A DNA stretch of 64,000 bases from Thalia democratica. Lineage: Eukaryota. The stretch is taken from positions 23,374,001 to 23,438,000 of the forward strand of contig OZ241830.1 of the NCBI GenBank assembly GCA_965202585.1, in the 5' to 3' direction. Made by a program: the position numbers and the translations under genes. This document shows positions 1 to 64,000 of this stretch, piece after piece (the stretch's first letter is position 1; each line of letters begins with the position of its first letter). Under the pieces are notes generated by a model. The model was not told the DNA's origin. It did not search any database and saw only the letters and a program-made list of their open reading frames with translations.

Positions 1-682
1 ACTTCACACTTTTTAGGTGGGCAAACATCTGCAATACAATATAGTACAACTTGATGAATAGCATAAATTATAATTCAATTACATTTAGCTAAACTTTACA
101 TTATGTTTTGCTACCAATTTAAATAAAATAGTCATGTAGACCAACAATTTAGTTTGGAAACTAGGGTCAAATATTGGTTGTTTAATCAGGCTATTTAGTA
201 TTAGGTTGAAGGTTAATTCACCAGTACAAGGATTTATTTATCTTTTACTGATTTAGATATGTTCTTGGGGTTGTTTAAACAGTGTTGTTTATTCAACCCT
301 GTACACTTCAAATACCTATATATAGAATTGTTCCCAATCATAGTTAGAAATGAGTGTCTTTAAATATTACTTTAAATCTAAAAATAACAAAATATACAAC
401 TTTTACAAACTTTGGTTAGTAGTAGAAGTGTCCATCTTCTCCAAACTAATGCTGACTTGGAAACTTTTACTTTAAAATTATAGAGTGTGATATAATAACA
501 ACATTTATTAGATCATGTTGTTTGTCAAAGGAGAAACTATACAACTATGATATGTATAATTTAAGTTTCTACAATTTGGCTGTTTACCAACCTTAGTGGT
601 TTACCATAATTTTTTTTACTATCAGTGTTTATTATGACCAGGGCCTAAGTCATTATTGGTAAACTATAAAACTATTATTTAA

Positions 683-885
683 AATTAAAAGAAAAAACTA
701 AAACGCTTAATCAATGTAATAAACAATTTAAAATTTAACGAGAAAAACTAATACGTTTAATCAATGTAAACAAAGTTTTTAACTTAAAGAAAAAACTAAC
801 ACGTTTAATTAATGTAAACAACAATTTAAAATTTGAAGAAAAATCCTAAGATGTTTAATCAAAGTTAACAACAATTTAAACTTAC
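683..885. repeat. Degenerate tandem repeat, ~49-bp unit, ~4 copies
   Basis: The unit GAAAAAACTAA.ACG.TTAATCAATGTAAACAA.AATTTAAAATTT recurs at ~691, 740, 789 and 838. Confidence 0.8.
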
Positions 886-1938
886 GTTATTTTTAGAAAA
901 AAATAGTTTATCGGTTAATTGCTTAAAGTTTATTTTAATTTGCATATTTTAGCTTATTTCGTATTTTTATAGTTTATATGTTGTTTTCTAAAATAAGGCT
1001 TTAAAGAACTTTATACTTCTTTCTACTTCATTTTAAAAGAAGTCTATAATTTACCACGTTTTTTTAAAGACAAATAAGTCCTTATTTATTGGAATTTATT
1101 AAAGTTCAACGCAACAGTTGTGTTGTTTTCTTAAATTGTTTTATAAGTTGTTACGTATGTTTTATTTTTTTAATTGCATTGTAATAATAGTTACAATTAT
1201 AATTATACAATAATTTATGTGTGTTGTTTAATTACAAAATAGATCATGAGAGTAAAATGGCCAAAAAATAAAAGCCAATCAAACACCAGGGCTAGATTTA
1301 ACTTTAATACTTAACTGAACTATGTCGCTAAAACTAATAATGCGAAGACTAAAATATTTTTTTGTGTAATCTGAAAATTTCGTTCACCCCTAAATGAGGT
1401 TCATGTACCCTAAACGTTTCGTGCACGCGAAAAAAAATTGTGTACACTATCGTGCACCAGTTTATTTTGAAGTAATTTTGTGTGCAAACTGTAATGATTT
1501 TTTTTATAATTTACTTTGATTAGCTAATTAGTTATAAAATACATTTAGTAAACTTTATTTAGATAAATAAATTTATTAAATTTTATTTATTGTTTTAAGA
1601 CTAATTAAAACATAAAAAAAAAACTCACTGGAAAATTGTGTAATTTTTGCCGATAAAAACAACCAGCAAAAAACCGGTCTTCAGAGGACAGAAAATTTTG
1701 GAGATGTTTTGGAAATGTATTTCTCCTCATATAAACTGATGCAGAAAAGTTAGAATGTTATATATTTAGTGAGAGAAAAATCGTTTGAATTTCTAAAATA
1801 AATTTTAAACAAACAAAGATAGCAGGCAGTTCTATAAGAAAAACTTTTTACATTGTAAGTTAATTGTTTAACTGAGTATAAAGGAGAAGACAAAAGTATT
1901 TTAAACACTTTTGTTTTTGGTATATAACAAAAAGAATA

Positions 1939-2038
1939 NNNNNNNNNNNNNNNNNNNNNNNNNNNNNNNNNNNNNNNNNNNNNNNNNNNNNNNNNNNNNN
2001 NNNNNNNNNNNNNNNNNNNNNNNNNNNNNNNNNNNNNN
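1939..2038. other. Assembly gap (100 N)
   Basis: Run of exactly 100 N, probably a placeholder, so the true gap length is unknown. Confidence 0.99.
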
Positions 2039-5000
2039 ATATCTTTAGACTTTGTAAACTTATATTCCTTGACTAATTGATAAACATTTAGTTATACCTC
2101 AGTATATCCGAAATTTTGTTAACAATAAGAGTTTAAATTGAAATTCTGAAAGAAATATTACTGTGTTCAATAATGAAATAACGAAAGTTTAAAACATTAA
2201 ACAAATAATTAGCACTCTTGCCTTTATATGAACAAACATCTAAAAAGAAATCTAATGAAACATCCTAGCAAAAAGTAGCAGTGATACTTAATAAATATAG
2301 AGTTTACACTTAGCACAAATGCCTAATTATAAATTGAATTTGCTAAATGAAATAGAATTTAAATGTTAAGTAACAAATAAATCACATATAAATAAAGATA
2401 AAATCTACTTATTATTAAAACTTTTCTAAATGTATTACTATTTTATATAAATTTGTATCCTTTTTTTTTATAAAAAATGTACAGTTTTATCTTTTGTTTT
2501 CATATTTATAAACAAATTAAACACATTTTTAAAAAGTGATAAAGTCCCCAGTCTGCTTTTAACAAGAAGCAATATCGAAAATAGCCATTATAGTAAGTAT
2601 ATTTGGTACCTCTCGTATCTTTATGCAATTTTTTTGTGGACACAATGTGCGTAAATAAGCGAGAGGTTACTGTAACTATCGACTCCAAGACCTATGTGAA
2701 AGAAATTAAAGTTAATTTAAACTTTTGTTTTAGAACGTGTAAACTGTTTTATAACTTAAAAAAACAATCAACTACTACAGCGAACATACTTTACTGAGCT
2801 TTTGTACGTGTAAAGAGACTTTCTTACTTAAAAAAATAGTTATTTTAAAGTGTAGACAAACAAAAAAAGTTTAAAAATAGTAATTAAACAAACATACTAC
2901 AGTTGAATTAAAGCTAGTTATTACAAGTTTTTTTTTCTTTGTCACAAAAAAAAGTACTTTACAGATCTTGAAAAATCTATTTTAATTTAATTATGTATAC
3001 CATTTTTAAGTAAGTACTCTTAAAATATGATTTTTTATTCTAAAAGCTATAGTTATAGCATATGTCAATAAAAACTGGGAAACTGAACTAAAGCCTTGAA
3101 AATTTTCAAACGTAAAACCTGACATTTAAATTTGTTCAAAAGATAAATGTATAAATTATTATAGTTAGAAAAAAAAAGGAGTAAGAACCTTTCTAAAAAA
3201 GTAAAGTATAAAAAAACTTAAAAGCTATTAAAGTATGTTGTATTGCTACTGCAGACGTAATGAAAGTATAAAAAAAGTAATTAAAATTTACTTTATTTTG
3301 TTTAATTTAAACTGTATTTACTTCAACATGCTTTTAAGAAACAACAAGAAACAAAACATGTGTTTGTTTAAGAAAACAATCTGTTGAAGTAATTTTTATA
3401 CAATAAATAAAACTGTTTATTTACCAACATTGAGTTACTTTCAATGTGTTACTATATTAGTCAGCTAAAACAACGTAGTTAACGGAAACGATTATTCATC
3501 GTTTATAATGGTAACACGTTTTGTCATTCCAATAGGCTTTTGTCATACGATATAAATACATAAGTATAAAGCTTATTTAAGCAGTAGTAAAAATCATAAT
3601 GTTAAAATTTAAAATTGGTCAAAACTAGAAAAACAAAATCAGTTTAAAATAAAATTCAAAAAAAATTTGCATTTTCGAGAACTTTGGAATAATGGAATCT
3701 CATTAACGAATAAAACGTTGACAAGCACATTAAAACTGTTAAAATTTTGTAAATTTAATGGATTTTTTGGTGTTAAGTTTTGATTTAAAGTATTTTATTG
3801 GTTGTCTCGTATTTATTACTTTAATAAATAAAAACGTAGATTGGCGTTTTTGCTTCAATGAAAAAAATCTTTGATTAAAAACTTACATATACTTATCAAA
3901 AAATTACCAAGTACTATTAATACTTTTTCAACATTTTATATTTGAAACTAATTATAAACTTTAATCAGAAGTACTCTGAAAACATTTTTTTTTTTGCTAA
4001 AGGCATTTAATAAAATCAGTTTTAATTAAAGAGCTAGAAGTAACTGCATAATGTTTTAAAATGCTTTAAAACAAAATATCTTTCCACAAATCTATTGATT
4101 GTAGTGTCTATTTAAGTTGTTATAATAAATTTAATTATGATACTTAGTATCTTAGAATGAGTTTAACGAACAGTACTAACTTTTTTTGGTTGTTATATTT
4201 TATAAATTTGATTTATTTAGCACATACTATAATATTGAATTGCTGGTTTAACAAAATTAAAAACTTTTTGTCAACCACTTTTAAAATAGAAGAACCAGTA
4301 TCAAGGTTTATATATTACATTGACATTAGTTATACACTTTTTAATTTACCAACTGATTTTTTTGTCTTAATAACTTCATAACTTCAAGAATTAAAAAGAA
4401 TAATGAATTTGTGTAATTAACGTGAGGAATATAAGACTCAAATTTGTTTTAATTTTTTTCAAAACTCAAACTACTTGAAGCTTTTTTTTTAAATTTTACG
4501 GCTAGTTTTTATAACTTCAAAATCATTTTTTTTAGTCATTTGTTCCTAAGATTAAGTTATAGTACTTTTTAAAGTTTTTAACTATTGAAACTTCTTTTTA
4601 AACTCATTCATAAACCCAGGCTTATCAAGACAGTTTGGTGTTCCACGAACCAAGTTTTTGGTTTAACGAGTGCTAACTCTGTAAACAATAAAAAAAATAC
4701 TTTTACCTTACTAAAATTATTAAGCAATTACTAATGAAGCTACTCTATTTAAGAAAACATAGATTCATACTTAGTAAAATCTTCTGAACTAGAGCAAATT
4801 TATAAAATAACAACTAAAGATACGTAAATTGTATATAGTATTATTTTAGTTTTACACACTTATAGTGATTTTAACATAACTGAAAAACAGTGTGCCCAGG
4901 TAATATATTTAAAAAATGAAAGGTTTACGTTTTAACTTTAATCATTATCAATAAGGTGGATTTGTTAGTATGCTATGATGTTTTCTAATATAAACAAGCT

Positions 5001-5040
5001 GTTATAATCAGTTGTTAAATTTATCAAGGTTAAGTTTTAG

Positions 5041-5382
5041 TTTGTAAATGTTCGCTTTAAAAACATACATGATCTAAAATATCATCAAAGAACTTCATAT
5101 GACGACGTAGATCGCCAAATGGCTCAACATTCTCAAGAAGATCATCAAATGGCTTCATATCATCAAGAAAGTCATCAAATGGCTTCAAATGACAAATTAA
5201 GTCATGAAATGGCTCTAAATCATCAAGATGAACGCCAAATAGATGCATACAATCGAGAAGGCTGGTCTCCGTTACCTCAAGAAGATCCGAAGATTGCTTT
5301 CTTGGCTTCCAAAGACCAACAGTCGTTTTCGCAGAGTCAAAAGAAGAATCAGAATGCTTTAAAGCGTAATAAGCAGAAATAG
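5041..5382 (+). CDS. Candidate terminal coding exon with 10-aa (30-bp) internal repeats; product unknown, strand not certain
   Basis: TTTTAG acceptor ends at 5040. An in-frame open reading FVNVRF...HQMASYHQES...KRNKQK* runs to 5382 and contains ORF 5119..5382. A possible preceding 34-nt exon lies at 4866-4899 (CAG|GTAATA). The opposite strand is also open for ~320 nt with a GTATGT donor, so the orientation is ambiguous. Confidence 0.35.
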   Translation, partial: FVNVRFKNIHDLKYHQRTSYDDVDRQMAQHSQEDHQMASYHQESHQMASNDKLSHEMALNHQDERQIDAYNREGWSPLPQEDPKIAFLASKDQQSFSQSQKKNQNALKRNKQK

Positions 5383-6122
5383 TTCAACCCGTAAAACTGC
5401 TTAAAAAGAAATACTTTATGTTCTAATTCGTGCGGTGTGAGTTGTAAAATTTTTGTAAGTTTGTATAAAATGACTTGTTTGGTTGTTATGTTTAACATAC
5501 ATTTATTCATAAACTAAGAACAAGCTACTGAAGTAACTATAATGAAATTTACAATCTATAAAGGTAGTGTTTAATCGTAGTAGTTTATCGTTCAATAAAC
5601 ATTAACTAAGTTTTCATAATTTGATTAAATTTTAATTTAATCATTAAACACTGTTCGGGAGTTTTATTATTTTTAAATTAAGAACCTTATTAATTTTTTA
5701 CCAATTGTATATTAATATTTAATTAAGTTTTGCCCGTCTCTATTAATAGATTTTTATTAAATTTCTTGTTTTAAAACATTTTATCAAAAAATAATTTTTT
5801 AGCCATACCGCGATTCGCGAAACTTGAATTATAAATTAATTAATCATATTTCGTAAATATGCTGTTTAGCACCAAAATTAGGTTACGTGACAATTCAAAT
5901 TTAGTAAATTCAAATTTCAAAAACTCAAATTAATTAAAATATTCAAGAGACCATATGTTAAAATGTTATACATTTGAAAAAAAGTATGAATGCTGGTTTT
6001 ATTAGTATCCAGAAGCTTTTTTTTTTTTGCAAAATTTTAAGTGTTTTTAATCATACTTAAAAATTACTTAAGATCACTATATTTTGAGACTTATATTAAG
6101 AAAAAGAAGAAAAAAACAAGTA

Positions 6123-6760
6123 CTATACTACAACCCCCTATTTAGCTCAACATCAAAAACCAAATTAGAAATATAATTTCTAAAGTTAGTAGATAAACAC
6201 TTCCCTAAAAACGGACCTCTCAATAAAATTCTGAACAGAAACACAATCAAAATAAGATACTCATGTATGCCCAACGTAGAATCCGAAATTAGCAAATCAA
6301 ATCTTAAAATCATAGAGGAAATGCCAGAAGAAAAATGAAACAACTTGCAATTGCAGAATTAGAACCTCATGTCCAGTGGAAGGCAAATGCCTTCCCAGAA
6401 GTGTTATATACAAAGCTACGGTCAAATATAATAACAAAGAACATCATTATATTGGATCCACCGCAAGAAAATTTAAATTAAGATACAATGACCTTATGCA
6501 TAGCTTCAGAAATAAAAATCTGAGAGAATCGACGAAACTGAGCTCTTCCATTCAGACCGCCAAGTTCAACAAAGAGATGATCAAGAAAAACGTCAAATGG
6601 AAGATAATGCATAAAATTAATCAACGCCAAAATTTGCTACCTGTGCAATGTAAAAAGACTGGAAATAGCATTTGCTGGCAAAAAATCATCATCCCTTAAC
6701 TCCAGAACTGAGTTAATTGGCAAATGCAGACCCTTCGCTAAATTTTATTTAAAATCATAG
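6123..6760 (+). mobile_element. Penelope-like retroelement remnant: RT C-terminal linker, Cys knuckle and GIY-YIG endonuclease, disrupted
   Basis: Conceptual translation YYNPLFS...FLKLVDKHFP...LNKILNRNTIKIRYSCMPN, then CNCRIRTSCPVEGKCL..SVIYKATV...YIGST..KFKLRYN, ending in LNSRTELIGKCR. These are characteristic PLE 3' ORF motifs. Stops at ~6174 and ~6337 and frameshifts indicate decay. Includes ORF 6376..6699. Confidence 0.88.
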
Positions 6761-7090
6761 CATTGTCATGTCCGTATTTGCAAGTTTTATAAGTTTGTTG
6801 CTATTGTGCTTGAATTTTCATTGTATTATTATTCTATTTGTATTTCCATTTATTTATTTTGTTTATTATTTTTGTATACCATATCCAATAATTTTTTTTC
6901 AATAAATTTTATCTAACTCCCGTTATTACTTGAATGATAGCTCTTTAATAACTATTAAATTGGCAATTAAGAATTTTGGATTTTTTTTCTTAATTTAACA
7001 AACTCATTTAATTTAATCAGTTTTAATTAGAATATAGTTAGTGACGATTATTAGCACCTAATAATAGTATATATGGCTTTGTCTGTCTTA

Positions 7091-7143
7091 CTTTATAGAG
7101 TTTTTAAATCGTTATCATTGCGTTAGCATGAAACACTGTGTAG
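7091..7143 (+). ncRNA. Degenerate minimal hammerhead-ribozyme-like motif at the PLE 3' end (probably inactive)
   Basis: CTTTATAGAGTTT pairs imperfectly (9/13) with AAACACTGTGTAG as stem III; TGC-GTTA-GCA hairpin forms stem II, followed by TGAAAC. The catalytic CUGAUGA box reads GTTATCA. PLE terminal repeats are known to carry minimal hammerheads. Confidence 0.35.
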
Positions 7144-10100
7144 AATAAATACTCTTAATTTGAAATTGTCTAATTAATGAGACTTATATTAGCCAAGTTT
7201 TTAAAAATATTTGAAATTTTAGAAAAAATTAAAAATAACTTGTAGGTGTTAATAAGACTTACATACGTACTTTTATTTATACATTACTTTTTAAGCTATT
7301 TTACTTAATTTTTTTTAAGATTTCGAATTTAATTAGTCGTGCAGCCCCTTAATTGATACTATTCTAGTAATTATATCTAAGGAAAACTTGATGTAGGCAG
7401 GTAGCTTTTCAGTTGGCAGGAAACAACAACATTCGCATTGTTTGATCGTATTTTTATAAATAAACGTAGAAAAAATAAATAAAACTATTTAAAGGAAATT
7501 TAAAATTACACAATCACAAAATAAAAATTATTTTATACTGAAGTGCAGTTTTAGAGTCTAGGTTAAATCTATTTGAAAACAACTGAAACGTACCGACATA
7601 AAATCTACTTTACACGAGTGTCAATTTATTGATATTCGTAGTTGCTAATATTTTATCAATATAATATACAATTCAATAATATTTGGTAAATTATTTATAT
7701 TTTTATCAGTACTATTTATTATGATTTAGCATGCGTCTAAATCTTTCTGTATGTTTTCTAAACAAGATTTATTTCGTTTACTTAATAACGTTTGTTAATA
7801 TATGCTTTTAAATATATTATTTGCTTTAATTTTTAGATAAAAAAGTTATTGAAAACATTGTTTAAAGTTAAAAGCTAGTGAAATAGGTGTTTTACTAAAA
7901 CATAAGTAATCAAAAGACAAAAGTCTTAAAACATAAGTTTATGGTTAAACAATATTCTCTTAGGAATACAATGTACATGGTTTGTAAAAGTACATGTGAA
8001 AATTCTAACACTAAATTTTTGTTTGATTGAAGTCAGTTATGCATGTAATTAGTTGTAAAGCTTTTCTTTTTAGATTTATTGAATTTTAATTTGTGAAGAT
8101 TAAATTACCTTTTAATAAAACTCTCCTAACAACTTGATTTTCTAAATATCTGTTTCCAAACTTTATTACTTTAGTTGTATTAAGTACTATACAAACTATT
8201 ACAAATTTGTTTGAAAGTTTAGTATTGTATAATTTTCAAAATAAAAAGTACCGTGTGAAATGGTTTTCATGTAATTATAATAAGCTTGCATTCTTTAGAT
8301 TAGTTATCAAATAGTAATTAAAATATCAATGAAACTATTGTAGTTAAATGCTTTCTTGAAAGTATTTTAAAGTAATTATACTGTAAAAACCCAAATCACT
8401 TCCATGAATAAGTTTATTGTTTTGTTTGTAACCGATAAACCTAAACAAAAAAATTTTTTTTTTGCTTTTATGTTAAAAATTTCAAAATTTTCTATTACTG
8501 CATGCTACCGGCTAAAGTGTAGTGATTTGTTCTATTAAACTAGTCAAAAGTTAATATGGAAAAACAAAATAAAATGTAAACTCCTCATTTTAAATACAGT
8601 TTATAATAAATGATTAACTAAGTTTTTATAATTTAATAATAGTTTAAGAAAATTTAGAAACTTAATAAATCTTAACTCGTTTTATATTGAAGTTTACTTT
8701 GAAAAATTTGGGAATATTTGTATTATTATTTTTTGTATACAACAACACAGTTCTTTTTAACTTGTTGTGGGTCCTTTTTAACGAGTGGTATTAGGGGCAG
8801 GAAAATATTTTTAGACGTCGTTCTTTTGCACGAAGGGTAACTTTTACGTATTATAATAAAAAAATATATCTATATTGTTTGTAAAATGTATAATAAATTG
8901 AAAACAACTTATAGGCTGAACAAGTACAACCAAATTTATAACTTTTATTGCTTTGAATATGTTTATTGAGTAAATAAGATTTCTTTTTTATAAAGTTAGT
9001 ATAAAATATTACATTTTTTAAACAAAAAAAATACTTTTTTTAACAGCCATGTTCCAAACGATAAACACTTGTAGTTAATACTAACTCAGATTGGAATTAA
9101 AAACTTTGTCTTTCCCTTACTTATATTAGTGTTTATAGGTTGGAGCTTGAGTAAAAAATTAAATTTAGCTTTAAAAAAAGTTATTTTTGATTGAATGTCC
9201 ACTTAACTTTTTAATTTAGCACTTTTAAAACTTAGTTACATTCTTATCAAAACTTTTTACGTTTTGTTGTTTAAGGAATCATTTACAACTTTACAAACTT
9301 ATAAAAACAAAACTTTTGCAGGGTTTTATTTATTGTTAATACTATAAATAAGAAAAAGATTTGAACTCTTTTTTACAAAGGTGAAATTTTTAAAACAAAT
9401 CTTTAAATTTCTTTTACGAGACCAAAAAATTAGAAAATAAAAAACTTAATAAATTTGCTTTTTAACTCTTATTTTAAATATAAATGATGTATAAATTACA
9501 ACTAATAACTAAGTTAAATATCAACGTTGAATGTATAGTATTTGGAAGCCTTTAAACTCATACAATTGTTTTGCAAAGTTTGCAAAAAATAATTGTATTA
9601 AAATATACAAACATTTTTATCTTTTGTCAAACTTAAAATAAATTGCAAACAGCTTATAACTTGACTTGATTTGTATATTTTAAATATATTTTGCTAAAAA
9701 TATGTTTATTAGTTAATATAAGAAGTTAAAATTTGTTTTTTTGATTGAAAAAATAGATAATTACAAAAAAAGTGTTTAAAATTTAAATACAAATAATAAG
9801 ACATCATGCATTGCTAAATTCTATTAGTACTTTAAAAGTAAATAATCTGTTCTTTATAACTTCAAATAAACTATTAAAATGAAAAGAAAAACATAAAAGT
9901 TGTTTTTAAACCGCCATCTCATAATTTTAAATTTTTTTAATTTATTTTTTTAACCAAGATGAGAATTAAAAATTTTTCTTTGCTGTAATTACTTTAGTTG
10001 TGATTAGAAATTCAAGTTATGTAACTAAAAATAATACTTTTGAATAAATGGCAACTTAACTTTATAATTTAGGAAGTTTTACTCTAGATTATATTCTTAA

Positions 10101-10553
10101 TTATCATTTTTCTACGTTTTGTTGTTTAAGTAAGCAGTAAGAATTCTAAATATCAAACAGTTTGTGAATATTCAAAACAAAAAAATTATAAGGTTTGATT
10201 AATTATTAGTACTATTAAAAAAATGTATAATTTCTTGCTTACGTAATTAACTTAGTATTAATTAATCCATTTTCACTAGAGTTCGTAAGGAAAAAATAAG
10301 TAAATTATCAAATGATTTTAGGTTGATTTAAGTATTGTCTTAAATTATCAAAGATGTTAAAATACCTAATACAAAAAAGTACTTAGATAGTTTTTTGATT
10401 TATTTGTAAATCCGAAGTTGTATACAAAATCTAGTCAACAGCTAAAATATTTCATGAAATTCTCATTTAAAGAAATGAACTTTGTTTTGTTTATAGTGCA
10501 AAAACTTTTATTATATTAAATATTTATTTAGATATTTAGAATATCAACTAAAT

Positions 10554-11261
10554 ATGAATTCAAATGAAGAAAATAAGCTTCCTTATAGACAAGTTATTCA
10601 TCATTTTTGTGTTTTCCAATTTGTAAGATAAAATTTTACTACAAAGTTTATGTTAGTTGAATTTAGTATCAAACCATAAATAATCAAATGCAAAACCGTT
10701 GTTGTTTAAGTACTTAACTTACAACTTAGGTAACTAAAAAGGATTATTTGGATAAAGAGAAAGCAGTATTTTGGGGATTTTCTGAAGTTTACCCTTATCT
10801 AGTTGATGTTTTGAAACAGCTCGATTCAGGAAGGTTGTTGATATAATAAACATTAACATTATTAGAATATCATACTTTTCTGGTTAACTTGGAACTTCTT
10901 GGAACTTTTAAATACATTTAAACATACTTATATATATATATGTATTATATACATTATACAGTATTACCTGACTTGAAGTTATTCAAACTTAATATAACTA
11001 ATACATATTCATTATGAAAAATAATACAAATTGAAAACTATACAAAAATTTGAGTTTTTAATTTCTCATCATCTTCGCAGTATTGATGACACTGAAGTAG
11101 TGTTGAAAGTCTTGTTACTCCTACAAGTACACCCAAATCTAATTGACCTCTTCATAAAAACTTTCTTACCTAAAGGATTTATTGAGGTTTTCCAATTTAA
11201 ATTTAAAATGTATAATGTCATTTTTTGCATGAAAAATAAGTTAATTAAAGTTTTCAACTGA
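10554..11261 (+). CDS. Sin3-type PAH-domain micro-gene/module 1 (exons 10554-10592, 10730-10833, 11081-11261; ~107 aa)
   Basis: Spliced phases 0 and 2 are compatible and give MNSNEENKLPYRQ-VTKKDYLDKEKAVFWGFSEVYPYLVDVLKQLDSGS-IDDTEVVLKVLLLLQVHPNLIDLFIKTFLPKGFIEV..., matching the Sin3 PAH1 pattern YLDxVKxxF...VY..F.DI.KxFxSxSID..GV..RV..LF.GHP.LI..FN.FLP.G..IEV. Acceptors ACTTAG and TCGCAG; donors weak (GTTATT, GTTGTT). Exon 3 may instead splice out at 11187. Confidence 0.62.
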
Positions 11262-11576
11262 CAAAATACTAAAAACTGTTGTATAATTCACGTGAACAAC
11301 TCAGTTCAAACCCGCAATCAATTTTTACCCTATCAGATCCGATAACTGCTTACCGACCAAGGGTAAGGTAACCAAGAGAGAAAAAAAAATAAGAAAAAAT
11401 ATTGAGTAGGAATTGTGCGTGGATCAGAATTGTGCGGGAGGGAACTGTAAGTGTTCCACAATTAACATGTATACAAACGTATTTTGAAGTTTTAATTTTT
11501 TTAAACAATTTAATAAGCTGTATAAGTGCTGTGTAAAATTTATAAACAAAACAAAAATTAAGTACTATATTAAAAG

Positions 11577-12562
11577 CGTATTAACCAACAACCAAACGAT
11601 GCTAAATCGAATATTATCCACTTTTAAATGAGGGCACCATCAAATGATCAAGTTGTTCCACAGGCCAACCAACAAGAACGTGAAAACAAACAAGAACAAT
11701 TGAGTCGTGATAAAGTGGTTAGCTTTTTGATATTTCAAAACTATTTATTTTCTTCACAAAACTAAGTTTGTTCAAAATAACTAGGTTTTAAAGATTTTTA
11801 ATTTGTTTGCATGTTTGAAAGTAAATATAAGTGTGTCACTTTTGCTTGATTAACTGTTCATTTAACAGTTCAACTGTGGTGTAGTTTATGAAAATATAAA
11901 AATATAAAAAATGCGTTTCGTTCAAGACCTGAAGTTTACGAAGAATATATAAAGACTACGCGGAAGTTTTTAATAAAAAAGTAAGAAAAGTAAAATAAAT
12001 ATATTTTATTAGATATACAATATTGGAAATGAAAATTTCATATTTTAATTGTTTTAAATGAAAAAATGTAAAAAAGTAAATGTACAAAAAGTTAATTTTA
12101 ATAATTTAAATAAAAATTGCCCAAATAAACTGATTTTAACTTAATTATTTTTTGAGAAATTTAAAATTAATAAAATTAATTTATATTTAACTAACTTTTA
12201 AAGAATAACTTGTTTATTAATAAACAAATTTAAACAGATGAATCACTATAATTTACGTACAGTATTTCAAAAACTAGTTTTATAAAGTTTTAAAACCTTT
12301 TTGTAATTACTTTGTTTCCTCAAGAAAGTTATTTAAAACTTTGTAAGTCACAATTTTAACAAATTCTGTCAGTATTCAAACATTTTTGCTTATTGAAAAA
12401 CTTTTAGTTATTATATTTGCAGTAAAATAACCCAAATTAATTAAATGAAGGATTGGCGACATTGAATTCTACAAGCAGGTCTTACTACTTTTTCAAGGTC
12501 ACCCAGAGCGGATTACGCGTTTTAATTCATTTCTACCAAAAGGATTATCTATCCATGTTTGA
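11577..12562 (+). pseudogene. Sin3-type PAH module 2, disrupted (exons 11577/11628-11717, 11869-11980, ~12423/12451-12562)
   Basis: After removing an 8-bp tandem duplication (AAAAATAT, ~11898-11905), the exons read ...RDKV-FNCGVVYENIKNAFRSRPEVYEEYIKTTRKFLIK-KIGDIEFYKQVLLLFQGHPERITRFNSFLPKGLSIHV*, resembling Sin3 PAH (EFNHAINYVNKIKNRF..P.IY / LF.GHP..I..FN.FLP.G). Donors GTTAGC and GTAAGA. There is an in-frame TAA at 11625, and the stronger TGCAG acceptor at 12422 is out of frame. Confidence 0.65.
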
Positions 12563-15500
12563 CGATTTAAGTTTGAAATAAGTATTGTCAACCTAAATAA
12601 AATAGTAAATAAGTTATATTAAAGTTTATTACCTTAAGTAGAATAACTTTTGATTTATGTTCATTTGTGAAAGCTTAATTTCAAGTTTTGAAAGAACTTT
12701 TAATCAGAACATAAATTGTATTCGTACACTTTAAACAGATAATTTGTTTCACTAAAGTGTAATTTTGGTTTTGTCTTCTTGCGAGCTTAAGTTGATATTT
12801 TTAATCAACTTGTAATTCACATATATCTATAGTTAAAAAAGATATATATTAATTTGTCAAATTTTTATTTAAAAAAATGCATGACATAAAAAAGTTTAAA
12901 CTAACTGATACTCTTTTTAAATCGTATGATTAAACAATGCAAACCACGGAATTATCAGGAAGTAATTCTGCACGAACATTTTAACAATCTAGGAGAAGAA
13001 AACCGTTCTCAACTTCAAATCACGACATCTGATAGTGTTCACGTAATCTGGCAAAAACAACTAACAAGTGACAAAATAGAACAACATAACATTCAACAAT
13101 AATAACAATCTGTCTAATAATGTTCATCTACGAAACGTTATGTTTCCTTGTTTGTTCATTTGTAAACATTGAAATAGTTTTATACTTTACCAATTTTTGG
13201 TGCTTTCCAATTTTTGGTGCTTTCAAGAACAATATAAACATCTATTTAAAAGTTCTGTTAAATGATTAAGAGTAAGAAAATGTAATGCTTTAATCTAAGA
13301 CTGTATTTGTTGTTGTTTTAAGATATGATACGGATACGCATCATTTCAGTTATGTATGTTTTTATGTTTTCTATAGCAGTATTTTGATAACTTACAATTT
13401 TTTTAATGTTTGTTGTTGCATCAGCTGTTTTATTTAATGCACTCAAATAGTTATACTACTAATATTTTGTTTTATTATTTCTTATTAACTGTATTATACT
13501 TAATATAAGTTTTCCTTTGTAATACACTTCGTAATTTTTGTATCTTTATAAAAATAAATAAAATCTGCTCGTATTATTGTCTTATTAATAACTTTAAGAT
13601 TACTTTTATCATATACTAATTTAGAGTTTAATGACAGCCAAATTTTCTTAAAAACCGAAAACGCAATAAAATTAAAGCAAATACAACTTCTAAATTATAA
13701 GATAAAGCTACTTGTTGTTTTAAGTAACCAGTTTTACTGATTTTTACGTTTTTGTTTTGAACGGGAAACAATGTTTCGAAACTAACTTTAAGACAAAAAT
13801 CTAATTCTTTCAAATAAGTAATTGAATTTGTTGATAGTTTTTTAAGGGGCCTTTCACATTGATACCTAGTTTATTAATTAGAGGTAAAAATTTAAATCAT
13901 GATTATGAACTTGGAACAATGTTTAGCTAATGTAGATTTATCTACTTGTACATAAAGCTATTTTCTACATTTAATTAAAACTTTGCTTGCATGTTCTTCA
14001 TCAACTTTATTAATTTATTTTGCACGTATATGTCGTAAATTTTAAATTAGCGAAATACAGTATGGTACAAAATTGTAGCCAAGAAAAATTAAGCCAAAAA
14101 ATACCCTAATTAACAGGATCAATTTTAGACTGTACCTTTTACAACTTATTAAACTACACTTATTTATATTTTGGCAATATGTTTTGTTTCGAGTTGGTGG
14201 CAAAACAATGTACATAATGGCTAAACTATTATTGGGTAGTAAAATATAAGGATAAAAGTCAATAAATACCCTTTGGTATTGGTAAAACAATCTAATTTAT
14301 AAACAGATCACAGAAAATATAAAACTTTTACTTTTTTTTTTGCTAAATATGAATGTAGTTTAAAAAAGGTTATTTTCAAATACTTCGTCAATTAAAGTAT
14401 ATAAAATTATTACTATTTGAGAAAATATAGTTCAGTTAGAAAAAATTTAATGTTATAATCTTAAACCTTGTTCTATGTGTTTTATTTAAACTTAAAAAAT
14501 ACTATGTTTGATAAACACTGTCAAACATTTTTGTTAAAATGCCGTTAAATTAAATAGATTTACAATGTGGAACATGGTTTTTGCATTCTATCTGCATTAT
14601 AACCTGAAAAAATAAAATATATTTTGTTTTTTGCAAATAGAATAGATTAGAAATATTAAAAACTATTTGTGGCAAACCGAAAATAATGACAAAGAAATAA
14701 AGAATTATGTAGTAATATTGCACCACAAGAACCTATAACTAATTTATCAACTCTCGAATATTTAGCGAGACTTAATAAAATAACTCTTATAAAGAGTTGT
14801 CAGTTTGTGATGCATAACCTATACACAGAATATCTTTTTAATTCGAAAACCTATTTTTTTTATAATTTCTTTTATAAAAGTTTGAAAACACAAGTTTAAA
14901 GGACAAATTGGTACTTACTGCTGGTGCTCATAGTAGATTGAGGTTTTTGTAGCCAATGCTTGCAGTAATGAAATTAAGAAAGATGCTTAACACTTTTATT
15001 AGTTTTAATATTGCTTTTTACATTTATGTGACAATCGTAGGGTATGTAAATGTCAGTTGCACTGTTTTTTTTATCTAAATTTTGAATGGCTTTCTAAGTC
15101 TTTTCATTACGTTGTTTAAATAATTGGCTACGCAAACTTAAATTGCACTATTTGTTTTTTTCAGTAAATAAATAATTTCTAATATGCTTGTTTTATATAT
15201 TGGTATTGTTCTATTTGTACGTTCATAAATTATTTTCTACTTCCTTTAGTTTTTATTTTATTACATTTGATACGATAAAACTTCTTTTGTACATAATTTG
15301 TTTGAATTATTACTTTTAGGTTTGTTGCACTTCGTTTGTTCGGCTAAACAGTGCCGGCAGTTCGTACCTAGGAAGTGTGGGTTAGTGTACTTGGTTTAAA
15401 GTCCCAATGGACGAAAATTTAAAACTGATATTCATAAAGTGCTACACAAAGGTCTACTAAATTGATATTGCCTACTGAGGGTAACATTTACATGCTAGGA

Positions 15501-15959
15501 ATTTTTTTTTTTGAATATAATGTTATACTTAACTTTTTAAATCGTTACAAACCAGTTTAGTACTACTTTTTCACTTTTAAATATGCTCTAAGTTTTACCA
15601 AAATAGTATTTTGTTTATGTTTTCTATCCATATTTAAATTAACCATTTTTGTTTAAGATAGAACTTTTGTTTTGTTGCCAATAAAAGTATTTAAAGTAAA
15701 TCGGATTATAACCCTGTTTTAATGGGTCTCGATTTAAGAAACCTGCATACTTAAGTAACTGTTATAATTCTAAACAAAAATAGTCCTAAGCCGCCAAAAA
15801 CTTTACTAATTAGGATTTTGAAAAACAACAAAACGCTAAATTAAAACCATATGCACTAATTAAGTAGTTTAATAATAAATAAGTAAAATTTTTATCACAA
15901 CATTTTCATACAACTTTTTTAATTCAATTTTTTTTATAGGCAAATTATATAGTTATATG

Positions 15960-16125
15960 CTTTCGTTTTAAATTTCTGAAAACAAGCTTCACATAAAAAG
16001 GATGTAATACAAATTGATTGCTTTTTCTATTGGTTTTTATACGCAAGAAGCTAAAATAATGAAAAAGGGTTAAAACTGCTTAAGCAGCGCCGAAATCTTT
16101 TCATACAATTAAACTTGAGTGCAAC
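15960..16125 (+). promoter_or_regulatory. Conserved proximal upstream region of Ly6 copy 1
   Basis: Motifs GGATGTAAT.CAAATTGATT, ATTGG (reverse CCAAT), TTAAG(C/T)AGCGCCGAA and TGCAAC-ATG are shared with the upstream regions of the other two copies. Confidence 0.55.
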
Positions 16126-16554
16126 ATGAACTTCTTAGTAATTCTCACATTTTGCTCGAGCTGCTTATTTGTCAGTTGTGCCGGTTTAAGATGCTACGAA
16201 GGCAGAAACATAGGGTTCGAATCGAATGAAACCATCGAAGAGTGCAGCGACCCTTACATGGACTTTTGTGTAACTGCCACATTCAGGAACGGCGAAGTGC
16301 CAAAGTACACGTGCGGGGAGCAGGAGTTTTGCACGACGAAACGCTGCTACAACACCGACTACTGCAAGGAACCGGGCACCTTCGAACGTGACTACCTCAG
16401 AAAGGACAACGTGAAGTTCACGATGACTTGCTGCGACACGGATTTGTGCAACGATGAAAATATTCCAAGTTCAGCAAAATCTCTTGACAAAATTTGTTTC
16501 AGCTGTTTATTTTACATAAGTCTTTTTATTTGTTCGTATTTTGTTATATTTTAA
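16126..16554 (+). CDS. Ly6/uPAR (three-finger, LU domain) protein, predicted GPI-anchored, copy 1, 142 aa, intronless
   Basis: Hydrophobic signal peptide ending CAG|LRCYE; 10 Cys ending in the canonical CCDTDLCN; small-residue omega region (SSA) and a hydrophobic C-terminal tail without a cytoplasmic segment; AATAAA at 16676. Confidence 0.95.
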   Translation: MNFLVILTFCSSCLFVSCAGLRCYEGRNIGFESNETIEECSDPYMDFCVTATFRNGEVPKYTCGEQEFCTTKRCYNTDYCKEPGTFERDYLRKDNVKFTMTCCDTDLCNDENIPSSAKSLDKICFSCLFYISLFICSYFVIF

Positions 16555-19500
16555 ACTTGTTTTTGCTTTTCAACTGGTCATTTTTAAAAACATCAATAAC
16601 AATTTATTAAAACAACTTCAAAGTACCGGACATTAAAATATTCTATAACAATATGAGTAGAGCAGTTAAAGATTTAATAAACAAGTTTTCAATCAATACA
16701 AAAGTTTATAGTTATATAACCGGTAAAAAATAACATTATACTAATTTAGATTTTAGCAGATTGAAACTTTGTATGCATAGCGAGGTGAATTTTTAAAATT
16801 TTTCATGACTTTAAAAGATTAAACTCAAATACTCAAAAAACTTTTATTTTCATTCAACAAACTATGTTAGAATAAGTTGAGCAGATATTTTTGACTTTAA
16901 GTTTGTTTTTCACACGTATTGTTGATGTTTCAATTTTATACAAGTATGTTTTAATAAATATGAAGCAATAAATAAACGACCATAATTTCAACTTAATAAA
17001 TTATTTATTTCAAAATCTTAAATTTAGGCATATCTATTGAATAGTTTCCTTTAATATTGTATACTAATGTTTTGATACGTTTCATTATTTTTAAAGGGAA
17101 ACAAGTCACACAGTAAACAAATTTTCTTAATAATCTATAATTGAAAGTATTTGATAGTATTTGATTTTATAATAGTCTAAGTTTGTGACTGTTGAATTTT
17201 CAAAAAAAAACAGAGAAAGTTCTTAAAAAATAAAAATTGTTAAACTTTATGTAGTAGCTCTTATAAAATGTGTTTGCTCTATGCATTTTTTATCATAAAT
17301 ACCTTTGTTTTAGAAATACAAATAAAGCAAATTAAACATATATTTTAATTATTTTTGCTTTTAACAGCTTGTAGATGTTTATAAGAAATAAAATATTAAA
17401 TTTTAGTGATAAAAAATAACTCTTAATACTGTTTTTTTAAATTTTTTTAACAAAATTTTAAAATAGATTCAATAGAGTGTTTTTGGAACATTTTTTGGCT
17501 AATAATTTTTAGAGTGTTTCTTAAAATCTAGTAAATAAAAGTGTTTCCTGGCATAAGAGGACCATGTTCTATTATTTTTTAATCTACTAAGTCTAACGAT
17601 TTAAAAAACATTGTCATATATAAAACTTGCTCGTGCCAGATACTTTTATTTTAAAAAGTTTACTAGAATATTATTAAAAAAAAAAAAAAATTTCAACAAT
17701 ATTTTTTTTCAATTTTAATTTTTTATTTTTTATTTGACAGTTAGTTAAAATATTTTTCAATAATGAAAAGTAATAAGATACTTTAATGTTAAAGTCGTTT
17801 TTTAATATATATTTATTTTAAAAGGCAACAAATTTTTAACTAATCAAAAACCCTTAAAGCCACTTCGTGCCAACTAATATAACTTATGTTGTATATGAAA
17901 TTGTTTAGTTTGCAGCACTATATGCGCTATAACTTTGGCTTTCTACCCACAAATTTTAAAGAGATTATCTATTTTGTTTTTTGCTATTTCCAGTTGCGGG
18001 CTCACTGTGTGTAACGAAAGCCCGGAACGTCACTTTTGCACGAACTTTAACCGTTACAATTTGTAATAATTTTGCACGAGCTGTTATAAATTAGTTTTTC
18101 GTAAAACGTTGGTTTCAAATAAATTTAAAATAGTTTACTAATCGTTTTCAAATTGGACTTTTCTGATCAATTTTTGATAAGTTCGCGCGAAATTGACGTT
18201 TGAGTTTCTGACACCTACCCATTTAAAAAAGTAGGTATAAGTTTAACATTCTATTTTTAATTATTTCCGTTATAACTTTTTAAGTAGCACAAACAATTAC
18301 TACATCTGCTTTATTTTCAATTTTTTACTTACTAACAATTTGAACTTGTTATCTATTTTAACTTAATATGAATAAAAAGAACGACTAAGCCTAATAAAAT
18401 ATTAAATATAAACTTAAATTTTTATGTGCTCATACTATTGTAAAATTTAATGAATACTTTTTAAAGTTTGGTATCTACTAGTTTAATTACAGTAAGTTAC
18501 AAAGATAAAACATTAAAGTATTCATTTTGATGATATTTACAAAAATTAAAATAGTACCTATAACAAAGTATTTCAAGGTTGAAGTTTAGATGTTGTTATT
18601 GAAAATTTACCACAGTATTTTATTACTTCGTTATCATTAAAAAAAAAGTAGAATTTAAAATGTTTTTTAACAATAAACATTAAACAACTTACCTTGAAAA
18701 ATTAAAAAATATAAAATTTTTAGTTGAATGTATTGTTTCTAAAATTTATTATTGTACTATATAGTATTTTGTAAAACTTAGCAAACGTAATAAAGTACTT
18801 TAAAATTTATTTTGAATTACGTTTATTGTCTCATAATATTGTCCATTAAATGTAATTAAATGTTATAAAATGTATTTTCTTTAACTAGTCTACGAAAACC
18901 ACAGTTTGATTTATGCTATAAGAGGAAAATAACTTGCAATCAAAAGCTTATAAAAGTTTTAACGAAAACTATGAAATAAAACTAAACTATCGTTTCAAAT
19001 CTTAAGTTTTCCAGTAAAATTTTCAATTAAATACGGATTATCTAACTTTCACAAGCATAATCATATTTAATTATGTAATTAATTTTTTACCGGAAAATTT
19101 AAGCTTTAAAACGATTGTTTAGTTTTATTTCGTATGACAGTCTTCGTTAAAATTTTTACAAGCATTTGCTATAATTAATTAACGTGTTACAAGTTATGTA
19201 AATCTTTTACTCGAAGTTTAAATTTAGTAAAAACCTAATATATATCTAGTATGCACATAATGAAATATAAAAGTTTAATTTAATAAGTTTTTTAAAGTAA
19301 TTCCGATTAAGCTATGCAACTTCATGAAAATTATCAGAAAATTACGTGATAGTGATTAGGAAAAAATATTTTCAATACAAATTTTTCTTAGAAGTCTACT
19401 AAAAATGCCGCGGGCCGGATATATTGATTAAACACAAATTTGTATTAAATTGATATTTTCTAATTGCTATCACGTACAAAACAAAAAAAAACAAACTAAT

Positions 19501-20739
19501 AGGACACTCGAAAAACACATTTGTTTGAAAAAGTTTTTTTTTTTTAAGTTTGTTCTCAAAATGAAAACTACATATCACGCCAAAGGTTTCTGCTTAGCGA
19601 GATGGGTCCAAACAATAGGCTGTATGTTGCCCGTTTTTAACTTACGATTATATTCAATTTAATAATTCAATGAAGTTGGATAAACGTGTCTGTTTCACAT
19701 ATCTCAGTTCAATCAACTTTATAGAATAAAGGTGGACAACATACGAACTGCAGGTAAAATTCGGCTAGCGAATATATTTTTAATGATCATGGAATATTTC
19801 CTAGTTTATCTTAAAACAAATATGCGCTAAAATGTTAAAAATCAAGTTGATAAGTTTTCCCTAAAACCATTTTCTCTATATCTCTATGGCTAAAAATAAT
19901 CATAGGCCACTTTCATTATATATAAAATTATAGTAAACACGGTACTTACTTACTTTAAAGGTACATGTTTAAAAAAATTAAATAAAAAATCTGCCATAAG
20001 TTTAATGAAACAAATTGTTACTAAGCTACTGCTATGCAAATTATTCAAGTCTAATATACTTAAGTTGAGCTACTACATCTGTTCAATTTATTTTCCAAGG
20101 TCAGCAAAACCTCTAAACTGATTGAATAAAAAAAAATACATACACACTTCAATACAGGTTAACATGAATTATGCCAGGACTTGTTATTTTTCAAAGATAA
20201 GGTTTTACTAAACTCGTTAAAAGTATTTTAATATAAGTTTGTTAAAATACAATTTAGTACTATCTTTTTTTATTAATTTATTATTTATAATATTATTTTA
20301 TATTTATTTAATATTTATTTATTAATATTTTAATTTATTTTATTAACCAAAGTCTAAATCAAATAGTTTTTTTTATTTTTAACTTTTCTGTATATTTAAT
20401 TCAACAATTTTATTTTACAGTAGAACAGTTGTTTTGATGCTAGTAAAAGTATTTAAAGTTATTCGGATGCTAACCCTGTTTTAATTGTTTCGATTTGAAA
20501 ATCGTGCATACTTGAATAACCGTTGTAATTCAAAACAATAACAGTCTTAAAAAACCTTTACCTAAACCGCAAAAAACTTTTAAAAAAATGTTGGAAATAT
20601 AACAAAACGCCAACTACAAACCATAAACACTAATTTAATAATTTGATGAAAATAAATAATATATATGACAACATTAACATATAGCTTTTTTAAATTCAAA
20701 TTATTTTATACACAAATTATAAGGTTATATGTTAATGTT

Positions 20740-20888
20740 TTAAATTCCTGAAAATAAGCTTCACAAAACGAGGATGTAATGCAAATTGATTATTTTTCAA
20801 TTGGTTATTATACGCAAAAAGCTATTATAATGAAAAAGGGATTAAACTGTTTAAGTAGCGCCGAAACTAGTTTAAACTTCAGTGCAAC
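20740..20888 (+). promoter_or_regulatory. Conserved proximal upstream region of Ly6 copy 2
   Basis: Closely similar to 15960-16125; the homology extends back to ~20410 versus ~15650. Confidence 0.55.
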
Positions 20889-21314
20889 ATGAAGTTATTA
20901 CTAATTCTCACATTTTGTTCAACCTATTTATTTGTCAGTTGTGCTGGTTTGAAGTGCTATGAAGCCAGCAACATAGATTTATATCCATTAAACTTAACGA
21001 TCGAAGAATGTATATCGGATTCCTCGTATTTCTGCGCAACTTCTACTATCAGAAACGGCGAAGTTCCATATCAAACGTGTGGAGATGAAGAGTTTTGTAC
21101 ATCAAAAGGTTGTATTGATTCCATATTTTGTACAAATACAGGAACCTACGAACATAATTATCCTGGATATCAAAATGTGAAATTCACAATCACTTGTTGT
21201 GATACAGATTTGTGCAACGTCGAAAGTTCAGCCAAAACTTTATACAGAATTAGTTTTGTATTTTATTTTACATGTGTGTTTTTGTTATTTCTATTCAATT
21301 TATTTGTAAATTAA
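20889..21314 (+). CDS. Ly6/uPAR three-finger protein, predicted GPI-anchored, copy 2, 141 aa, intronless
   Basis: Same architecture as copy 1: signal peptide, LKCYE, 10 Cys, CCDTDLCN, SSA omega region, hydrophobic tail; AATAAA at 21387. Confidence 0.95.
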   Translation: MKLLLILTFCSTYLFVSCAGLKCYEASNIDLYPLNLTIEECISDSSYFCATSTIRNGEVPYQTCGDEEFCTSKGCIDSIFCTNTGTYEHNYPGYQNVKFTITCCDTDLCNVESSAKTLYRISFVFYFTCVFLLFLFNLFVN

Positions 21315-22359
21315 GTTTTGTTTAAGTACTGACCAATTTATTTTCCTACAATCAACAAAAACGTTTGAACCTGATTTAAAACACGAAATAAAACAGTTTA
21401 TGTTAAGTATTGTACTTTATTAACAGTACAAGCAGGTAAGGAGATTACTTATTAGATGATAAAGTAATAAAAATACATTTAAAAAATAGTAAAAAGTTAT
21501 AATAGTTTTTTCTGCTTTATTAGCTACGTTTAGTTTGTATTCATAATCCAATAAACATTTCATAACTATGAACAGATTTATTGAGATTCAGAATTTTGCA
21601 ACTTGCTTTTTGTTGAAAAACTAAACAAAGATACTTTAAAACTTTTGTTTTTATTGATTATACTACACGATAATTAATCGAGTAAAACTACTTGATTTTA
21701 AATTTTGCTTTTAAAAGTATTATTAAATAATTTAAATAAAAAGTAAAGTTCAAAGTATAAGGATGTTCGTTGCACTATATTTTGTTAAAACTTATTAAGT
21801 ACTTCGAAACATAACAAGAATACACATACAAAGTATAATTCAAACTTAAAAGAATTTTTTTAACTAAAATGCATCTAAAATGTTTAGCAATAAATAAACA
21901 AACACAGTTTCACATACGTGGCTTATAAAACTGTTGATCAAAAGTTTTGATACTTCTTTATAAAAGTTTATGTTTTCTTTTTCGTACCAAGGCCACCAAT
22001 GTTCGATTAACTACATTATATAAATTTCAGGAACAATTTATAACTTTTTAAGTCATATGGCTCTTTCAGCTGCTTCTGCTGTAATTTTTAAATAATTCAG
22101 ACAATTGTTTACGTTTTTTTTTTGTTTTCAATTTGTAAAGGTATCGTAATTTTGAGATTTAACAAGGTTGAAAATTATGAATTATAAAATTAATTTAAAA
22201 ACAAGTTTTTAATAAAATATTTATTTAATATTTTATCCGCACAAATTCTGTAAACACGAATGCATATTTTTGAAGGTCTGCTGTCTACTTGTATAATTAT
22301 AATTACTTATTCAGCCATTCTGATGGTGTTAACTAAAAAAAAAAATAATTGTTTATTAA

Positions 22360-22475
22360 ATGACAAATAAAAGCGCTCAAAATGTTTGGTCCTAAGACCT
22401 GGTGCACGAAAAAAAAATTTCGGTTATCAAGTCGCACACCACTTGGATACCTTTTAACGTCTTGTCCAGGACATT
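22360..22475 (+). repeat. Short interspersed repeat family, copy A
   Basis: CGCTCAAAA..TT.GTCC.A.GA(C/T)CTGG.G.A.GAAAAA...GTTATC(A/G)AGT is also found at ~51945-52034 and ~60390-60505. Confidence 0.65.
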
Positions 22476-23642
22476 TAATTGAATTTACCACAAGAGAATT
22501 TGAGTATTAAGCTTAGATAGTGTTAGTTATTGAAAAATAAATACAGCATTTTGTTCACATTTTCAACATACTACTTCAAAATAAAAACAAAGGATTGTTT
22601 TATATTTCAAATGTAGAACATATTTAGAGATTAAAAAAAATATACTTAGAAATTTTTTCAACTGCAACACCTGTATAATGTAAAAACAATATTTTAGTTA
22701 TATTTTTTTTTAGAATACTCTAATATATAGTATTTATTAGAATTTTTTATAGTAAACGTACTTAAATATTAAAAAATAACTTGGTTATTTTTTTTCGTGT
22801 AACAATATTTGCATTAAACGTAATTGAATAAAACGAATTTTAAATTGTTAGTTTAGCTAAAGTAGAGTTTGATCTTAAATGATAAAGAAATTTGTAAAAA
22901 GAGTAAAAATCTAAATAATTTTTTGAAATATAATTTATATGACAACAAACCGAATCATTACTCATAAACTTTCAAAACTTAAAAGAACCATATAAGACCA
23001 TAGTTCATTTTTATGATAGTTTACTTACTATGCGTCTTTATGGCATAAACTATGTTTTCTTTATTTAAAAGTTACCACGTCTAGAACTTTGAACTCGTAT
23101 CTTAATTTTAAAATACAGCTAAGTAGTGTTTTGTAATGTTACATCTACTTGTCTATTATTATATAAAACAGATCAAACTTATAATAATTAGTATTAACAC
23201 ATTTATGTTTTGGTTGTTATTTGGTATTCCGCATCTAAAAACAAATTTGAATAAACATTTTCATGATTATATTCAACAATGGATTTAAAAGATTTATTTA
23301 AAGTGTATTAAAGCATAAATAATATAAATTACCTTCTGCTAAAACCTTCTAAATTAACATAAAGTTAATAAGATTGTCCGACACATATAAATCAATTAGA
23401 TTTACAGTATATTTCTAGATTTAATTAATGTAAATAGTACTTTTTAAGTAATTCCTGCTTTTGTGTGTTTTTTTAAACTATCAAAGCAAAAATTTATTAA
23501 TTAACTGCTAATTTTTTATTGTTTTTATAAAGTTGCTAGTAAAAAAAAGGTTTTGTCACATCAACTTTAAATATAATTGTGTATTAAACGAACTTTAAAA
23601 AATAAATTTAAAATGTTGATTGTTCTTTGTCTGTTTATACAG

Positions 23643-24785
23643 ACTGAATTTGGATGATTTTAGCAGCACTTTAATACAAAAGCTAAAGCCATTAGTGAAA
23701 ACTTATGAACGTTTTGTTAGCAGAAGTATACATTAAGTCATGATTTAAATGAGTTAATGGAAAAATAATTTAAAAGTGTTTAATATCACTCTAAAATGTG
23801 AATAAGTGTCAGAAAGTTCTGTATTAGATAAAACGTACCAGTTAATTCGTAAATTAAAACTGTAAAACGTATAACTGTATGATTTCGAATTTAGCTGGAT
23901 TTTTTTTTTTAATTTTAAAGTTCTTAATTTTTTGTTGTAAAGCATTATTTTTATTCATTAATTACAGTCTTTTTCCGAGGTTAAGTTTTTTGAAATACTT
24001 AAAATAGTTTGTTTCTGCAGCAATAAAACTCATAGATGAACTGAGTTTAGAGTTTTAGTCAATAGTTGTCCACATATCTTAAATAGACTCGTGTAAGATT
24101 ATATTTTCATACGACTTATTATAAAGTTACTTAAATCTGCACTGTAATGCACAAAATCGTTTAAGTGCATTCAAACTTTTGTGAGTCGATTAAAATCACA
24201 TGCTGAAACGATCTTGGATTGTATATAGAAAAATAATTTCAATTTGTTTAGTTTAATCAAAAGTTCACTACTGTGTTTTACAAAATTTATTAAATACATT
24301 AATATATTGAAAGTATTGATCACAGCATACACAACAAAATTTTAATTGCTTGAACGACTACGTGCTAATTTCGTTTAAACTAAAATATGTTTAACAAAAA
24401 CTAATGCTAAGAATAGCAGTTAAAACTAAGCTACTTATAAAAACATTAAAATGCGTACTTACAAGGTATATGGAAAATATAAAGTTTTATTTCAAATTTA
24501 GTATATACCGCTTTACACTGTAGGAATAGATACATGTAGATAAAATTTCATCTGTAAATGTTTTAACTCTAGTCTAAATTGCAGCAGCATGTTAGCTAAA
24601 AGAAATGGATTATAAGATATTTAGAAAAATATGTTTAAATTTAGATAAATTGACAGTTGTTCATGACCACAAATCTTGATTAATAGAAGGGCTTCAATCA
24701 AAAAACCTAATAAATTAGTTATATCATTGTGTATTAAACGATATTATGAAAAGGGAAACCATAGGTTGTACGGATTACGACTAAA
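23643..24785 (+). pseudogene. Possible decayed coding remnant (unidentified gene or transposon)
   Basis: Several patches read as protein-like text in one frame with scattered stops (LNLDDFSSTLIQKLKPLVKTYERFVSRSIH; SYLNLHCNAQNRLSAFKLL; LIEGLQSKNLIN*LYHCVLNDIMKRETIGC). No family recognised. Confidence 0.22.
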
Positions 24786-25840
24786 GTGTGTATAACTAAA
24801 TTTCAATATTTAGCTTATAAGCTTAATTAAAGACATACCACACCCAAGTTTATTTCCCTAAACTAGTAATTACATTAAAAAAAATTTTTTTTATTGCTTA
24901 AAATAATCAAGTTTTTATTATCAGTTTATTTTAAGACTAATGTCATACCTTTTAAAAACCTATGTTTTATAGAAATGATTTTTCTATCGATTAAACTTAG
25001 ACATGTTTTTTTAATTAAGAAAATTTGTTCATAATAAAGTTATGTACTAGATTTGAATATGTATTACTTTACGTATACTATTTTTTTTCTAGACAAGTGT
25101 TTTTGTTGATGTGCAAAGCATCAAAAAACATAAAGTAGTTTTAATAAACAGTTTAAATTCAATTGTTCAGTTCATTAACCTACAATGACCTAAAATTATT
25201 AAAGTTTAACGATTTTTCAAGCTTGTGAAAGTTTGTAATTAACATAATGTTAATAAAAAACATTGAAGTTGTTTAACTTCTGTGTCTACCAATAAACAAG
25301 TGTTTTCGCATTTTAGCGTTCTTTTAACGTTTAATCACACATTTCTTATCAATATGAATTTTAAAAATTTCCTTATATACATCTAAGACTTATATCAACT
25401 TTAGAATATCTAGTGTAAGTTTTAAAACTACCCTTAAATACACTCAAGTTGTTTATTATTTTTTTTTTGCTCTTTACCGTTAACTTTAAGATATCTTGTT
25501 AAAATTTTAAGTTATGACTTTACAGCCCCACTATTGTTCCTTTACTACTCACGACCCTTTTTTGGCATTTTTGCAGCTTATGGCCCACTAAATTTCTGAA
25601 ATGGTACCTATAGGGGTGGTCTGGCCCATTTTAGGAAACCTTGATTTAAATGAGAAAAAACACTGTTATAATGCTAATCAGTCTTTTTCTAATTTTTCAG
25701 CCTAAACAGTAAAATTCATTAACGCTATGTACGAAAAAAAAATAAATGCTATACAGGAACTAAAAATGAAACCAATTAATTTACAGCAAAAGGTCAAAAA
25801 AAAAAACATCATGTTAAAATCAAGTTATAATAAAGTTTCG

Positions 25841-25965
25841 TTCAGCGGGCCACATTTCCATGCTCGCGGGTCGCAGGTTTTTATTTCATGGGTCACATTC
25901 AATCTAAAAAAAAAACGTGCTCGCGGACTGCAGTTAGCCCGCGTAACGCAGTTTTCTAACCCTTG
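25841..25965. mobile_element. hAT-type MITE fragment (3' terminal portion)
   Basis: GCGGGCCACAT ... GCCCGCG..ACGCAGTTTTCTAACCCTTG resembles the GC-rich termini of hAT non-autonomous elements. A second similar end, TTAGGAAACCTTG, lies at ~25630-25643. Confidence 0.45.
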
Positions 25966-27049
25966 CACTAAGCTATTCCAGAGCCGAGCCTTGATAGATT
26001 TATGCTGCAACATTTTCTTTGTAATATTTTTATTTTGCTAAGTAGACTACTCTTCCTACAAATTTAAAGACATGAAAGTTTTAGATTGAAAATGAGCAAG
26101 TTAGAACTTTCCGCATGCGAGGTAGAAATGATAATAAGCCAAAAAGTGTTTACACCAAAAAGTTAGATGTCTTTTTACTTTGATATTTATCTTAAACTTT
26201 CTTAACTGCTAATGTTTTCAGTTCTTTTTTATTAGGGATTGTTTTCAGATTATTAATGGCTTAAAAGATATTAAATAGTTTAAGTTTTTCTTTATCACTA
26301 TGATGCAAAATTTTGTAATACTAACATTGATGTTTTTTTAATCAATGCTATTAAGTTAATACTTTTGTATGTAAAATTGAACGAAACAAGGATACCAATC
26401 CTTGAAGCAAACATATAGAAATTACACAAGTTATTTTTTGTTTCATTTCATTTGTATAATGAAGTTTCTTTCGCATGTGGCCCGGGGGAAGCACTTTGGT
26501 GATTTCTGTAGTATAAACGAAGATTATTTATTTAGATAAAGCTAACGTCAAGCTTAAGGTAAATCTTAACTACAATCTGAATACTAAAGTAAATCTTCAT
26601 CATTAATACATTTAAGCTGATGTCTTACTAGAAATAATTTTTCAATAAATGGTATCTTAAGGAGAAACGAAACATTTAAACTGACTGCCGATAAGGTTTT
26701 TGAAAACACTTTAAGTATTTGAAGTTTTTAAACAATAAGTCTTCGTAAATAACAAAAATATTTTATAGCTTGTGACAACAAATTAAATTTCAAAATCTAT
26801 TTACTATATGATTCCTATGATTTATATTTAACCATTGACCTTAGTAACTTCTTAAATTCTCTTTTAGTAAACCGTAGTCAAAATTAATCGTACAGTAAAG
26901 ATAACTCATAATGCAAAAACCCAATTTATCAATTCCACACCATAAACACTAATTCGTTTCATAAAGGAAAATTAATTGTAAAATGTGTGTTAGCGTTATT
27001 ATCATATAACTTCATGTTTTAATTTTGTGCGCAAATTAGAAATTTATAT

Positions 27050-27210
27050 GCTTCTGTTTTAAATTTTGAATATCAAGAAAATCACCAAACAAAGGAAGTA
27101 ATACAAACCGATTGTTTTTTAATCGGTTTGTATATGAAAAAAAAAATCTATAAAAAAGAGATAAACTTTTTAAGTAGCGCCGAAGTCTCCTCATATAATT
27201 TAAATGCAAC
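27050..27210 (+). promoter_or_regulatory. Conserved proximal upstream region of Ly6 copy 3
   Basis: GGAAGTAATACAAA.CGATT, TTAAGTAGCGCCGAA and TGCAAC-ATG match copies 1 and 2, but are more diverged. Confidence 0.5.
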
Positions 27211-27648
27211 ATGAGATTTTCACTAACTCTCATATTTTGTTCGAGCTACTTGTTTGTTAATTGTGTCGGTTTAAAGTGCGTTGAGTTCAGAGATGTAGAT
27301 ATTTCCCCATCAAATGTAACCATTGAAGAATGCGAACCGGAATTCTCGGACTTTTGTGCAACTGCTACAATTGTAAACGGTGCAGTTCCATACTTCACGT
27401 GTGGGGATCAAGAGTTTTGTACATCAAAAGGTTGCAGGGATTCTATGTACTGTACGAAACCAGGAACCTACGAACATGGCTATCAAGGATTGAGTAACGT
27501 GAAATTCACAATCACTTGTTGCGACACAGACTTGTGCAACTTTGAAAATAGCTTAAGTTCAACCAAAGTAATAAACAAAATTAGTTTAAACTCTTTGTTT
27601 TACATTAGTGCTTTATTGTATTTGTCTTTTACTAGTTTTCAAACTTAG
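27211..27648 (+). CDS. Ly6/uPAR three-finger protein, predicted GPI-anchored, copy 3, 145 aa, intronless
   Basis: Signal peptide, LKCVE, 10 Cys, CCDTDLCN, Ser-rich omega region, hydrophobic tail; AATAAA at 27689. Confidence 0.95.
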   Translation: MRFSLTLIFCSSYLFVNCVGLKCVEFRDVDISPSNVTIEECEPEFSDFCATATIVNGAVPYFTCGDQEFCTSKGCRDSMYCTKPGTYEHGYQGLSNVKFTITCCDTDLCNFENSLSSTKVINKISLNSLFYISALLYLSFTSFQT

Positions 27649-30277
27649 TTTTATTTTATACTGGTCCGTTTAAATTTATTTAAATAACAATAAAGTTTTA
27701 AGTTTGACTTAAAGCAAACATTTAATAACACAGCGTTTTTTGATAGTTGCACTTTTTTAATAGTATAAGCATGTAAAGAGACTATTATTTTCTTACGCTT
27801 TTCGACGTTTAAGTAAAGAAAATATTTTAAAAGTAGTAAAAAGTTATAAAAGCTCGTTTTACTTTATTAGCTACGCACTAGTTTGTATAATAAAGTTGTA
27901 TATACTTTGTAACTGTATACATGTTTATTTAGATCTAGAAAAGCTAACATAGTTAACAATTTCGATCTTTTTTGACTAATTTAAGCCATAATTAAGCGAG
28001 AAAATTTATTTGATTTTAAATCTTGTCGTTTGAATCGTATAGTATAGTATCACAAACGATTTTAATTAAGATAGGTTATTGCACTATGCTTGTTTCTAAA
28101 TTTTTCAAGTATTTTGAACATCATTTAAAATACTTCGACAAAAACTAGTTTAAATGTAAATGAAATATTTTCAACTAAAGTATTTTTTGGGTCATAATTA
28201 TTTTTTGCAATAAATAAACAAACTCAGTTTTAACTATGTGACTTGTTTAACTGGTAATCAAAAGTGTAGACCCTTCTTTATAAAATATTTTATATAACTT
28301 GTACCAATGTTTCGATATGTTTCATCAATTCAAATTCAAAAATAAATTATAACTTTTCAATTTATATAGCTTTTTAATTGTTTTTGTTGTAACTTCTAAA
28401 AACAAATAGACAGTTTCTAGTTTTCCTTTATTTTCAAATAGTGTGTTGTTACTTTTTTTTGTATAAAGTTTTGTTTACAGTATTGTATTTTCAAAACTTA
28501 ATCAAGTTAATAACTAAAAATTATATTAAAAACTAGTAATATATTTATACATAAGTTAGTATTTAGTAATAAATTTGTGTATATTTAACATTTTAACCGT
28601 ATATCTTGTAAGCATGTAAGCATATTTTTAAAAGTTTGATATATAGTTTTTTTATTATAATTAGTGATTTAGTAAGTTACAAAGATAAAGCATTATGGTA
28701 ATTATTCTGATGGTGTTAATTAAAAACAAAAAGTATAATTAGTTGCAGATAGTACAAAATTATTTGATTTTAAATTTTAGGTAGTGTTTGTTATTTAAAA
28801 ATTACTACAGCATTCTACTCACTTTTTAAACATGATTATGCAAACAAAAACTAAGGTTTAATTTTTCGTTCAAATGTAGAAATATGTACTATACTTTAAA
28901 CTATTTAGGGACAAAAGTATGTTATATATCATTAATGCAAAATATCAACTGCAACTTATGTAAAAAATTTATATTTCAGTCAACTTCAAGTTTTTCATGA
29001 TACTTCAAAAGTGCATTTAAATCAGAAAAAAAAATTATGATACTTTACTCTTGTGCATTAAATTTATTTAGAGAATATTAGTTGTAAATTCTTTGTCTGG
29101 CTAAACCAAAGTTTTATTTTAACTGTCAGGGGAAAATTACTGTTAAACTACTTAGAGGATAAATACGGCTTATTAAAGGGAATAAGCACCATTATTATTG
29201 AATGAGCCATATTTCATTGTTTTTTTTTAATATAACGGACTATTGCTTAGAATCGATTGTTTGGTTTTATTACAATTGACAATCAATATGAAGGTTTTAA
29301 AAGCATTTGCTAAAATTAGTTAACGAGCTTTAAAATTAGTGAAAATTTTTAATAAATTGACTTGTAAAAAAACTATAGTTATTACAGCATAACCAGAGCT
29401 TTAATCATTAATTTTCAAGAACTCGTAGTACCAAAAGTGTTTTTTTACTTTATATAACAATTTACTTGCCACTCTTCGTTTTTAATTTTCTCAGCCTGCT
29501 ATAAAAAATGTATAAAATGTTTTGAACTTACCAAGTCTAACATTTACCCTCGAGTTTTTATGTTTTTTTAAGTCATAGTCTAAGACCGTAAAGTACTCTT
29601 GTAAATATACACATTTACTTATCACTTATTATATAAAGCAGATCATAAAAATTAGAATTAGAATTTAACTTTTGTATTTAGTTGCCGTTTGAGACTAATT
29701 AAGACATTTTAAAAAATAAATGAAGCTTGTTTCAATAAATTTTGTAAATATTCAACTTTATTCTACATAGCAAAAACTAAAAGCTTTAAAAAAAAATTAA
29801 TACACTCAACATCATATTATAAAATAACTCATATTGTGCAACATGTCCTATTTTTTATTTAGTGGTACTAAATTAATAACACAGTTAAGTAAGATCTGTT
29901 TAGAAAAATATAGTTTCACTAAGTTAAGGCTCAGCCATGGCTTCGCCAAAAATAATAAATACTAACTGTTCTTTTTATTGTTGACTTTTTTTAAAATTAA
30001 TAAAAACAACATTGTATCTAGTAACTAGAGTGTTTACTTCAAAAATGGGTTTAACAAAGCCCTTTAACCAACATTACCATAACAAGATTATTGTAGACAT
30101 AAATTAACAATTACAAATCACAATAAACTTTTCATTTTAATTAAGTTAAGTTATATGAGGTATTTCCGGTTTTTATGCGACATTTTAAACCACTAAATCG
30201 ACTAAATTGACTAAATTTAATATTTACTTTTAGTGGTTTTTATGAACTTGTTTATATAAAAAAAAACCTTAACATTT

Positions 30278-30513
30278 AAAACATTAATGTCGATCTGTAT
30301 ATATAGACAAATATTAAAAAACAATTTTTATGAGTTTTTAAATGATTGCTTAATACATAAGTATATATAGAGTTGGTGTGACAAAAAGTATTTATACTTT
30401 TAATTTAAAAAATACAACTCTATATATACTTATGTATTAATCAATCCTTTAAAAACTCATAAAAATTGTATTTTAATATTTGTCTATATATACAGATCGA
30501 CATTAAATGTTTT
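30278..30513. mobile_element. Foldback/MITE-like element with ~95-bp inverted arms
   Basis: 30278-30375 is the near-perfect reverse complement of 30415-30513, around a ~40-bp spacer. TTAA occurs at 30284-30287 and 30503-30506, flanking TGTCGATC...GATCGACA. Confidence 0.85.
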
Positions 30514-32537
30514 ATTAATATCTTAGAATAAAAACTATAGTTTTTAGTGAACCCTTTGTATAAGTTTCATTAAAAAATAATACATTAAGTTATGTTTTAA
30601 ATAGAATTTGATTAAACCTTTTAACTGTGTTGAATACGTTTTAAAGTGTAGAAAATTTTCAGAAAGTTCTGTTTTGATAAAACTTATAACTGATTCATAA
30701 AAGAAAAGCTCTTTAAAAAATAGCTCTTATAACAATCAGCAACGAAAAGGTTACTATTATGTAATTATAAATCTAAAAGAAAACGATAAATAAAAAGAAA
30801 AAAAAGAGTTTAAATATCTTTTTGTAAATAATTTTGTTTCAAAAGAGTAGTAATATTTAAACTTAAAACAATCAAACTAAATACTTTTTTTTAAGACTAC
30901 ATTTTTCTACTATCTATTTAAAAGTTAAGCATCAAACTTTATTTGTAAAAGTTTAATTAGTTTTATAAAGTTGAGTACTGTAAACCTTAGAATTTAATTA
31001 AAACAAATTTAAGCCATTTATCAGAAAACTTAAACAACTTTTAACATGTTGATTTAACTTTGATATCGGTAATCGCATTTATATTGCAAAGATAAATATC
31101 AACATTACTTAAAATCATATATCCTGTTTGGTAAGTCTTTCAAAGTCAGATTAACAAAATTTAAAAGTTGTTAAATATTGCTTCGCACGCTTACATTAAT
31201 GTGCGGTTAAAAAAAGACTTTAATTATATTCATAGGTGTTAGATTTATTTGTTTTGTTTTTTATTAAAAATTTTCTTAGCCTTTTCAAAGACTTTTAAAG
31301 GATATTGAGATTTCAAACTGACATAATAAATTAAAATCGAGTAAAACTTAAAGTCAACAAGCTTAGATGTAAAAAGAATAGTTTGAAAAGGGTGACTGTT
31401 ATGTTTAAAAAGAATGTTATTTTACAGAAAGTTAAATTAAAAAACATAAAAAGAATTAATGAACTTTTTTACTTGCAAAACTTTTTGAAGTACTAACTTT
31501 CATTTAATTAAAACTGGTCAATTAAAGTATATTTCTAACGCGCGATAAAGCAGTTTCTGTAATTACCAGCCTTAGTACTTAAACAGAGTGTGCCATTGAA
31601 GGTTAAAATTGTTCTACAAGTTACCATTGTAGTTAATATGTAAGTTCAAAAATGGGTATTAAAACTAAAGTAAAACAAATATTTTATACTTTAAAACATG
31701 TTTTCTAATATGTAGTTAACTTTATTAAAGGTTTTAATTCATACACTTAAATTTTGCACTAACGTACTGCCATACAAAATAATATTTTAAAATTTAAAAT
31801 TATAGCAATCATGATAGAGAGTAAAGAGGTTTTAAACTACAGTTTTTCATAACTTAGCTGCTTTTATATTAGGCCGTAACTATTACACACCGTGCAGAAA
31901 TCACAATTGCATATTTAAGTTTAAAGCAGCACATTATGAAATTTAGTTTGGATTTTTCAGGTAATTAAAAATTTGCTTTCAATACTTACTATTAGATATG
32001 GGTGATAGCTTAATATAAATTAGCTAAAATATTTCTACCAAAGATTTATTTCAAAACCTACTTTCAATTTTTGAATATCATGTTTTTTTGAGTAACAAAA
32101 TTGTCATAAAAAGTTTCAAGGACTAAAAGTTAATTAGTAAAACTTGTTTTTGCCTGATGATGTCTTTTTTTTTATTAAAAAAAAAAATTTCTTTAAAATT
32201 CTTTTGTTTTTAACCTTTAATATAAAAACTTACTTAATACTTTTTGCTTTCGTCAAATTTAATTTTTAATTATTCCTCAAAATGTTTAACGAAAAAAAGT
32301 ATGTACATATTATTTCACTAAACAGGTCTACTTCTAAATTGCTAATATAAATTTCCAATTTCTAATGTATAAATAATACTCGACCAGTTGTTTTAGTTAC
32401 AGTTTATTCAAAATTCAAACACGTTAAAAATTAATGAAAAGCAAACACAAGTAATAAATTTTCGCAGTTTAAGTTGCTAGAAAACAGAAATTAAAAAAAA
32501 AATTTGCACTATTTCAATTTCACCATGCTAACGCACA

Positions 32538-32584
32538 CTAAGCCTCTCTCCATCTTCCTAGGTAGCTTCTCAACCCGCCGTAAC
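32538..32584 (-). CDS. Last coding exon of the TSR gene (SYGGLRSYLGRWREA*)
   Basis: TTTTTGCAG acceptor, phase 1, GC-richer than its flanks, TAG at 32540-32538. Confidence 0.8.
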
Positions 32585-35500
32585 CTGCAAAAATGGCTTT
32601 GTTTAGTTTAACGCTTGTTATTTTCCAATCGTAGTAAACGTTTTTTTTATAGTTACGTACTTGTGTTACAGTTTTTTAGCTTTAAAATTGCAATACAAAT
32701 TAAACTTTGTCATTAATTTTATAAGTTTTTTATTACTAGTTAGTATTTTTCTAAGATATAAGTAATTTTTGACTTGTATATTTTATTCTAACTGAAATTG
32801 ATTTTTATATTTTTATATTTTATAATACTATTATACAAACTAACAGGCTACTCTGTCAAAAAACTTTTTGTTGATCTACGTACTTTTGTCAATTGAATAA
32901 TTTCCAAGACGGCTTAAGGCCTTGAGTTTGAAGACTTTTAAAAGTTATATTTACATTTTTTTGTTGAATATATCTAAAAACGTATATCTTCTATTTATAA
33001 GAAATCTTTTAAAAGCAGGGTTTCTAAACGTGGGCGATATTCTCTATCGGGGCTGACAACTATTACAACTAATAAGGGGCAGTAAATTAAATGGGTGAAC
33101 TAAGTCAAAAGGCAATATGTGTTAAAAACGCGTGATTATTTTCCAGTTTCTGCCAAGCGGGCAATTATGAAAACGATTTTTAGAAATCCTGTTTTAGAAA
33201 CCGCCCTAAGTCAAAAACTCTAGTACACAAAAAAGCTAACTTTGTACGCAGGTGGCCTTGACTTCTGTGAACATGCCGTTGCCCTGGCAGGTGATGACGT
33301 TGAAGCCGGACATCTCGTAGCCGAAGCCGCAGTTGAGCACAAGGGAATCCCCTTGGGTGAAAACCCTGTTCTCGGGGCTGACCATGTTCAGCGAGCGCAA
33401 GTCAGGAATCTGGCAGGTGACTGTGAAAAAAAAAAAAAATTGTGTTTCAATTTTTTTTTTATTTGACTATGATGTTTTCTTATTGCTATAAATGTTTATA
33501 AATGTATTCAAAAACTTTGTATACCTAATTTTTTGCGTCTCACCAAAATTTGGTGAGTTTTTATAAAAAACGTTAACAATAAAGTTGTTTGATAATTTTA
33601 ACCTACCTAAGTTTTCGTCAAACTTTTGAAGTTTTAAAAGCTTGAGTACAGTAAGAAAGTATTACATCCTGATTTAAAGCTAGTATATATGTTTTTACAA
33701 AATGTTTTCCTTGAGTTTTACTTTAAAACAAACCTAACACATCTCGAAAAATTTTCAACAAAGACACGAACTTTACTTGCTTGCAAATAGTTTATAAATA
33801 TTAATTAATATAAGATCAAGTCGTTTATTTTTGCTTAACGCTAACCTTCTGTTCTGCAAGCGACGCCGGTGTCGCATGGCACCTTCCTGACGAGCTCCTG
33901 CATGCACATTCCCTCCAGGCACGCCCTCCTCTGTATCCTCTCACCGACTCCGCAGGTCACACTGCAGCTTTCCATGGTCCACTCCCCGTACACGGCAGCT
34001 CTCATGCACTCCCTCACCTGGCATGGCACCGTCCTCGTCATCGGCTCGGTGCAAGCTCCCTGCATGCACATCCTCTGGTCAATGCGCATGCCCTCGCCGC
34101 ACGTTGCGCTGCAAGTTCCCACTACCCACTCGCTCATGACGACCTGCACCTGGCAAGCCCTCCCGCTGTCGCACGGTTGGGTTCTTACCAGGGACTCGGT
34201 GCACGTTCCGGAGACGCACACCCTCCTGTCGGTCCTGGTGCCGCTTCCGCACGAGGCGCTGCAAGTTCCGAGGAGCCACTCGCTGTAGGTGGTGCAGTAC
34301 TCGGTCGCCTGGCAAGGGGTGGACCTGGCCAAGTCTTCGGTGCAAATGCCGGCCAAGCAAGCCCTCTGGTCGACTCTGACTCCGGCGCCGCAGGTGGCGC
34401 TGCAAGTTCCGATGACCCAGTCTCCGTACCTGACGCACTCGACACCGCTGTTGCAAGGCAGTGATCTAGTGAGGTCTTCGGTGCACATGCCGGCGAGGCA
34501 AGCCCTCTGGTCGACCCTCATTCCAGTTCCGCACGACGCGCTGCATTCTCCAATTACCCACTCGCCGTACACGACGCAGGTGACGCCGCTGTCGCAAGGA
34601 ATCGACCTCTGGAGGCTCTCCATGCAGTTTCCTTGCATGCACCTTCTGGTGTCGACCCTGACTCCCGATCCGCAAGTGGCGCTGCACGAACCGACGACCC
34701 ACGGGCCGTAGACGACACATTGCACGCCGCTGTCGCAAGGAGACGATCTCATGAGGTCTTCGGTGCACACTCCTGACAGGCACTGTCTGCTGTCGACCCT
34801 GACACCGGTTCCGCAAGTCGCGCTGCAAGATCCCATCACCCAGTTTCCGTACTCGACGCACTCGACACCGCTGTTGCACGGGCTAGTTCTCACGAGGTCT
34901 TCAGTGCAGAAACCTTGCAAGCACTGCCTCCTGTCGACCCTCATTCCGGTTCCACAAGTTGCGCTGCAAGCACCAATCATCCACTCTCCGTAGACGATGC
35001 AGGTGACGCCGCTGTCGCAGTCTCTAGTTCTGACCAACGGTTCGGTGCAAGTTCCCGCAACGCACTGCCTGCGGTCGACTCTTTGTCCGGCGCCGCAAGT
35101 AGCGCTGCAAGATCCGATCATCCAATCGCTGTAGACGGTGCAGACAACTCCGCTTTCGCAAGGTACAGCCCTTTCGAGAGCTTCAGTGCAGACACCGGCA
35201 AGGCACACTCTGGTGTCGACCCTGGTTCCCGAGCCGCACGAAGCGTCGCAGGTTCCGATCATCCACTCGCCGTAGACGACGCAAACCCTTCCGCTGTTGC
35301 ATGGAACCGACCTTTGCAAGGCTTCGGTACACCTTCCTTGTACGCACGTTCTAGTGTCCATGCGCAGCCCTTGACCGCAAGTAGCGCTGCATGATCCGAT
35401 AGTCCATCTGCTGTACACCACGCACTCGTCGTTGACGCAAGGTACTGATCTCATAAGGTCTTCGGTGCAAGTTCCCTGCAAGCAGAGTCTTCTGTCCATT

Positions 35501-38500
35501 CTTGTTCCTTCGCCACAAGTGACGCTGCAAGATCCGATCATCCAGTCGGAGTAGACCGGGCAGAGCTCTGCCTCGCAAGAGCTCATTCTGATGAGGTCGT
35601 CGGTGCAAAAACCTTGAACACATGTTCTTGTGTCGGTTCGGACTCCGGAACCGCAAGTAGCACTGCATGCTCCAATGGTCCAATCGCTGTAGACAACACA
35701 GACTGGTCCTTCACAAGGAGAAGATCTCATAAGGTCTTCAGTGCACGTACCAGCAAGACATTGTCTTGTATCAACTCTTACTCCAGTTCCGCAAGTAGCG
35801 CTGCAAGATCCAATAACCCATTGACCGTAGACAACACAAGCGGGTCGTTCACAAGGGCTTTGTCTTTCAAGAGCTTCAGTGCAAACACCAGCCAAGCACA
35901 TTCTTCTGTCAACTTGTACTCCTGCACCGCAAGTAGCACTACATGATCCAATCATCCATTGGCCGTAGACTACACATTCTACACCTGAGTCACAAGGATT
36001 AGTTCTCATGAGGTCTTCAGTACACCTACCAGAAAGACACCTTCTTCTTTCAACTATTACCCCAGTTCCGCAAGTAGCGCTACATGTTCCGACAACCCAT
36101 TCACTGTAGACGATGCAAGCGGGTCGTTCACAAGGGCTTGTTCTTTCAAGAGCTTCAGTACAGACACCAGCCAGGCACATTCTTCTGTCAACTTGTACTC
36201 CTGCACCGCAACTAACACTACATGTTCCAATCATCCATTGTCCGTAGACTACACATTCTACACCTGAGTCACAAGGACTAGTTCTCATGAGGTCTTCAGT
36301 GCACGTACCAGAAAGACACCTTCTTCTTTCAACTATTACCCCAGTTCCGCAAGTAGCGCTACATGTTCCGACAACCCATTCACTGTAGACAATGCAAGCG
36401 GGTCGTTGACAAGGGCTTGTTCTTTCAAGAGCTTCAGTACAGACACCAGCCAGGCACATTCTTCTGTCAACTTGAACTCCTGCACCGCAACTAACACTAC
36501 ATGTTCCAATCATCCATTCGCCGTAGACTGTACATACTACCCCGGAATCACAAGGAGATGTTCTAAAGAGATCTTCAGTGCAGACACCGGAAAGACATTT
36601 TCTACTATCCCGTCTAAAACCTGTTCCACAGGAAGCAGAACATACTCCTATTTCCCATTGGCTGTACACTACACATTCGGGACCGTCGCAAGGAATTGAT
36701 CTTTCAAGAGCTTCAGTACAGACACCAGCCAAGCACATTCTTCTGTCGACTCTCACTCCTGCACCGCAACTGACACTACATGTTCCAATCATCCAATCGC
36801 CGTAGACTGTACATACTACCCCGGAATCACAAGGAGATGTTCTAAAGAGATCTTCAGTGCAGACACCGGAAAGACATTTTCTACTATCCCGTCTAAAACC
36901 TGTTCCACAGGAAGCAGAACATACTCCTATTTCCCATTCGCTGTACACTACACATGCGGGACTATCGCAAGAAATTGATCTTTCAAGAGCTTCAGTACAT
37001 ACACCAGCTAAGCACATTCTTCTGTCGACTCTTATTCCTGCACCACAAGTGGAACTACACGTTCCAATCATCCATTCGCCGTAGACTGTACATACTACCC
37101 CAGAATCACAAGGAGATGTTCTAAAGAGATCTTCAGTACAGACACCGGAAACACATCTTCTTGTATCAAGTCTCATTCCTGTTCCGCATGAAGCGCTACA
37201 TTTTCCCATTGTCCAATCGCTGTACACTACACAAGCAGGAGCTTCACAAGGGCTTTGTCTTTCCAGAGCTTCAGTACAAACACCAGCTAAGCACATTCTT
37301 CTGTCGACTCTTATTCCTGCCCCACAAGTTGCACTACATGTTCCTATCATCCATTGACCGTAAACTACACATTCTACACCAGAATCACAAGGAGCTGATC
37401 TAGTAAGATCTTCTGTACAGAAACCAGAAAGACATCTTCTTGTATCAAGTCTCATTCCTGTTCCGCATGAAGCACTACACTCTCCTAGTGTCCATTGGCT
37501 GTACACTACACAAGCTGGTTGATCACAAGGCACTGCTCTTGACAAGTCCTCAGTGCAGAATCCTGACAAACACTCTCTCGAATCGTATCTCAAACCGGAG
37601 CCGCAGGTGACACTACACATGCCGATCACCCAGTCGCTGTACTTCACACAGTCTCTCCTGTTGCACGATGAAGTTCTCTCGAGAGGTTCCGTGCACACAC
37701 CCGCAAGGCAGGCCCTTGTGTCCATCCTCAAACCGTCTCCGCAGGTGGCACTGCACATGCCGATTACCCACTCGCCGTAAACTGTGCACTCGCGTCCGCC
37801 GCAAGGGGTAATTCTTTCCAAAGAATCGGTGCAAGCGCCGGCCAAGCACATCCTGGTGTCGACTCTCTGACCTTCGCCGCAGGTTACGCTGCAAGCTCCG
37901 ATCATCCACGCGCTGTAGACGACGCATGGGGGAGTCGTGCAAGATACGGTTCTCATCAAGTTCTCTGTGCATTTTCCTTGCAGGCAGGATCTGAAATCGA
38001 CTCTGATGCCTTCGCCGCATGTGACGCCGCACGAACCGATCTCCCACTCGCCGTAAACAGTGCAAGGTTCGGCCGCGCAAGGTTCTTCTCTCCTAAGAGA
38101 TTCGGTGCAGAAACCAGAAAGGCACTCTCTGGTGTCGACTCTCACGCCTGATCCGCAAGAGGCACTACAGGTGCCGATCTTCCACTTGCTGTAGTTGACG
38201 CAGGTCATCTGTTGCTCGCAAGGAACGGTTTTCTGAAGGGGCTCGGTGCAAGTGCCTGACAAGCACTCTCTCGTGTCGACTCTTGTGCTGCCGCTGCAGC
38301 TCTTTATGCAAGGTCCTTCAACCCATGGGCCGTACACGACGCAAGCAACTTCGTAGCAGGGCGTCGATCTTTCCATGGCTCCAGTGCAAGCTCCCTGAAT
38401 GCAAGATCTCATGTCGACCCTGACTCCCTCGCCGCAAGTGACACTGCACCTTCCAACGACCCAGTCGCTCACTACGGGGCAAGGCACCGATGTGCACGCC

Positions 38501-41500
38501 TCAGTTCGCATCAGAGGCTCGGTGCAGTAGCCGGACAAGCACACTCTCCTGTCGACTCTAACGCCCGAACCGCAGGTGGCGCTGCAAACTCCAACCTCCC
38601 AATCGCTGTACTTCACGCACGGTGCCATTTCGCAGACCTGCCTTCGCTCAAGAGCATCAGTGCATCTGCCTTGCAGACAAGTCCTGGTGTCGACTCTGTA
38701 TCCGCCGCCGCAGCTGGAGCTGCACATTCCAATGACCCAATCGCTGTACATGGGGCAAGGCTCGGCCTGGCAAGGCGATTCTCTCGTCAGAGGTACGTCG
38801 CACGGTCCAGTGATGCACATTCTTGTGTCAGTTCTGGTTCCGGATCCGCAAGCCGCGCTGCAAATACCGATGGTCCAGGGTCCGACTTCCATGCAGGGCT
38901 TGGACTCGCAGGGAATTTCTTGAGTGAGTGGCTCGGTGCAAAATCCAGACAAGCACTCTCTCGTGTCGGTCCTGACTCCGCCTCCGCAAGTGCAGCTGCA
39001 CTGGCCCTTCACCCACGGACCGTAGACGACGCACTCGACTCCAGTATTGCAAGGTTCGGATTTTATTAGTGGTCCGTCGCACACGCCGTTCATGCAATCC
39101 CTGTTGTAGACCATCACACCGGTTCCGCATGTTACGCTGCACTTTCCGGCCTTCCACGGACCGAGTTGGGGGCAGGCTGGCTGCTCGCAAGGGCTCGATC
39201 TTCGCAATGGCAGCACGCAGTCGCCTCTAATGCACTCTCTGGTTTCGACGACAACTCCTGAGCCGCAACTCACGCTGCAGACGCCGATCACCCATGGGCC
39301 GTACGAAGGACAAACTTTACCTTCGCAGGGCACCTCCCTCACGAGCAATGCCTCGTCGCAGTCGCCTTCCAAGCACTCTCTGGTGTCGAACTGCACGCCG
39401 GGTCCGTACTCTGCGCTGCACATTCCGATAACCCAAGGACCGTATACGGGTTCGACAGGGGCGCAGGGCGGGCACGGCATCTCGACGCAAGTGACTGTTC
39501 TCGACTCTGGGGTGCACATGCCTCTGACGCACGACCTGGTGTCGGTTCTGACGCCTGTGCCGCAAGTGACGCTGCAACGTCCCATGACCCAATCAGCATA
39601 GATGGGACCGCAGTCGCCCATGGAGCAGACCGAGCTTCTTTCGAGGGACTCGGTGCATGCGGCTTGCGAGCACTCGGCGGTGCCGGCCGACTTGCCGTAG
39701 CAGTTGATCTTGCACTGCCTCCTGTCGATCTGAACTCCGTTGCCGCACGAGACGCTGCACACTCCCAATTGCCAGTCGCCGTACTCGACGCAGATTCCCT
39801 GCGCGCACTGCTCCACCCTGGTCAAGTCCCCTGTGCAGATTCCAGACAAGCACTCCCTGGTGTCGACCCTCATTCCGGCGTTGCCGCACGACGAGCTGCA
39901 GGTTCCGAGCACCCACGGGCCGTAAACAACGCACTCGACGCCGCTGTCGCACCTCTGTACTCTGATCAGGTCCTCGGTGCAAACGCCGGACAGGCACACC
40001 CTCCTGTCGATTCTCTCGCCTACTCCGCACGACGCGCTGCAAGTTCCAATCTCCCACTTGCTGTATACCACGCAAACTTCGATCGCTCCGGTACAGGGTA
40101 CGGTTCTGGAGAGCATGGCGTTGTCGCAGCTTCCGGAGAGGCAGTCCCTAAAGTCGATTCTCTGACCGGGTCCGCATGCGGCGCTGCACATTCCCAACTT
40201 CCATTCGCCGTACGCAACGCAAACTTCAACGTCAGCAGTGCAAACGCTTGTTCTGAAAAGCTCCTCGGTGCAGTCTCCAGCTTCGCAGGTCCTGCTCTCC
40301 ACCTGGGTACCCATGCCGCAAGTGGCGCTGCAGGGCCCGACGACCCAGTCGCTGTACTTCTCGCACGCCTGCTGGTTGCAGTCCACCTTCCTCACCAGCG
40401 GCTCCCTGCAGTCGCCCGAAAGGCACTCTCTGGTGTCGACCCTGGTACCGCCGCCGCAAGCCGAGCAGCAAGTTCCGATCACCCACTCGCTGTAGACGGG
40501 GCAGGCGGCAAGCTCGCACGTCATAGATCTGGCCATGTCGCCGGTGCACGTGCCGGTGAGGCACTCCCTGGTGTCGATCCTGATGCCGAGACCGCACGAC
40601 ACGCTGCAGCGACCTTCCACCCAACGGCCGTACTCGATGCAGGCCGGCATCTCGCACGGCGTGGTTCTAATCAAGTCTTCCATGCAGTTTCCTTGAACGC
40701 AAACCCTGGTGTCGACCCTGATGCCGCTGCCGCACTCCACGCTACAGGTTCCAATCTCCCACTCGCTCACCATCGAGCAAGCTTCCATCTCGCAGTCCAT
40801 TGACTTGACCAGGGCCTCGGTGCAGACTCCCTGAAGGCACTCTCTTGTAGCGACCCTCACTCCATTGCCGCAAGTGACGCTGCATGCTCCTTCTACCCAG
40901 TCGCCGTAGACCACGCAAACGGGCCCGTCGCAGCTAACTTCCCTTACAAGCGCTTCCGTGCACATTCCCTGCAAGCACCGTCTAACGTCGATCCTCACGC
41001 CGGTTCCGCAAGCCACGCTGCACGTTCCGATCTCCCATTCGCCGTAGACGACGCAGGCTTCTTTCTCGCACGCCACCTCCCTCATCAGGTCGCCCACGCA
41101 GTTGCCCTGCAAGCACCTTCTCCTGTCGACCCTGGTTCCGGCGCCGCAGGTGACGCTGCATTCACCGATGACCCAGTCGCCGAGGACGGCGCAGTTGGTT
41201 CCCTCGCACGGCACGGTCCTGGTCAAATCTTGCGTGCAGGTTCCGGACAGGCACTGCCTCATGTCCACCTGCTTGCCGAGGCCGCACTCCGCGCTGCACG
41301 TGCCGGCCACCCACGGCCCGTACACCTCGCAGGCTTCCCTCACGCACGCCGAACTCCTCACCAGGTCCTCGGTGCACGATCCCTGCAGGCAGGTCCTGAC
41401 GTCGGTGACGACGCCCTCGCCGCAAGTCACGCTGCAGGTGCCGATCCTCCACGGCGAGTAGACGACGCACGCGGGCAGGTCGCAGATGACGGCGCGGATC

Positions 41501-44500
41501 AGCGCCTGGTTGCAGTATCCCTGGAGGCACCGCCTGGTGTCGTACCTGGACCCCATGCCGCAGGTGACGCTGCAGGGTCCCATCTCCCAATCGCTGTACA
41601 CCGGCGCTGTGTGAGGGGTGTTTGTTAATTTCACATGTTAAATAACTGTTATAAGTTTTTCCTTATACGTTATAAAATACAGTACTTGTTATAAGAGTAC
41701 ATGTTGCTTGTTTTAAAAAATGTAGTTTTAAAATTTATCTGCTTTCTTTAATAATTTTCCATTCATTAAGTTTTTCCTATGTAAGCTATAGTAGGTACTT
41801 TTTTTACAACGATATTTAAATGTATACAAGGCAAGTTAATGAATCAGTAAAATACTTATATCACAAACTGTTTTATATGTTTGAAAGTAATCGCATTTTA
41901 TTAGGTGCACTCTTCATAAAATAAGTTTTTTGTTTGAACTTCTCTATTTCTAGAAAGTTTTGGTTACAAAAAACTGTTATGCCCTTACTGTTTACCTACG
42001 TACTACTCCCAAACAAATATAACATAAGTAGTTTATTAAGCGTTTAAATGTTAATAGCATTAGTTTTAATCTAAAATGCCACTTCTAAAACAACTGCCAT
42101 CGAATAAGATAGATATTTTTAAAAATCGTAAAAACCTGTTTAAGCTACCTTAGAATCTAAAAATATAAGCTACTAAAAATTCTCAGGTTTGTTTTGTACA
42201 AATCAATTTAGTTAAACGGCTTTGATCTTATCTACTATCAAACTCATTCAAACAGTAATCACTGCAGAATCTAACTGCCGATCTAAAATACCTTCAAAGA
42301 GTACATAATATTCTAAATAATACACCTTTGATGTTTTTGCTACCAGTTAAAACTATTGAGTGCATACGGAAGCGATAAACTTAAACGGACCTATTAAATT
42401 TAAATTTGTTTTCATAAACTCTGAGTTCACATGAAGTATTGATGAAAAAGGTCATTTGGAAGAAAAAGGCCTTTACAACTTGAACTAAGACAAATAAGCA
42501 ACATAAAATAAGAAAAATATTTTAAAAGGAGTTATGTTTACCGTTTAAGACATTATTTCTTGAAAGACTTTCTAAAAGTTAATTTTCAGTATTAAATTTA
42601 AATTGCTTTTAGCTAACTTATTTTTCTCATAAAATTTTTAAGTTTAAACAGAATTTTGCTACTTGATTGGACATTCTATAATTGTTTAAAAAAGTTAATA
42701 ACCAAATAAAATTATGCTGTTTGTATTATGACACAAGTAAGCAGTAACATTTTCACGTTTTTTCTCATGATTAATTAAAAACAATTGGAGATTACTGTTT
42801 TATTTAAATAAGATAACGATAGAAAACATGTTTGACTGGTTATGATTAATGAGAATTCTATATACAGCATAGAATTTAAACACTATTTATAATTTGTTTA
42901 GCACTGTAAAACTTAATTAGATCACTCTTTATCATTTTATTATGATATTTCACACTTATTAACCCCTTTGTCAAAAAATAAATAAAATACCAAGTTTTGA
43001 AAGTATGCCAACCATTTAGGTCTGAATACTATATTCTAAGTATATCTCTGAATATTCTTAGTTCAAACTATGATATTATGTCTGCGAAAATATTTATTGA
43101 GCATTTGCACAAATGTCTTCAACAAACGATTGTATTACCTAACCAGAAGTAATAGAACAAGAAATTTTTAGTCAACGAATTTTTATTAAGTGGCGAACAA
43201 TGCACAATACGAACAGGTGCTGTTTATTTTTCTATAATTTGCTTAATGTGCGTGTCAACCGCAAAATTAGTATATTTCAATTTTCTATCGCGAGCTAACA
43301 CACACGTGCGGTTTTCGAAAAACTTAACCTGCAAAGAATTTCAGCATCGAACAAATTAAGTTTATTCATAAGTCGACGGTTAAATGCTTATGAAAAACGA
43401 ACCTTTGTAACCATTACACTTGAAAAAGTTTGAAGAACTTACCAGCGGTTTACATGGCAGTCTGCAAACGCGTAGTGGTTAGCATGTATTGCTAAGTACG
43501 CAGCACACCCAGCTTTTAATATAATACTCAAACTGTGACCGCGCATTAAATTGTAAGCAGCCTAACACTGCTACTGCCGCGTAACAAAACTTGCGGTTCG
43601 TCGGGTGCGGCTCGAATTACAATGAAAGTTTGTTAGGTACATTTGTGTGTTAGCCGACGTTTAATGTAAAAGTAATTAAAAAAAGCAATCGTTTACAAGT
43701 TTTTAAAAGTATTAGTTGAATATTTAAATCGTTTTTGGTTTTTCTTGGTTGCATGTTTTGGAAAATGGCTGTCTTCATTTTATTTTTTTTGTGTCAATTA
43801 AATAAAACATGCTTAATTCACGTTTGTCTAAATTGTTTTAAAAATATTACTCTTCATGTACTTTTTAGTATAAATTGTTTATCACGCCCTTTTTATGAAA
43901 AACATATCAGTTTATTTTCCTAAAAAATGGTTTAAACTAAAATAAATGTAAAACTTAAAGTTTGGGTATCATAATTTTTCGCACAGAAAAACTATTTTCA
44001 TAAAACATGCCGAAAAATAAGTAAGAAACAATTCAATTTAGTTATTTTAAATGATTGCTTTCTTGGGATCAAAATAGATCTTTTTTCACAAAAAGATAAC
44101 TTACTGTAATATTTATTTAGCAAGTACAAAATCTCATAAATGTAAAACAAGTCAGCTGAAATGATAAAAAGATTCAAACAAACCTCTTGGCACAGGGGCG
44201 GCAGTTGCTGGGGCGGCAGTTACTGGGGTCCGGGTGGCTGGTGCGGCTGTTGGTGCGGCTGTTGGGGCGGCGGTTGCGGGGGGAAAGGTGACCGGCATCG
44301 CAACAATTGCTGCACAAATTTAACTTTTTATTAAAACGTATATGTTGGTGGTGCAAACTACATTTTAACTTTTACTGATTTTTACTTTTTTAATTTTTTA
44401 CATTGTTTACTTAGTTCAAAACTTTATTACGATAAAATTTCTTATCACAAACAGACAAAACGAATGTAATGTATTTTAAAATATCAACGTTGATATTCAA

Positions 44501-47258
44501 AACGCTTTGTTTTATAAGCAACTTTTAAAAACTTTTATACCAAAAAGATATTAAAAGTAAATAAATGTATCTACATGTGTATATATACATGTAAACAAAA
44601 GCTTTTCTGATGATTTGGTGAGCTAGATTATCTCATAAATGAAACAATTTAAAAAAGCTTTCGGTTGTTATTTATATATATAATATGTACTTACGATTGC
44701 AAACTCCGTTTCTTGAGAAGAATCCGGGTTCGCAGACGCACCAGAACCTTCCAGAATTGGTGGCGCACTGCGAGTTAGCAGGGCACCTGGGGCATCCTCT
44801 GTTCATCGACAGTACGTAGATCGATCTCGCTGTAAAGTGAGTTAAGTGAGTTGGTTCAAGTGGTTTAGAATAAAAAGTATTAAAAAAGTTTTGTACGCTT
44901 ATTATGAAGTAATAGTCTTAAGAACATTATAACAATTTAGTTGTTTAGTCGAAACCAGTTTAGTACTTTTAAGTAAAGCTATAGAAAATAATTTATTTTA
45001 AACTAAATCTTGAAAAAATGAATTAAGCTTTTATCTTAATATTTAATATTCAAATACCAACAATGGAAGTTAAACTACTAACGTATGCAAGTGCCGGCGT
45101 TGGTCAGGAGCTGATCGTAGGGACACACGCAAACCATGTCACCGTTCAGTGCGCGGGTGAAGCATCTCGATGTGGGCAATGTGGATCTGCACGGCTCGTC
45201 GCAAGCTGTTTGAATATTATAAGTTGTCAGTTGAACATTAATATCAGAAGTAACGCACTATGTTAAAAAGAACTGTTTGAATAATGTTTTTAGTTTTTTT
45301 TAGAAGAAAAACTTTACCAACGTTATGACAATTAAATATACTTGCTCTCCTTTTCATATAACTAGAGTAAAAACATATCTTTCTATATTTTACAACAATA
45401 TATTTTTAGCGTAGAACGATAAATTAATTTTTGACTTAAGTATTTTTATAATATTTAATCTGTTATAATTAGGCTTAACATAAACTGAATACATACATTA
45501 ACTCAATTCTGCGATAAATAAATCGCAACCGTGAATAAAACTGTACTCTATTTTGAAGCATTTATGAAGGCACTCTAGTTACTGAACAAGCTAAACGTTA
45601 AGTTTAATTCTTTATTGCCGTTTAAAGTAGTATTAACTGCATACTATATGAGATAATCCTCGTATTTTTCATAACTATTTTGCTCTTTTGAACGAAAAAC
45701 TTTGAATTTATAGTTATGTATTATATTGAGACAATCAAAAGATTATAAATTTTTAATTCCGTAAAAGACGTTTTTACAAACTTAGAATAATTTTGCACTA
45801 AAATGCCTTATTACATGGAATTAGCAACTGGTAGCACATTAAAAAAATAAATGTCTAAACCAAACTACGAAAATTTGAACACCCGTTGAAAAGGGCGGAA
45901 CAACCTTACGTTGACACGCGAGTAAGTGCATTGAATTGCGCAACTTTCAATACACGGCTTAACTATTGGCGATATCGCGGCCGGTACTGGTGACAGCACT
46001 TTGTTGTTGATCAAAACAATCAGCATTGATATGTAGCCCCGAGCGTTTTTAATCCGTCTATTGCTACCGGATTACGCATATTTGCTTGCGTTTTTTATTA
46101 CAGGCAAGAATTAGATATAAATCATTATACAAATAAAATATTAAATTGAATGTTAGACGCAGGTGATATGATAAATTTTTGTTTAAAACTTTTCAAATAT
46201 ATATTAGTACACGTATTTGCTTTAAATTAAGTAATTTAAACTTGGTTAAAATTGTTCAAAAAATTCATTGTTTTATCTTTGAACATTATGGTTAAAAGTT
46301 TAACTGTAATAAAATATAAGAATTGACAAAAGCTAATGCAAATTTTACATAATTATCTACCATTATGACCCTAATAAAAGTTAATATTGTAACAAAATAA
46401 AATTATAAAGCTTCAACATTTTTAAACGAATTTTTATCATCTATTCCTTTTTAAACAACATTTAAAATGTGTAAGTTATTAAAATAACGTAAAAACTCAC
46501 CACCACAACAAACTATCATCTTAATGACCAAGTTTACGTAAAATCTATATACGTTTTATCCAAACTTGGAAGTTTACATTCAACATATATTGGTTTAACA
46601 AGCTTACTTACGGACGAAAAAATAATCATCTGAATTACTACCTGGTGGGCATATGTCTTCTGCTTCGGCGACTGGGGACGACTTATGTTTTTAAACCGGC
46701 AAATTACACTATATTTATGCAATTACTTGGACACTTTGCAAACCCTACTTGCTTGAAAATGCAGATATTAAGATGTTTACGACGTTTTAATCTTACATGC
46801 CAGTAACATAATATGAAATAAATTACGGTCGTTGGGTTTAACGATGAAATATACACTTTGTTTAGATTGAATAAGTATTAGTAAAATTGCAATATAGCGT
46901 ATAGTTTAATTTAATAGAATATTTTACAAAACAAAACGTAAAACATTACTTCTACTTAAAAAAAAAATTTTAGCCTATTCGATCAAAATTATCTTTATAA
47001 GATTAATGACAACCATATCCAGTAAATATTATGTTTATCTTTTATTTTATATTCATACCACACAAAATCATCTATATATACAGAATTTTATAAAAAAATC
47101 GGGTTATTACTGATAGCATCGAATTCAAGCAATCTAATTATAACTTTACTAACTGTTATTTTTACTTACATACGTTTAAAACTACAAAAAAAAATCAACT
47201 AACCGAGCGTTTGCAGTGCAAGGTATGCCAGAAGAAGGCATATAGAAAGTCTGCTCAT
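32538..47258 (-). CDS. Giant secreted multidomain protein (2808 aa): signal peptide - EGF - EGF - P/T/A linker - 55 x TSR - sushi/CCP - short tail
   Basis: Hand-spliced join (minus strand): 47258-47204, 45205-45083, 44829-44695, 44309-44184, 41606-33846, 33420-33241, 32584-32538. All six introns are GT-AG and phase 1. Total 8427 nt (2808 codons plus TAG) with no internal stop. AATAAA on the minus strand at 32403-32408. Confidence 0.92.
33016..33191. mobile_element. hAT-like MITE in the last intron of the TSR gene
   Basis: Terminal inverted repeats CAGGGTTTCTAAA ... TTTAGAAATCCTG (1 mismatch); no clean target-site duplication. Confidence 0.6.
33241..33420 (-). CDS. Sushi/CCP domain exon of the TSR gene
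   Basis: 180 nt, phase 1-1. VTCQIPDL...SLVLNCGFGYEMSGFNVITCQGNGMFTEVKATCV has the 4-Cys CCP pattern, with Phe replacing the usual Trp. Poly-T/CACAG acceptor, GTTAGC donor. Confidence 0.9.
33846..41606 (-). CDS. 7761-bp exon encoding 55 tandem TSR (thrombospondin type-1-like) repeats
   Basis: This is ORF 33841..41634 trimmed to its splice sites (CACACAG acceptor, GTTAGC donor). Repeats of ~46-47 aa have consensus xVY(S/G)xWxIGxCSxTCGxGxRxDxRxCLxGxCTExLxRxxxC(3-5x)C; I counted 55. Confidence 0.97.
35836..37509 (-). repeat. Higher-order 279-bp tandem array (6 units = TSRs 30-41) inside the giant exon
   Basis: Near-identical blocks recur at a 279-bp period (e.g. 35842/36121/36400; shadow ORFs at 36578 and 36857). 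The span is 1674 bp = 6 x 279. Each unit is a 47-aa plus a 46-aa TSR. Confidence 0.92.
44184..44309 (-). CDS. Pro/Thr/Ala-rich (mucin-like) linker exon of the TSR gene
   Basis: 126 nt, phase 1-1: PIVAMPVTFPPATAAPTAAPTAAPATRTPVTAAPATAAPVPR; TGTGCAG acceptor, GTTTGT donor. Confidence 0.88.
44695..44829 (-). CDS. EGF-like domain exon 2 of the TSR gene
   Basis: 135 nt, phase 1-1: ...GCPRCPANSQCATNSGRFWCVCEPGFFSRNGVCN (6 Cys, CxC.PGF); TTTACAG acceptor, GTAAGT donor. Confidence 0.9.
45083..45205 (-). CDS. EGF-like domain exon 1 of the TSR gene
   Basis: 123 nt, phase 1-1: ACDEPCRSTLPTSRCFTRALNGDMVCVCPYDQLLTNAGTCI (6 Cys); AAACAG acceptor, GTTAGT donor. Confidence 0.88.
47204..47258 (-). CDS. Signal-peptide exon of the TSR gene (MSRLSICLLLAYLALQTL)
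   Basis: ATG at 47258, hydrophobic core, phase-1 GTTAGT donor. Upstream acceptor is probably TTTCAG (exon start 47315) or TTTAAG (47288). Confidence 0.85.
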
Positions 47259-47746
47259 CTTCTATGTGGACGTAGTACAGAATAAGGTCTTAAATATAAA
47301 AAATATCTTAAGAACCTGAAACATTTTTCTAACTGATAAAAATTTGTTTATAACGATTTCTTGCACAAAACAACCTTTAATTTTTCTTTAAATCATAAAC
47401 AAAAAACAGCTTTGAAAAAAGTTACACTTTTACTTTTATGTCTGTTTTGTCATAGGATGCGATAAAAACATTTAATAATTTATAAACATTTTATTTCCAA
47501 AACCAAATATTCCCTTCAAACTATCTTGATTTTCTAAAACTTTATTGTAAACTTTGAAAACCCGTCTAATTTAAAACTATAGATTAATGACTTGATTGTG
47601 ATTAATATGCTATATAAAGCGTTCTTAAAAACTTTCATTAAATTCCTAAACCATCGAAAATCAACTTCTTTAACCCATCTCCCCTCTTTTACTTTCACAA
47701 AGTCCTTCAGAAAAAATTCTAAAGCCCGTTTAATGTAAACGCCTAC

Positions 47747-48060
47747 CTTCCACCGAGCCAAGTGCCGCTTTGTGTTTTCGGTCCTGCACCCGGCCGGATA
47801 TATACCCGCGCCGAATTCGCCCGGAGCTACCGCGACACGGGGCCTCGTACGAGCCGGCACGCCTACCAGAGACAGAAGAATCCGGTGCGCGCACGTCAGA
47901 GGAGCAAGCGGAGAAACAGAAAGGAGAGAGGTTTCGACAGAACCGTTGAAAATAGGGAGGGAGGCGGTAAAAGATTTCGAGAGAGACGGCGAGAGATGCG
48001 AGAGAGGTATGTGTATTGCGAGGCACGCGTGTGATGTTTTTCGGTTAGCTCTACGGGCGG
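47747..48060 (-). promoter_or_regulatory. GC/CpG-rich promoter and short non-coding first exon of the TSR gene
   Basis: Isolated GC-rich island. TATATAT on the minus strand at 47804-47798 in a GC context; AAG|GTAGGC donor ~50 nt downstream (exon end 47747); GA-repeat tracts at ~47915-48006. Confidence 0.65.
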
Positions 48061-51000
48061 TTTCGCGCCTAAAGTTTCTAGAAAGTATCGGAGACGTTGA
48101 TGAACGTTAGTTTTTATGAATACATATTAGTTCGGAGCCCACACCCATTTTCAAAAATTACACATGATGTTGTTTTTCATCCGGTTTTCGTCTTATTTTA
48201 GTTAGACTTTAGTAATTTAGTGTAAAACCGTATGTTGCTTGAATTTTCGACTTTTGGACGTTTGGCACAAAAATAGTACTTGTTAAATTATGTGGTATCT
48301 CGCAGTAATTACTTACTAATGTAAGTATCTACACAATAAAAGATTTCAATTACATCAAATAGCTAGTAGTTATGTAAATTACCTGACTCTATTGTCACTA
48401 AAAACTATCACAAATATCATAAAATAAAATAACTGCTTTTTTCATCCTGAAATTAAGTATATAAAAGTATCGTAAAAGCCTTTAATATAAACCCAGTAGT
48501 TAATTAAAACGTTTTTTTTTTAACTCGAAGTGAAAACTAAACTTGTAGATGACTTAAGCTTTGATTTAAAATATTTTTAGTCCAATTTAAGTTGTTAAAA
48601 GTCTGGATTGAAGTATTATAAACTAAAATGCAATTTAGCTGTCAAAAAGAAAACCATACAGAGACATAAACACCTAAAGCCGGCTATAACTGTCAGTTAA
48701 TAAAAATTATTAAGTTTAAATAAACAAATAAATACATATGTATATATATATATATATATCTATATAAATTTAAAACCCACGCCTATATGTTTAAAAGCAC
48801 AAGATGTAATGTCATTCTTGCCACAAATCTTTATCTTAACAAGGTTTTAGTCAATTTGTAATGCCTTTTTATACAAAACAAGTTTTTACATGTTGCTTGA
48901 GTATAAGACTTTTCGAAAAAAGTCTGAACTTTTCGTAAAAGTACTTGACTTAACTTGTATTGTTTTCTGTAGAAGTTAACTTCTTGTGTAGCTAGTGTTA
49001 CATGTTAATAAAAAAACTCGTAGATATTTAAATAAAAGAATTTTTTTTTCCCTAAAGTGTATTAAAAAAATACTAAAAATATAAGCAACTTTTTTTTTGT
49101 TCTACAAGTAATCATAAATTACTTATATAAAAACTTAAAAAAAAATTACTTTTACAAAGTTTTTAAAAAAAAGTTCAAAACAGTAGATAAATTTTTAGTA
49201 GACAAAAGTTTTGTTTTAAATGCTTTAGTAAAAACTTAAGTTTTTTTACACCTAGTTTGAAGTATTATAATGACTTTTACTGTCAGTTAAAGAACCCTTT
49301 TTATACTTTATACTTCGTTTTTGAAAAAACTTATATGTCAAAAACACTCATAAATAAAAATTTTGATTTTGTTTATTTAATTAAAAACTAATATTTTATT
49401 TCTAATCGTGTCATTTATATACTGTCAATGTAAAACTTTTCAACTTAACCTATGTAAAGATTAGAATAAGTCGTACTTTTTATTACGCTCTGCTATATAT
49501 TAAGTTCAAAAAGTCTTGTAAAGTATTTAAGTTTAAACAGAATTATTCGTATACTTAGATAGCCGTAGAAGTTCCTAGCTTTCTTTATCTTTAGTTTAAT
49601 ATATTCTTAAATGAAAAACAATAACTATTTTTTTAGTTGAGCTCATCAGATTGAGTAAGATTTTTAATACACGATGAATTATTTGTGATTAATGTTTTAA
49701 CACACATCTAGCTACTTGCAGCATACAAAACACATTTATCAACATTAGCCTCAAGCATTTTTGTGCTCGGCTGTTTAATTGTGTTTGGGTGGTAAGATTA
49801 ATACAGAAACATTTATAACATGTAAAAAGTAATGATTAATATCAAAACTGCCTTAAAAAAAGCTTTACGACTAAATAAAATAAGAAAAGTTAGTTCGAAT
49901 TCTTGTACGGAAAGTTATTTAAGGAAAACTACTTAGATTTTGTTTTCTGTTTGTTTGAGTAAAATTTTAAAGATAAAGTATCATGTAAGTACTTAGAAAT
50001 TTTAGTTTAATATGATATGTAACTTGCTTTGCATTCAAACTTTTTATTTTTGTGAAGACGACCTTTTTCATTAAATAATTTTTTATAAATGGTAAACCTT
50101 TATAGCATTTCATTTAAAAGAAGTTTTTATATAAGACTAGTCTCAATCGTAAAATCAAATAAAAAAAGTGTTATAACGTTTTTTTTTTACTTGTTGTGTA
50201 AGTTACGATTCGATGAACAAAAATTAAATGTTACTCTTTTTTTATATGTTACATAATCAAACTTACGATACTTTTTGAAAACAGCGGACTTTTAACTTCA
50301 AAACGGTTGTTTTAAAATGTATTTTTGTGCATTACGTAAAAACTGTGATGTGCATTTTGCACGCTACTCCCTCAAAATTTAATTTACATAGAACAAAATC
50401 AAATAACTTCACCAAACAGCGTTTTAGCGAGATAAAGATCAGGCAAGTCGTACTCGCTACTGCCACTACAAAGCTACTTTACATTCAAATTTGAATAAAT
50501 AGATGTAAGAGACAACGCCTTTACACTTTAATGAAAGTGTCAGAAAAATCCTACATTTTTATTAAAAAAGACCTTCACTTTAATGTTGTTGCAAAACAAA
50601 GGTCTTATAAATAAAATTAATTCGAAAAACAGCTTGCATTGCACTCGTTTTAATTACGACGTTAACAAAAGAGTATTTAACTTAGTTGTTCACGAGATAT
50701 AGTAAAAAGTCAGATAAAAAAATTCAATACAGAAAAAGATATCTAAAAAAAATTAAAAATAATAAAAGTTTTACGAAATTAAACTATATTACGATACGCA
50801 TTTTCAGTTAACAGTTGGAACTATATTTTCTATTTATACAAAGCACTGATATCATTAAAAAAATAACTGGTACAAAATATTAGTTCAAATTTTTCTATAA
50901 ATTACCAAAAATCAGTTTATTTTCTTTTTTATAAAATAAGTGCGCCTTTAGATAGAGCTTTTCGAAAGACTACATTTTAACAAAGTTTTATCGTAAGGAC

Positions 51001-51944
51001 AAAATTGCTGGACAAAATCAAAAATCTTAAAGCCTTTTATCAAGTTAAATGCTTAAAAGTTTTCTATTTAACATATCACATTGTAAATAATAACAGTACC
51101 GAAGCATAAAATACTTGCGAGTATTTTTTTCAAAATCATGTCTCATTGCAACATACTGTACATCATAATTGTAATTGTGCAACGGTAGCTCATCTGTGCT
51201 AATAGTTTCAACATTTGCCTGAAAGTTGTTTCGCGCAGGTGTTAATGTTACAACAAAAATGCGCGTAATCGTTTTAAAATTTAAAAATGAACAGCAGACA
51301 TTAGGTAAGCTACTGTTAAATAATTAGTTATTTTATTTAACTTTACATTCATCAAAAACAAATTTTTTTAAGATGCTATCATATTAAATTGTGTCAATGG
51401 CCAAAGCTGTCACCACAGTTTCCATAATTTGAGTTTTTTTTTAATAGCCGATTGTAAACTAAATGATTCTTAAACTTGGATCGTCATTTGTCTAGTCTTT
51501 CATCAGTAATAGCAAAACGTAAACATTTTGAGCCACTAGATTTAATAAAGCTATATTCATAACTGCATCAAAAAGTTTATATTTAGCAATGGTTGAGGCA
51601 AATTAGCTTTACGGTTTAAGTTTTGAATATATCTTTATAATTGATAATGAATTAAAAATAAAAGCGAGTAAAGACTTAGCTGTACTCTTTACTGTATTTA
51701 ATTGTCACAACTAAAGTGTAAGAAACGTTTTACCCAGATTAGATCAAAGTAAATCGTTTTAGTTTTGTAATATATTTTTTTTTCAAACATACTTTTATTT
51801 TGATTTTGCGTAGTTTAAAGGTTATAAACTACAATTAAAGAAGAAAACTTTAATTAGCTAAAAAATTGTTTTAAAAATACAAAACAAACTAAGGTTATTA
51901 CTATAACAATAATTTCTAATTATAACTTATACTTTATTGTTTAA

Positions 51945-52034
51945 TGAACGACCTAAAAACCGCTCAAAATAACTAATCCGTGGACCTGGAGAACGAAAAA
52001 AAAGAACGATAACAACAAAATTGGTTATCAAGTT
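51945..52034 (+). repeat. Short interspersed repeat family, copy B
   Basis: Homologous to 22360-22475 and 60390-60505 (CGCTCAAAA...GACCTGG...GAAAAAA...GGTTATCAAGT). Confidence 0.6.
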
Positions 52035-54810
52035 ATAATAGATTATGTAAAACTTATTTCTTATGTAAAAACTTTACAAAATGTCATTCTTAAAAATTCA
52101 TGAGTTTAAGTAGCCAAACAAAGGTTGAGCTAGCTCTACATACATTGAAACTTTTAATTATAAGTAAGATTAATACAGCAGGGACATCAATAAGGTAACC
52201 TATTTGAAACTAGACAAACTTTTTCATCTTTCGTAAAGTGCGTACCTTAAAATTTTTGTTCAAGTTTAATATTTTATATAACCTAATATCTAACTACTTT
52301 TAATAAAATTGTCTATTCTAGTTTTTATTAAAGTTACAAGAATTAATACGCATTTAATTCATAAATGCATGATTAAGCTAATATCATGTTTTGTTGATAT
52401 TTTTTTTAAAAGATATCATGAAAAAATCGTTTATAGAAAAACTTCAATTCCACTTTTTTTCAAGGTTTAGTTCGTGTAGTACACAAGTGCTTACCTCTTA
52501 AAGTATGTATTTTATCAATGCCCTTACTGTATATATAATGTACACAGTTTAATTTGTACGTCATGCTCAATTTATTTGAAATATTATTGGAATAGATTTA
52601 TAAAGTTGAAAGTTTTATTTAAAACACTTATTATTTGTTTATTATAAAAACAGTTGAAGAAAATTTAACAGTTTTTATACACAAATATTTACACGGTCCT
52701 TATAGTAGTCTTTTTACTTTAATGTACAAATCATCATACTTGACAAATGTCATTTTTATCATGTACTATTTAAACTCACGTATTTTATAACATAAATTGT
52801 AGCAATGTATAATGTGTTGTTTGTTCAGTAAAATTAAGTTTTAACTTTTTTGTAAAGGCTGTTCTAATGAACTTTTCTGTTTATTATATTTATTAAGAAC
52901 TGGTTTTAAAAAAATATTATGTTTTTACATATAACATTAATTCACACTAAATCTGGCTTCAGGTTACTTAAAATAGCTTGCTCTTAAATTGAAAAAAATC
53001 GTACATGTTTAGTTAATATATCAAAATACTTTAGGTTAAAAATATATGTAGTTTTTAAGTTTGCTGGTTTTATAGTTTAATCTTTAAGAAAACTTGTAAT
53101 TAATAGAACAAACATAAAAACATATGTAACAACGTATTTAAAGACATTATTGTTTATAAATTTTCAAAGTACAAGTAATTAAAGTAGACAAAATTTTGTT
53201 GTTTTAGCTTAGCTAAACACAAAAAACTTATAATAATAGAAGTTAAGTAATAATAAAATAAATATTTTAAATACTTTTTAAACACATACGAAATTTTTAT
53301 TTACATACTAAATCTAGATGTTACACAATTTGGCAGACAAACAGCTAAAACTTTTTTAAACACTAGTTTTTTTATTTTCTTAAAAAAAACAAAAACATTC
53401 AGATTCAAAAAACTTAATTAAAAACACAATTTTAGTTTTTATACTTTAGCTAAAGCTATAAAAAAAACGTTTAAAAAAACTCATCAGCAAAAGAAACGTT
53501 TATTACTGCTTAAGTATTAACTCTAGAAACCTATAGAGTATCAAAAAATAATTGACATTCTACAAATTTAGGTTTTGTTAAAATATAAAAAGTTTTAATA
53601 ATCCGAACAACTAAAATACATTTGTAAAGTAAGAAATAGTATGTGTTTATTACTTTCAAGTTCTAGACATAACCTCTAAAATAGATAATGATTATGTGAC
53701 ATATAGTTGAACTTACTTAATTTAAATTTAGCATACAAGTTTTAATTTGGTACTGTCTAAGAAAATGTAAGTTTTAAGTACGTAATCATAACAAGATCAT
53801 GTTTTTATTTTAATATTATTTAATCTATTCATTTAAGATAGTGTAAAGATATATTAATCTGTAAGCTTAATGAAAACACTTATGAAACGTCAAAAAAGCT
53901 ACAATTTAATATCTTTTATAACGTAGTTTTTCTACTTTTACTTATTTTTTCACTTTAATGGGTGTTTTTTAAATGTAAACCGTTAACAAAACATGTAAGT
54001 TACACTAAGCAAACTAAACCAAACCATATGCAATTTATTGTTTCTATTATGATTGAAAATAAAAAATCAGCTTACTACGTCTAATAACTAGAATGAAGTT
54101 GCTTTTAAATAAATACTTAAATGCGTCGATACCATTATTACCTTTGTAATATTTTTTTTGATTTCTTTACTTGTTAAATCTCTTATCAAATTAAAAAAAA
54201 AAAAACGCAACTTATGTTAACCAACTTATTATTAAGAACACCTTAAAAGTTAGTTGTGTTACTCGAATACTTTTCATCACTCAAGTTTATGACAAATTTG
54301 TATAAGTTAGTGTTATAACATGTAACGGTATTTCATCAACTAGTAAAAACTTAAACAAGTAAGGTAAGTAGATCTTCAAAGATACTTACTATTTAAGCAA
54401 AAATTTAAAACGCATTTGCGCTTTAATAAAAACTGAACAAAGTAGTTTTTCATTTTTCGTAATTTATAGATGACTAATGAAATGAACAACAATAAAGTAG
54501 AACTCTATCAAAATATATTATAAAAATTAGCTCCAGTATTTTATGTCTTTTTTTGTTATTATCAAAAACAAAAATATAATTTACTTAATTTATAGATTTT
54601 GTTTTAGAATTTATTTAAACCTATCTTGCTTAAAAAGCTTATTAGAGGATAAAAAATAGATTTTTTCTAGGGTCCTCATGTTAGTTTTGTTTTACTAATA
54701 GATAAAAACATTTTTCCTTGTTCAAGTCGAAGTTGTTTAAAACTTAAAAACAGATTAAAAAAAAAAAAAAAGAAAAGTTAAATTTCTATTTTACAAGGAT
54801 GCACAACTAT

Positions 54811-54945
54811 TCAAATTCTGACAAATCAAATTCCGACAGTTCAAATTTGGACAAATCAAACTCCGACAACTCGAATTCGGCCAACTCAAATTCCGACAAT
54901 TCAAACTCCGACAACTTGAGGTTCAACAACTAAAACTAGGCAACT
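54811..54945. repeat. 15-bp tandem repeat (TCAAA(T/C)TCCGACAA(C/T/A)), 7 good and 2 degenerate copies; probable DNA-transposon subterminal array
   Basis: Exact 15-bp period from 54811; further decayed copies at ~54995-55035. Confidence 0.85.
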
Positions 54946-55962
54946 CTTATGCAACGAATATGAAGTATTATACTATAATATACTCATAATATGAAATCTG
55001 ACGATTCAAGTTCCAAAAGTTAAAACTCTGACAACTGTTATTGCAAAACGTGACACAAAAACCTCAAAATTCACAAATTTTGTCATAAAATGCATGTCTT
55101 TAGATTTGTGGCACTAAAGTTTTGACCCAACTTTTTTTTAATTATCTTGAATGAATAAAGTTTGCATAAAAAAGTAAGAACTGTTTGTTAGAAGTAAAAT
55201 CATGTTTAAAAATAAGCTGTTATTGTACAATGTTAAGAGTTTTACTCAATAGTTATGACATAAAAATTAAAGTTGTCATATCAGTTCATACTTATAGAAA
55301 ATTTTTCATTAATAAAACTTTGACGATTTTTGTTACAATTTTTTATCTATTTCAGCACTCACTTTACTTGAGTATATACATCTCACTATAAACGCTCGCA
55401 CTTTTATGATAGTTTGTGTCCCTTTCCTAAGAATTAAGAATGGAATTGTAACTTATTTTAAACTCAACTTTATAAAAAAATGTAGTTTCTTTTAATTAAT
55501 TTTAGTATTTATGATTAGCCTAACGTTTTTAATGAGTAATCTTGACTTTATATATGTATTGTTATAAGTTTTTTAAACTATTGCAATGTTTTAATCTAAA
55601 TTTAACTTTTTCAGACTAACTGTCATAAAAAAATAGATTAATAAAACTGTTTTTTGTCATCTTTCTAAGTGAATATATTACTTAGTTATTTTTGTCCTTT
55701 AAAACACTACTTGAAACAAAAGATAATTCAAAATATTATAAACCTTTACTTAAAACAAAATTAATTGAAGATGTCAAACTACAGTAACATCAAATATTAT
55801 AATGTACTATATTCGTTTATAAGCTTCGATCCCTAACTGTAATTACTTGCGTAAACTGTTCTCGAAATGTAAAGAAATTGGTAACCCTCATTTAATTAAA
55901 AACACAAAATACTTTATCAATTATAATCTTAACATTCAAGATAATTAAAAACGGTAATTATT

Positions 55963-56773
55963 GTTAGTGGTTAAACTTCAGTAATTTTATTAACTCATTA
56001 GTTGAATTAAAACTTAATTAAAACACAAAAAAAAAACATGTCACACCCTAATAATTAATTCGTAAAACTTAAAGTTTTAGTTTATAATTTATAAAACAAA
56101 ATACATTAATCATTTTTTCGAACATAATTTTATTTAAAAAGTTTTTGTTCACTGTTTAGTACTTAGTTATGTTTTACTTAAATTACTTTAAACATTACTT
56201 TTTGTTTTTTAAATTTTTGATTTTTAACAGCATGGCCATACTAATATTTTAGTTTACATAGTATTCTCTTCTGTTTGTTATATTAATACTCAAAATATTT
56301 TCTTTAGGTATATTATGAAATGACTTATCAATTCTTGGTTAATGTTCTACTTGTTTTTATTTATTTAAAAAAGCTATGTTTTTATAAACTAAACTAGAAT
56401 AACATTCAGATATCATATTTTTTATGAAACGCTAACTAAAACAATATATATGTTTAAATACTAAACATGTTTTTATAAATATAATAAATAAGTTTCAATA
56501 ACATTAACACATCAGATATAAATAATTAATTTAAAAACTTAGCTTATGGAATACTTACATAAAAGTTGCCTAAAATGCTGTTTTTTTATGTGAATTTTGA
56601 AAATTTTTAAGTCTTTTATAAAACTATAATTCAAAAGTATATATGACTAAAAAATTTATTATGTTAGGTAATTCAAATAGCAATGTTTTGTTCAGTGGTA
56701 AAACTTCAACCTTTTTGTTAACACATTAGTTGAATTAAAGTTTAGTTACAAAACCTAAAACATGTCACTCCCT
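55963..56773. repeat. Local direct duplication (~85 bp, 55963-56050 versus 56690-56773)
   Basis: Shared AGTGGT.AAACTTCA....TTT.TTAAC.CATTAGTTGAATTAAA...AAAACATGTCAC.CCCT. Confidence 0.7.
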
Positions 56774-58507
56774 GCAAATTTATTTTTTTATATAAAAAGT
56801 ATGGTTTAAAGTTTGGTAAGTCTAAACCATGTGTTTATTAAATAACTTCTCTTTTATGTCTGCTTTTAAGTTATACCGAATCATGTTTGAAGAACGTTTT
56901 ATAAAAATATATATTGATGACTTAATACAAAAAAAGTATTAAATAAAACTATATGTGAATTTAAACAAAGTTCACCTTATTAAGTATTTATTGTAGTTTA
57001 AAATTCGGAGCTATAATCTCGTTTAATTTTATGTAATCTTTTTGAAAAACTATGGCCATCTCTTTTCAAGAATAAACTTTTAAAAGGAAATAGCGACTTA
57101 GTTTGATATAAATGAGCCTTAAGCTATTAAGTTAATGCTTTTATTTTATAAACACTAAAACTTAACATTATATCCTGTCCTTAAAAATCTAAAAATTATA
57201 TCTAATTTTTAATTGTCTTCACAGTCATTTCGTGCACTATTTTTTCTTTTTTTTTAAACATTTTGTTGTTTCATTGTATAAACAACCTAACGAAATAAAA
57301 AAATTCAAATTTTATTTTCTATTCTAACCAAGTAAATTAATACTTTAAGCAAAAAATACTTTAAGAGAGACTGTAGTTTTCATTATAGATATAAAATGTT
57401 TAATTATAAGTTTTAAATTTAATTTTTCCTAATGACAAAAGTATTGCGTTATGGTAAAATTTTGAACGAAACTCGGCTTTTTATAAATTTTTATTCTTAT
57501 AATTGAGTTTTTTAAGTTTTGCAAGTGTTTTTTTTTTATACTTTTAAATCAGAACACATATAAATAAAATTTACTACTAATTTATATTCTAAGAAACCTA
57601 TATTAAAAAAATATGTTATTTTTGAGAAAAAAAAACCTTCTTTTTATTGTATATTCAAGCAAACTTATTTTTTATGTAGATAATTTAAAATACTAAAGTT
57701 ATTGACAGTTAACAACTTTTATCACAGTTGTGCTTTATAATAAACCGATCAATTCAAAATATTAAAATGCTACACTTAATTTAAATCAATCATGTTTAAG
57801 ACGAAGTAATCTAATTAGAACTGTTATGCAAGCTTTTAGGAACTACAAGCATATTAATAATACTTTGTTTATGTACTAAATTGAAAAGAGTCGCCAAAAA
57901 CCACAAAGATCTTTAGAATTTTATTTTTAGCTTAAATAATATGCTATGTGAGTTCACAAAAATATTGTTTCAATACACTACATTCATTTAAGTTTAAGCT
58001 TCTTTGTAAACATTTATAAATCATTACCAAAATATTTTAGGACTGTACTATTTTAAAGCTTATTTTATAACTTCCGCAAATTAAATTTAAAGCTCTAAAT
58101 AAATTTCATAATTGAATGAATTTTTGAATAAAATGATTTATTTTACTTTAAAACCATTACCATACCAAACATTAACATTTTCTTGATTTTTTTTATTTAC
58201 GCAATGTAATCAGAACTTTATAAAAGTTAAGTATCTTATTATATAGAGCTTTTCGACAAATAACTTTTTTTAATTTGTTTTATGTTTGATCATACAATTT
58301 GATTGACATTTGAAGTGTAGATATTTAAATAAAGTATGTCTAAAAGCTATAAAAACTTGATATCTATTTTTTGCTGAAAAAAACTTAAAGTTAGCTGTAA
58401 GAAGTAAGCTCTAAAACTAGGTACTATATTTAATATAAATTAACTATGTTAAAAATAAGGTAAGCTACTTTTATGAAAACTGAACAATGATAATCAAATT
58501 CATAGAG

Positions 58508-58550
58508 TAGGGGTCAGCATCCTTACCTTGGAGTGGAGAGCCGACTCGTC
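58508..58550. mobile_element. Possible hAT-type MITE 5' fragment
   Basis: TAGGGGTCAGCATCCTT...GAGAGCCG resembles CAGGGGTCGGCAACCTT...GAGCC termini. Confidence 0.3.
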
Positions 58551-58969
58551 GATTAAAAATGTTAAACTGTCACTGTATAGCTAAAAGTTTTCCGTGATCT
58601 AAATTGAATTGAATTAGTAGTAGTAATCAGTTTGTAAAAACCGAGTTTATTAAAAATGCGATAACATAAACACACTAATAATCTAGTAATTTCTTATTGA
58701 AAAAACTTAATAACTTGTGCATTTATTGCTAAAGTAAACATTTAAGTCTTAATGAGAAAAACAAGAATTTATTTCCTTATTATACTATTAAGTTATATTA
58801 TAACAATTAATTTATTATATGTTATATATATTACATTATTACTTTTTATATGCTTATACTTGAAACACTTTATTTTTATATATGAGAAGTTTTATTCATA
58901 GTCGAATTCAAAAACTCCAGTTTTGTAATTAAGTAGGTCGGAATCAATTGTTATTCAGTTACAAGCTTT

Positions 58970-59290
58970 AGGAGTTCAGAATCATAATATAGAGATTGCA
59001 AAAGTCCTTTTCACAGCAATTTATTGTAAATTTCATGCATTATTTTACTTGTTCAGAAGTTCCTTGCTCTTTACAAAACCTTTTATATTTACGACCCCAC
59101 TACCTTGCAAACTTTTTGATCTCCGTAACTTCGAATATCATTATTTTGACAGGTTGCTATTGTACAAAAGTTCTGTACAAATTTCAATTAATGCTTCAGA
59201 AAATGTTCCGTAATTTTGTATTCGTAGCATTTAAAACTAGAAGAACTGCAAAAATGAAGCCTAAAAACATAATTAATGTAGTTAAACTCT
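58970..59290 (-). pseudogene. Ly6/uPAR pseudogene (fourth family member, inverted)
   Basis: The minus strand reads ..MFLGFIF/CSSSSFKCYE..IEIC../FCTIATCQNNDIRSYGDQKVCK../FCKEQGTSEQVK*CMKFTINCCEKDFCN, collinear with copies 1-3 (LRCYE..IEEC..FCVTAT..CGEQEFC..YCKEPGT..KFTMTCCDTDLCN). Multiple frameshifts and stops. Confidence 0.82.
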
Positions 59291-60389
59291 AAATGCTGAA
59301 TTAAGATTAAAAAATACAAAGAACTACTCGCTTTTAAAGTTGTTTCACATTGTTTCTCTATTTACACAAAAACTATTTATATGCAACTATTATTAAAAAA
59401 AAAAGTAAATACGCTTGTAGTTATTATAAACGTATTACTAACTAAAGAACCACTTTTAAATTTTACAATAAGTAGTACGTATTAACAAGGTGCTATAGAG
59501 TTTTAAATAAAAATGTTATTTTAATAAATTTCTTTAAATATTTTCGAAATTGAGCATCGCTAGCACTTAACTTTACATACAAAACAGGTATGTTGCAATT
59601 TTGTTTAATGTGGTTTAATAAGGAGCTTAAAATACAAAAATTGTGCTAATATTTTTTGTAAAGTAAAAGTATTAAAAGTATAACTTTTTAGTATTATATA
59701 GTATAGTTTAAAAAAAAAGTAACTTCATTATAAGAAATAATATTTAAATTAGTTTTAAATCTCAGCTTTTTTATGTTATTATCTTTCATTAAATTAGTTT
59801 TTCTAAAATCAATTATTTATATTTTTTTAATAAAAACATATTTTTACATATAAATTTTTAATTAAAAAAAATTTTTAATATGAAATACTTTTATATTTAG
59901 TTTACTTTGCACTATTTAAGAGTCATGAAAAAACATAATATAGTTTGTTATTATGTTAGAAACGTCTAATAACTATTTTTACTTACATTGAACAGCTAAA
60001 TTCTTAGTTATAACTTTTATGAAATATTTATCAATTCTTCTTCTATAATAAATTAAAAAAAATTGAGCTGTTTTTAAGAGGTTTTAAGTAAAATAAGGTG
60101 AATGAAAACTAGAGATTATTTATAACTAGTAGGTATGAACGTTGTATGAATTATTAAAAAAACACTACGCGTAAGTAAAACATACATAAAAATGCAAAAA
60201 ATAGATTTAAGTTTTATTTAGTTCTAACTTTAAGCTGAGTTTATAATTACATAAGGTCTTCTCATAAAAATTTGGCTTTAATTATTGTTTCGAAATTTTT
60301 CCAAAATGATATCCAGCTTTGTATTTGTAGCACAATTTTTTTTGCTTAAAAAAAGTTCTTCAGTGTAAAAGTCTTTATGAAAATAATGT

Positions 60390-60505
60390 TTATTAAACGA
60401 CGAAAAACACGCTCAAAAAGTTTAGTCCAAGGATCTGGTGTATGAAAAAGAATCTTTTTGTTATCGAGTTCGTAACCCAGAACAGTTTAATGTCATGTCA
60501 AGGAT
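60390..60505 (+). repeat. Short interspersed repeat family, copy C
   Basis: Homologous to 22360-22475 and 51945-52034. Confidence 0.6.
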
Positions 60506-61429
60506 AGTTACAGGATAAGTTAAGCTTTAAAAACTGATATAATACCAAGCTCTTTTAAGCTTTTATTCCCGCATGTTATACCTAACTTATAAACTTACTA
60601 AGCAATTTATAATTGCAATCGGTATGCATTAAATCCTTATAACGTAAAAATTTAAACTGAAAAACAATGGCTAATTAAACTATAATATGCGTTAAAAGAG
60701 AAAATTCTAAATAAATTGATTGTTGCTAAGTGATTATGCATTGCAATTTTTTCAATACCTTTGAATTGCATTCTTTACTCACAGTATTTGATGTTATTTA
60801 GATTTATAAAATAGTTATTTATACCTAATATAAATATCAAAGCTTTCATTAACTTATAGAAATACATTGCTAATTAAAAGCAAATGGCTTATATTGTCCT
60901 TTTACCAGTTATATATACAAATAGGTTATTTGCTTATTAGAAACATTAAAGTATTTTAACTTTTAAATTTGTGAAAAAGGTCAAAAGAAGTAAAAAAAAA
61001 AATTTTTTGGTAAAAAACAAATATAAAAATTGAAAGTTAAATAGCTAAAGTAAAACAAAAAATTGTATATCATTTATTAGACAATAATAAATTAATTACA
61101 CAACCATAAATTAAAAATGTTTCTATTTAAAATCTTAAATTGTCTATTTTTCCCTCAACTTCATAAACTATATTTAAATATAAAGTAATTAAAAAAAAGC
61201 TAAAGCAAATTTGTCTAATTTAAAAAGTTTTTTTTAAGCATATAGTATAATATATAATCATCATTTCTAACCATTTTGTCTATCAAAAACTTATCTTTGA
61301 AGTTTAGTTATACCTGAAAAGACTGAAATGGTCTTTTAAATTCTTTCTATTTAACCTTTAAAGCTTTAGTCCTTATACAATGATCTTTGCTTTTTATCTA
61401 GTCTTAAGAGTATTTCTGGTAAAACATTT

Positions 61430-61530
61430 CTAAGTTTAGGGGCTTTTTTAAAGTGATCTGTCCCAAAAATAAATTTTATAATAAATTTAGCCAAATCCAA
61501 AAACGTTATATAGGTTGCGGTGCAGCCTTT
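61430..61530 (-). mobile_element. Possible decayed non-LTR retrotransposon RT fragment
   Basis: Minus strand gives ITFLDLAK then FGTDH, resembling the RT motif (V/I)FLDLSKAFDTVDH. No downstream GVPQG or YADD motif found. Confidence 0.3.
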
Positions 61531-64000
61531 ATAGTATTAATGATTGGTTTACTATATAGTACTTGTAAAAAATAATCCAATTAATATGTTTTCGCATTTG
61601 TTCCTAGTATTTGCTTGGTAATTTAATTTTTTATTTCAACTTTACTATAGTTACTTAATTATAAGCTAATTACAATGTAAGGTTAACCATAAAAATTTAA
61701 CTTGTTATACACTTTTTAAACAACGTTTTGCTTTGAGGCATGTCAAGCAGTATCTTACAAATTTTTCTTGTTGTGTGTAATTTGTTTTACGTAAATATTT
61801 GCCATAAAAAAATTGTGAAAGTTATATATTTTTATGTGTAGCACTCACAATAGTAAAAACGATTTTATAATTAGTAATACGTCAGTTTATCATAAAAAAC
61901 TATCTTTTTCTAACAAATTAATAACTTATAAATAATCGTGATAACAATTAACTGTTTTTAATTTTTTAAAAGCTAGAACCTTAAATATAGACAGGAATGA
62001 ATCATAGTTTTAACAGTCTATTATGTTTTTCAGTGCGCGTCAACTAGGTTTAGACTTAAATACTAAAACTTATAGTTTTTGTTTTTTTAGCTCGTATTGT
62101 TCTTACGTTATTTATTTCAAAAATATTTTGTATTTTAATTTTAAACGTTTTATCTTTTTAAACTAAACCTGATGGCAAGACAAACAGAAACTCAATTTGT
62201 GGTGTTTTTCATCACCTATTTTCAAGTAAAACTACTTTTCAATATTAAAATTAAAACAACTGGATTTTTAACACAAAGTTATCGAAGAAGCGAAATCATC
62301 CGGCAGTATACTGTAGACTTAAAAGTATTAAGGCTAAAATATATGAAGGAATACTTGATTTATGTATTTTAAATTTGTAGTTTTTTAAGTAAGAAGTAGA
62401 ATATGCCAAAAAACACGTTTTGTTCCATCAATTACAAACTACTTTACTAATACAAAATAAACTATTTTATTTCACGTGGATTTCATACAAATTAAAGAAT
62501 AAAGTTTTGCTCAATTTAAAAAATAATGATAAGCTGTAGTTTAGAAAAAATAGTTAAAACTGTCTAAATTTAATTTGATTAGTATATTTTTTAATTTCTA
62601 GCCTTACTTGTTTGTCAGTTTAACTTTTTGCAATGTTTAAAATTAGTATTTAATCTTATCTTAGATACACATTGATAAACAAAAACACCATTTCATTTTA
62701 TTTATTACTAAAATAATCAAAATTTTGTTATGAAAATAAAAACTTTATGTTTATTATTGGTGCTTCTAGTCTTAAGGCGTGTTGTTCTTAATTTCAATTT
62801 AAATATTTTAATTACTCAAATTTTTTTATGTTTTAGCAAAGTTAGTATAAGTAATAATCACGTTTCTTTATTTTTGTTACCTTAAAACAAGTTTGACTGT
62901 ATTTTAATTAAATAATAAAATGCTGTGTAAATTATGTAGTTTGACTTTACCACAATTCAGACAAATAGCTTACTAAAAATGATACCTACACATTAGTTTA
63001 TACAAATAGCTACAGTTTATCTTATATCTTGCTGTGAATTATCACATAATTTCAAAAACATGGATTTTAAATGTATTAAATAAGCGTGTTTAAAGATGTA
63101 TCTTTAACTTTAATATGATTTATAATTTTTAATTCCTGCTGTTATATATTTCTTTATTTTTTGAATACAAAATTTAGCTTATTTTATTATGAACTAAGCT
63201 TGTAAATACCAGTGTGTCTAGTTTATATTTAGTTTGTAAAGTTTTCTAAATGTAAATGATAAAATATACTTTACTTGCAAAAAAAAAAAGGTTGTAGTCA
63301 TATTTGAAAAACCATACTAGAAAGATTTTTAAGGACGTATTTATATTTTCTAAAAATTAAAATTGCATAAATTTGCGCAATGTCGTATAATCTGCTTAAG
63401 CATTTTGAACTTTCTTAGAAAATAGAATAAACATATAGTAGTTAGACATAATCTATACTGTTTAATAATTAAGTTTAGTTCCTTTTAAGAGATTATAGTT
63501 TTATGTTTTTCGGCAATCATTATCTAATGAGTAGAGCGTTACTTATAGTATATTGTCATAAACTCATAGTAAGTACAGCTAAGTACGTAAGTTCTAATCA
63601 AATTTTATAAAATCAACGTTCTCCACAAGTTAATCAGTATGTATTTAAGGTTGATTTCTATAATCTTTTTTGAGACTAAATCACAGTAAATATATATTGA
63701 GTCAATAATTTGTTAGTGAATAAAACTTAAATTCGTTACGTTTTGGTAGACACTGTCACCATGTTTATTTTTAGATAGCATGCTGCTTCGCTAGAAATTT
63801 ATATACGCTATAAAAATTTTAATATTTGATATCGAATATACTAAGTTTAAAATTATGTGTATTAAAGAAATTTTACCACGTAAACACAATCAGCCTTAAA
63901 ATATAAGTTCTATTGATCATGTTTTGTAGAGAACAATTTTATACTTTACAGCAAACTATTTTAAACAGATCAAAAAAGAGTAAAAGCATTTCAAATATTT

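What the first reader, a model, noticed from the sequence alone, without database searches (positions are those of the whole stretch)
10554..12562. Hidden Sin3-derived PAH-only gene(s): two tandem PAH modules without the rest of Sin3
Seen: small exons, mostly absent from the ORF track, splice into two PAH-like domains. Each is split at the equivalent position by a phase-2 intron and each ends in FLPKG, suggesting module duplication. Module 1 is open as a ~107-aa protein; module 2 is frameshifted. I found no HDAC-interaction domain or C-terminal Sin3 sequence downstream; a weak ITTSDSVHVI match to the post-PAH1 segment lies at ~13015-13050. Known: PAH domains bind SID helices of repressors such as Mad/Mxi1 and REST. 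Inference: a lineage-specific PAH microprotein could act as a decoy for Sin3 recruitment, or this is a decaying partial Sin3 duplicate.
Basis: partly seen in the sequence, partly recalled or inferred. Interest (0 to 1): 0.72.

Follow-up and report, generated by a model that had tools for sequence, protein, structure and literature searches.

The report
Decaying Sin3-derived double-PAH1 gene copy
The two hidden PAH modules are real, but they look like one eroding copy of a salp-specific gene built from the first exons of the co-repressor Sin3, and not like a proven working decoy protein.

Summary
Window 10554-12562 carries two PAH-like modules. Each is split by a phase-2 intron at exactly the place where the genome's true Sin3 gene (C6:3.34-3.364 Mb) splits PAH1. 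Spliced, they score 39 and 47 bits against a profile of the genome's other PAH1-like modules; the best of 10,000 shuffles scores 12.

Both modules derive from PAH1. They are most simply read as one former gene of about 250 codons with two PAH1 domains, not as two genes.

In this copy the second half is dead. An in-frame TAA lies at 11625-27, and an 8-bp tandem duplication (11894-11909) shifts the frame. Module 1 is still open (99 aa if spliced, 107 aa if read through).

Four sister copies exist (C6:26.475, C6:26.484, C5:65.452, C5:65.446 Mb). All have a broken module 2, each lineage through different lesions. Module 1 is intact only here and in one other copy.

Since this copy split from its 92%-identical partner, exons have diverged no more slowly than introns (9.0% against 5.9%).

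Best reading: a pseudogene in progress (0.6). A live PAH1 microprotein remains possible (about 0.25).

The genome holds at least 22 further PAH1-type exons, several in intact two-module loci without an HDAC-interaction domain. Notes from this scan held no earlier Sin3 or PAH finding.

The parts
10554..10592 (+). e1: start codon plus 13 codons; donor GT at 10593. Weakly resembles the start of Sin3's pre-PAH1 exon.
   Evidence: Conserved in copies B (95%) and C (81%). tblastn against the Sin3 pre-PAH1 exon gives E 0.02.
10730..10833 (+). e2: first half of PAH module 1. Begins with a Val codon, like the Sin3 PAH1-N exon, and ends in phase 2 (AG|gt).
   Evidence: 43% identity to Sin3 PAH1-N over 28 aa, E 6e-5; for the Sin3 boundaries.
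11081..11186 (+). e3: second half of PAH module 1, ending FLPKGFIE, with the family-conserved donor GAG|GT at 11187. Without splicing, the frame runs on to the stop at 11259-11261 (107 aa).
   Evidence: Pfam PAH 16.0 bits, E 0.01.
11294..11368 (.). Short interspersed repeat inserted in the e3-eA' intron. It is absent from copy C at this place. It is not part of the gene.
   Evidence: More than 30 genome matches at 75-87% identity; no tRNA found.
11577..11717 (+). eA': linker exon (acceptor AG at 11575-76, donor GT at 11718).
   Evidence: In all five copies conservation begins exactly at this AG. The frame is open at this codon in copies B, C and D'.
11869..11980 (+). eB: first half of PAH module 2, broken by an 8-bp tandem duplication (11894-11901 and 11902-11909). 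This gives a stop at 11905-07 in the incoming frame.
   Evidence: With one copy of the duplication left out, the frame is continuous.
12451..12562 (+). eC: second half of PAH module 2, ending FLPKGLSIH. The family donor is at 12557 (CAT|GT); the read-through stop is TGA at 12560-62.
   Evidence: Pfam PAH 18.5 bits, E 0.0016. The best solved matches are Sin3 PAH1 structures 2rmr, 2czy and 2cr7.
12959..13102 (+). eP: putative last exon (acceptor AG at 12957-58, stop at 13100-02), at the position of Sin3's post-PAH1 exon.
   Evidence: Inference only. The block is conserved in copies B and C and at C6:26.53 Mb. It is in frame with eC. It is not significant against Sin3 itself.

Best explanation
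The stretch is one unprocessed, partly dead copy of a lineage-specific gene made from the 5' exons of Sin3. The genome is that of an AT-rich pelagic tunicate; earlier notes of this scan suggest a salp.

How it arose (inferred): a DNA-level partial duplication copied four Sin3 exons: pre-PAH1, PAH1 first half, PAH1 second half and post-PAH1. The last three were then duplicated in tandem. The result was a gene of about 250 codons encoding two PAH1 domains and no PAH2, PAH3, HDAC-interaction domain or C-terminal region.

This gene was later copied by segmental duplication to five places: A (the window), B and C (C6:26.47-26.49 Mb), and D and D' (C5:65.445-65.454 Mb).

In the window copy, the linker exon has acquired a TAA and the first exon of the second PAH has an 8-bp slippage duplication. 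Only the first PAH1 module can still be translated (99 aa spliced, 107 aa read through).

Shown: the anatomy, the derivation from PAH1, the lesions, the sister copies, and the lack of exon-specific conservation since the last duplication.

Inferred: that module 1 is open merely because no disabling mutation has yet hit it, and that the locus no longer has a selected function.
For: 1. Identity and origin.
- Half-domain Pfam hits and spliced-module scores far above shuffles.
- 43% and 34% identity to Sin3 PAH1 against 20-21% to PAH2.
- PAH1 structures are the best solved matches.
- Exon starts, intron position and phase, and the terminal GAG|GT donor are the same as in the true Sin3.

2. One former gene. 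Conservation of the linker exon starts at an AG 51 bp upstream of the supposed second ATG in all five copies, and its frame is open there in B, C and D'. C2:71.03 Mb has the same layout, N-C-post-N-C-post.

3. Decay. Module 2 is broken in all five copies, differently in each lineage:
- A: 8-bp duplication plus TAA.
- B: TAA plus a 12-bp deletion.
- C: acceptor AG changed to AC, plus a 5-bp insertion.
- D and D': a shared 1-bp deletion, plus a TAA in D and loss of an acceptor in D'.
Module 1 is lost in B (acceptor AG changed to TG, and a 758-bp deletion), in D and in D'.

4. No constraint since the A/B split.
- Exonic divergence is 9.0% and non-exonic 5.9%.
- A versus B has 7 synonymous and 15 non-synonymous differences, omega 0.53, not distinguishable from 1 by my own rough estimate.
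- With C as outgroup, the A lineage has 3 synonymous and 8 non-synonymous changes, and the clearly dead B lineage has 2 and 5.
- The A-lineage changes include V to E at a conserved helix-1 position and F to L.
- For the third exon, C versus D gives omega 1.4.

5. Not carried by a transposon. The flanks are shared only with the sister segments.

6. No transcript evidence. No RNA run holds the stretch, and no matching protein is in the 5.8-billion-protein collection.
Against: - Module 1 has an intact start codon, four intact splice sites and 83-107 open codons in a genome where stop codons are very frequent.
- The comparison with copy C (dS about 0.67) gives omega 0.50 overall and 0.31-0.36 for the third exon. 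The gene was therefore under purifying selection for part of that time.
- The lesions in A and B are all different, so their common ancestor was probably still intact and possibly functional.
- A has fewer lesions than B, and none in module 1.
- Absence of RNA holders is weak evidence. No reads could be laid, so neither expression nor the reality of the 8-bp duplication was checked.
- The A/B comparison covers only 125 bp of module 1, because B has lost the rest.
Confidence: 0.6

Rival explanations
1. Module 1 is a live gene for a 99-107-aa stand-alone PAH1 protein. The loss of the second half is a truncation that left a working single-domain product. That product binds SID-type amphipathic helices of repressors without bringing HDAC, so it acts as a competitor or adaptor.
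For: - Open frame and intact splice sites.
- Omega of 0.3-0.5 against copies C and D.
- FLP motif and hydrophobic helix pattern retained; 39 bits against the family profile.
- The A/B ancestor was apparently intact.
- Other family loci are intact.
- Known precedent: the SIN3B(293) isoform has PAH1 and PAH2 only, does not bind HDACs, and still represses (PMC5902990).
Against: - No exon-specific conservation since the A/B split.
- Non-synonymous changes on the A lineage at conserved core positions.
- GC3 of 0.29 against 0.57 in Sin3 PAH1.
- Its third exon matches no solved PAH by sequence.
- No RNA holder.
- A transcript with a stop followed by several introns would be expected to be a target of nonsense-mediated decay (my inference).
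Confidence: 0.25
2. The 8-bp duplication is an assembly error or a segregating allele. Module 2, starting at the ATG at 11628, is then also an intact small PAH gene, and the locus holds two live tandem PAH microprotein genes, as the reader first pictured.
For: - The duplication lies in a low-complexity A/T tract that is prone to slippage and to consensus errors.
- With one repeat copy removed, the frame is continuous.
- Module 2 has the higher PAH scores.
- The TAA at 11625-27 would lie outside a gene that starts at 11628.
Against: - All four sister copies also have a broken module 2, through other lesions.
- Conservation upstream of the ATG back to an AG argues for an internal exon, not a first exon.
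- A versus B divergence in eB and eC equals that of the introns.
Confidence: 0.08
3. The PAH likeness is due to chance or to a gene fragment carried around by a transposable element.
For: The single-exon Pfam scores are below the curated cut-off. Short interspersed repeats lie nearby.
Against: - Spliced modules score 39-47 bits against 12 bits or less for 10,000 shuffles.
- Exon boundaries and phases are identical to those of Sin3.
- The flanks are single- or low-copy and shared only with the sister segments. The repeats are small insertions and do not carry the modules.
Confidence: 0.03

Closest known systems
Sin3 (SIN3A/SIN3B) co-repressor, PAH1 domain
   Same: Sequence family (Pfam PAH). 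Closest to PAH1, including the solved PAH1 structures 2rmr, 2czy and 2cr7. Same exon boundaries and the same phase-2 intron as the genome's own Sin3 gene. Same FLP motif followed by ...IEV at the exon end.
   Different: No PAH2, PAH3, HDAC-interaction domain (PF08295 is found only at C6:3.35 Mb) or C-terminal region. Two PAH1-type domains in tandem instead of PAH1-PAH2-PAH3. Much lower GC3. Partly disabled.
SIN3B short isoform, SIN3B(293)/SIN3BSF (PMC5902990)
   Same: A product with PAH domains only and no HDAC-interaction region. It shows that such a protein can exist and still affect transcription.
   Different: That isoform comes from alternative splicing of the Sin3b gene and carries PAH1 plus PAH2. 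Here the PAH-only units are separate duplicated genes with PAH1 plus PAH1, and this copy is eroding.
Unprocessed (duplicated) pseudogenes in segmental duplications
   Same: Introns are retained. The copy lies in an inverted segmental duplication (window 9492-17742 against C6:26470001-26477458, 86-92% identity). Sister copies carry independent frameshifts, stops, splice-site losses and deletions. Exons and introns diverge at the same rate.
   Different: One of the two domains is still open, and the parent of the copies was itself a derived gene, not Sin3 proper.
GON4L / YY1AP1 (the other animal proteins with PAH repeats; PMC13212936)
   Same: PAH repeats outside Sin3.
   Different: Large proteins with SANT and other regions and with PAH exons that are not split this way. 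A contiguous PAH hit at C9:11.35 Mb may be this gene, but that was not examined.
Small PAH-only genes of plants (Arabidopsis 'PAH2 superfamily' genes)
   Same: Families of short proteins that consist of PAH domains only, some in tandem arrays.
   Different: Recalled from memory only; my paper search did not retrieve a description. Plant lineage, of independent origin.

Membership tests
Pfam PAH (PF02671) | Match to the curated profile at or above the gathering score (21.3 bits) | tested here: inconclusive
   Each exon holds only half a domain: 16.0 and 18.5 bits for the second halves, and nothing reported for the first halves. The spliced peptides have no reference and were not typed in, so the curated profile was not run on them.
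Pfam PAH (PF02671) | Full-length similarity of the spliced domain to bona fide PAH domains, beyond chance | tested here: met
   Local profile of 11 other PAH1-type modules, including Sin3 PAH1: 39.1 and 46.8 bits. Sin3 PAH1 alone: 29.0 and 34.5 bits. The best of 10,000 shuffles scores 12.4 and 9.2 bits.
Sin3 PAH1 (as opposed to PAH2 or PAH3) | Closer to PAH1 than to PAH2; short helix 2-3 loop; PAH1 intron position | tested here: met
   43% and 34% identity to PAH1 against 20% and 21% to PAH2. Solved PAH1 entries score E 7e-5 to 4e-3, and PAH2 entries 0.09 to 0.2. The intron has the same position and phase as in Sin3 PAH1, whereas Sin3 PAH2 is split elsewhere.
Sin3 co-repressor (full-length orthologue) | HDAC-interaction domain (Sin3_corepress, PF08295), with PAH2 and PAH3 in the same gene | tested here: not met
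   PF08295 matches only C6:3349897-3350409. No PAH2-type exon lies in window 9000-15000.
Functional protein-coding gene | Uninterrupted reading frame with usable splice sites | tested here: inconclusive
   Met for module 1. Not met for the linker exon (TAA at 11625-27) or for module 2 (8-bp duplication).
Functional protein-coding gene | Purifying selection (exons slower than introns; dN/dS below 1) | tested here: not met
   Since the A/B split, exons have diverged 9.0% and non-exonic DNA 5.9%. Omega is 0.53 on 22 changes, and the A and B lineages look alike. The older comparison of A with C gives 0.50, which points to past constraint only.
Functional protein-coding gene | Transcription and correct splicing | not testable with these tools
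   No RNA run holds the stretch.

The most novel reading that the evidence does not exclude
This pelagic tunicate has evolved a family of stand-alone Sin3-PAH1 proteins, mostly with two PAH1 domains and without any HDAC-binding part. There are at least 22 PAH1-type exons at about 14 places. The window's open module 1 would be a live, truncated member. Such proteins would bind the SID helices of DNA-bound repressors and uncouple them from Sin3/HDAC, acting as a lineage-specific layer of anti-repression or as adaptors.
Probability: 0.25. Interest if true: 0.65.

Novelty: new variant of a known kind. Interest (0 to 1): 0.4.

Why it matters
For the window itself, the result is mostly a clean-up. 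The hidden gene is an eroding duplicate and should not be annotated as a working Sin3 decoy without RNA evidence.

The wider point is that one animal genome has copied the PAH1 exons of Sin3 many times. Several two-domain copies are open and spliceable, although they share only 30-45% of their residues with Sin3 PAH1. I found no report of PAH-only gene families in tunicates or other animals.

If the intact members are expressed, they would be natural competitors for the PAH1 docking site used by SID-bearing repressors. They would also be a ready-made set of diverged PAH1 domains for studying binding specificity.

Tried and rejected
- **Reads.** Neither splicing nor the 8-bp duplication could therefore be checked.
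- Local scripts inside the closed sandbox did handle window stretches that include those letters, as mafft or blast subjects. Two meaningless chance matches touched them. The last script left them out.
- **Sequencing runs.** The look-up of sequencing runs listed three runs, none on record as RNA.
- **Protein searches.** The search for homologous proteins found nothing with the third-exon open frame of module 1 or with a C8 family member. The length window and the exact-word requirement make these blanks weak.
- **Further genome DNA.** The other family loci were studied only on their 3-kb pieces.
- **Curated Pfam profile, structure prediction and complex prediction on the spliced peptides.** Left out: a spliced peptide has no reference and I did not type it.
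- **Module 1 third exon against solved structures.** No PAH hit.
- **Tree of 15 modules.** Unresolved, apart from A with C module 1 and the four C8 copies. Sin3 PAH1 sits at the centre with a branch length of zero.
- **PAH2 origin of module 2.** Considered because of the FN..V.Y.N.IKN start, and rejected on identity, loop length, intron position and solved-structure ranking.
- **Transposon carriage.** Rejected.
- **tRNA origin of the intronic repeat.** Not found.

Full report
**What is there.** The window is G000:C6:23374001-23438000 of an 802-Mb genome; the window itself is 29% G+C. Earlier notes of this scan take the organism to be a pelagic tunicate, probably a salp; I did not test that.

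Spliced, the first three exons give an open peptide. The next three give a PAH-like peptide interrupted by a frameshift.

Pfam PAH matches the two second-half exons at 16.0 and 18.5 bits, below the 21.3-bit cut-off because each exon holds only half a domain. Spliced peptides have no reference, so I tested them locally. Against a profile built from 11 other PAH1-type modules of this genome, they score 39.1 and 46.8 bits. Against the true Sin3 PAH1 alone, they score 29.0 and 34.5 bits. The best of 10,000 shuffles scores 12.4 and 9.2. The PAH identity is therefore secure.

**Relation to Sin3.** The true Sin3 gene lies at C6:3.34-3.364 Mb on the minus strand. It has PAH1, PAH2, a PAH3-like part, and the only HDAC-interaction domain in the genome.

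Its PAH1 is encoded by two exons. The first starts with a Val codon after an AG and ends CAA AG|gt (phase 2). The second starts cag|C ATC and ends ATT GAG|GT. Both window modules have these same boundaries and phases.

Module 1 is 43% identical to Sin3 PAH1 and 20% to PAH2. Module 2 is 34% and 21%. The second-half exon of module 2 finds solved PAH1 domains (2rmr, 2czy, 2cr7) ahead of PAH2 domains. Sin3's own PAH2 has a long loop and is split elsewhere. Both modules therefore descend from PAH1.

**One gene, not two.** Aligning the five sister copies shows that conservation of the exon holding the supposed second start codon begins 51 bp upstream, exactly at an AG (11575-76). The frame is open through that stretch in copies B, C and D'.

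The third exon of each module ends at a conserved ...ATT GAG|GT-type donor in phase 0: 11186|11187, and 12556|12557 (CAT|GT in this copy). The simplest model is a single ancestral gene of about 250 codons:
- e1 10554-10592
- e2 10730-10833
- e3 11081-11186
- eA' 11577-11717
- eB 11869-11980
- eC 12451-12556
- eP 12959-13102 (weakly supported last exon)

Its layout would be short leader, PAH1, linker, PAH1, tail. The locus at C2:71.03 Mb has the same order: N-half, C-half, post-PAH1-like exon, then N-half, C-half, post-PAH1-like exon, all open and with matching splice sites.

It is not significant against this genome's Sin3. However, the block is conserved in copies B and C and at C6:26.53 Mb. 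Other family members carry a recognisable post-PAH1 exon at that relative position.

**State of the window copy.**
- The linker exon has an in-frame TAA at 11625-27. Copy B has TGT AAA there.
- eB carries an exact 8-bp tandem duplication (11894-11901 and 11902-11909) that shifts the frame. Leaving one copy out restores a continuous PAH frame.
- Module 1 alone remains translatable: 99 aa if e3 splices to eA', and 107 aa if e3 reads through to 11259-61.
- The e3-eA' intron holds a short interspersed repeat with more than 30 relatives in the genome.

**Sister copies.** Window 9492-17742 is one arm of an inverted segmental duplication with C6:26470001-26477458, at 86-92% identity. The duplication also includes the neighbouring three-finger genes.

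| Copy | Place | Module 1 | Module 2 |
|---|---|---|---|
| A | window | intact | TAA in linker exon; 8-bp duplication in eB |
| B | C6:26.475 Mb | e2 acceptor lost (AG to TG); 758-bp deletion removing e3 | in-frame TAA and 12-bp deletion in eB |
| C | C6:26.484 Mb | intact | eB acceptor lost (AG to AC); 5-bp insertion |
| D | C5:65.452 Mb | e1 and e2 not recognisable | 1-bp deletion in the FLP region of eC (shared with D'); TAA in eB |
| D' | C5:65.446 Mb | e3 truncated | same 1-bp deletion in eC; eC acceptor lost |

 No further members of this sub-family were found. The flanks are not high-copy, so these are segmental duplicates and not transposon cargo.

**Selection.**
- A against C for module 1: 22 synonymous and 52 non-synonymous differences, dS 0.67, omega 0.50. 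For the third exon alone, omega is 0.31-0.36 against C and D. The gene was constrained for part of its history.
- C against D: omega 1.4.
- A against B: exonic divergence 9.0%, non-exonic 5.9%. Over e1, part of e2, eA' and eC there are 7 synonymous and 15 non-synonymous differences, omega 0.53.
- Polarised with C: the A lineage has 3 synonymous and 8 non-synonymous changes, and the dead B lineage has 2 and 5. The A-lineage changes include V to E at the conserved helix-1 position of YLDxVK, and F to L in helix 2.
- GC3 is 0.29-0.30 here against 0.57 in Sin3 PAH1.
- All lesions differ between A and B, so their ancestor was probably still intact.

By my own rough estimate from the indel and substitution rates seen between A and B, an open module 1 after that much neutral time has a chance of about one in four or five. 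Openness is therefore only weak evidence of function.

**Expression.** No RNA run holds the stretch. No matching protein exists in the large protein collection. Expression is untested.

**The wider family.** The PAH profile hits 33 exons in the genome. The Sin3 PAH1 second-half exon finds 22 non-Sin3 relatives, and the first-half exon finds 9.

Open, spliceable units lie at:
- C2:71.03 Mb (two modules)
- C8:27.52 Mb (two modules)
- C5:13.81 Mb, together with C137 (two modules)
- C8:57.42-57.52 Mb (four one-module copies, 92-96% identical, omega 0.3-0.8)

 None is near an HDAC-interaction domain. These exons stay open at only 30-45% identity to Sin3 PAH1 in a very AT-rich genome, which suggests that some members are maintained by selection. 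A tree of the modules is a star, with Sin3 PAH1 at the centre.

I found no description of such a family in tunicates or other animals. The nearest functional precedent is the SIN3B(293) isoform, which has PAH1 and PAH2 only, does not bind HDACs, and still represses (PMC5902990).

**Verdict.** The best reading is a pseudogene in progress inside a lineage-specific double-PAH1 family (0.6). The rivals are a live truncated PAH1 microprotein (0.25), a second module that is intact because the frameshift is an artefact or an allele (0.08), and chance or transposon carriage (0.03).

Noticed in passing
L001:2068-2136 (C6:3.362 Mb) and L015:1084-1396 (C6:3.357 Mb): Inside the introns of the true Sin3 gene lie partial copies of exon edges. 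One copies the start of the PAH1 second-half exon (DTPGVIQRVS...). Three copy the 3' end of the PAH2 first exon (...SLSESEVYNQ).
   Followed up: partly
window 9492-17742 and C6:26470001-26477458 (L033): Inverted segmental duplication, 86-92% identical and 3.1 Mb apart, that also carries the neighbouring three-finger-protein genes. An older tandem copy (C) and an upstream block (window 7860-9500, 79% identical) lie next to the distal arm.
   Followed up: partly
window 7000-7180 and 11294-11368: Two short interspersed repeats. One is about 180 bp, with 40 or more copies at 84-92% identity. The other is about 75-110 bp, with 30 or more copies at 75-87%. The second sits in the intron between the two PAH modules. 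No tRNA was detected in it.
   Followed up: partly
L014 (C5:9764124-9767210, minus strand): A 327-codon open frame that starts with a PAH second-half-like segment (...DLLKDHPDLIIEFN) and runs into a long tandem repeat of NQVPE/DQFPELN-type units. This may be a PAH exon fused to a repeat region.
   Followed up: no
C9:11347821-11347949 (L002) and C1:95279619-95279717 (L005): PAH-profile hits that are not split by the PAH1 intron, probably other PAH-bearing genes (GON4L-like?). The one on C1 lies near a copy of the 75-bp repeat.
   Followed up: no
window 6376-6699: A 107-codon open frame with a weak DUF6686 match (18 bits, below the cut-off). Its YIGST...R...H-like pattern hints at a mobile-element remnant.
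   Followed up: partly
It lies in the intron between e2 and e3, and I worked beside it.
   Followed up: no
window 1939-2038: A run of 100 N (assembly gap or masked). Left untouched.
   Followed up: no

Follow-up and report, generated by a model that had tools for sequence, protein, structure and literature searches.

A predicted 2,808-residue secreted protein with 55 tandem TSRs in Thalia democratica and its pelagic-tunicate relatives

What protein is encoded by a very long, TSR-rich reading frame in the genome of Thalia democratica, does it belong to a described family, and what might it be for? The window analyzed is a stretch of 64,000 nucleotides (assembly GCA_965202585.1, contig OZ241830.1, positions 23,374,001 to 23,438,000 of the forward strand), and all coordinates are positions in the window. 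We reconstructed the gene model directly from the sequence. On the minus strand, from 47258 to 32538, seven exons separated by GT..AG introns are joined in phase 1 at every junction into a predicted protein of 2,808 residues, with a coding sequence of 8,427 nt whose single stop codon is terminal; the complete, stop-free seven-exon gene of a preliminary description was thus recovered. An in-frame TAG lies two codons 5′ of the ATG (47258-47256), AATAAA is present ~130 nt 3′ of the stop codon, and the gene is free of N runs. Intron 1, intron 4 and the region upstream of the gene contain GC-rich islands that have no other copies in the window and no Rfam match.

The protein consists, in order, of a signal peptide, two six-cysteine EGF-like modules, a Pro/Thr/Ala linker, 55 TSRs, one Sushi domain and a 15-aa tail, encoded by exons that all lie on the minus strand. 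Exon 1 (47204..47258), which covers codons 1-18 and one base of codon 19, contains the start codon and a typical signal peptide, with a hydrophobic core followed by a T-L-A cleavage-type motif, and ends at the donor G/gttagt. EGF-like module 1, with the spacing C-x3-C-x8-C-x10-C-x-C-x14-C, is encoded by exon 2 (45083..45205, phase 1/1) and module 2 by exon 3 (44695..44829), while translation of exon 4 (44184..44309) gives a Pro/Thr/Ala-rich linker of ~40 aa, a possible stretch of mucin-type O-glycosylation. Exon 5 (33846..41606, phase 1/1) is a single ORF of 7,761 bp in a background of 24% GC, which is far beyond chance; it encodes the 55 tandem compact TSRs (residues ~148-2733). Exon 6 (33241..33420) encodes one Sushi/CCP domain, and exon 7 (32538..32584) the hydrophilic 15-residue tail, with a Y-G-x-L-R-S motif, and the stop codon. 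The calculated mass is ~298 kDa and the pI ~4.9 (acidic overall). No membrane span was found in the mature chain using 19-residue windows (Kyte-Doolittle maximum 1.42), in keeping with the hydrophilic tail and with the secreted, anchor-free protein described earlier. Exon 5 supplies 2,587 of the 2,808 residues (92%), matching the share first assigned to the TSRs, and the 350 Cys of the mature chain bear out the heavy disulfide bonding that had been proposed.

Repeats were counted by splitting the chain on the W..G.C core, which gave 55 repeats, mostly of 46-47 aa and placed back to back without linkers. Exactly six cysteines, in register in the group-1 arrangement (groups as defined in PMC2173040), are present in 50 of the 55, and TSR14 carries an 8-Cys insertion that is common to the relative L001 described below. 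Against exon 5, Pfam TSP_1 (PF00090) scored 488.9 bits (cutoff 21.6, E = 2.8e-150), with 28 stretches scored separately. The putative O-fucose site C-x-x-S/T-C-x-x-G occurs 46 times, in 46 repeats. The W-x-x-W tryptophan ladder, the C-mannosylation motif, occurs 0 times in the 2,808 residues, each repeat having Y/V/L-x-x-W instead; its absence marks a variant of the domain, and membership in the TSR superfamily stands. Prediction of the structure of consecutive repeats, proposed earlier as a check, was carried out with AF2 on four of them (TSR43-46) and gave a mean pLDDT of 94, and a Foldseek search with this model returned properdin and TSP-1 TSRs as best matches (probability 1.00). As modeled, the repeats adopt the three-stranded layered TSR fold. 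With the properdin and TSP-1 TSRs (6rus, 1lsl, 3r6b) they share this fold, the group-1 cysteines and the CSxTCG O-fucosylation site, but those proteins have 6-7 or 3 repeats rather than 55, and where they have a W-x-x-W ladder, only Y-x-x-W is present here.

A young sub-array occupies 35638..37530 of exon 5 (~repeats 30-42), where TRF found 6.8 copies of a two-TSR unit (period 279 bp, 87% matches). Protein identity between its repeat pairs reaches 98%, and its GC3 is 0.15-0.37, compared with 0.54-0.93 in the other repeats. For the 10 repeat pairs in which it could be computed, dN/dS was 0.08-0.59; purifying selection acts between repeats.

The domains that flank the array were assigned with differing support. 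The Sushi domain of exon 6 matched PF00084 at 31.9 bits (cutoff 20.7), with the full-length model (1-56) covered. Module 1 of the EGF-like pair had no Pfam match and module 2 reached 23.5 bits at best with the Pfam EGF families (cutoff 27), although both have the six-Cys C-x-C pattern; homologues of the pair likewise gave no Pfam EGF match above threshold. An AF2 model of a homologous pair had a pLDDT of 70, and the Foldseek matches of this low-confidence model were mostly EGF proteins (NELL, Pfs25, MSP1-19) at non-significant values (E > 0.1). The modules of exons 2 and 3 are therefore called EGF-like by cysteine pattern only, and in the layout first drawn up, EGF-EGF-linker-TSR-Sushi, Pfam confirms the TSRs and the Sushi domain, whereas the EGF pair stays below threshold.

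Comparison with known TSR proteins showed that repeat number does not set this protein apart. The premise that such proteins have fewer TSRs did not hold: Hydra HyTSR1 (Q2MCN4, P0004) has 48, is produced by the granular type of mucous gland cell (PMC4820225) and is likewise a giant secreted protein, of 3,023 aa, consisting almost wholly of tandem TSRs, with 26% identity over 90% of the array. HyTSR1, however, is cnidarian, its TSRs are of the standard 57-aa type, its non-TSR head is another one and no EGF or Sushi domain was detected in it by Pfam; the similarity is at the repeat level only, with no evidence of orthology. The best full-length match was a tunicate protein, Ciona intestinalis H2Y3E3 (P0001), with ~50 tandem TSRs in 2,642 aa (E = 6.7e-179, 29% identity), but its TSRs are of the standard 52-aa kind with W-x-x-W, neither EGF nor Sushi was detected, and its model is fragment-like and lacks a signal peptide. 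The label "Hemicentin-1" of H2Y3E3 is an automatic name, and its architecture is not that of a hemicentin. Giant TSR-array proteins are widespread among invertebrate genomes; the 55-TSR protein neither sets a record nor stands alone.

Many full-length matches were auto-named "SCO-spondin-like". SCO-spondin, the Reissner's fibre protein, is also a secreted glycoprotein of chordates, very large and rich in TSRs, and forms an extracellular fibre. It is defined by vWD, C8, TIL and LDLa domains, SCO repeats and a C-terminal cystine knot (PMC7333891), and identity with it was ruled out, as all of these are absent (only TSP_1 was found by Pfam in exon 5). Hemicentin was ruled out because vWA, the Ig array, G2F, Ca-binding EGFs and the fibulin-type C-terminus were not detected, papilin and ADAMTS-like proteins because the ADAMTS cysteine-rich and spacer regions, Kunitz and PLAC were not detected by Pfam, and properdin on domain content. 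The earlier statement that none of these four fits is accordingly upheld by their missing accessory domains. TSP_1 and Sushi were combined in none of the 60 best full-length matches among 5.8 billion proteins.

Relatives were found in a JGI sample and in ENA marine metagenome assemblies. The most complete, L001 (JGI 3300019144 Ga0193246_10000065), is a contig of 10,897 nt without introns, read as mRNA. Its product combines an EGF pair with no fewer than 58 compact TSRs and with Sushi, and its tail likewise contains Y-G-x-L-R-S. In local alignments and tblastn, identity to the 55-TSR protein was 47% for EGF-1, 68% for EGF-2 and 47.5% for Sushi, the last figure referring to the first C-terminal Sushi domain of L001. 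In both, the TSR is the compact 46-aa kind with a single Trp and a short C-L-Q-G-x-C loop, and the arrays are comparable in size. L001 is collinear with the gene model across e2/e3, e3/e4 and e5/e6, three of its six predicted junctions: N-P-I-V, which is split by the exon 3/4 junction, reads without a break in L001 as well as in P0090, a shorter protein described below, and the passage from TSR to Sushi is contiguous in L001. When the first 20 repeats were compared with 58 of L001, the repeat of the same index was best or equal-best for 8, TSR14 with its 8-Cys insertion among them.

L001 differs from the 55-TSR gene in its extra N-terminal EGF-like pair (four modules in all) and in its Sushi domains, of which one separates the linker from the array and two follow the array. 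A tblastn search of window positions 31000-49000 with the head and tail of L001 revealed none of these extra domains as hidden exons. Codon usage differs as well (GC3 ~0.25-0.3, with AT-rich codons, versus 0.62 in the 55-TSR gene). The 55-TSR gene is a simpler, paralogue-type member of an EGF-TSR(n)-Sushi family, and the orthologue of L001 in the genome may be another paralogue rather than this gene. Two genomic exon fragments of the family, L006 and L007, came from ENA marine metagenome assemblies, one of them from PRJEB4352, which we take to be Tara Oceans; exon borders are kept in both, and in L006 the acceptor and donor of exon 3 are at identical positions. By these comparisons, the gene belongs to a pelagic-tunicate EGF-TSR(n)-Sushi family that, with L001 read as mRNA, is transcribed and spliced alike in a related pelagic tunicate.

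Searches of protein collections placed few other sequences near this family. With the full array and with its last 288 aa as queries against 5.8 billion proteins, the closest protein, at 59% identity, was P0061, the C-terminal protein of L001, which is recorded on seven contigs, all of 10-20 kb; no near-identical protein was found with either query, and a scan of metagenome contigs with the N-terminal 324 aa of the array yielded no relative. When 1.84 billion representatives were searched without a profile, using the head of L001, the matches were mostly generic Sushi proteins together with the fragments P0084, P0085, P0087, P0089 and P0090, a search of the ESM Atlas with the same head gave only generic Sushi/EGF clusters with scores below 0.9, and P0090 used as a query matched itself alone. 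No name or description of the EGF-TSR(n)-Sushi family was found in the literature. As to the suggestion of a new family, the gene is not a lone member, given L001 and the marine metagenome exon fragments.

How the array came to lie in this gene is suggested by P0090, a stand-alone protein of 211 aa with the layout signal peptide-EGF-EGF-linker-Sushi that is present in four RNA-seq assemblies. A literature search turned up no paper that mentions its SRR accessions, which include SRR27980846 and SRR28431405. The frame left when exon 5 is omitted (~221 aa, of the same layout) aligns with P0090 end to end (30% identity, E = 2e-19), and the array therefore looks like an inserted phase-1/1 cassette that was later amplified. 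This collinearity is a new finding of the present analysis. A phase-1/1 TSR cassette exon would have entered a small secreted EGF-EGF-Sushi gene between its linker and Sushi exons, and tandem duplication would then have enlarged the array, the 279-bp two-repeat unit being the latest such step.

The same collinearity bears on which product is made. The ~221-aa isoform that skips exon 5 could be the usual one, with the TSR exon an optional cassette used in some cells or stages only: exon 5 is symmetric (phase 1/1), so that the frame is kept when it is skipped, and the skipped frame is collinear with the P0090 of the RNA-seq assemblies. However, all introns of the gene are phase 1 and the symmetry is thus not specific to exon 5, L001 includes the array although it is read as mRNA, and purifying selection on the repeats indicates that the long form matters; we consider skipping as the rule very unlikely. 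No transcript or protein of exactly this gene was found among 5.8 billion proteins or in metagenome contigs, which leaves expression of the gene, like the junctions e1/e2, e4/e5 and e6/e7, at the level of prediction. That the gene is a silent or decaying duplicate, with another copy expressed in its place, would agree with the lack of a transcript among the 5.8 billion proteins, but the 8.4-kb frame is intact, as are all splice sites, the start context and the poly(A) signal, and dN/dS between repeats is below 1, which makes decay extremely improbable. The reading that we prefer is of a functional gene with a secreted glycoprotein as its predicted product.

For the role of that product, our best guess is that it lends structure or cohesion, as a fibre component, to secreted material, most likely the mucous feeding filter, and we give this explanation as a whole, functional gene included, a probability of about 0.6. 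Its basis is an analogy: poly-TSR proteins are also known from the mucous gland cells of Hydra and from the mucus or adhesives of other invertebrates. Among the latter, P-vulgata_6 of limpet adhesive mucus and Macrostomum adhesion protein 2 of flatworm adhesive are secreted, Cys-rich TSR-repeat proteins (PMC7333891); they are likened to the 55-TSR protein by description only and differ in having far fewer TSRs and other partner domains (cystine knot). In such a material the repeats would form a semi-rigid rod of up to ~0.2-0.3 μm held by ~165 disulfides and might bear O-fucose at up to 46 C-x-x-S/T-C-x-x-G sites, with the EGF head and the Sushi tail as ends that could dock the rod to partners. 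In the literature, no paper was found that links TSR proteins to the tunicate endostyle or filter or that identifies proteins of pelagic-tunicate mucous filters, the ascidian endostyle transcriptome papers searched make no mention of TSR proteins, and among the oikosins one only has TSRs, two of them.

A secreted, rod-like, disulfide-rich protein could also serve in the tunic (test) or in an epithelial or basement matrix, cross-linking a cellulose-protein or collagenous network instead of a mucous filter. Papilin, hemicentin and ADAMTS-like TSR proteins are matrix components, and hemicentin-named and Sushi/EGF matrix genes, called ECM interaction genes, are reported in ascidian endostyle RNA-seq (PMC9953650); the accessory domains of the known matrix TSR proteins are nevertheless absent here, and we regard a matrix role as somewhat unlikely. 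The properdin TSRs, as best structural matches, and the Sushi domain, common in complement-type proteins, raise instead a humoral protein whose array binds and clumps microbes or particles, as proposed for properdin, Hydractinia rhamnospondin and Hydra Tsrp2; for TSR proteins from the mouth region of cnidarians, too, a function in defence has been suggested (PMC4820225). Yet lectin, MACPF and protease modules are absent, an array of 55 nearly uniform repeats whose length is preserved by selection has the look of a structural element and not of a diversified binding surface, and the acidic pI of 4.9 contrasts with the basic recognition groove of TSP-1 TSRs (PMC2173040), so that this role seems quite unlikely. 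The filter reading can also be widened, to giant poly-TSR proteins of this genome that form the backbone of the thaliacean mucous filter, arose within the lineage when TSR cassettes entered small EGF/Sushi genes and were amplified, and come as short and long isoforms by exon skipping; taken together, these propositions are speculative and unlikely.

A large share of the primary production of the ocean is strained by salps and related animals through mucous filters, and a lineage-specific poly-TSR family of ~300 kDa is a concrete candidate for the proteins of such filters. No unusual mechanism is shown by the 55-TSR gene. As a gene structure, it offers a clean example of exon shuffling, with a 7.8-kb symmetric cassette inside a small conserved frame and growth by two-repeat units, and its compact single-Trp TSR, which has the O-fucose site without the C-mannosylation motif, provides a test case for what TSR folding needs.

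The window is 21–28% GC outside the gene span and the gene's upstream island. A block at ~33.8–41.6 kb has a GC content of 48–60% and consists of one minus-strand ORF of 2,597 codons. The gene was rebuilt by reading the flanks of this ORF and then assembling the exons by script, which placed seven exons on the minus strand at 47258–47204 (exon 1), 45205–45083 (exon 2), 44829–44695 (exon 3), 44309–44184 (exon 4), 41606–33846 (exon 5), 33420–33241 (exon 6) and 32584–32538 (exon 7). All six introns are GT..AG and every exon junction is in phase 1. The 8,427 nt CDS encodes 2,808 amino acids, with the terminal stop as its sole stop; an in-frame TAG precedes the ATG by two codons, AATAAA lies ~130 nt 3′ of the stop codon, and the only N run of the window (1939–2038) is distant from the gene. 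This assembly reproduced exactly the seven-exon, stop-free model of the preliminary description. A tblastn search of window positions 31000–49000 with the extra modules of a related JGI contig (Ga0193246_10000065, 3300019144; L001) revealed no hidden exons, indicating that the model is complete. About 470 bp 5′ of the ATG is a GC-rich island of 380 bp (47721–48100, up to 66% GC), which matched no Rfam family, contained no convincing ORF and had no second copy within the window; it could represent a promoter island, a 5′ exon or some unrelated element. GC-richer islands within introns (43441–43660 in intron 4; 45861–46080 and 46621–46700 in intron 1) were unlike the extra EGF/Sushi modules of L001, were not repeated in the window and had no Rfam match.

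Exon 5 matched TSP_1 (E = 2.8e-150) and no other Pfam family. Cutting it at the W..G.C core yielded 55 linker-free thrombospondin repeats (TSRs), mostly 46–47 amino acids with six cysteines, which make up 92% of the chain, and the mature protein contains no membrane-span-like segment, both in agreement with the preliminary description. The Sushi domain in exon 6 scored above the Pfam threshold. Exons 2 and 3 carry a six-cysteine EGF signature but scored below threshold, and Foldseek matches to an AF2 model of a homologous pair (pLDDT 70) were mostly EGF proteins but all non-significant; these modules are therefore named EGF-like. For consecutive repeats, on which structure prediction had been proposed as a check, AF2 was run on TSR43–46 with an alignment of 31 blocks of four repeats each, taken from the window and L001. 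The model had a TSR fold with mean pLDDT 94 and was grouped by Foldseek with the TSRs of properdin and thrombospondin-1. In a motif scan W-x-x-W was absent from the window protein, whose TSRs are of a compact variant with a single Trp. Scaled from the ~55 angstrom TSR of the TSP-1 crystal structure (PMC2173040), 55 repeats could span up to ~0.3 micrometre. The mature protein is ~298 kDa with a pI of 4.9, and 46 O-fucosylation-type motifs (C-x-x-S/T-C-x-x-G) were counted, against a single N-x-S/T sequon in the whole 2,808-residue chain. Cysteine counts differ from six in TSR9, 14, 15, 16 and 19 (~38986–40470), being 7, 8, 7, 5 and 7, respectively, and C-P-P-C occurs among these repeats, while the mature total is still even (350); of these features only the 8-cysteine insertion of TSR14 is common to L001, and C-P-P-C is not.

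No identical or near-identical protein was present among 5.8 billion. The best full-length match was Ciona H2Y3E3 (~50 TSRs); this and the other leading matches, including Lingula proteins and Hydra HyTSR1, showed repeat-level similarity only (25–33% identity), and none of the best 60 had Sushi beside TSP_1. SCO-spondin, hemicentin, papilin and properdin were ruled out by Pfam domain content, as the preliminary description had anticipated; its premise that known TSR-rich proteins carry fewer TSRs was wrong, since Pfam found long arrays in H2Y3E3, HyTSR1 and one ENA protein. The window protein belongs to an unnamed pelagic-tunicate family.

The closest relative was found using a short query, the last 288 amino acids of exon 5. 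This C-terminal protein (P0061; 59% identity to the query) has two Sushi domains immediately after its TSRs, then a tail, and is on record on 7 contigs of 10–20 kb each. One of these, L001, was fetched (10,897 nt, with one 100-N gap retained). After the end of a signal peptide it encodes four EGF-like modules, a linker and one Sushi domain, then an array of at least 58 TSRs, two further Sushi domains and a tail; ~1.5 kb of AT-rich 3′ UTR follows. The parts of L001 matched by the window protein are the second pair of EGF modules, the first TSRs, the first of the two C-terminal Sushi domains and the tail motif; the window gene is a simpler member of this family. L001 lacks introns, and the alignment is uninterrupted across the positions of the exon 2/3, 3/4 and 5/6 junctions. 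Because introns occur at matching exon borders in two genomic fragments of close relatives from ENA marine metagenomes (L006 and L007), L001 is read as a spliced mRNA, and together these contigs indicate that the window gene's exon layout is used in a related species. When TSR1–20 were compared with the 58 repeats of L001, the same-index repeat was the best or equal-best match in eight, among them TSR14, which has the 8-cysteine insertion in both; part of the array is thus older than the split between the two genes. At L007:193–2723 (ENA ERZ907791, PRJEB4352), two Sushi exons precede a TSR exon that closes after ~eight repeats. With this frame closing early, some family members may have the array split across several exons, as opposed to one giant exon.

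Using the L001 head as query, a search of 1.84 billion representatives without filters identified P0090, a 211-amino-acid protein from four RNA-seq runs (Logan contigs L002–L005) built of a signal peptide, an EGF-like pair, a linker, one Sushi domain and a short tail; no further relatives of it were found in the 5.8-billion-protein set. Removing exon 5 from the window protein, with X placed at the split codon, left a sequence that aligned end to end with P0090 (30% identity, E = 2e-19). Exon 5 itself is a symmetric exon (phase 1/1). The architecture is most simply explained by insertion of a TSR cassette exon into a small EGF-EGF-Sushi gene. P0090 may be that ancestral small gene, or a short isoform produced by a TSR-containing gene.

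Within the array, TRF detected a 279-bp two-repeat unit in 6.8 copies (35638–37530), and protein identity was 96–98% for repeats 34/36, 37/39 and 38/40. For the 10 repeat pairs where it was computable, dN/dS was 0.08–0.59, which shows purifying selection on the repeats. GC3 falls along exon 5 from 0.93 at the 5′ end (TSR1) to ~0.55 mid-array and 0.15–0.37 in the young block (TSR30–42), and is again ~0.8 at the 3′ end (TSR50–55). It is ~0.25–0.3 over most of the L001 array, which shares AT-rich codons with the youngest window repeats. Possible sources of the dip are gene conversion from an AT-rich paralogue and GC-biased conversion from the exon ends. When 38 tunicate genomes were compared in a 2026 study, those of thaliaceans were large and had a distinctly high peak of GC3, and one of them, from Pegea sp., was noted as AT-rich (PMC13746493). 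That study and the top-ranking Ciona match both fit a tunicate source, probably a salp-like thaliacean.

We favor a role as a structural or cohesive fiber of secreted material, by analogy with Hydra mucous gland cells, limpet adhesive mucus and flatworm adhesive; the feeding filter is a first guess for its site. HyTSR1, with 48 TSRs, is a product of granular mucous gland cells (PMC4820225), and TSR-repeat proteins are present in the limpet and flatworm adhesives (PMC7333891). Among house proteins, the oikosin paper reports TSRs in oikosin 23 only (two TSRs); TSR proteins are not mentioned in endostyle transcriptome and atlas papers, and neither TSRs nor mucus come up in the paper on the Salpa genome. 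A tunic or matrix protein and a microbe-binding protein remain rivals to the secreted fiber, as does a gene whose product is mainly a short isoform.

The window gave no hits to rRNA, tRNA or any other family in an Rfam search. Three intronless paralogous ORFs of 141–145 amino acids lie on the plus strand (16126–16554, 20889–21314 and 27211–27648), each with a signal peptide, ~ten cysteines and a hydrophobic tail. Their cysteine run ends C-C-D-T-D-L-C-N, and they look like Ly6/uPAR three-finger proteins.
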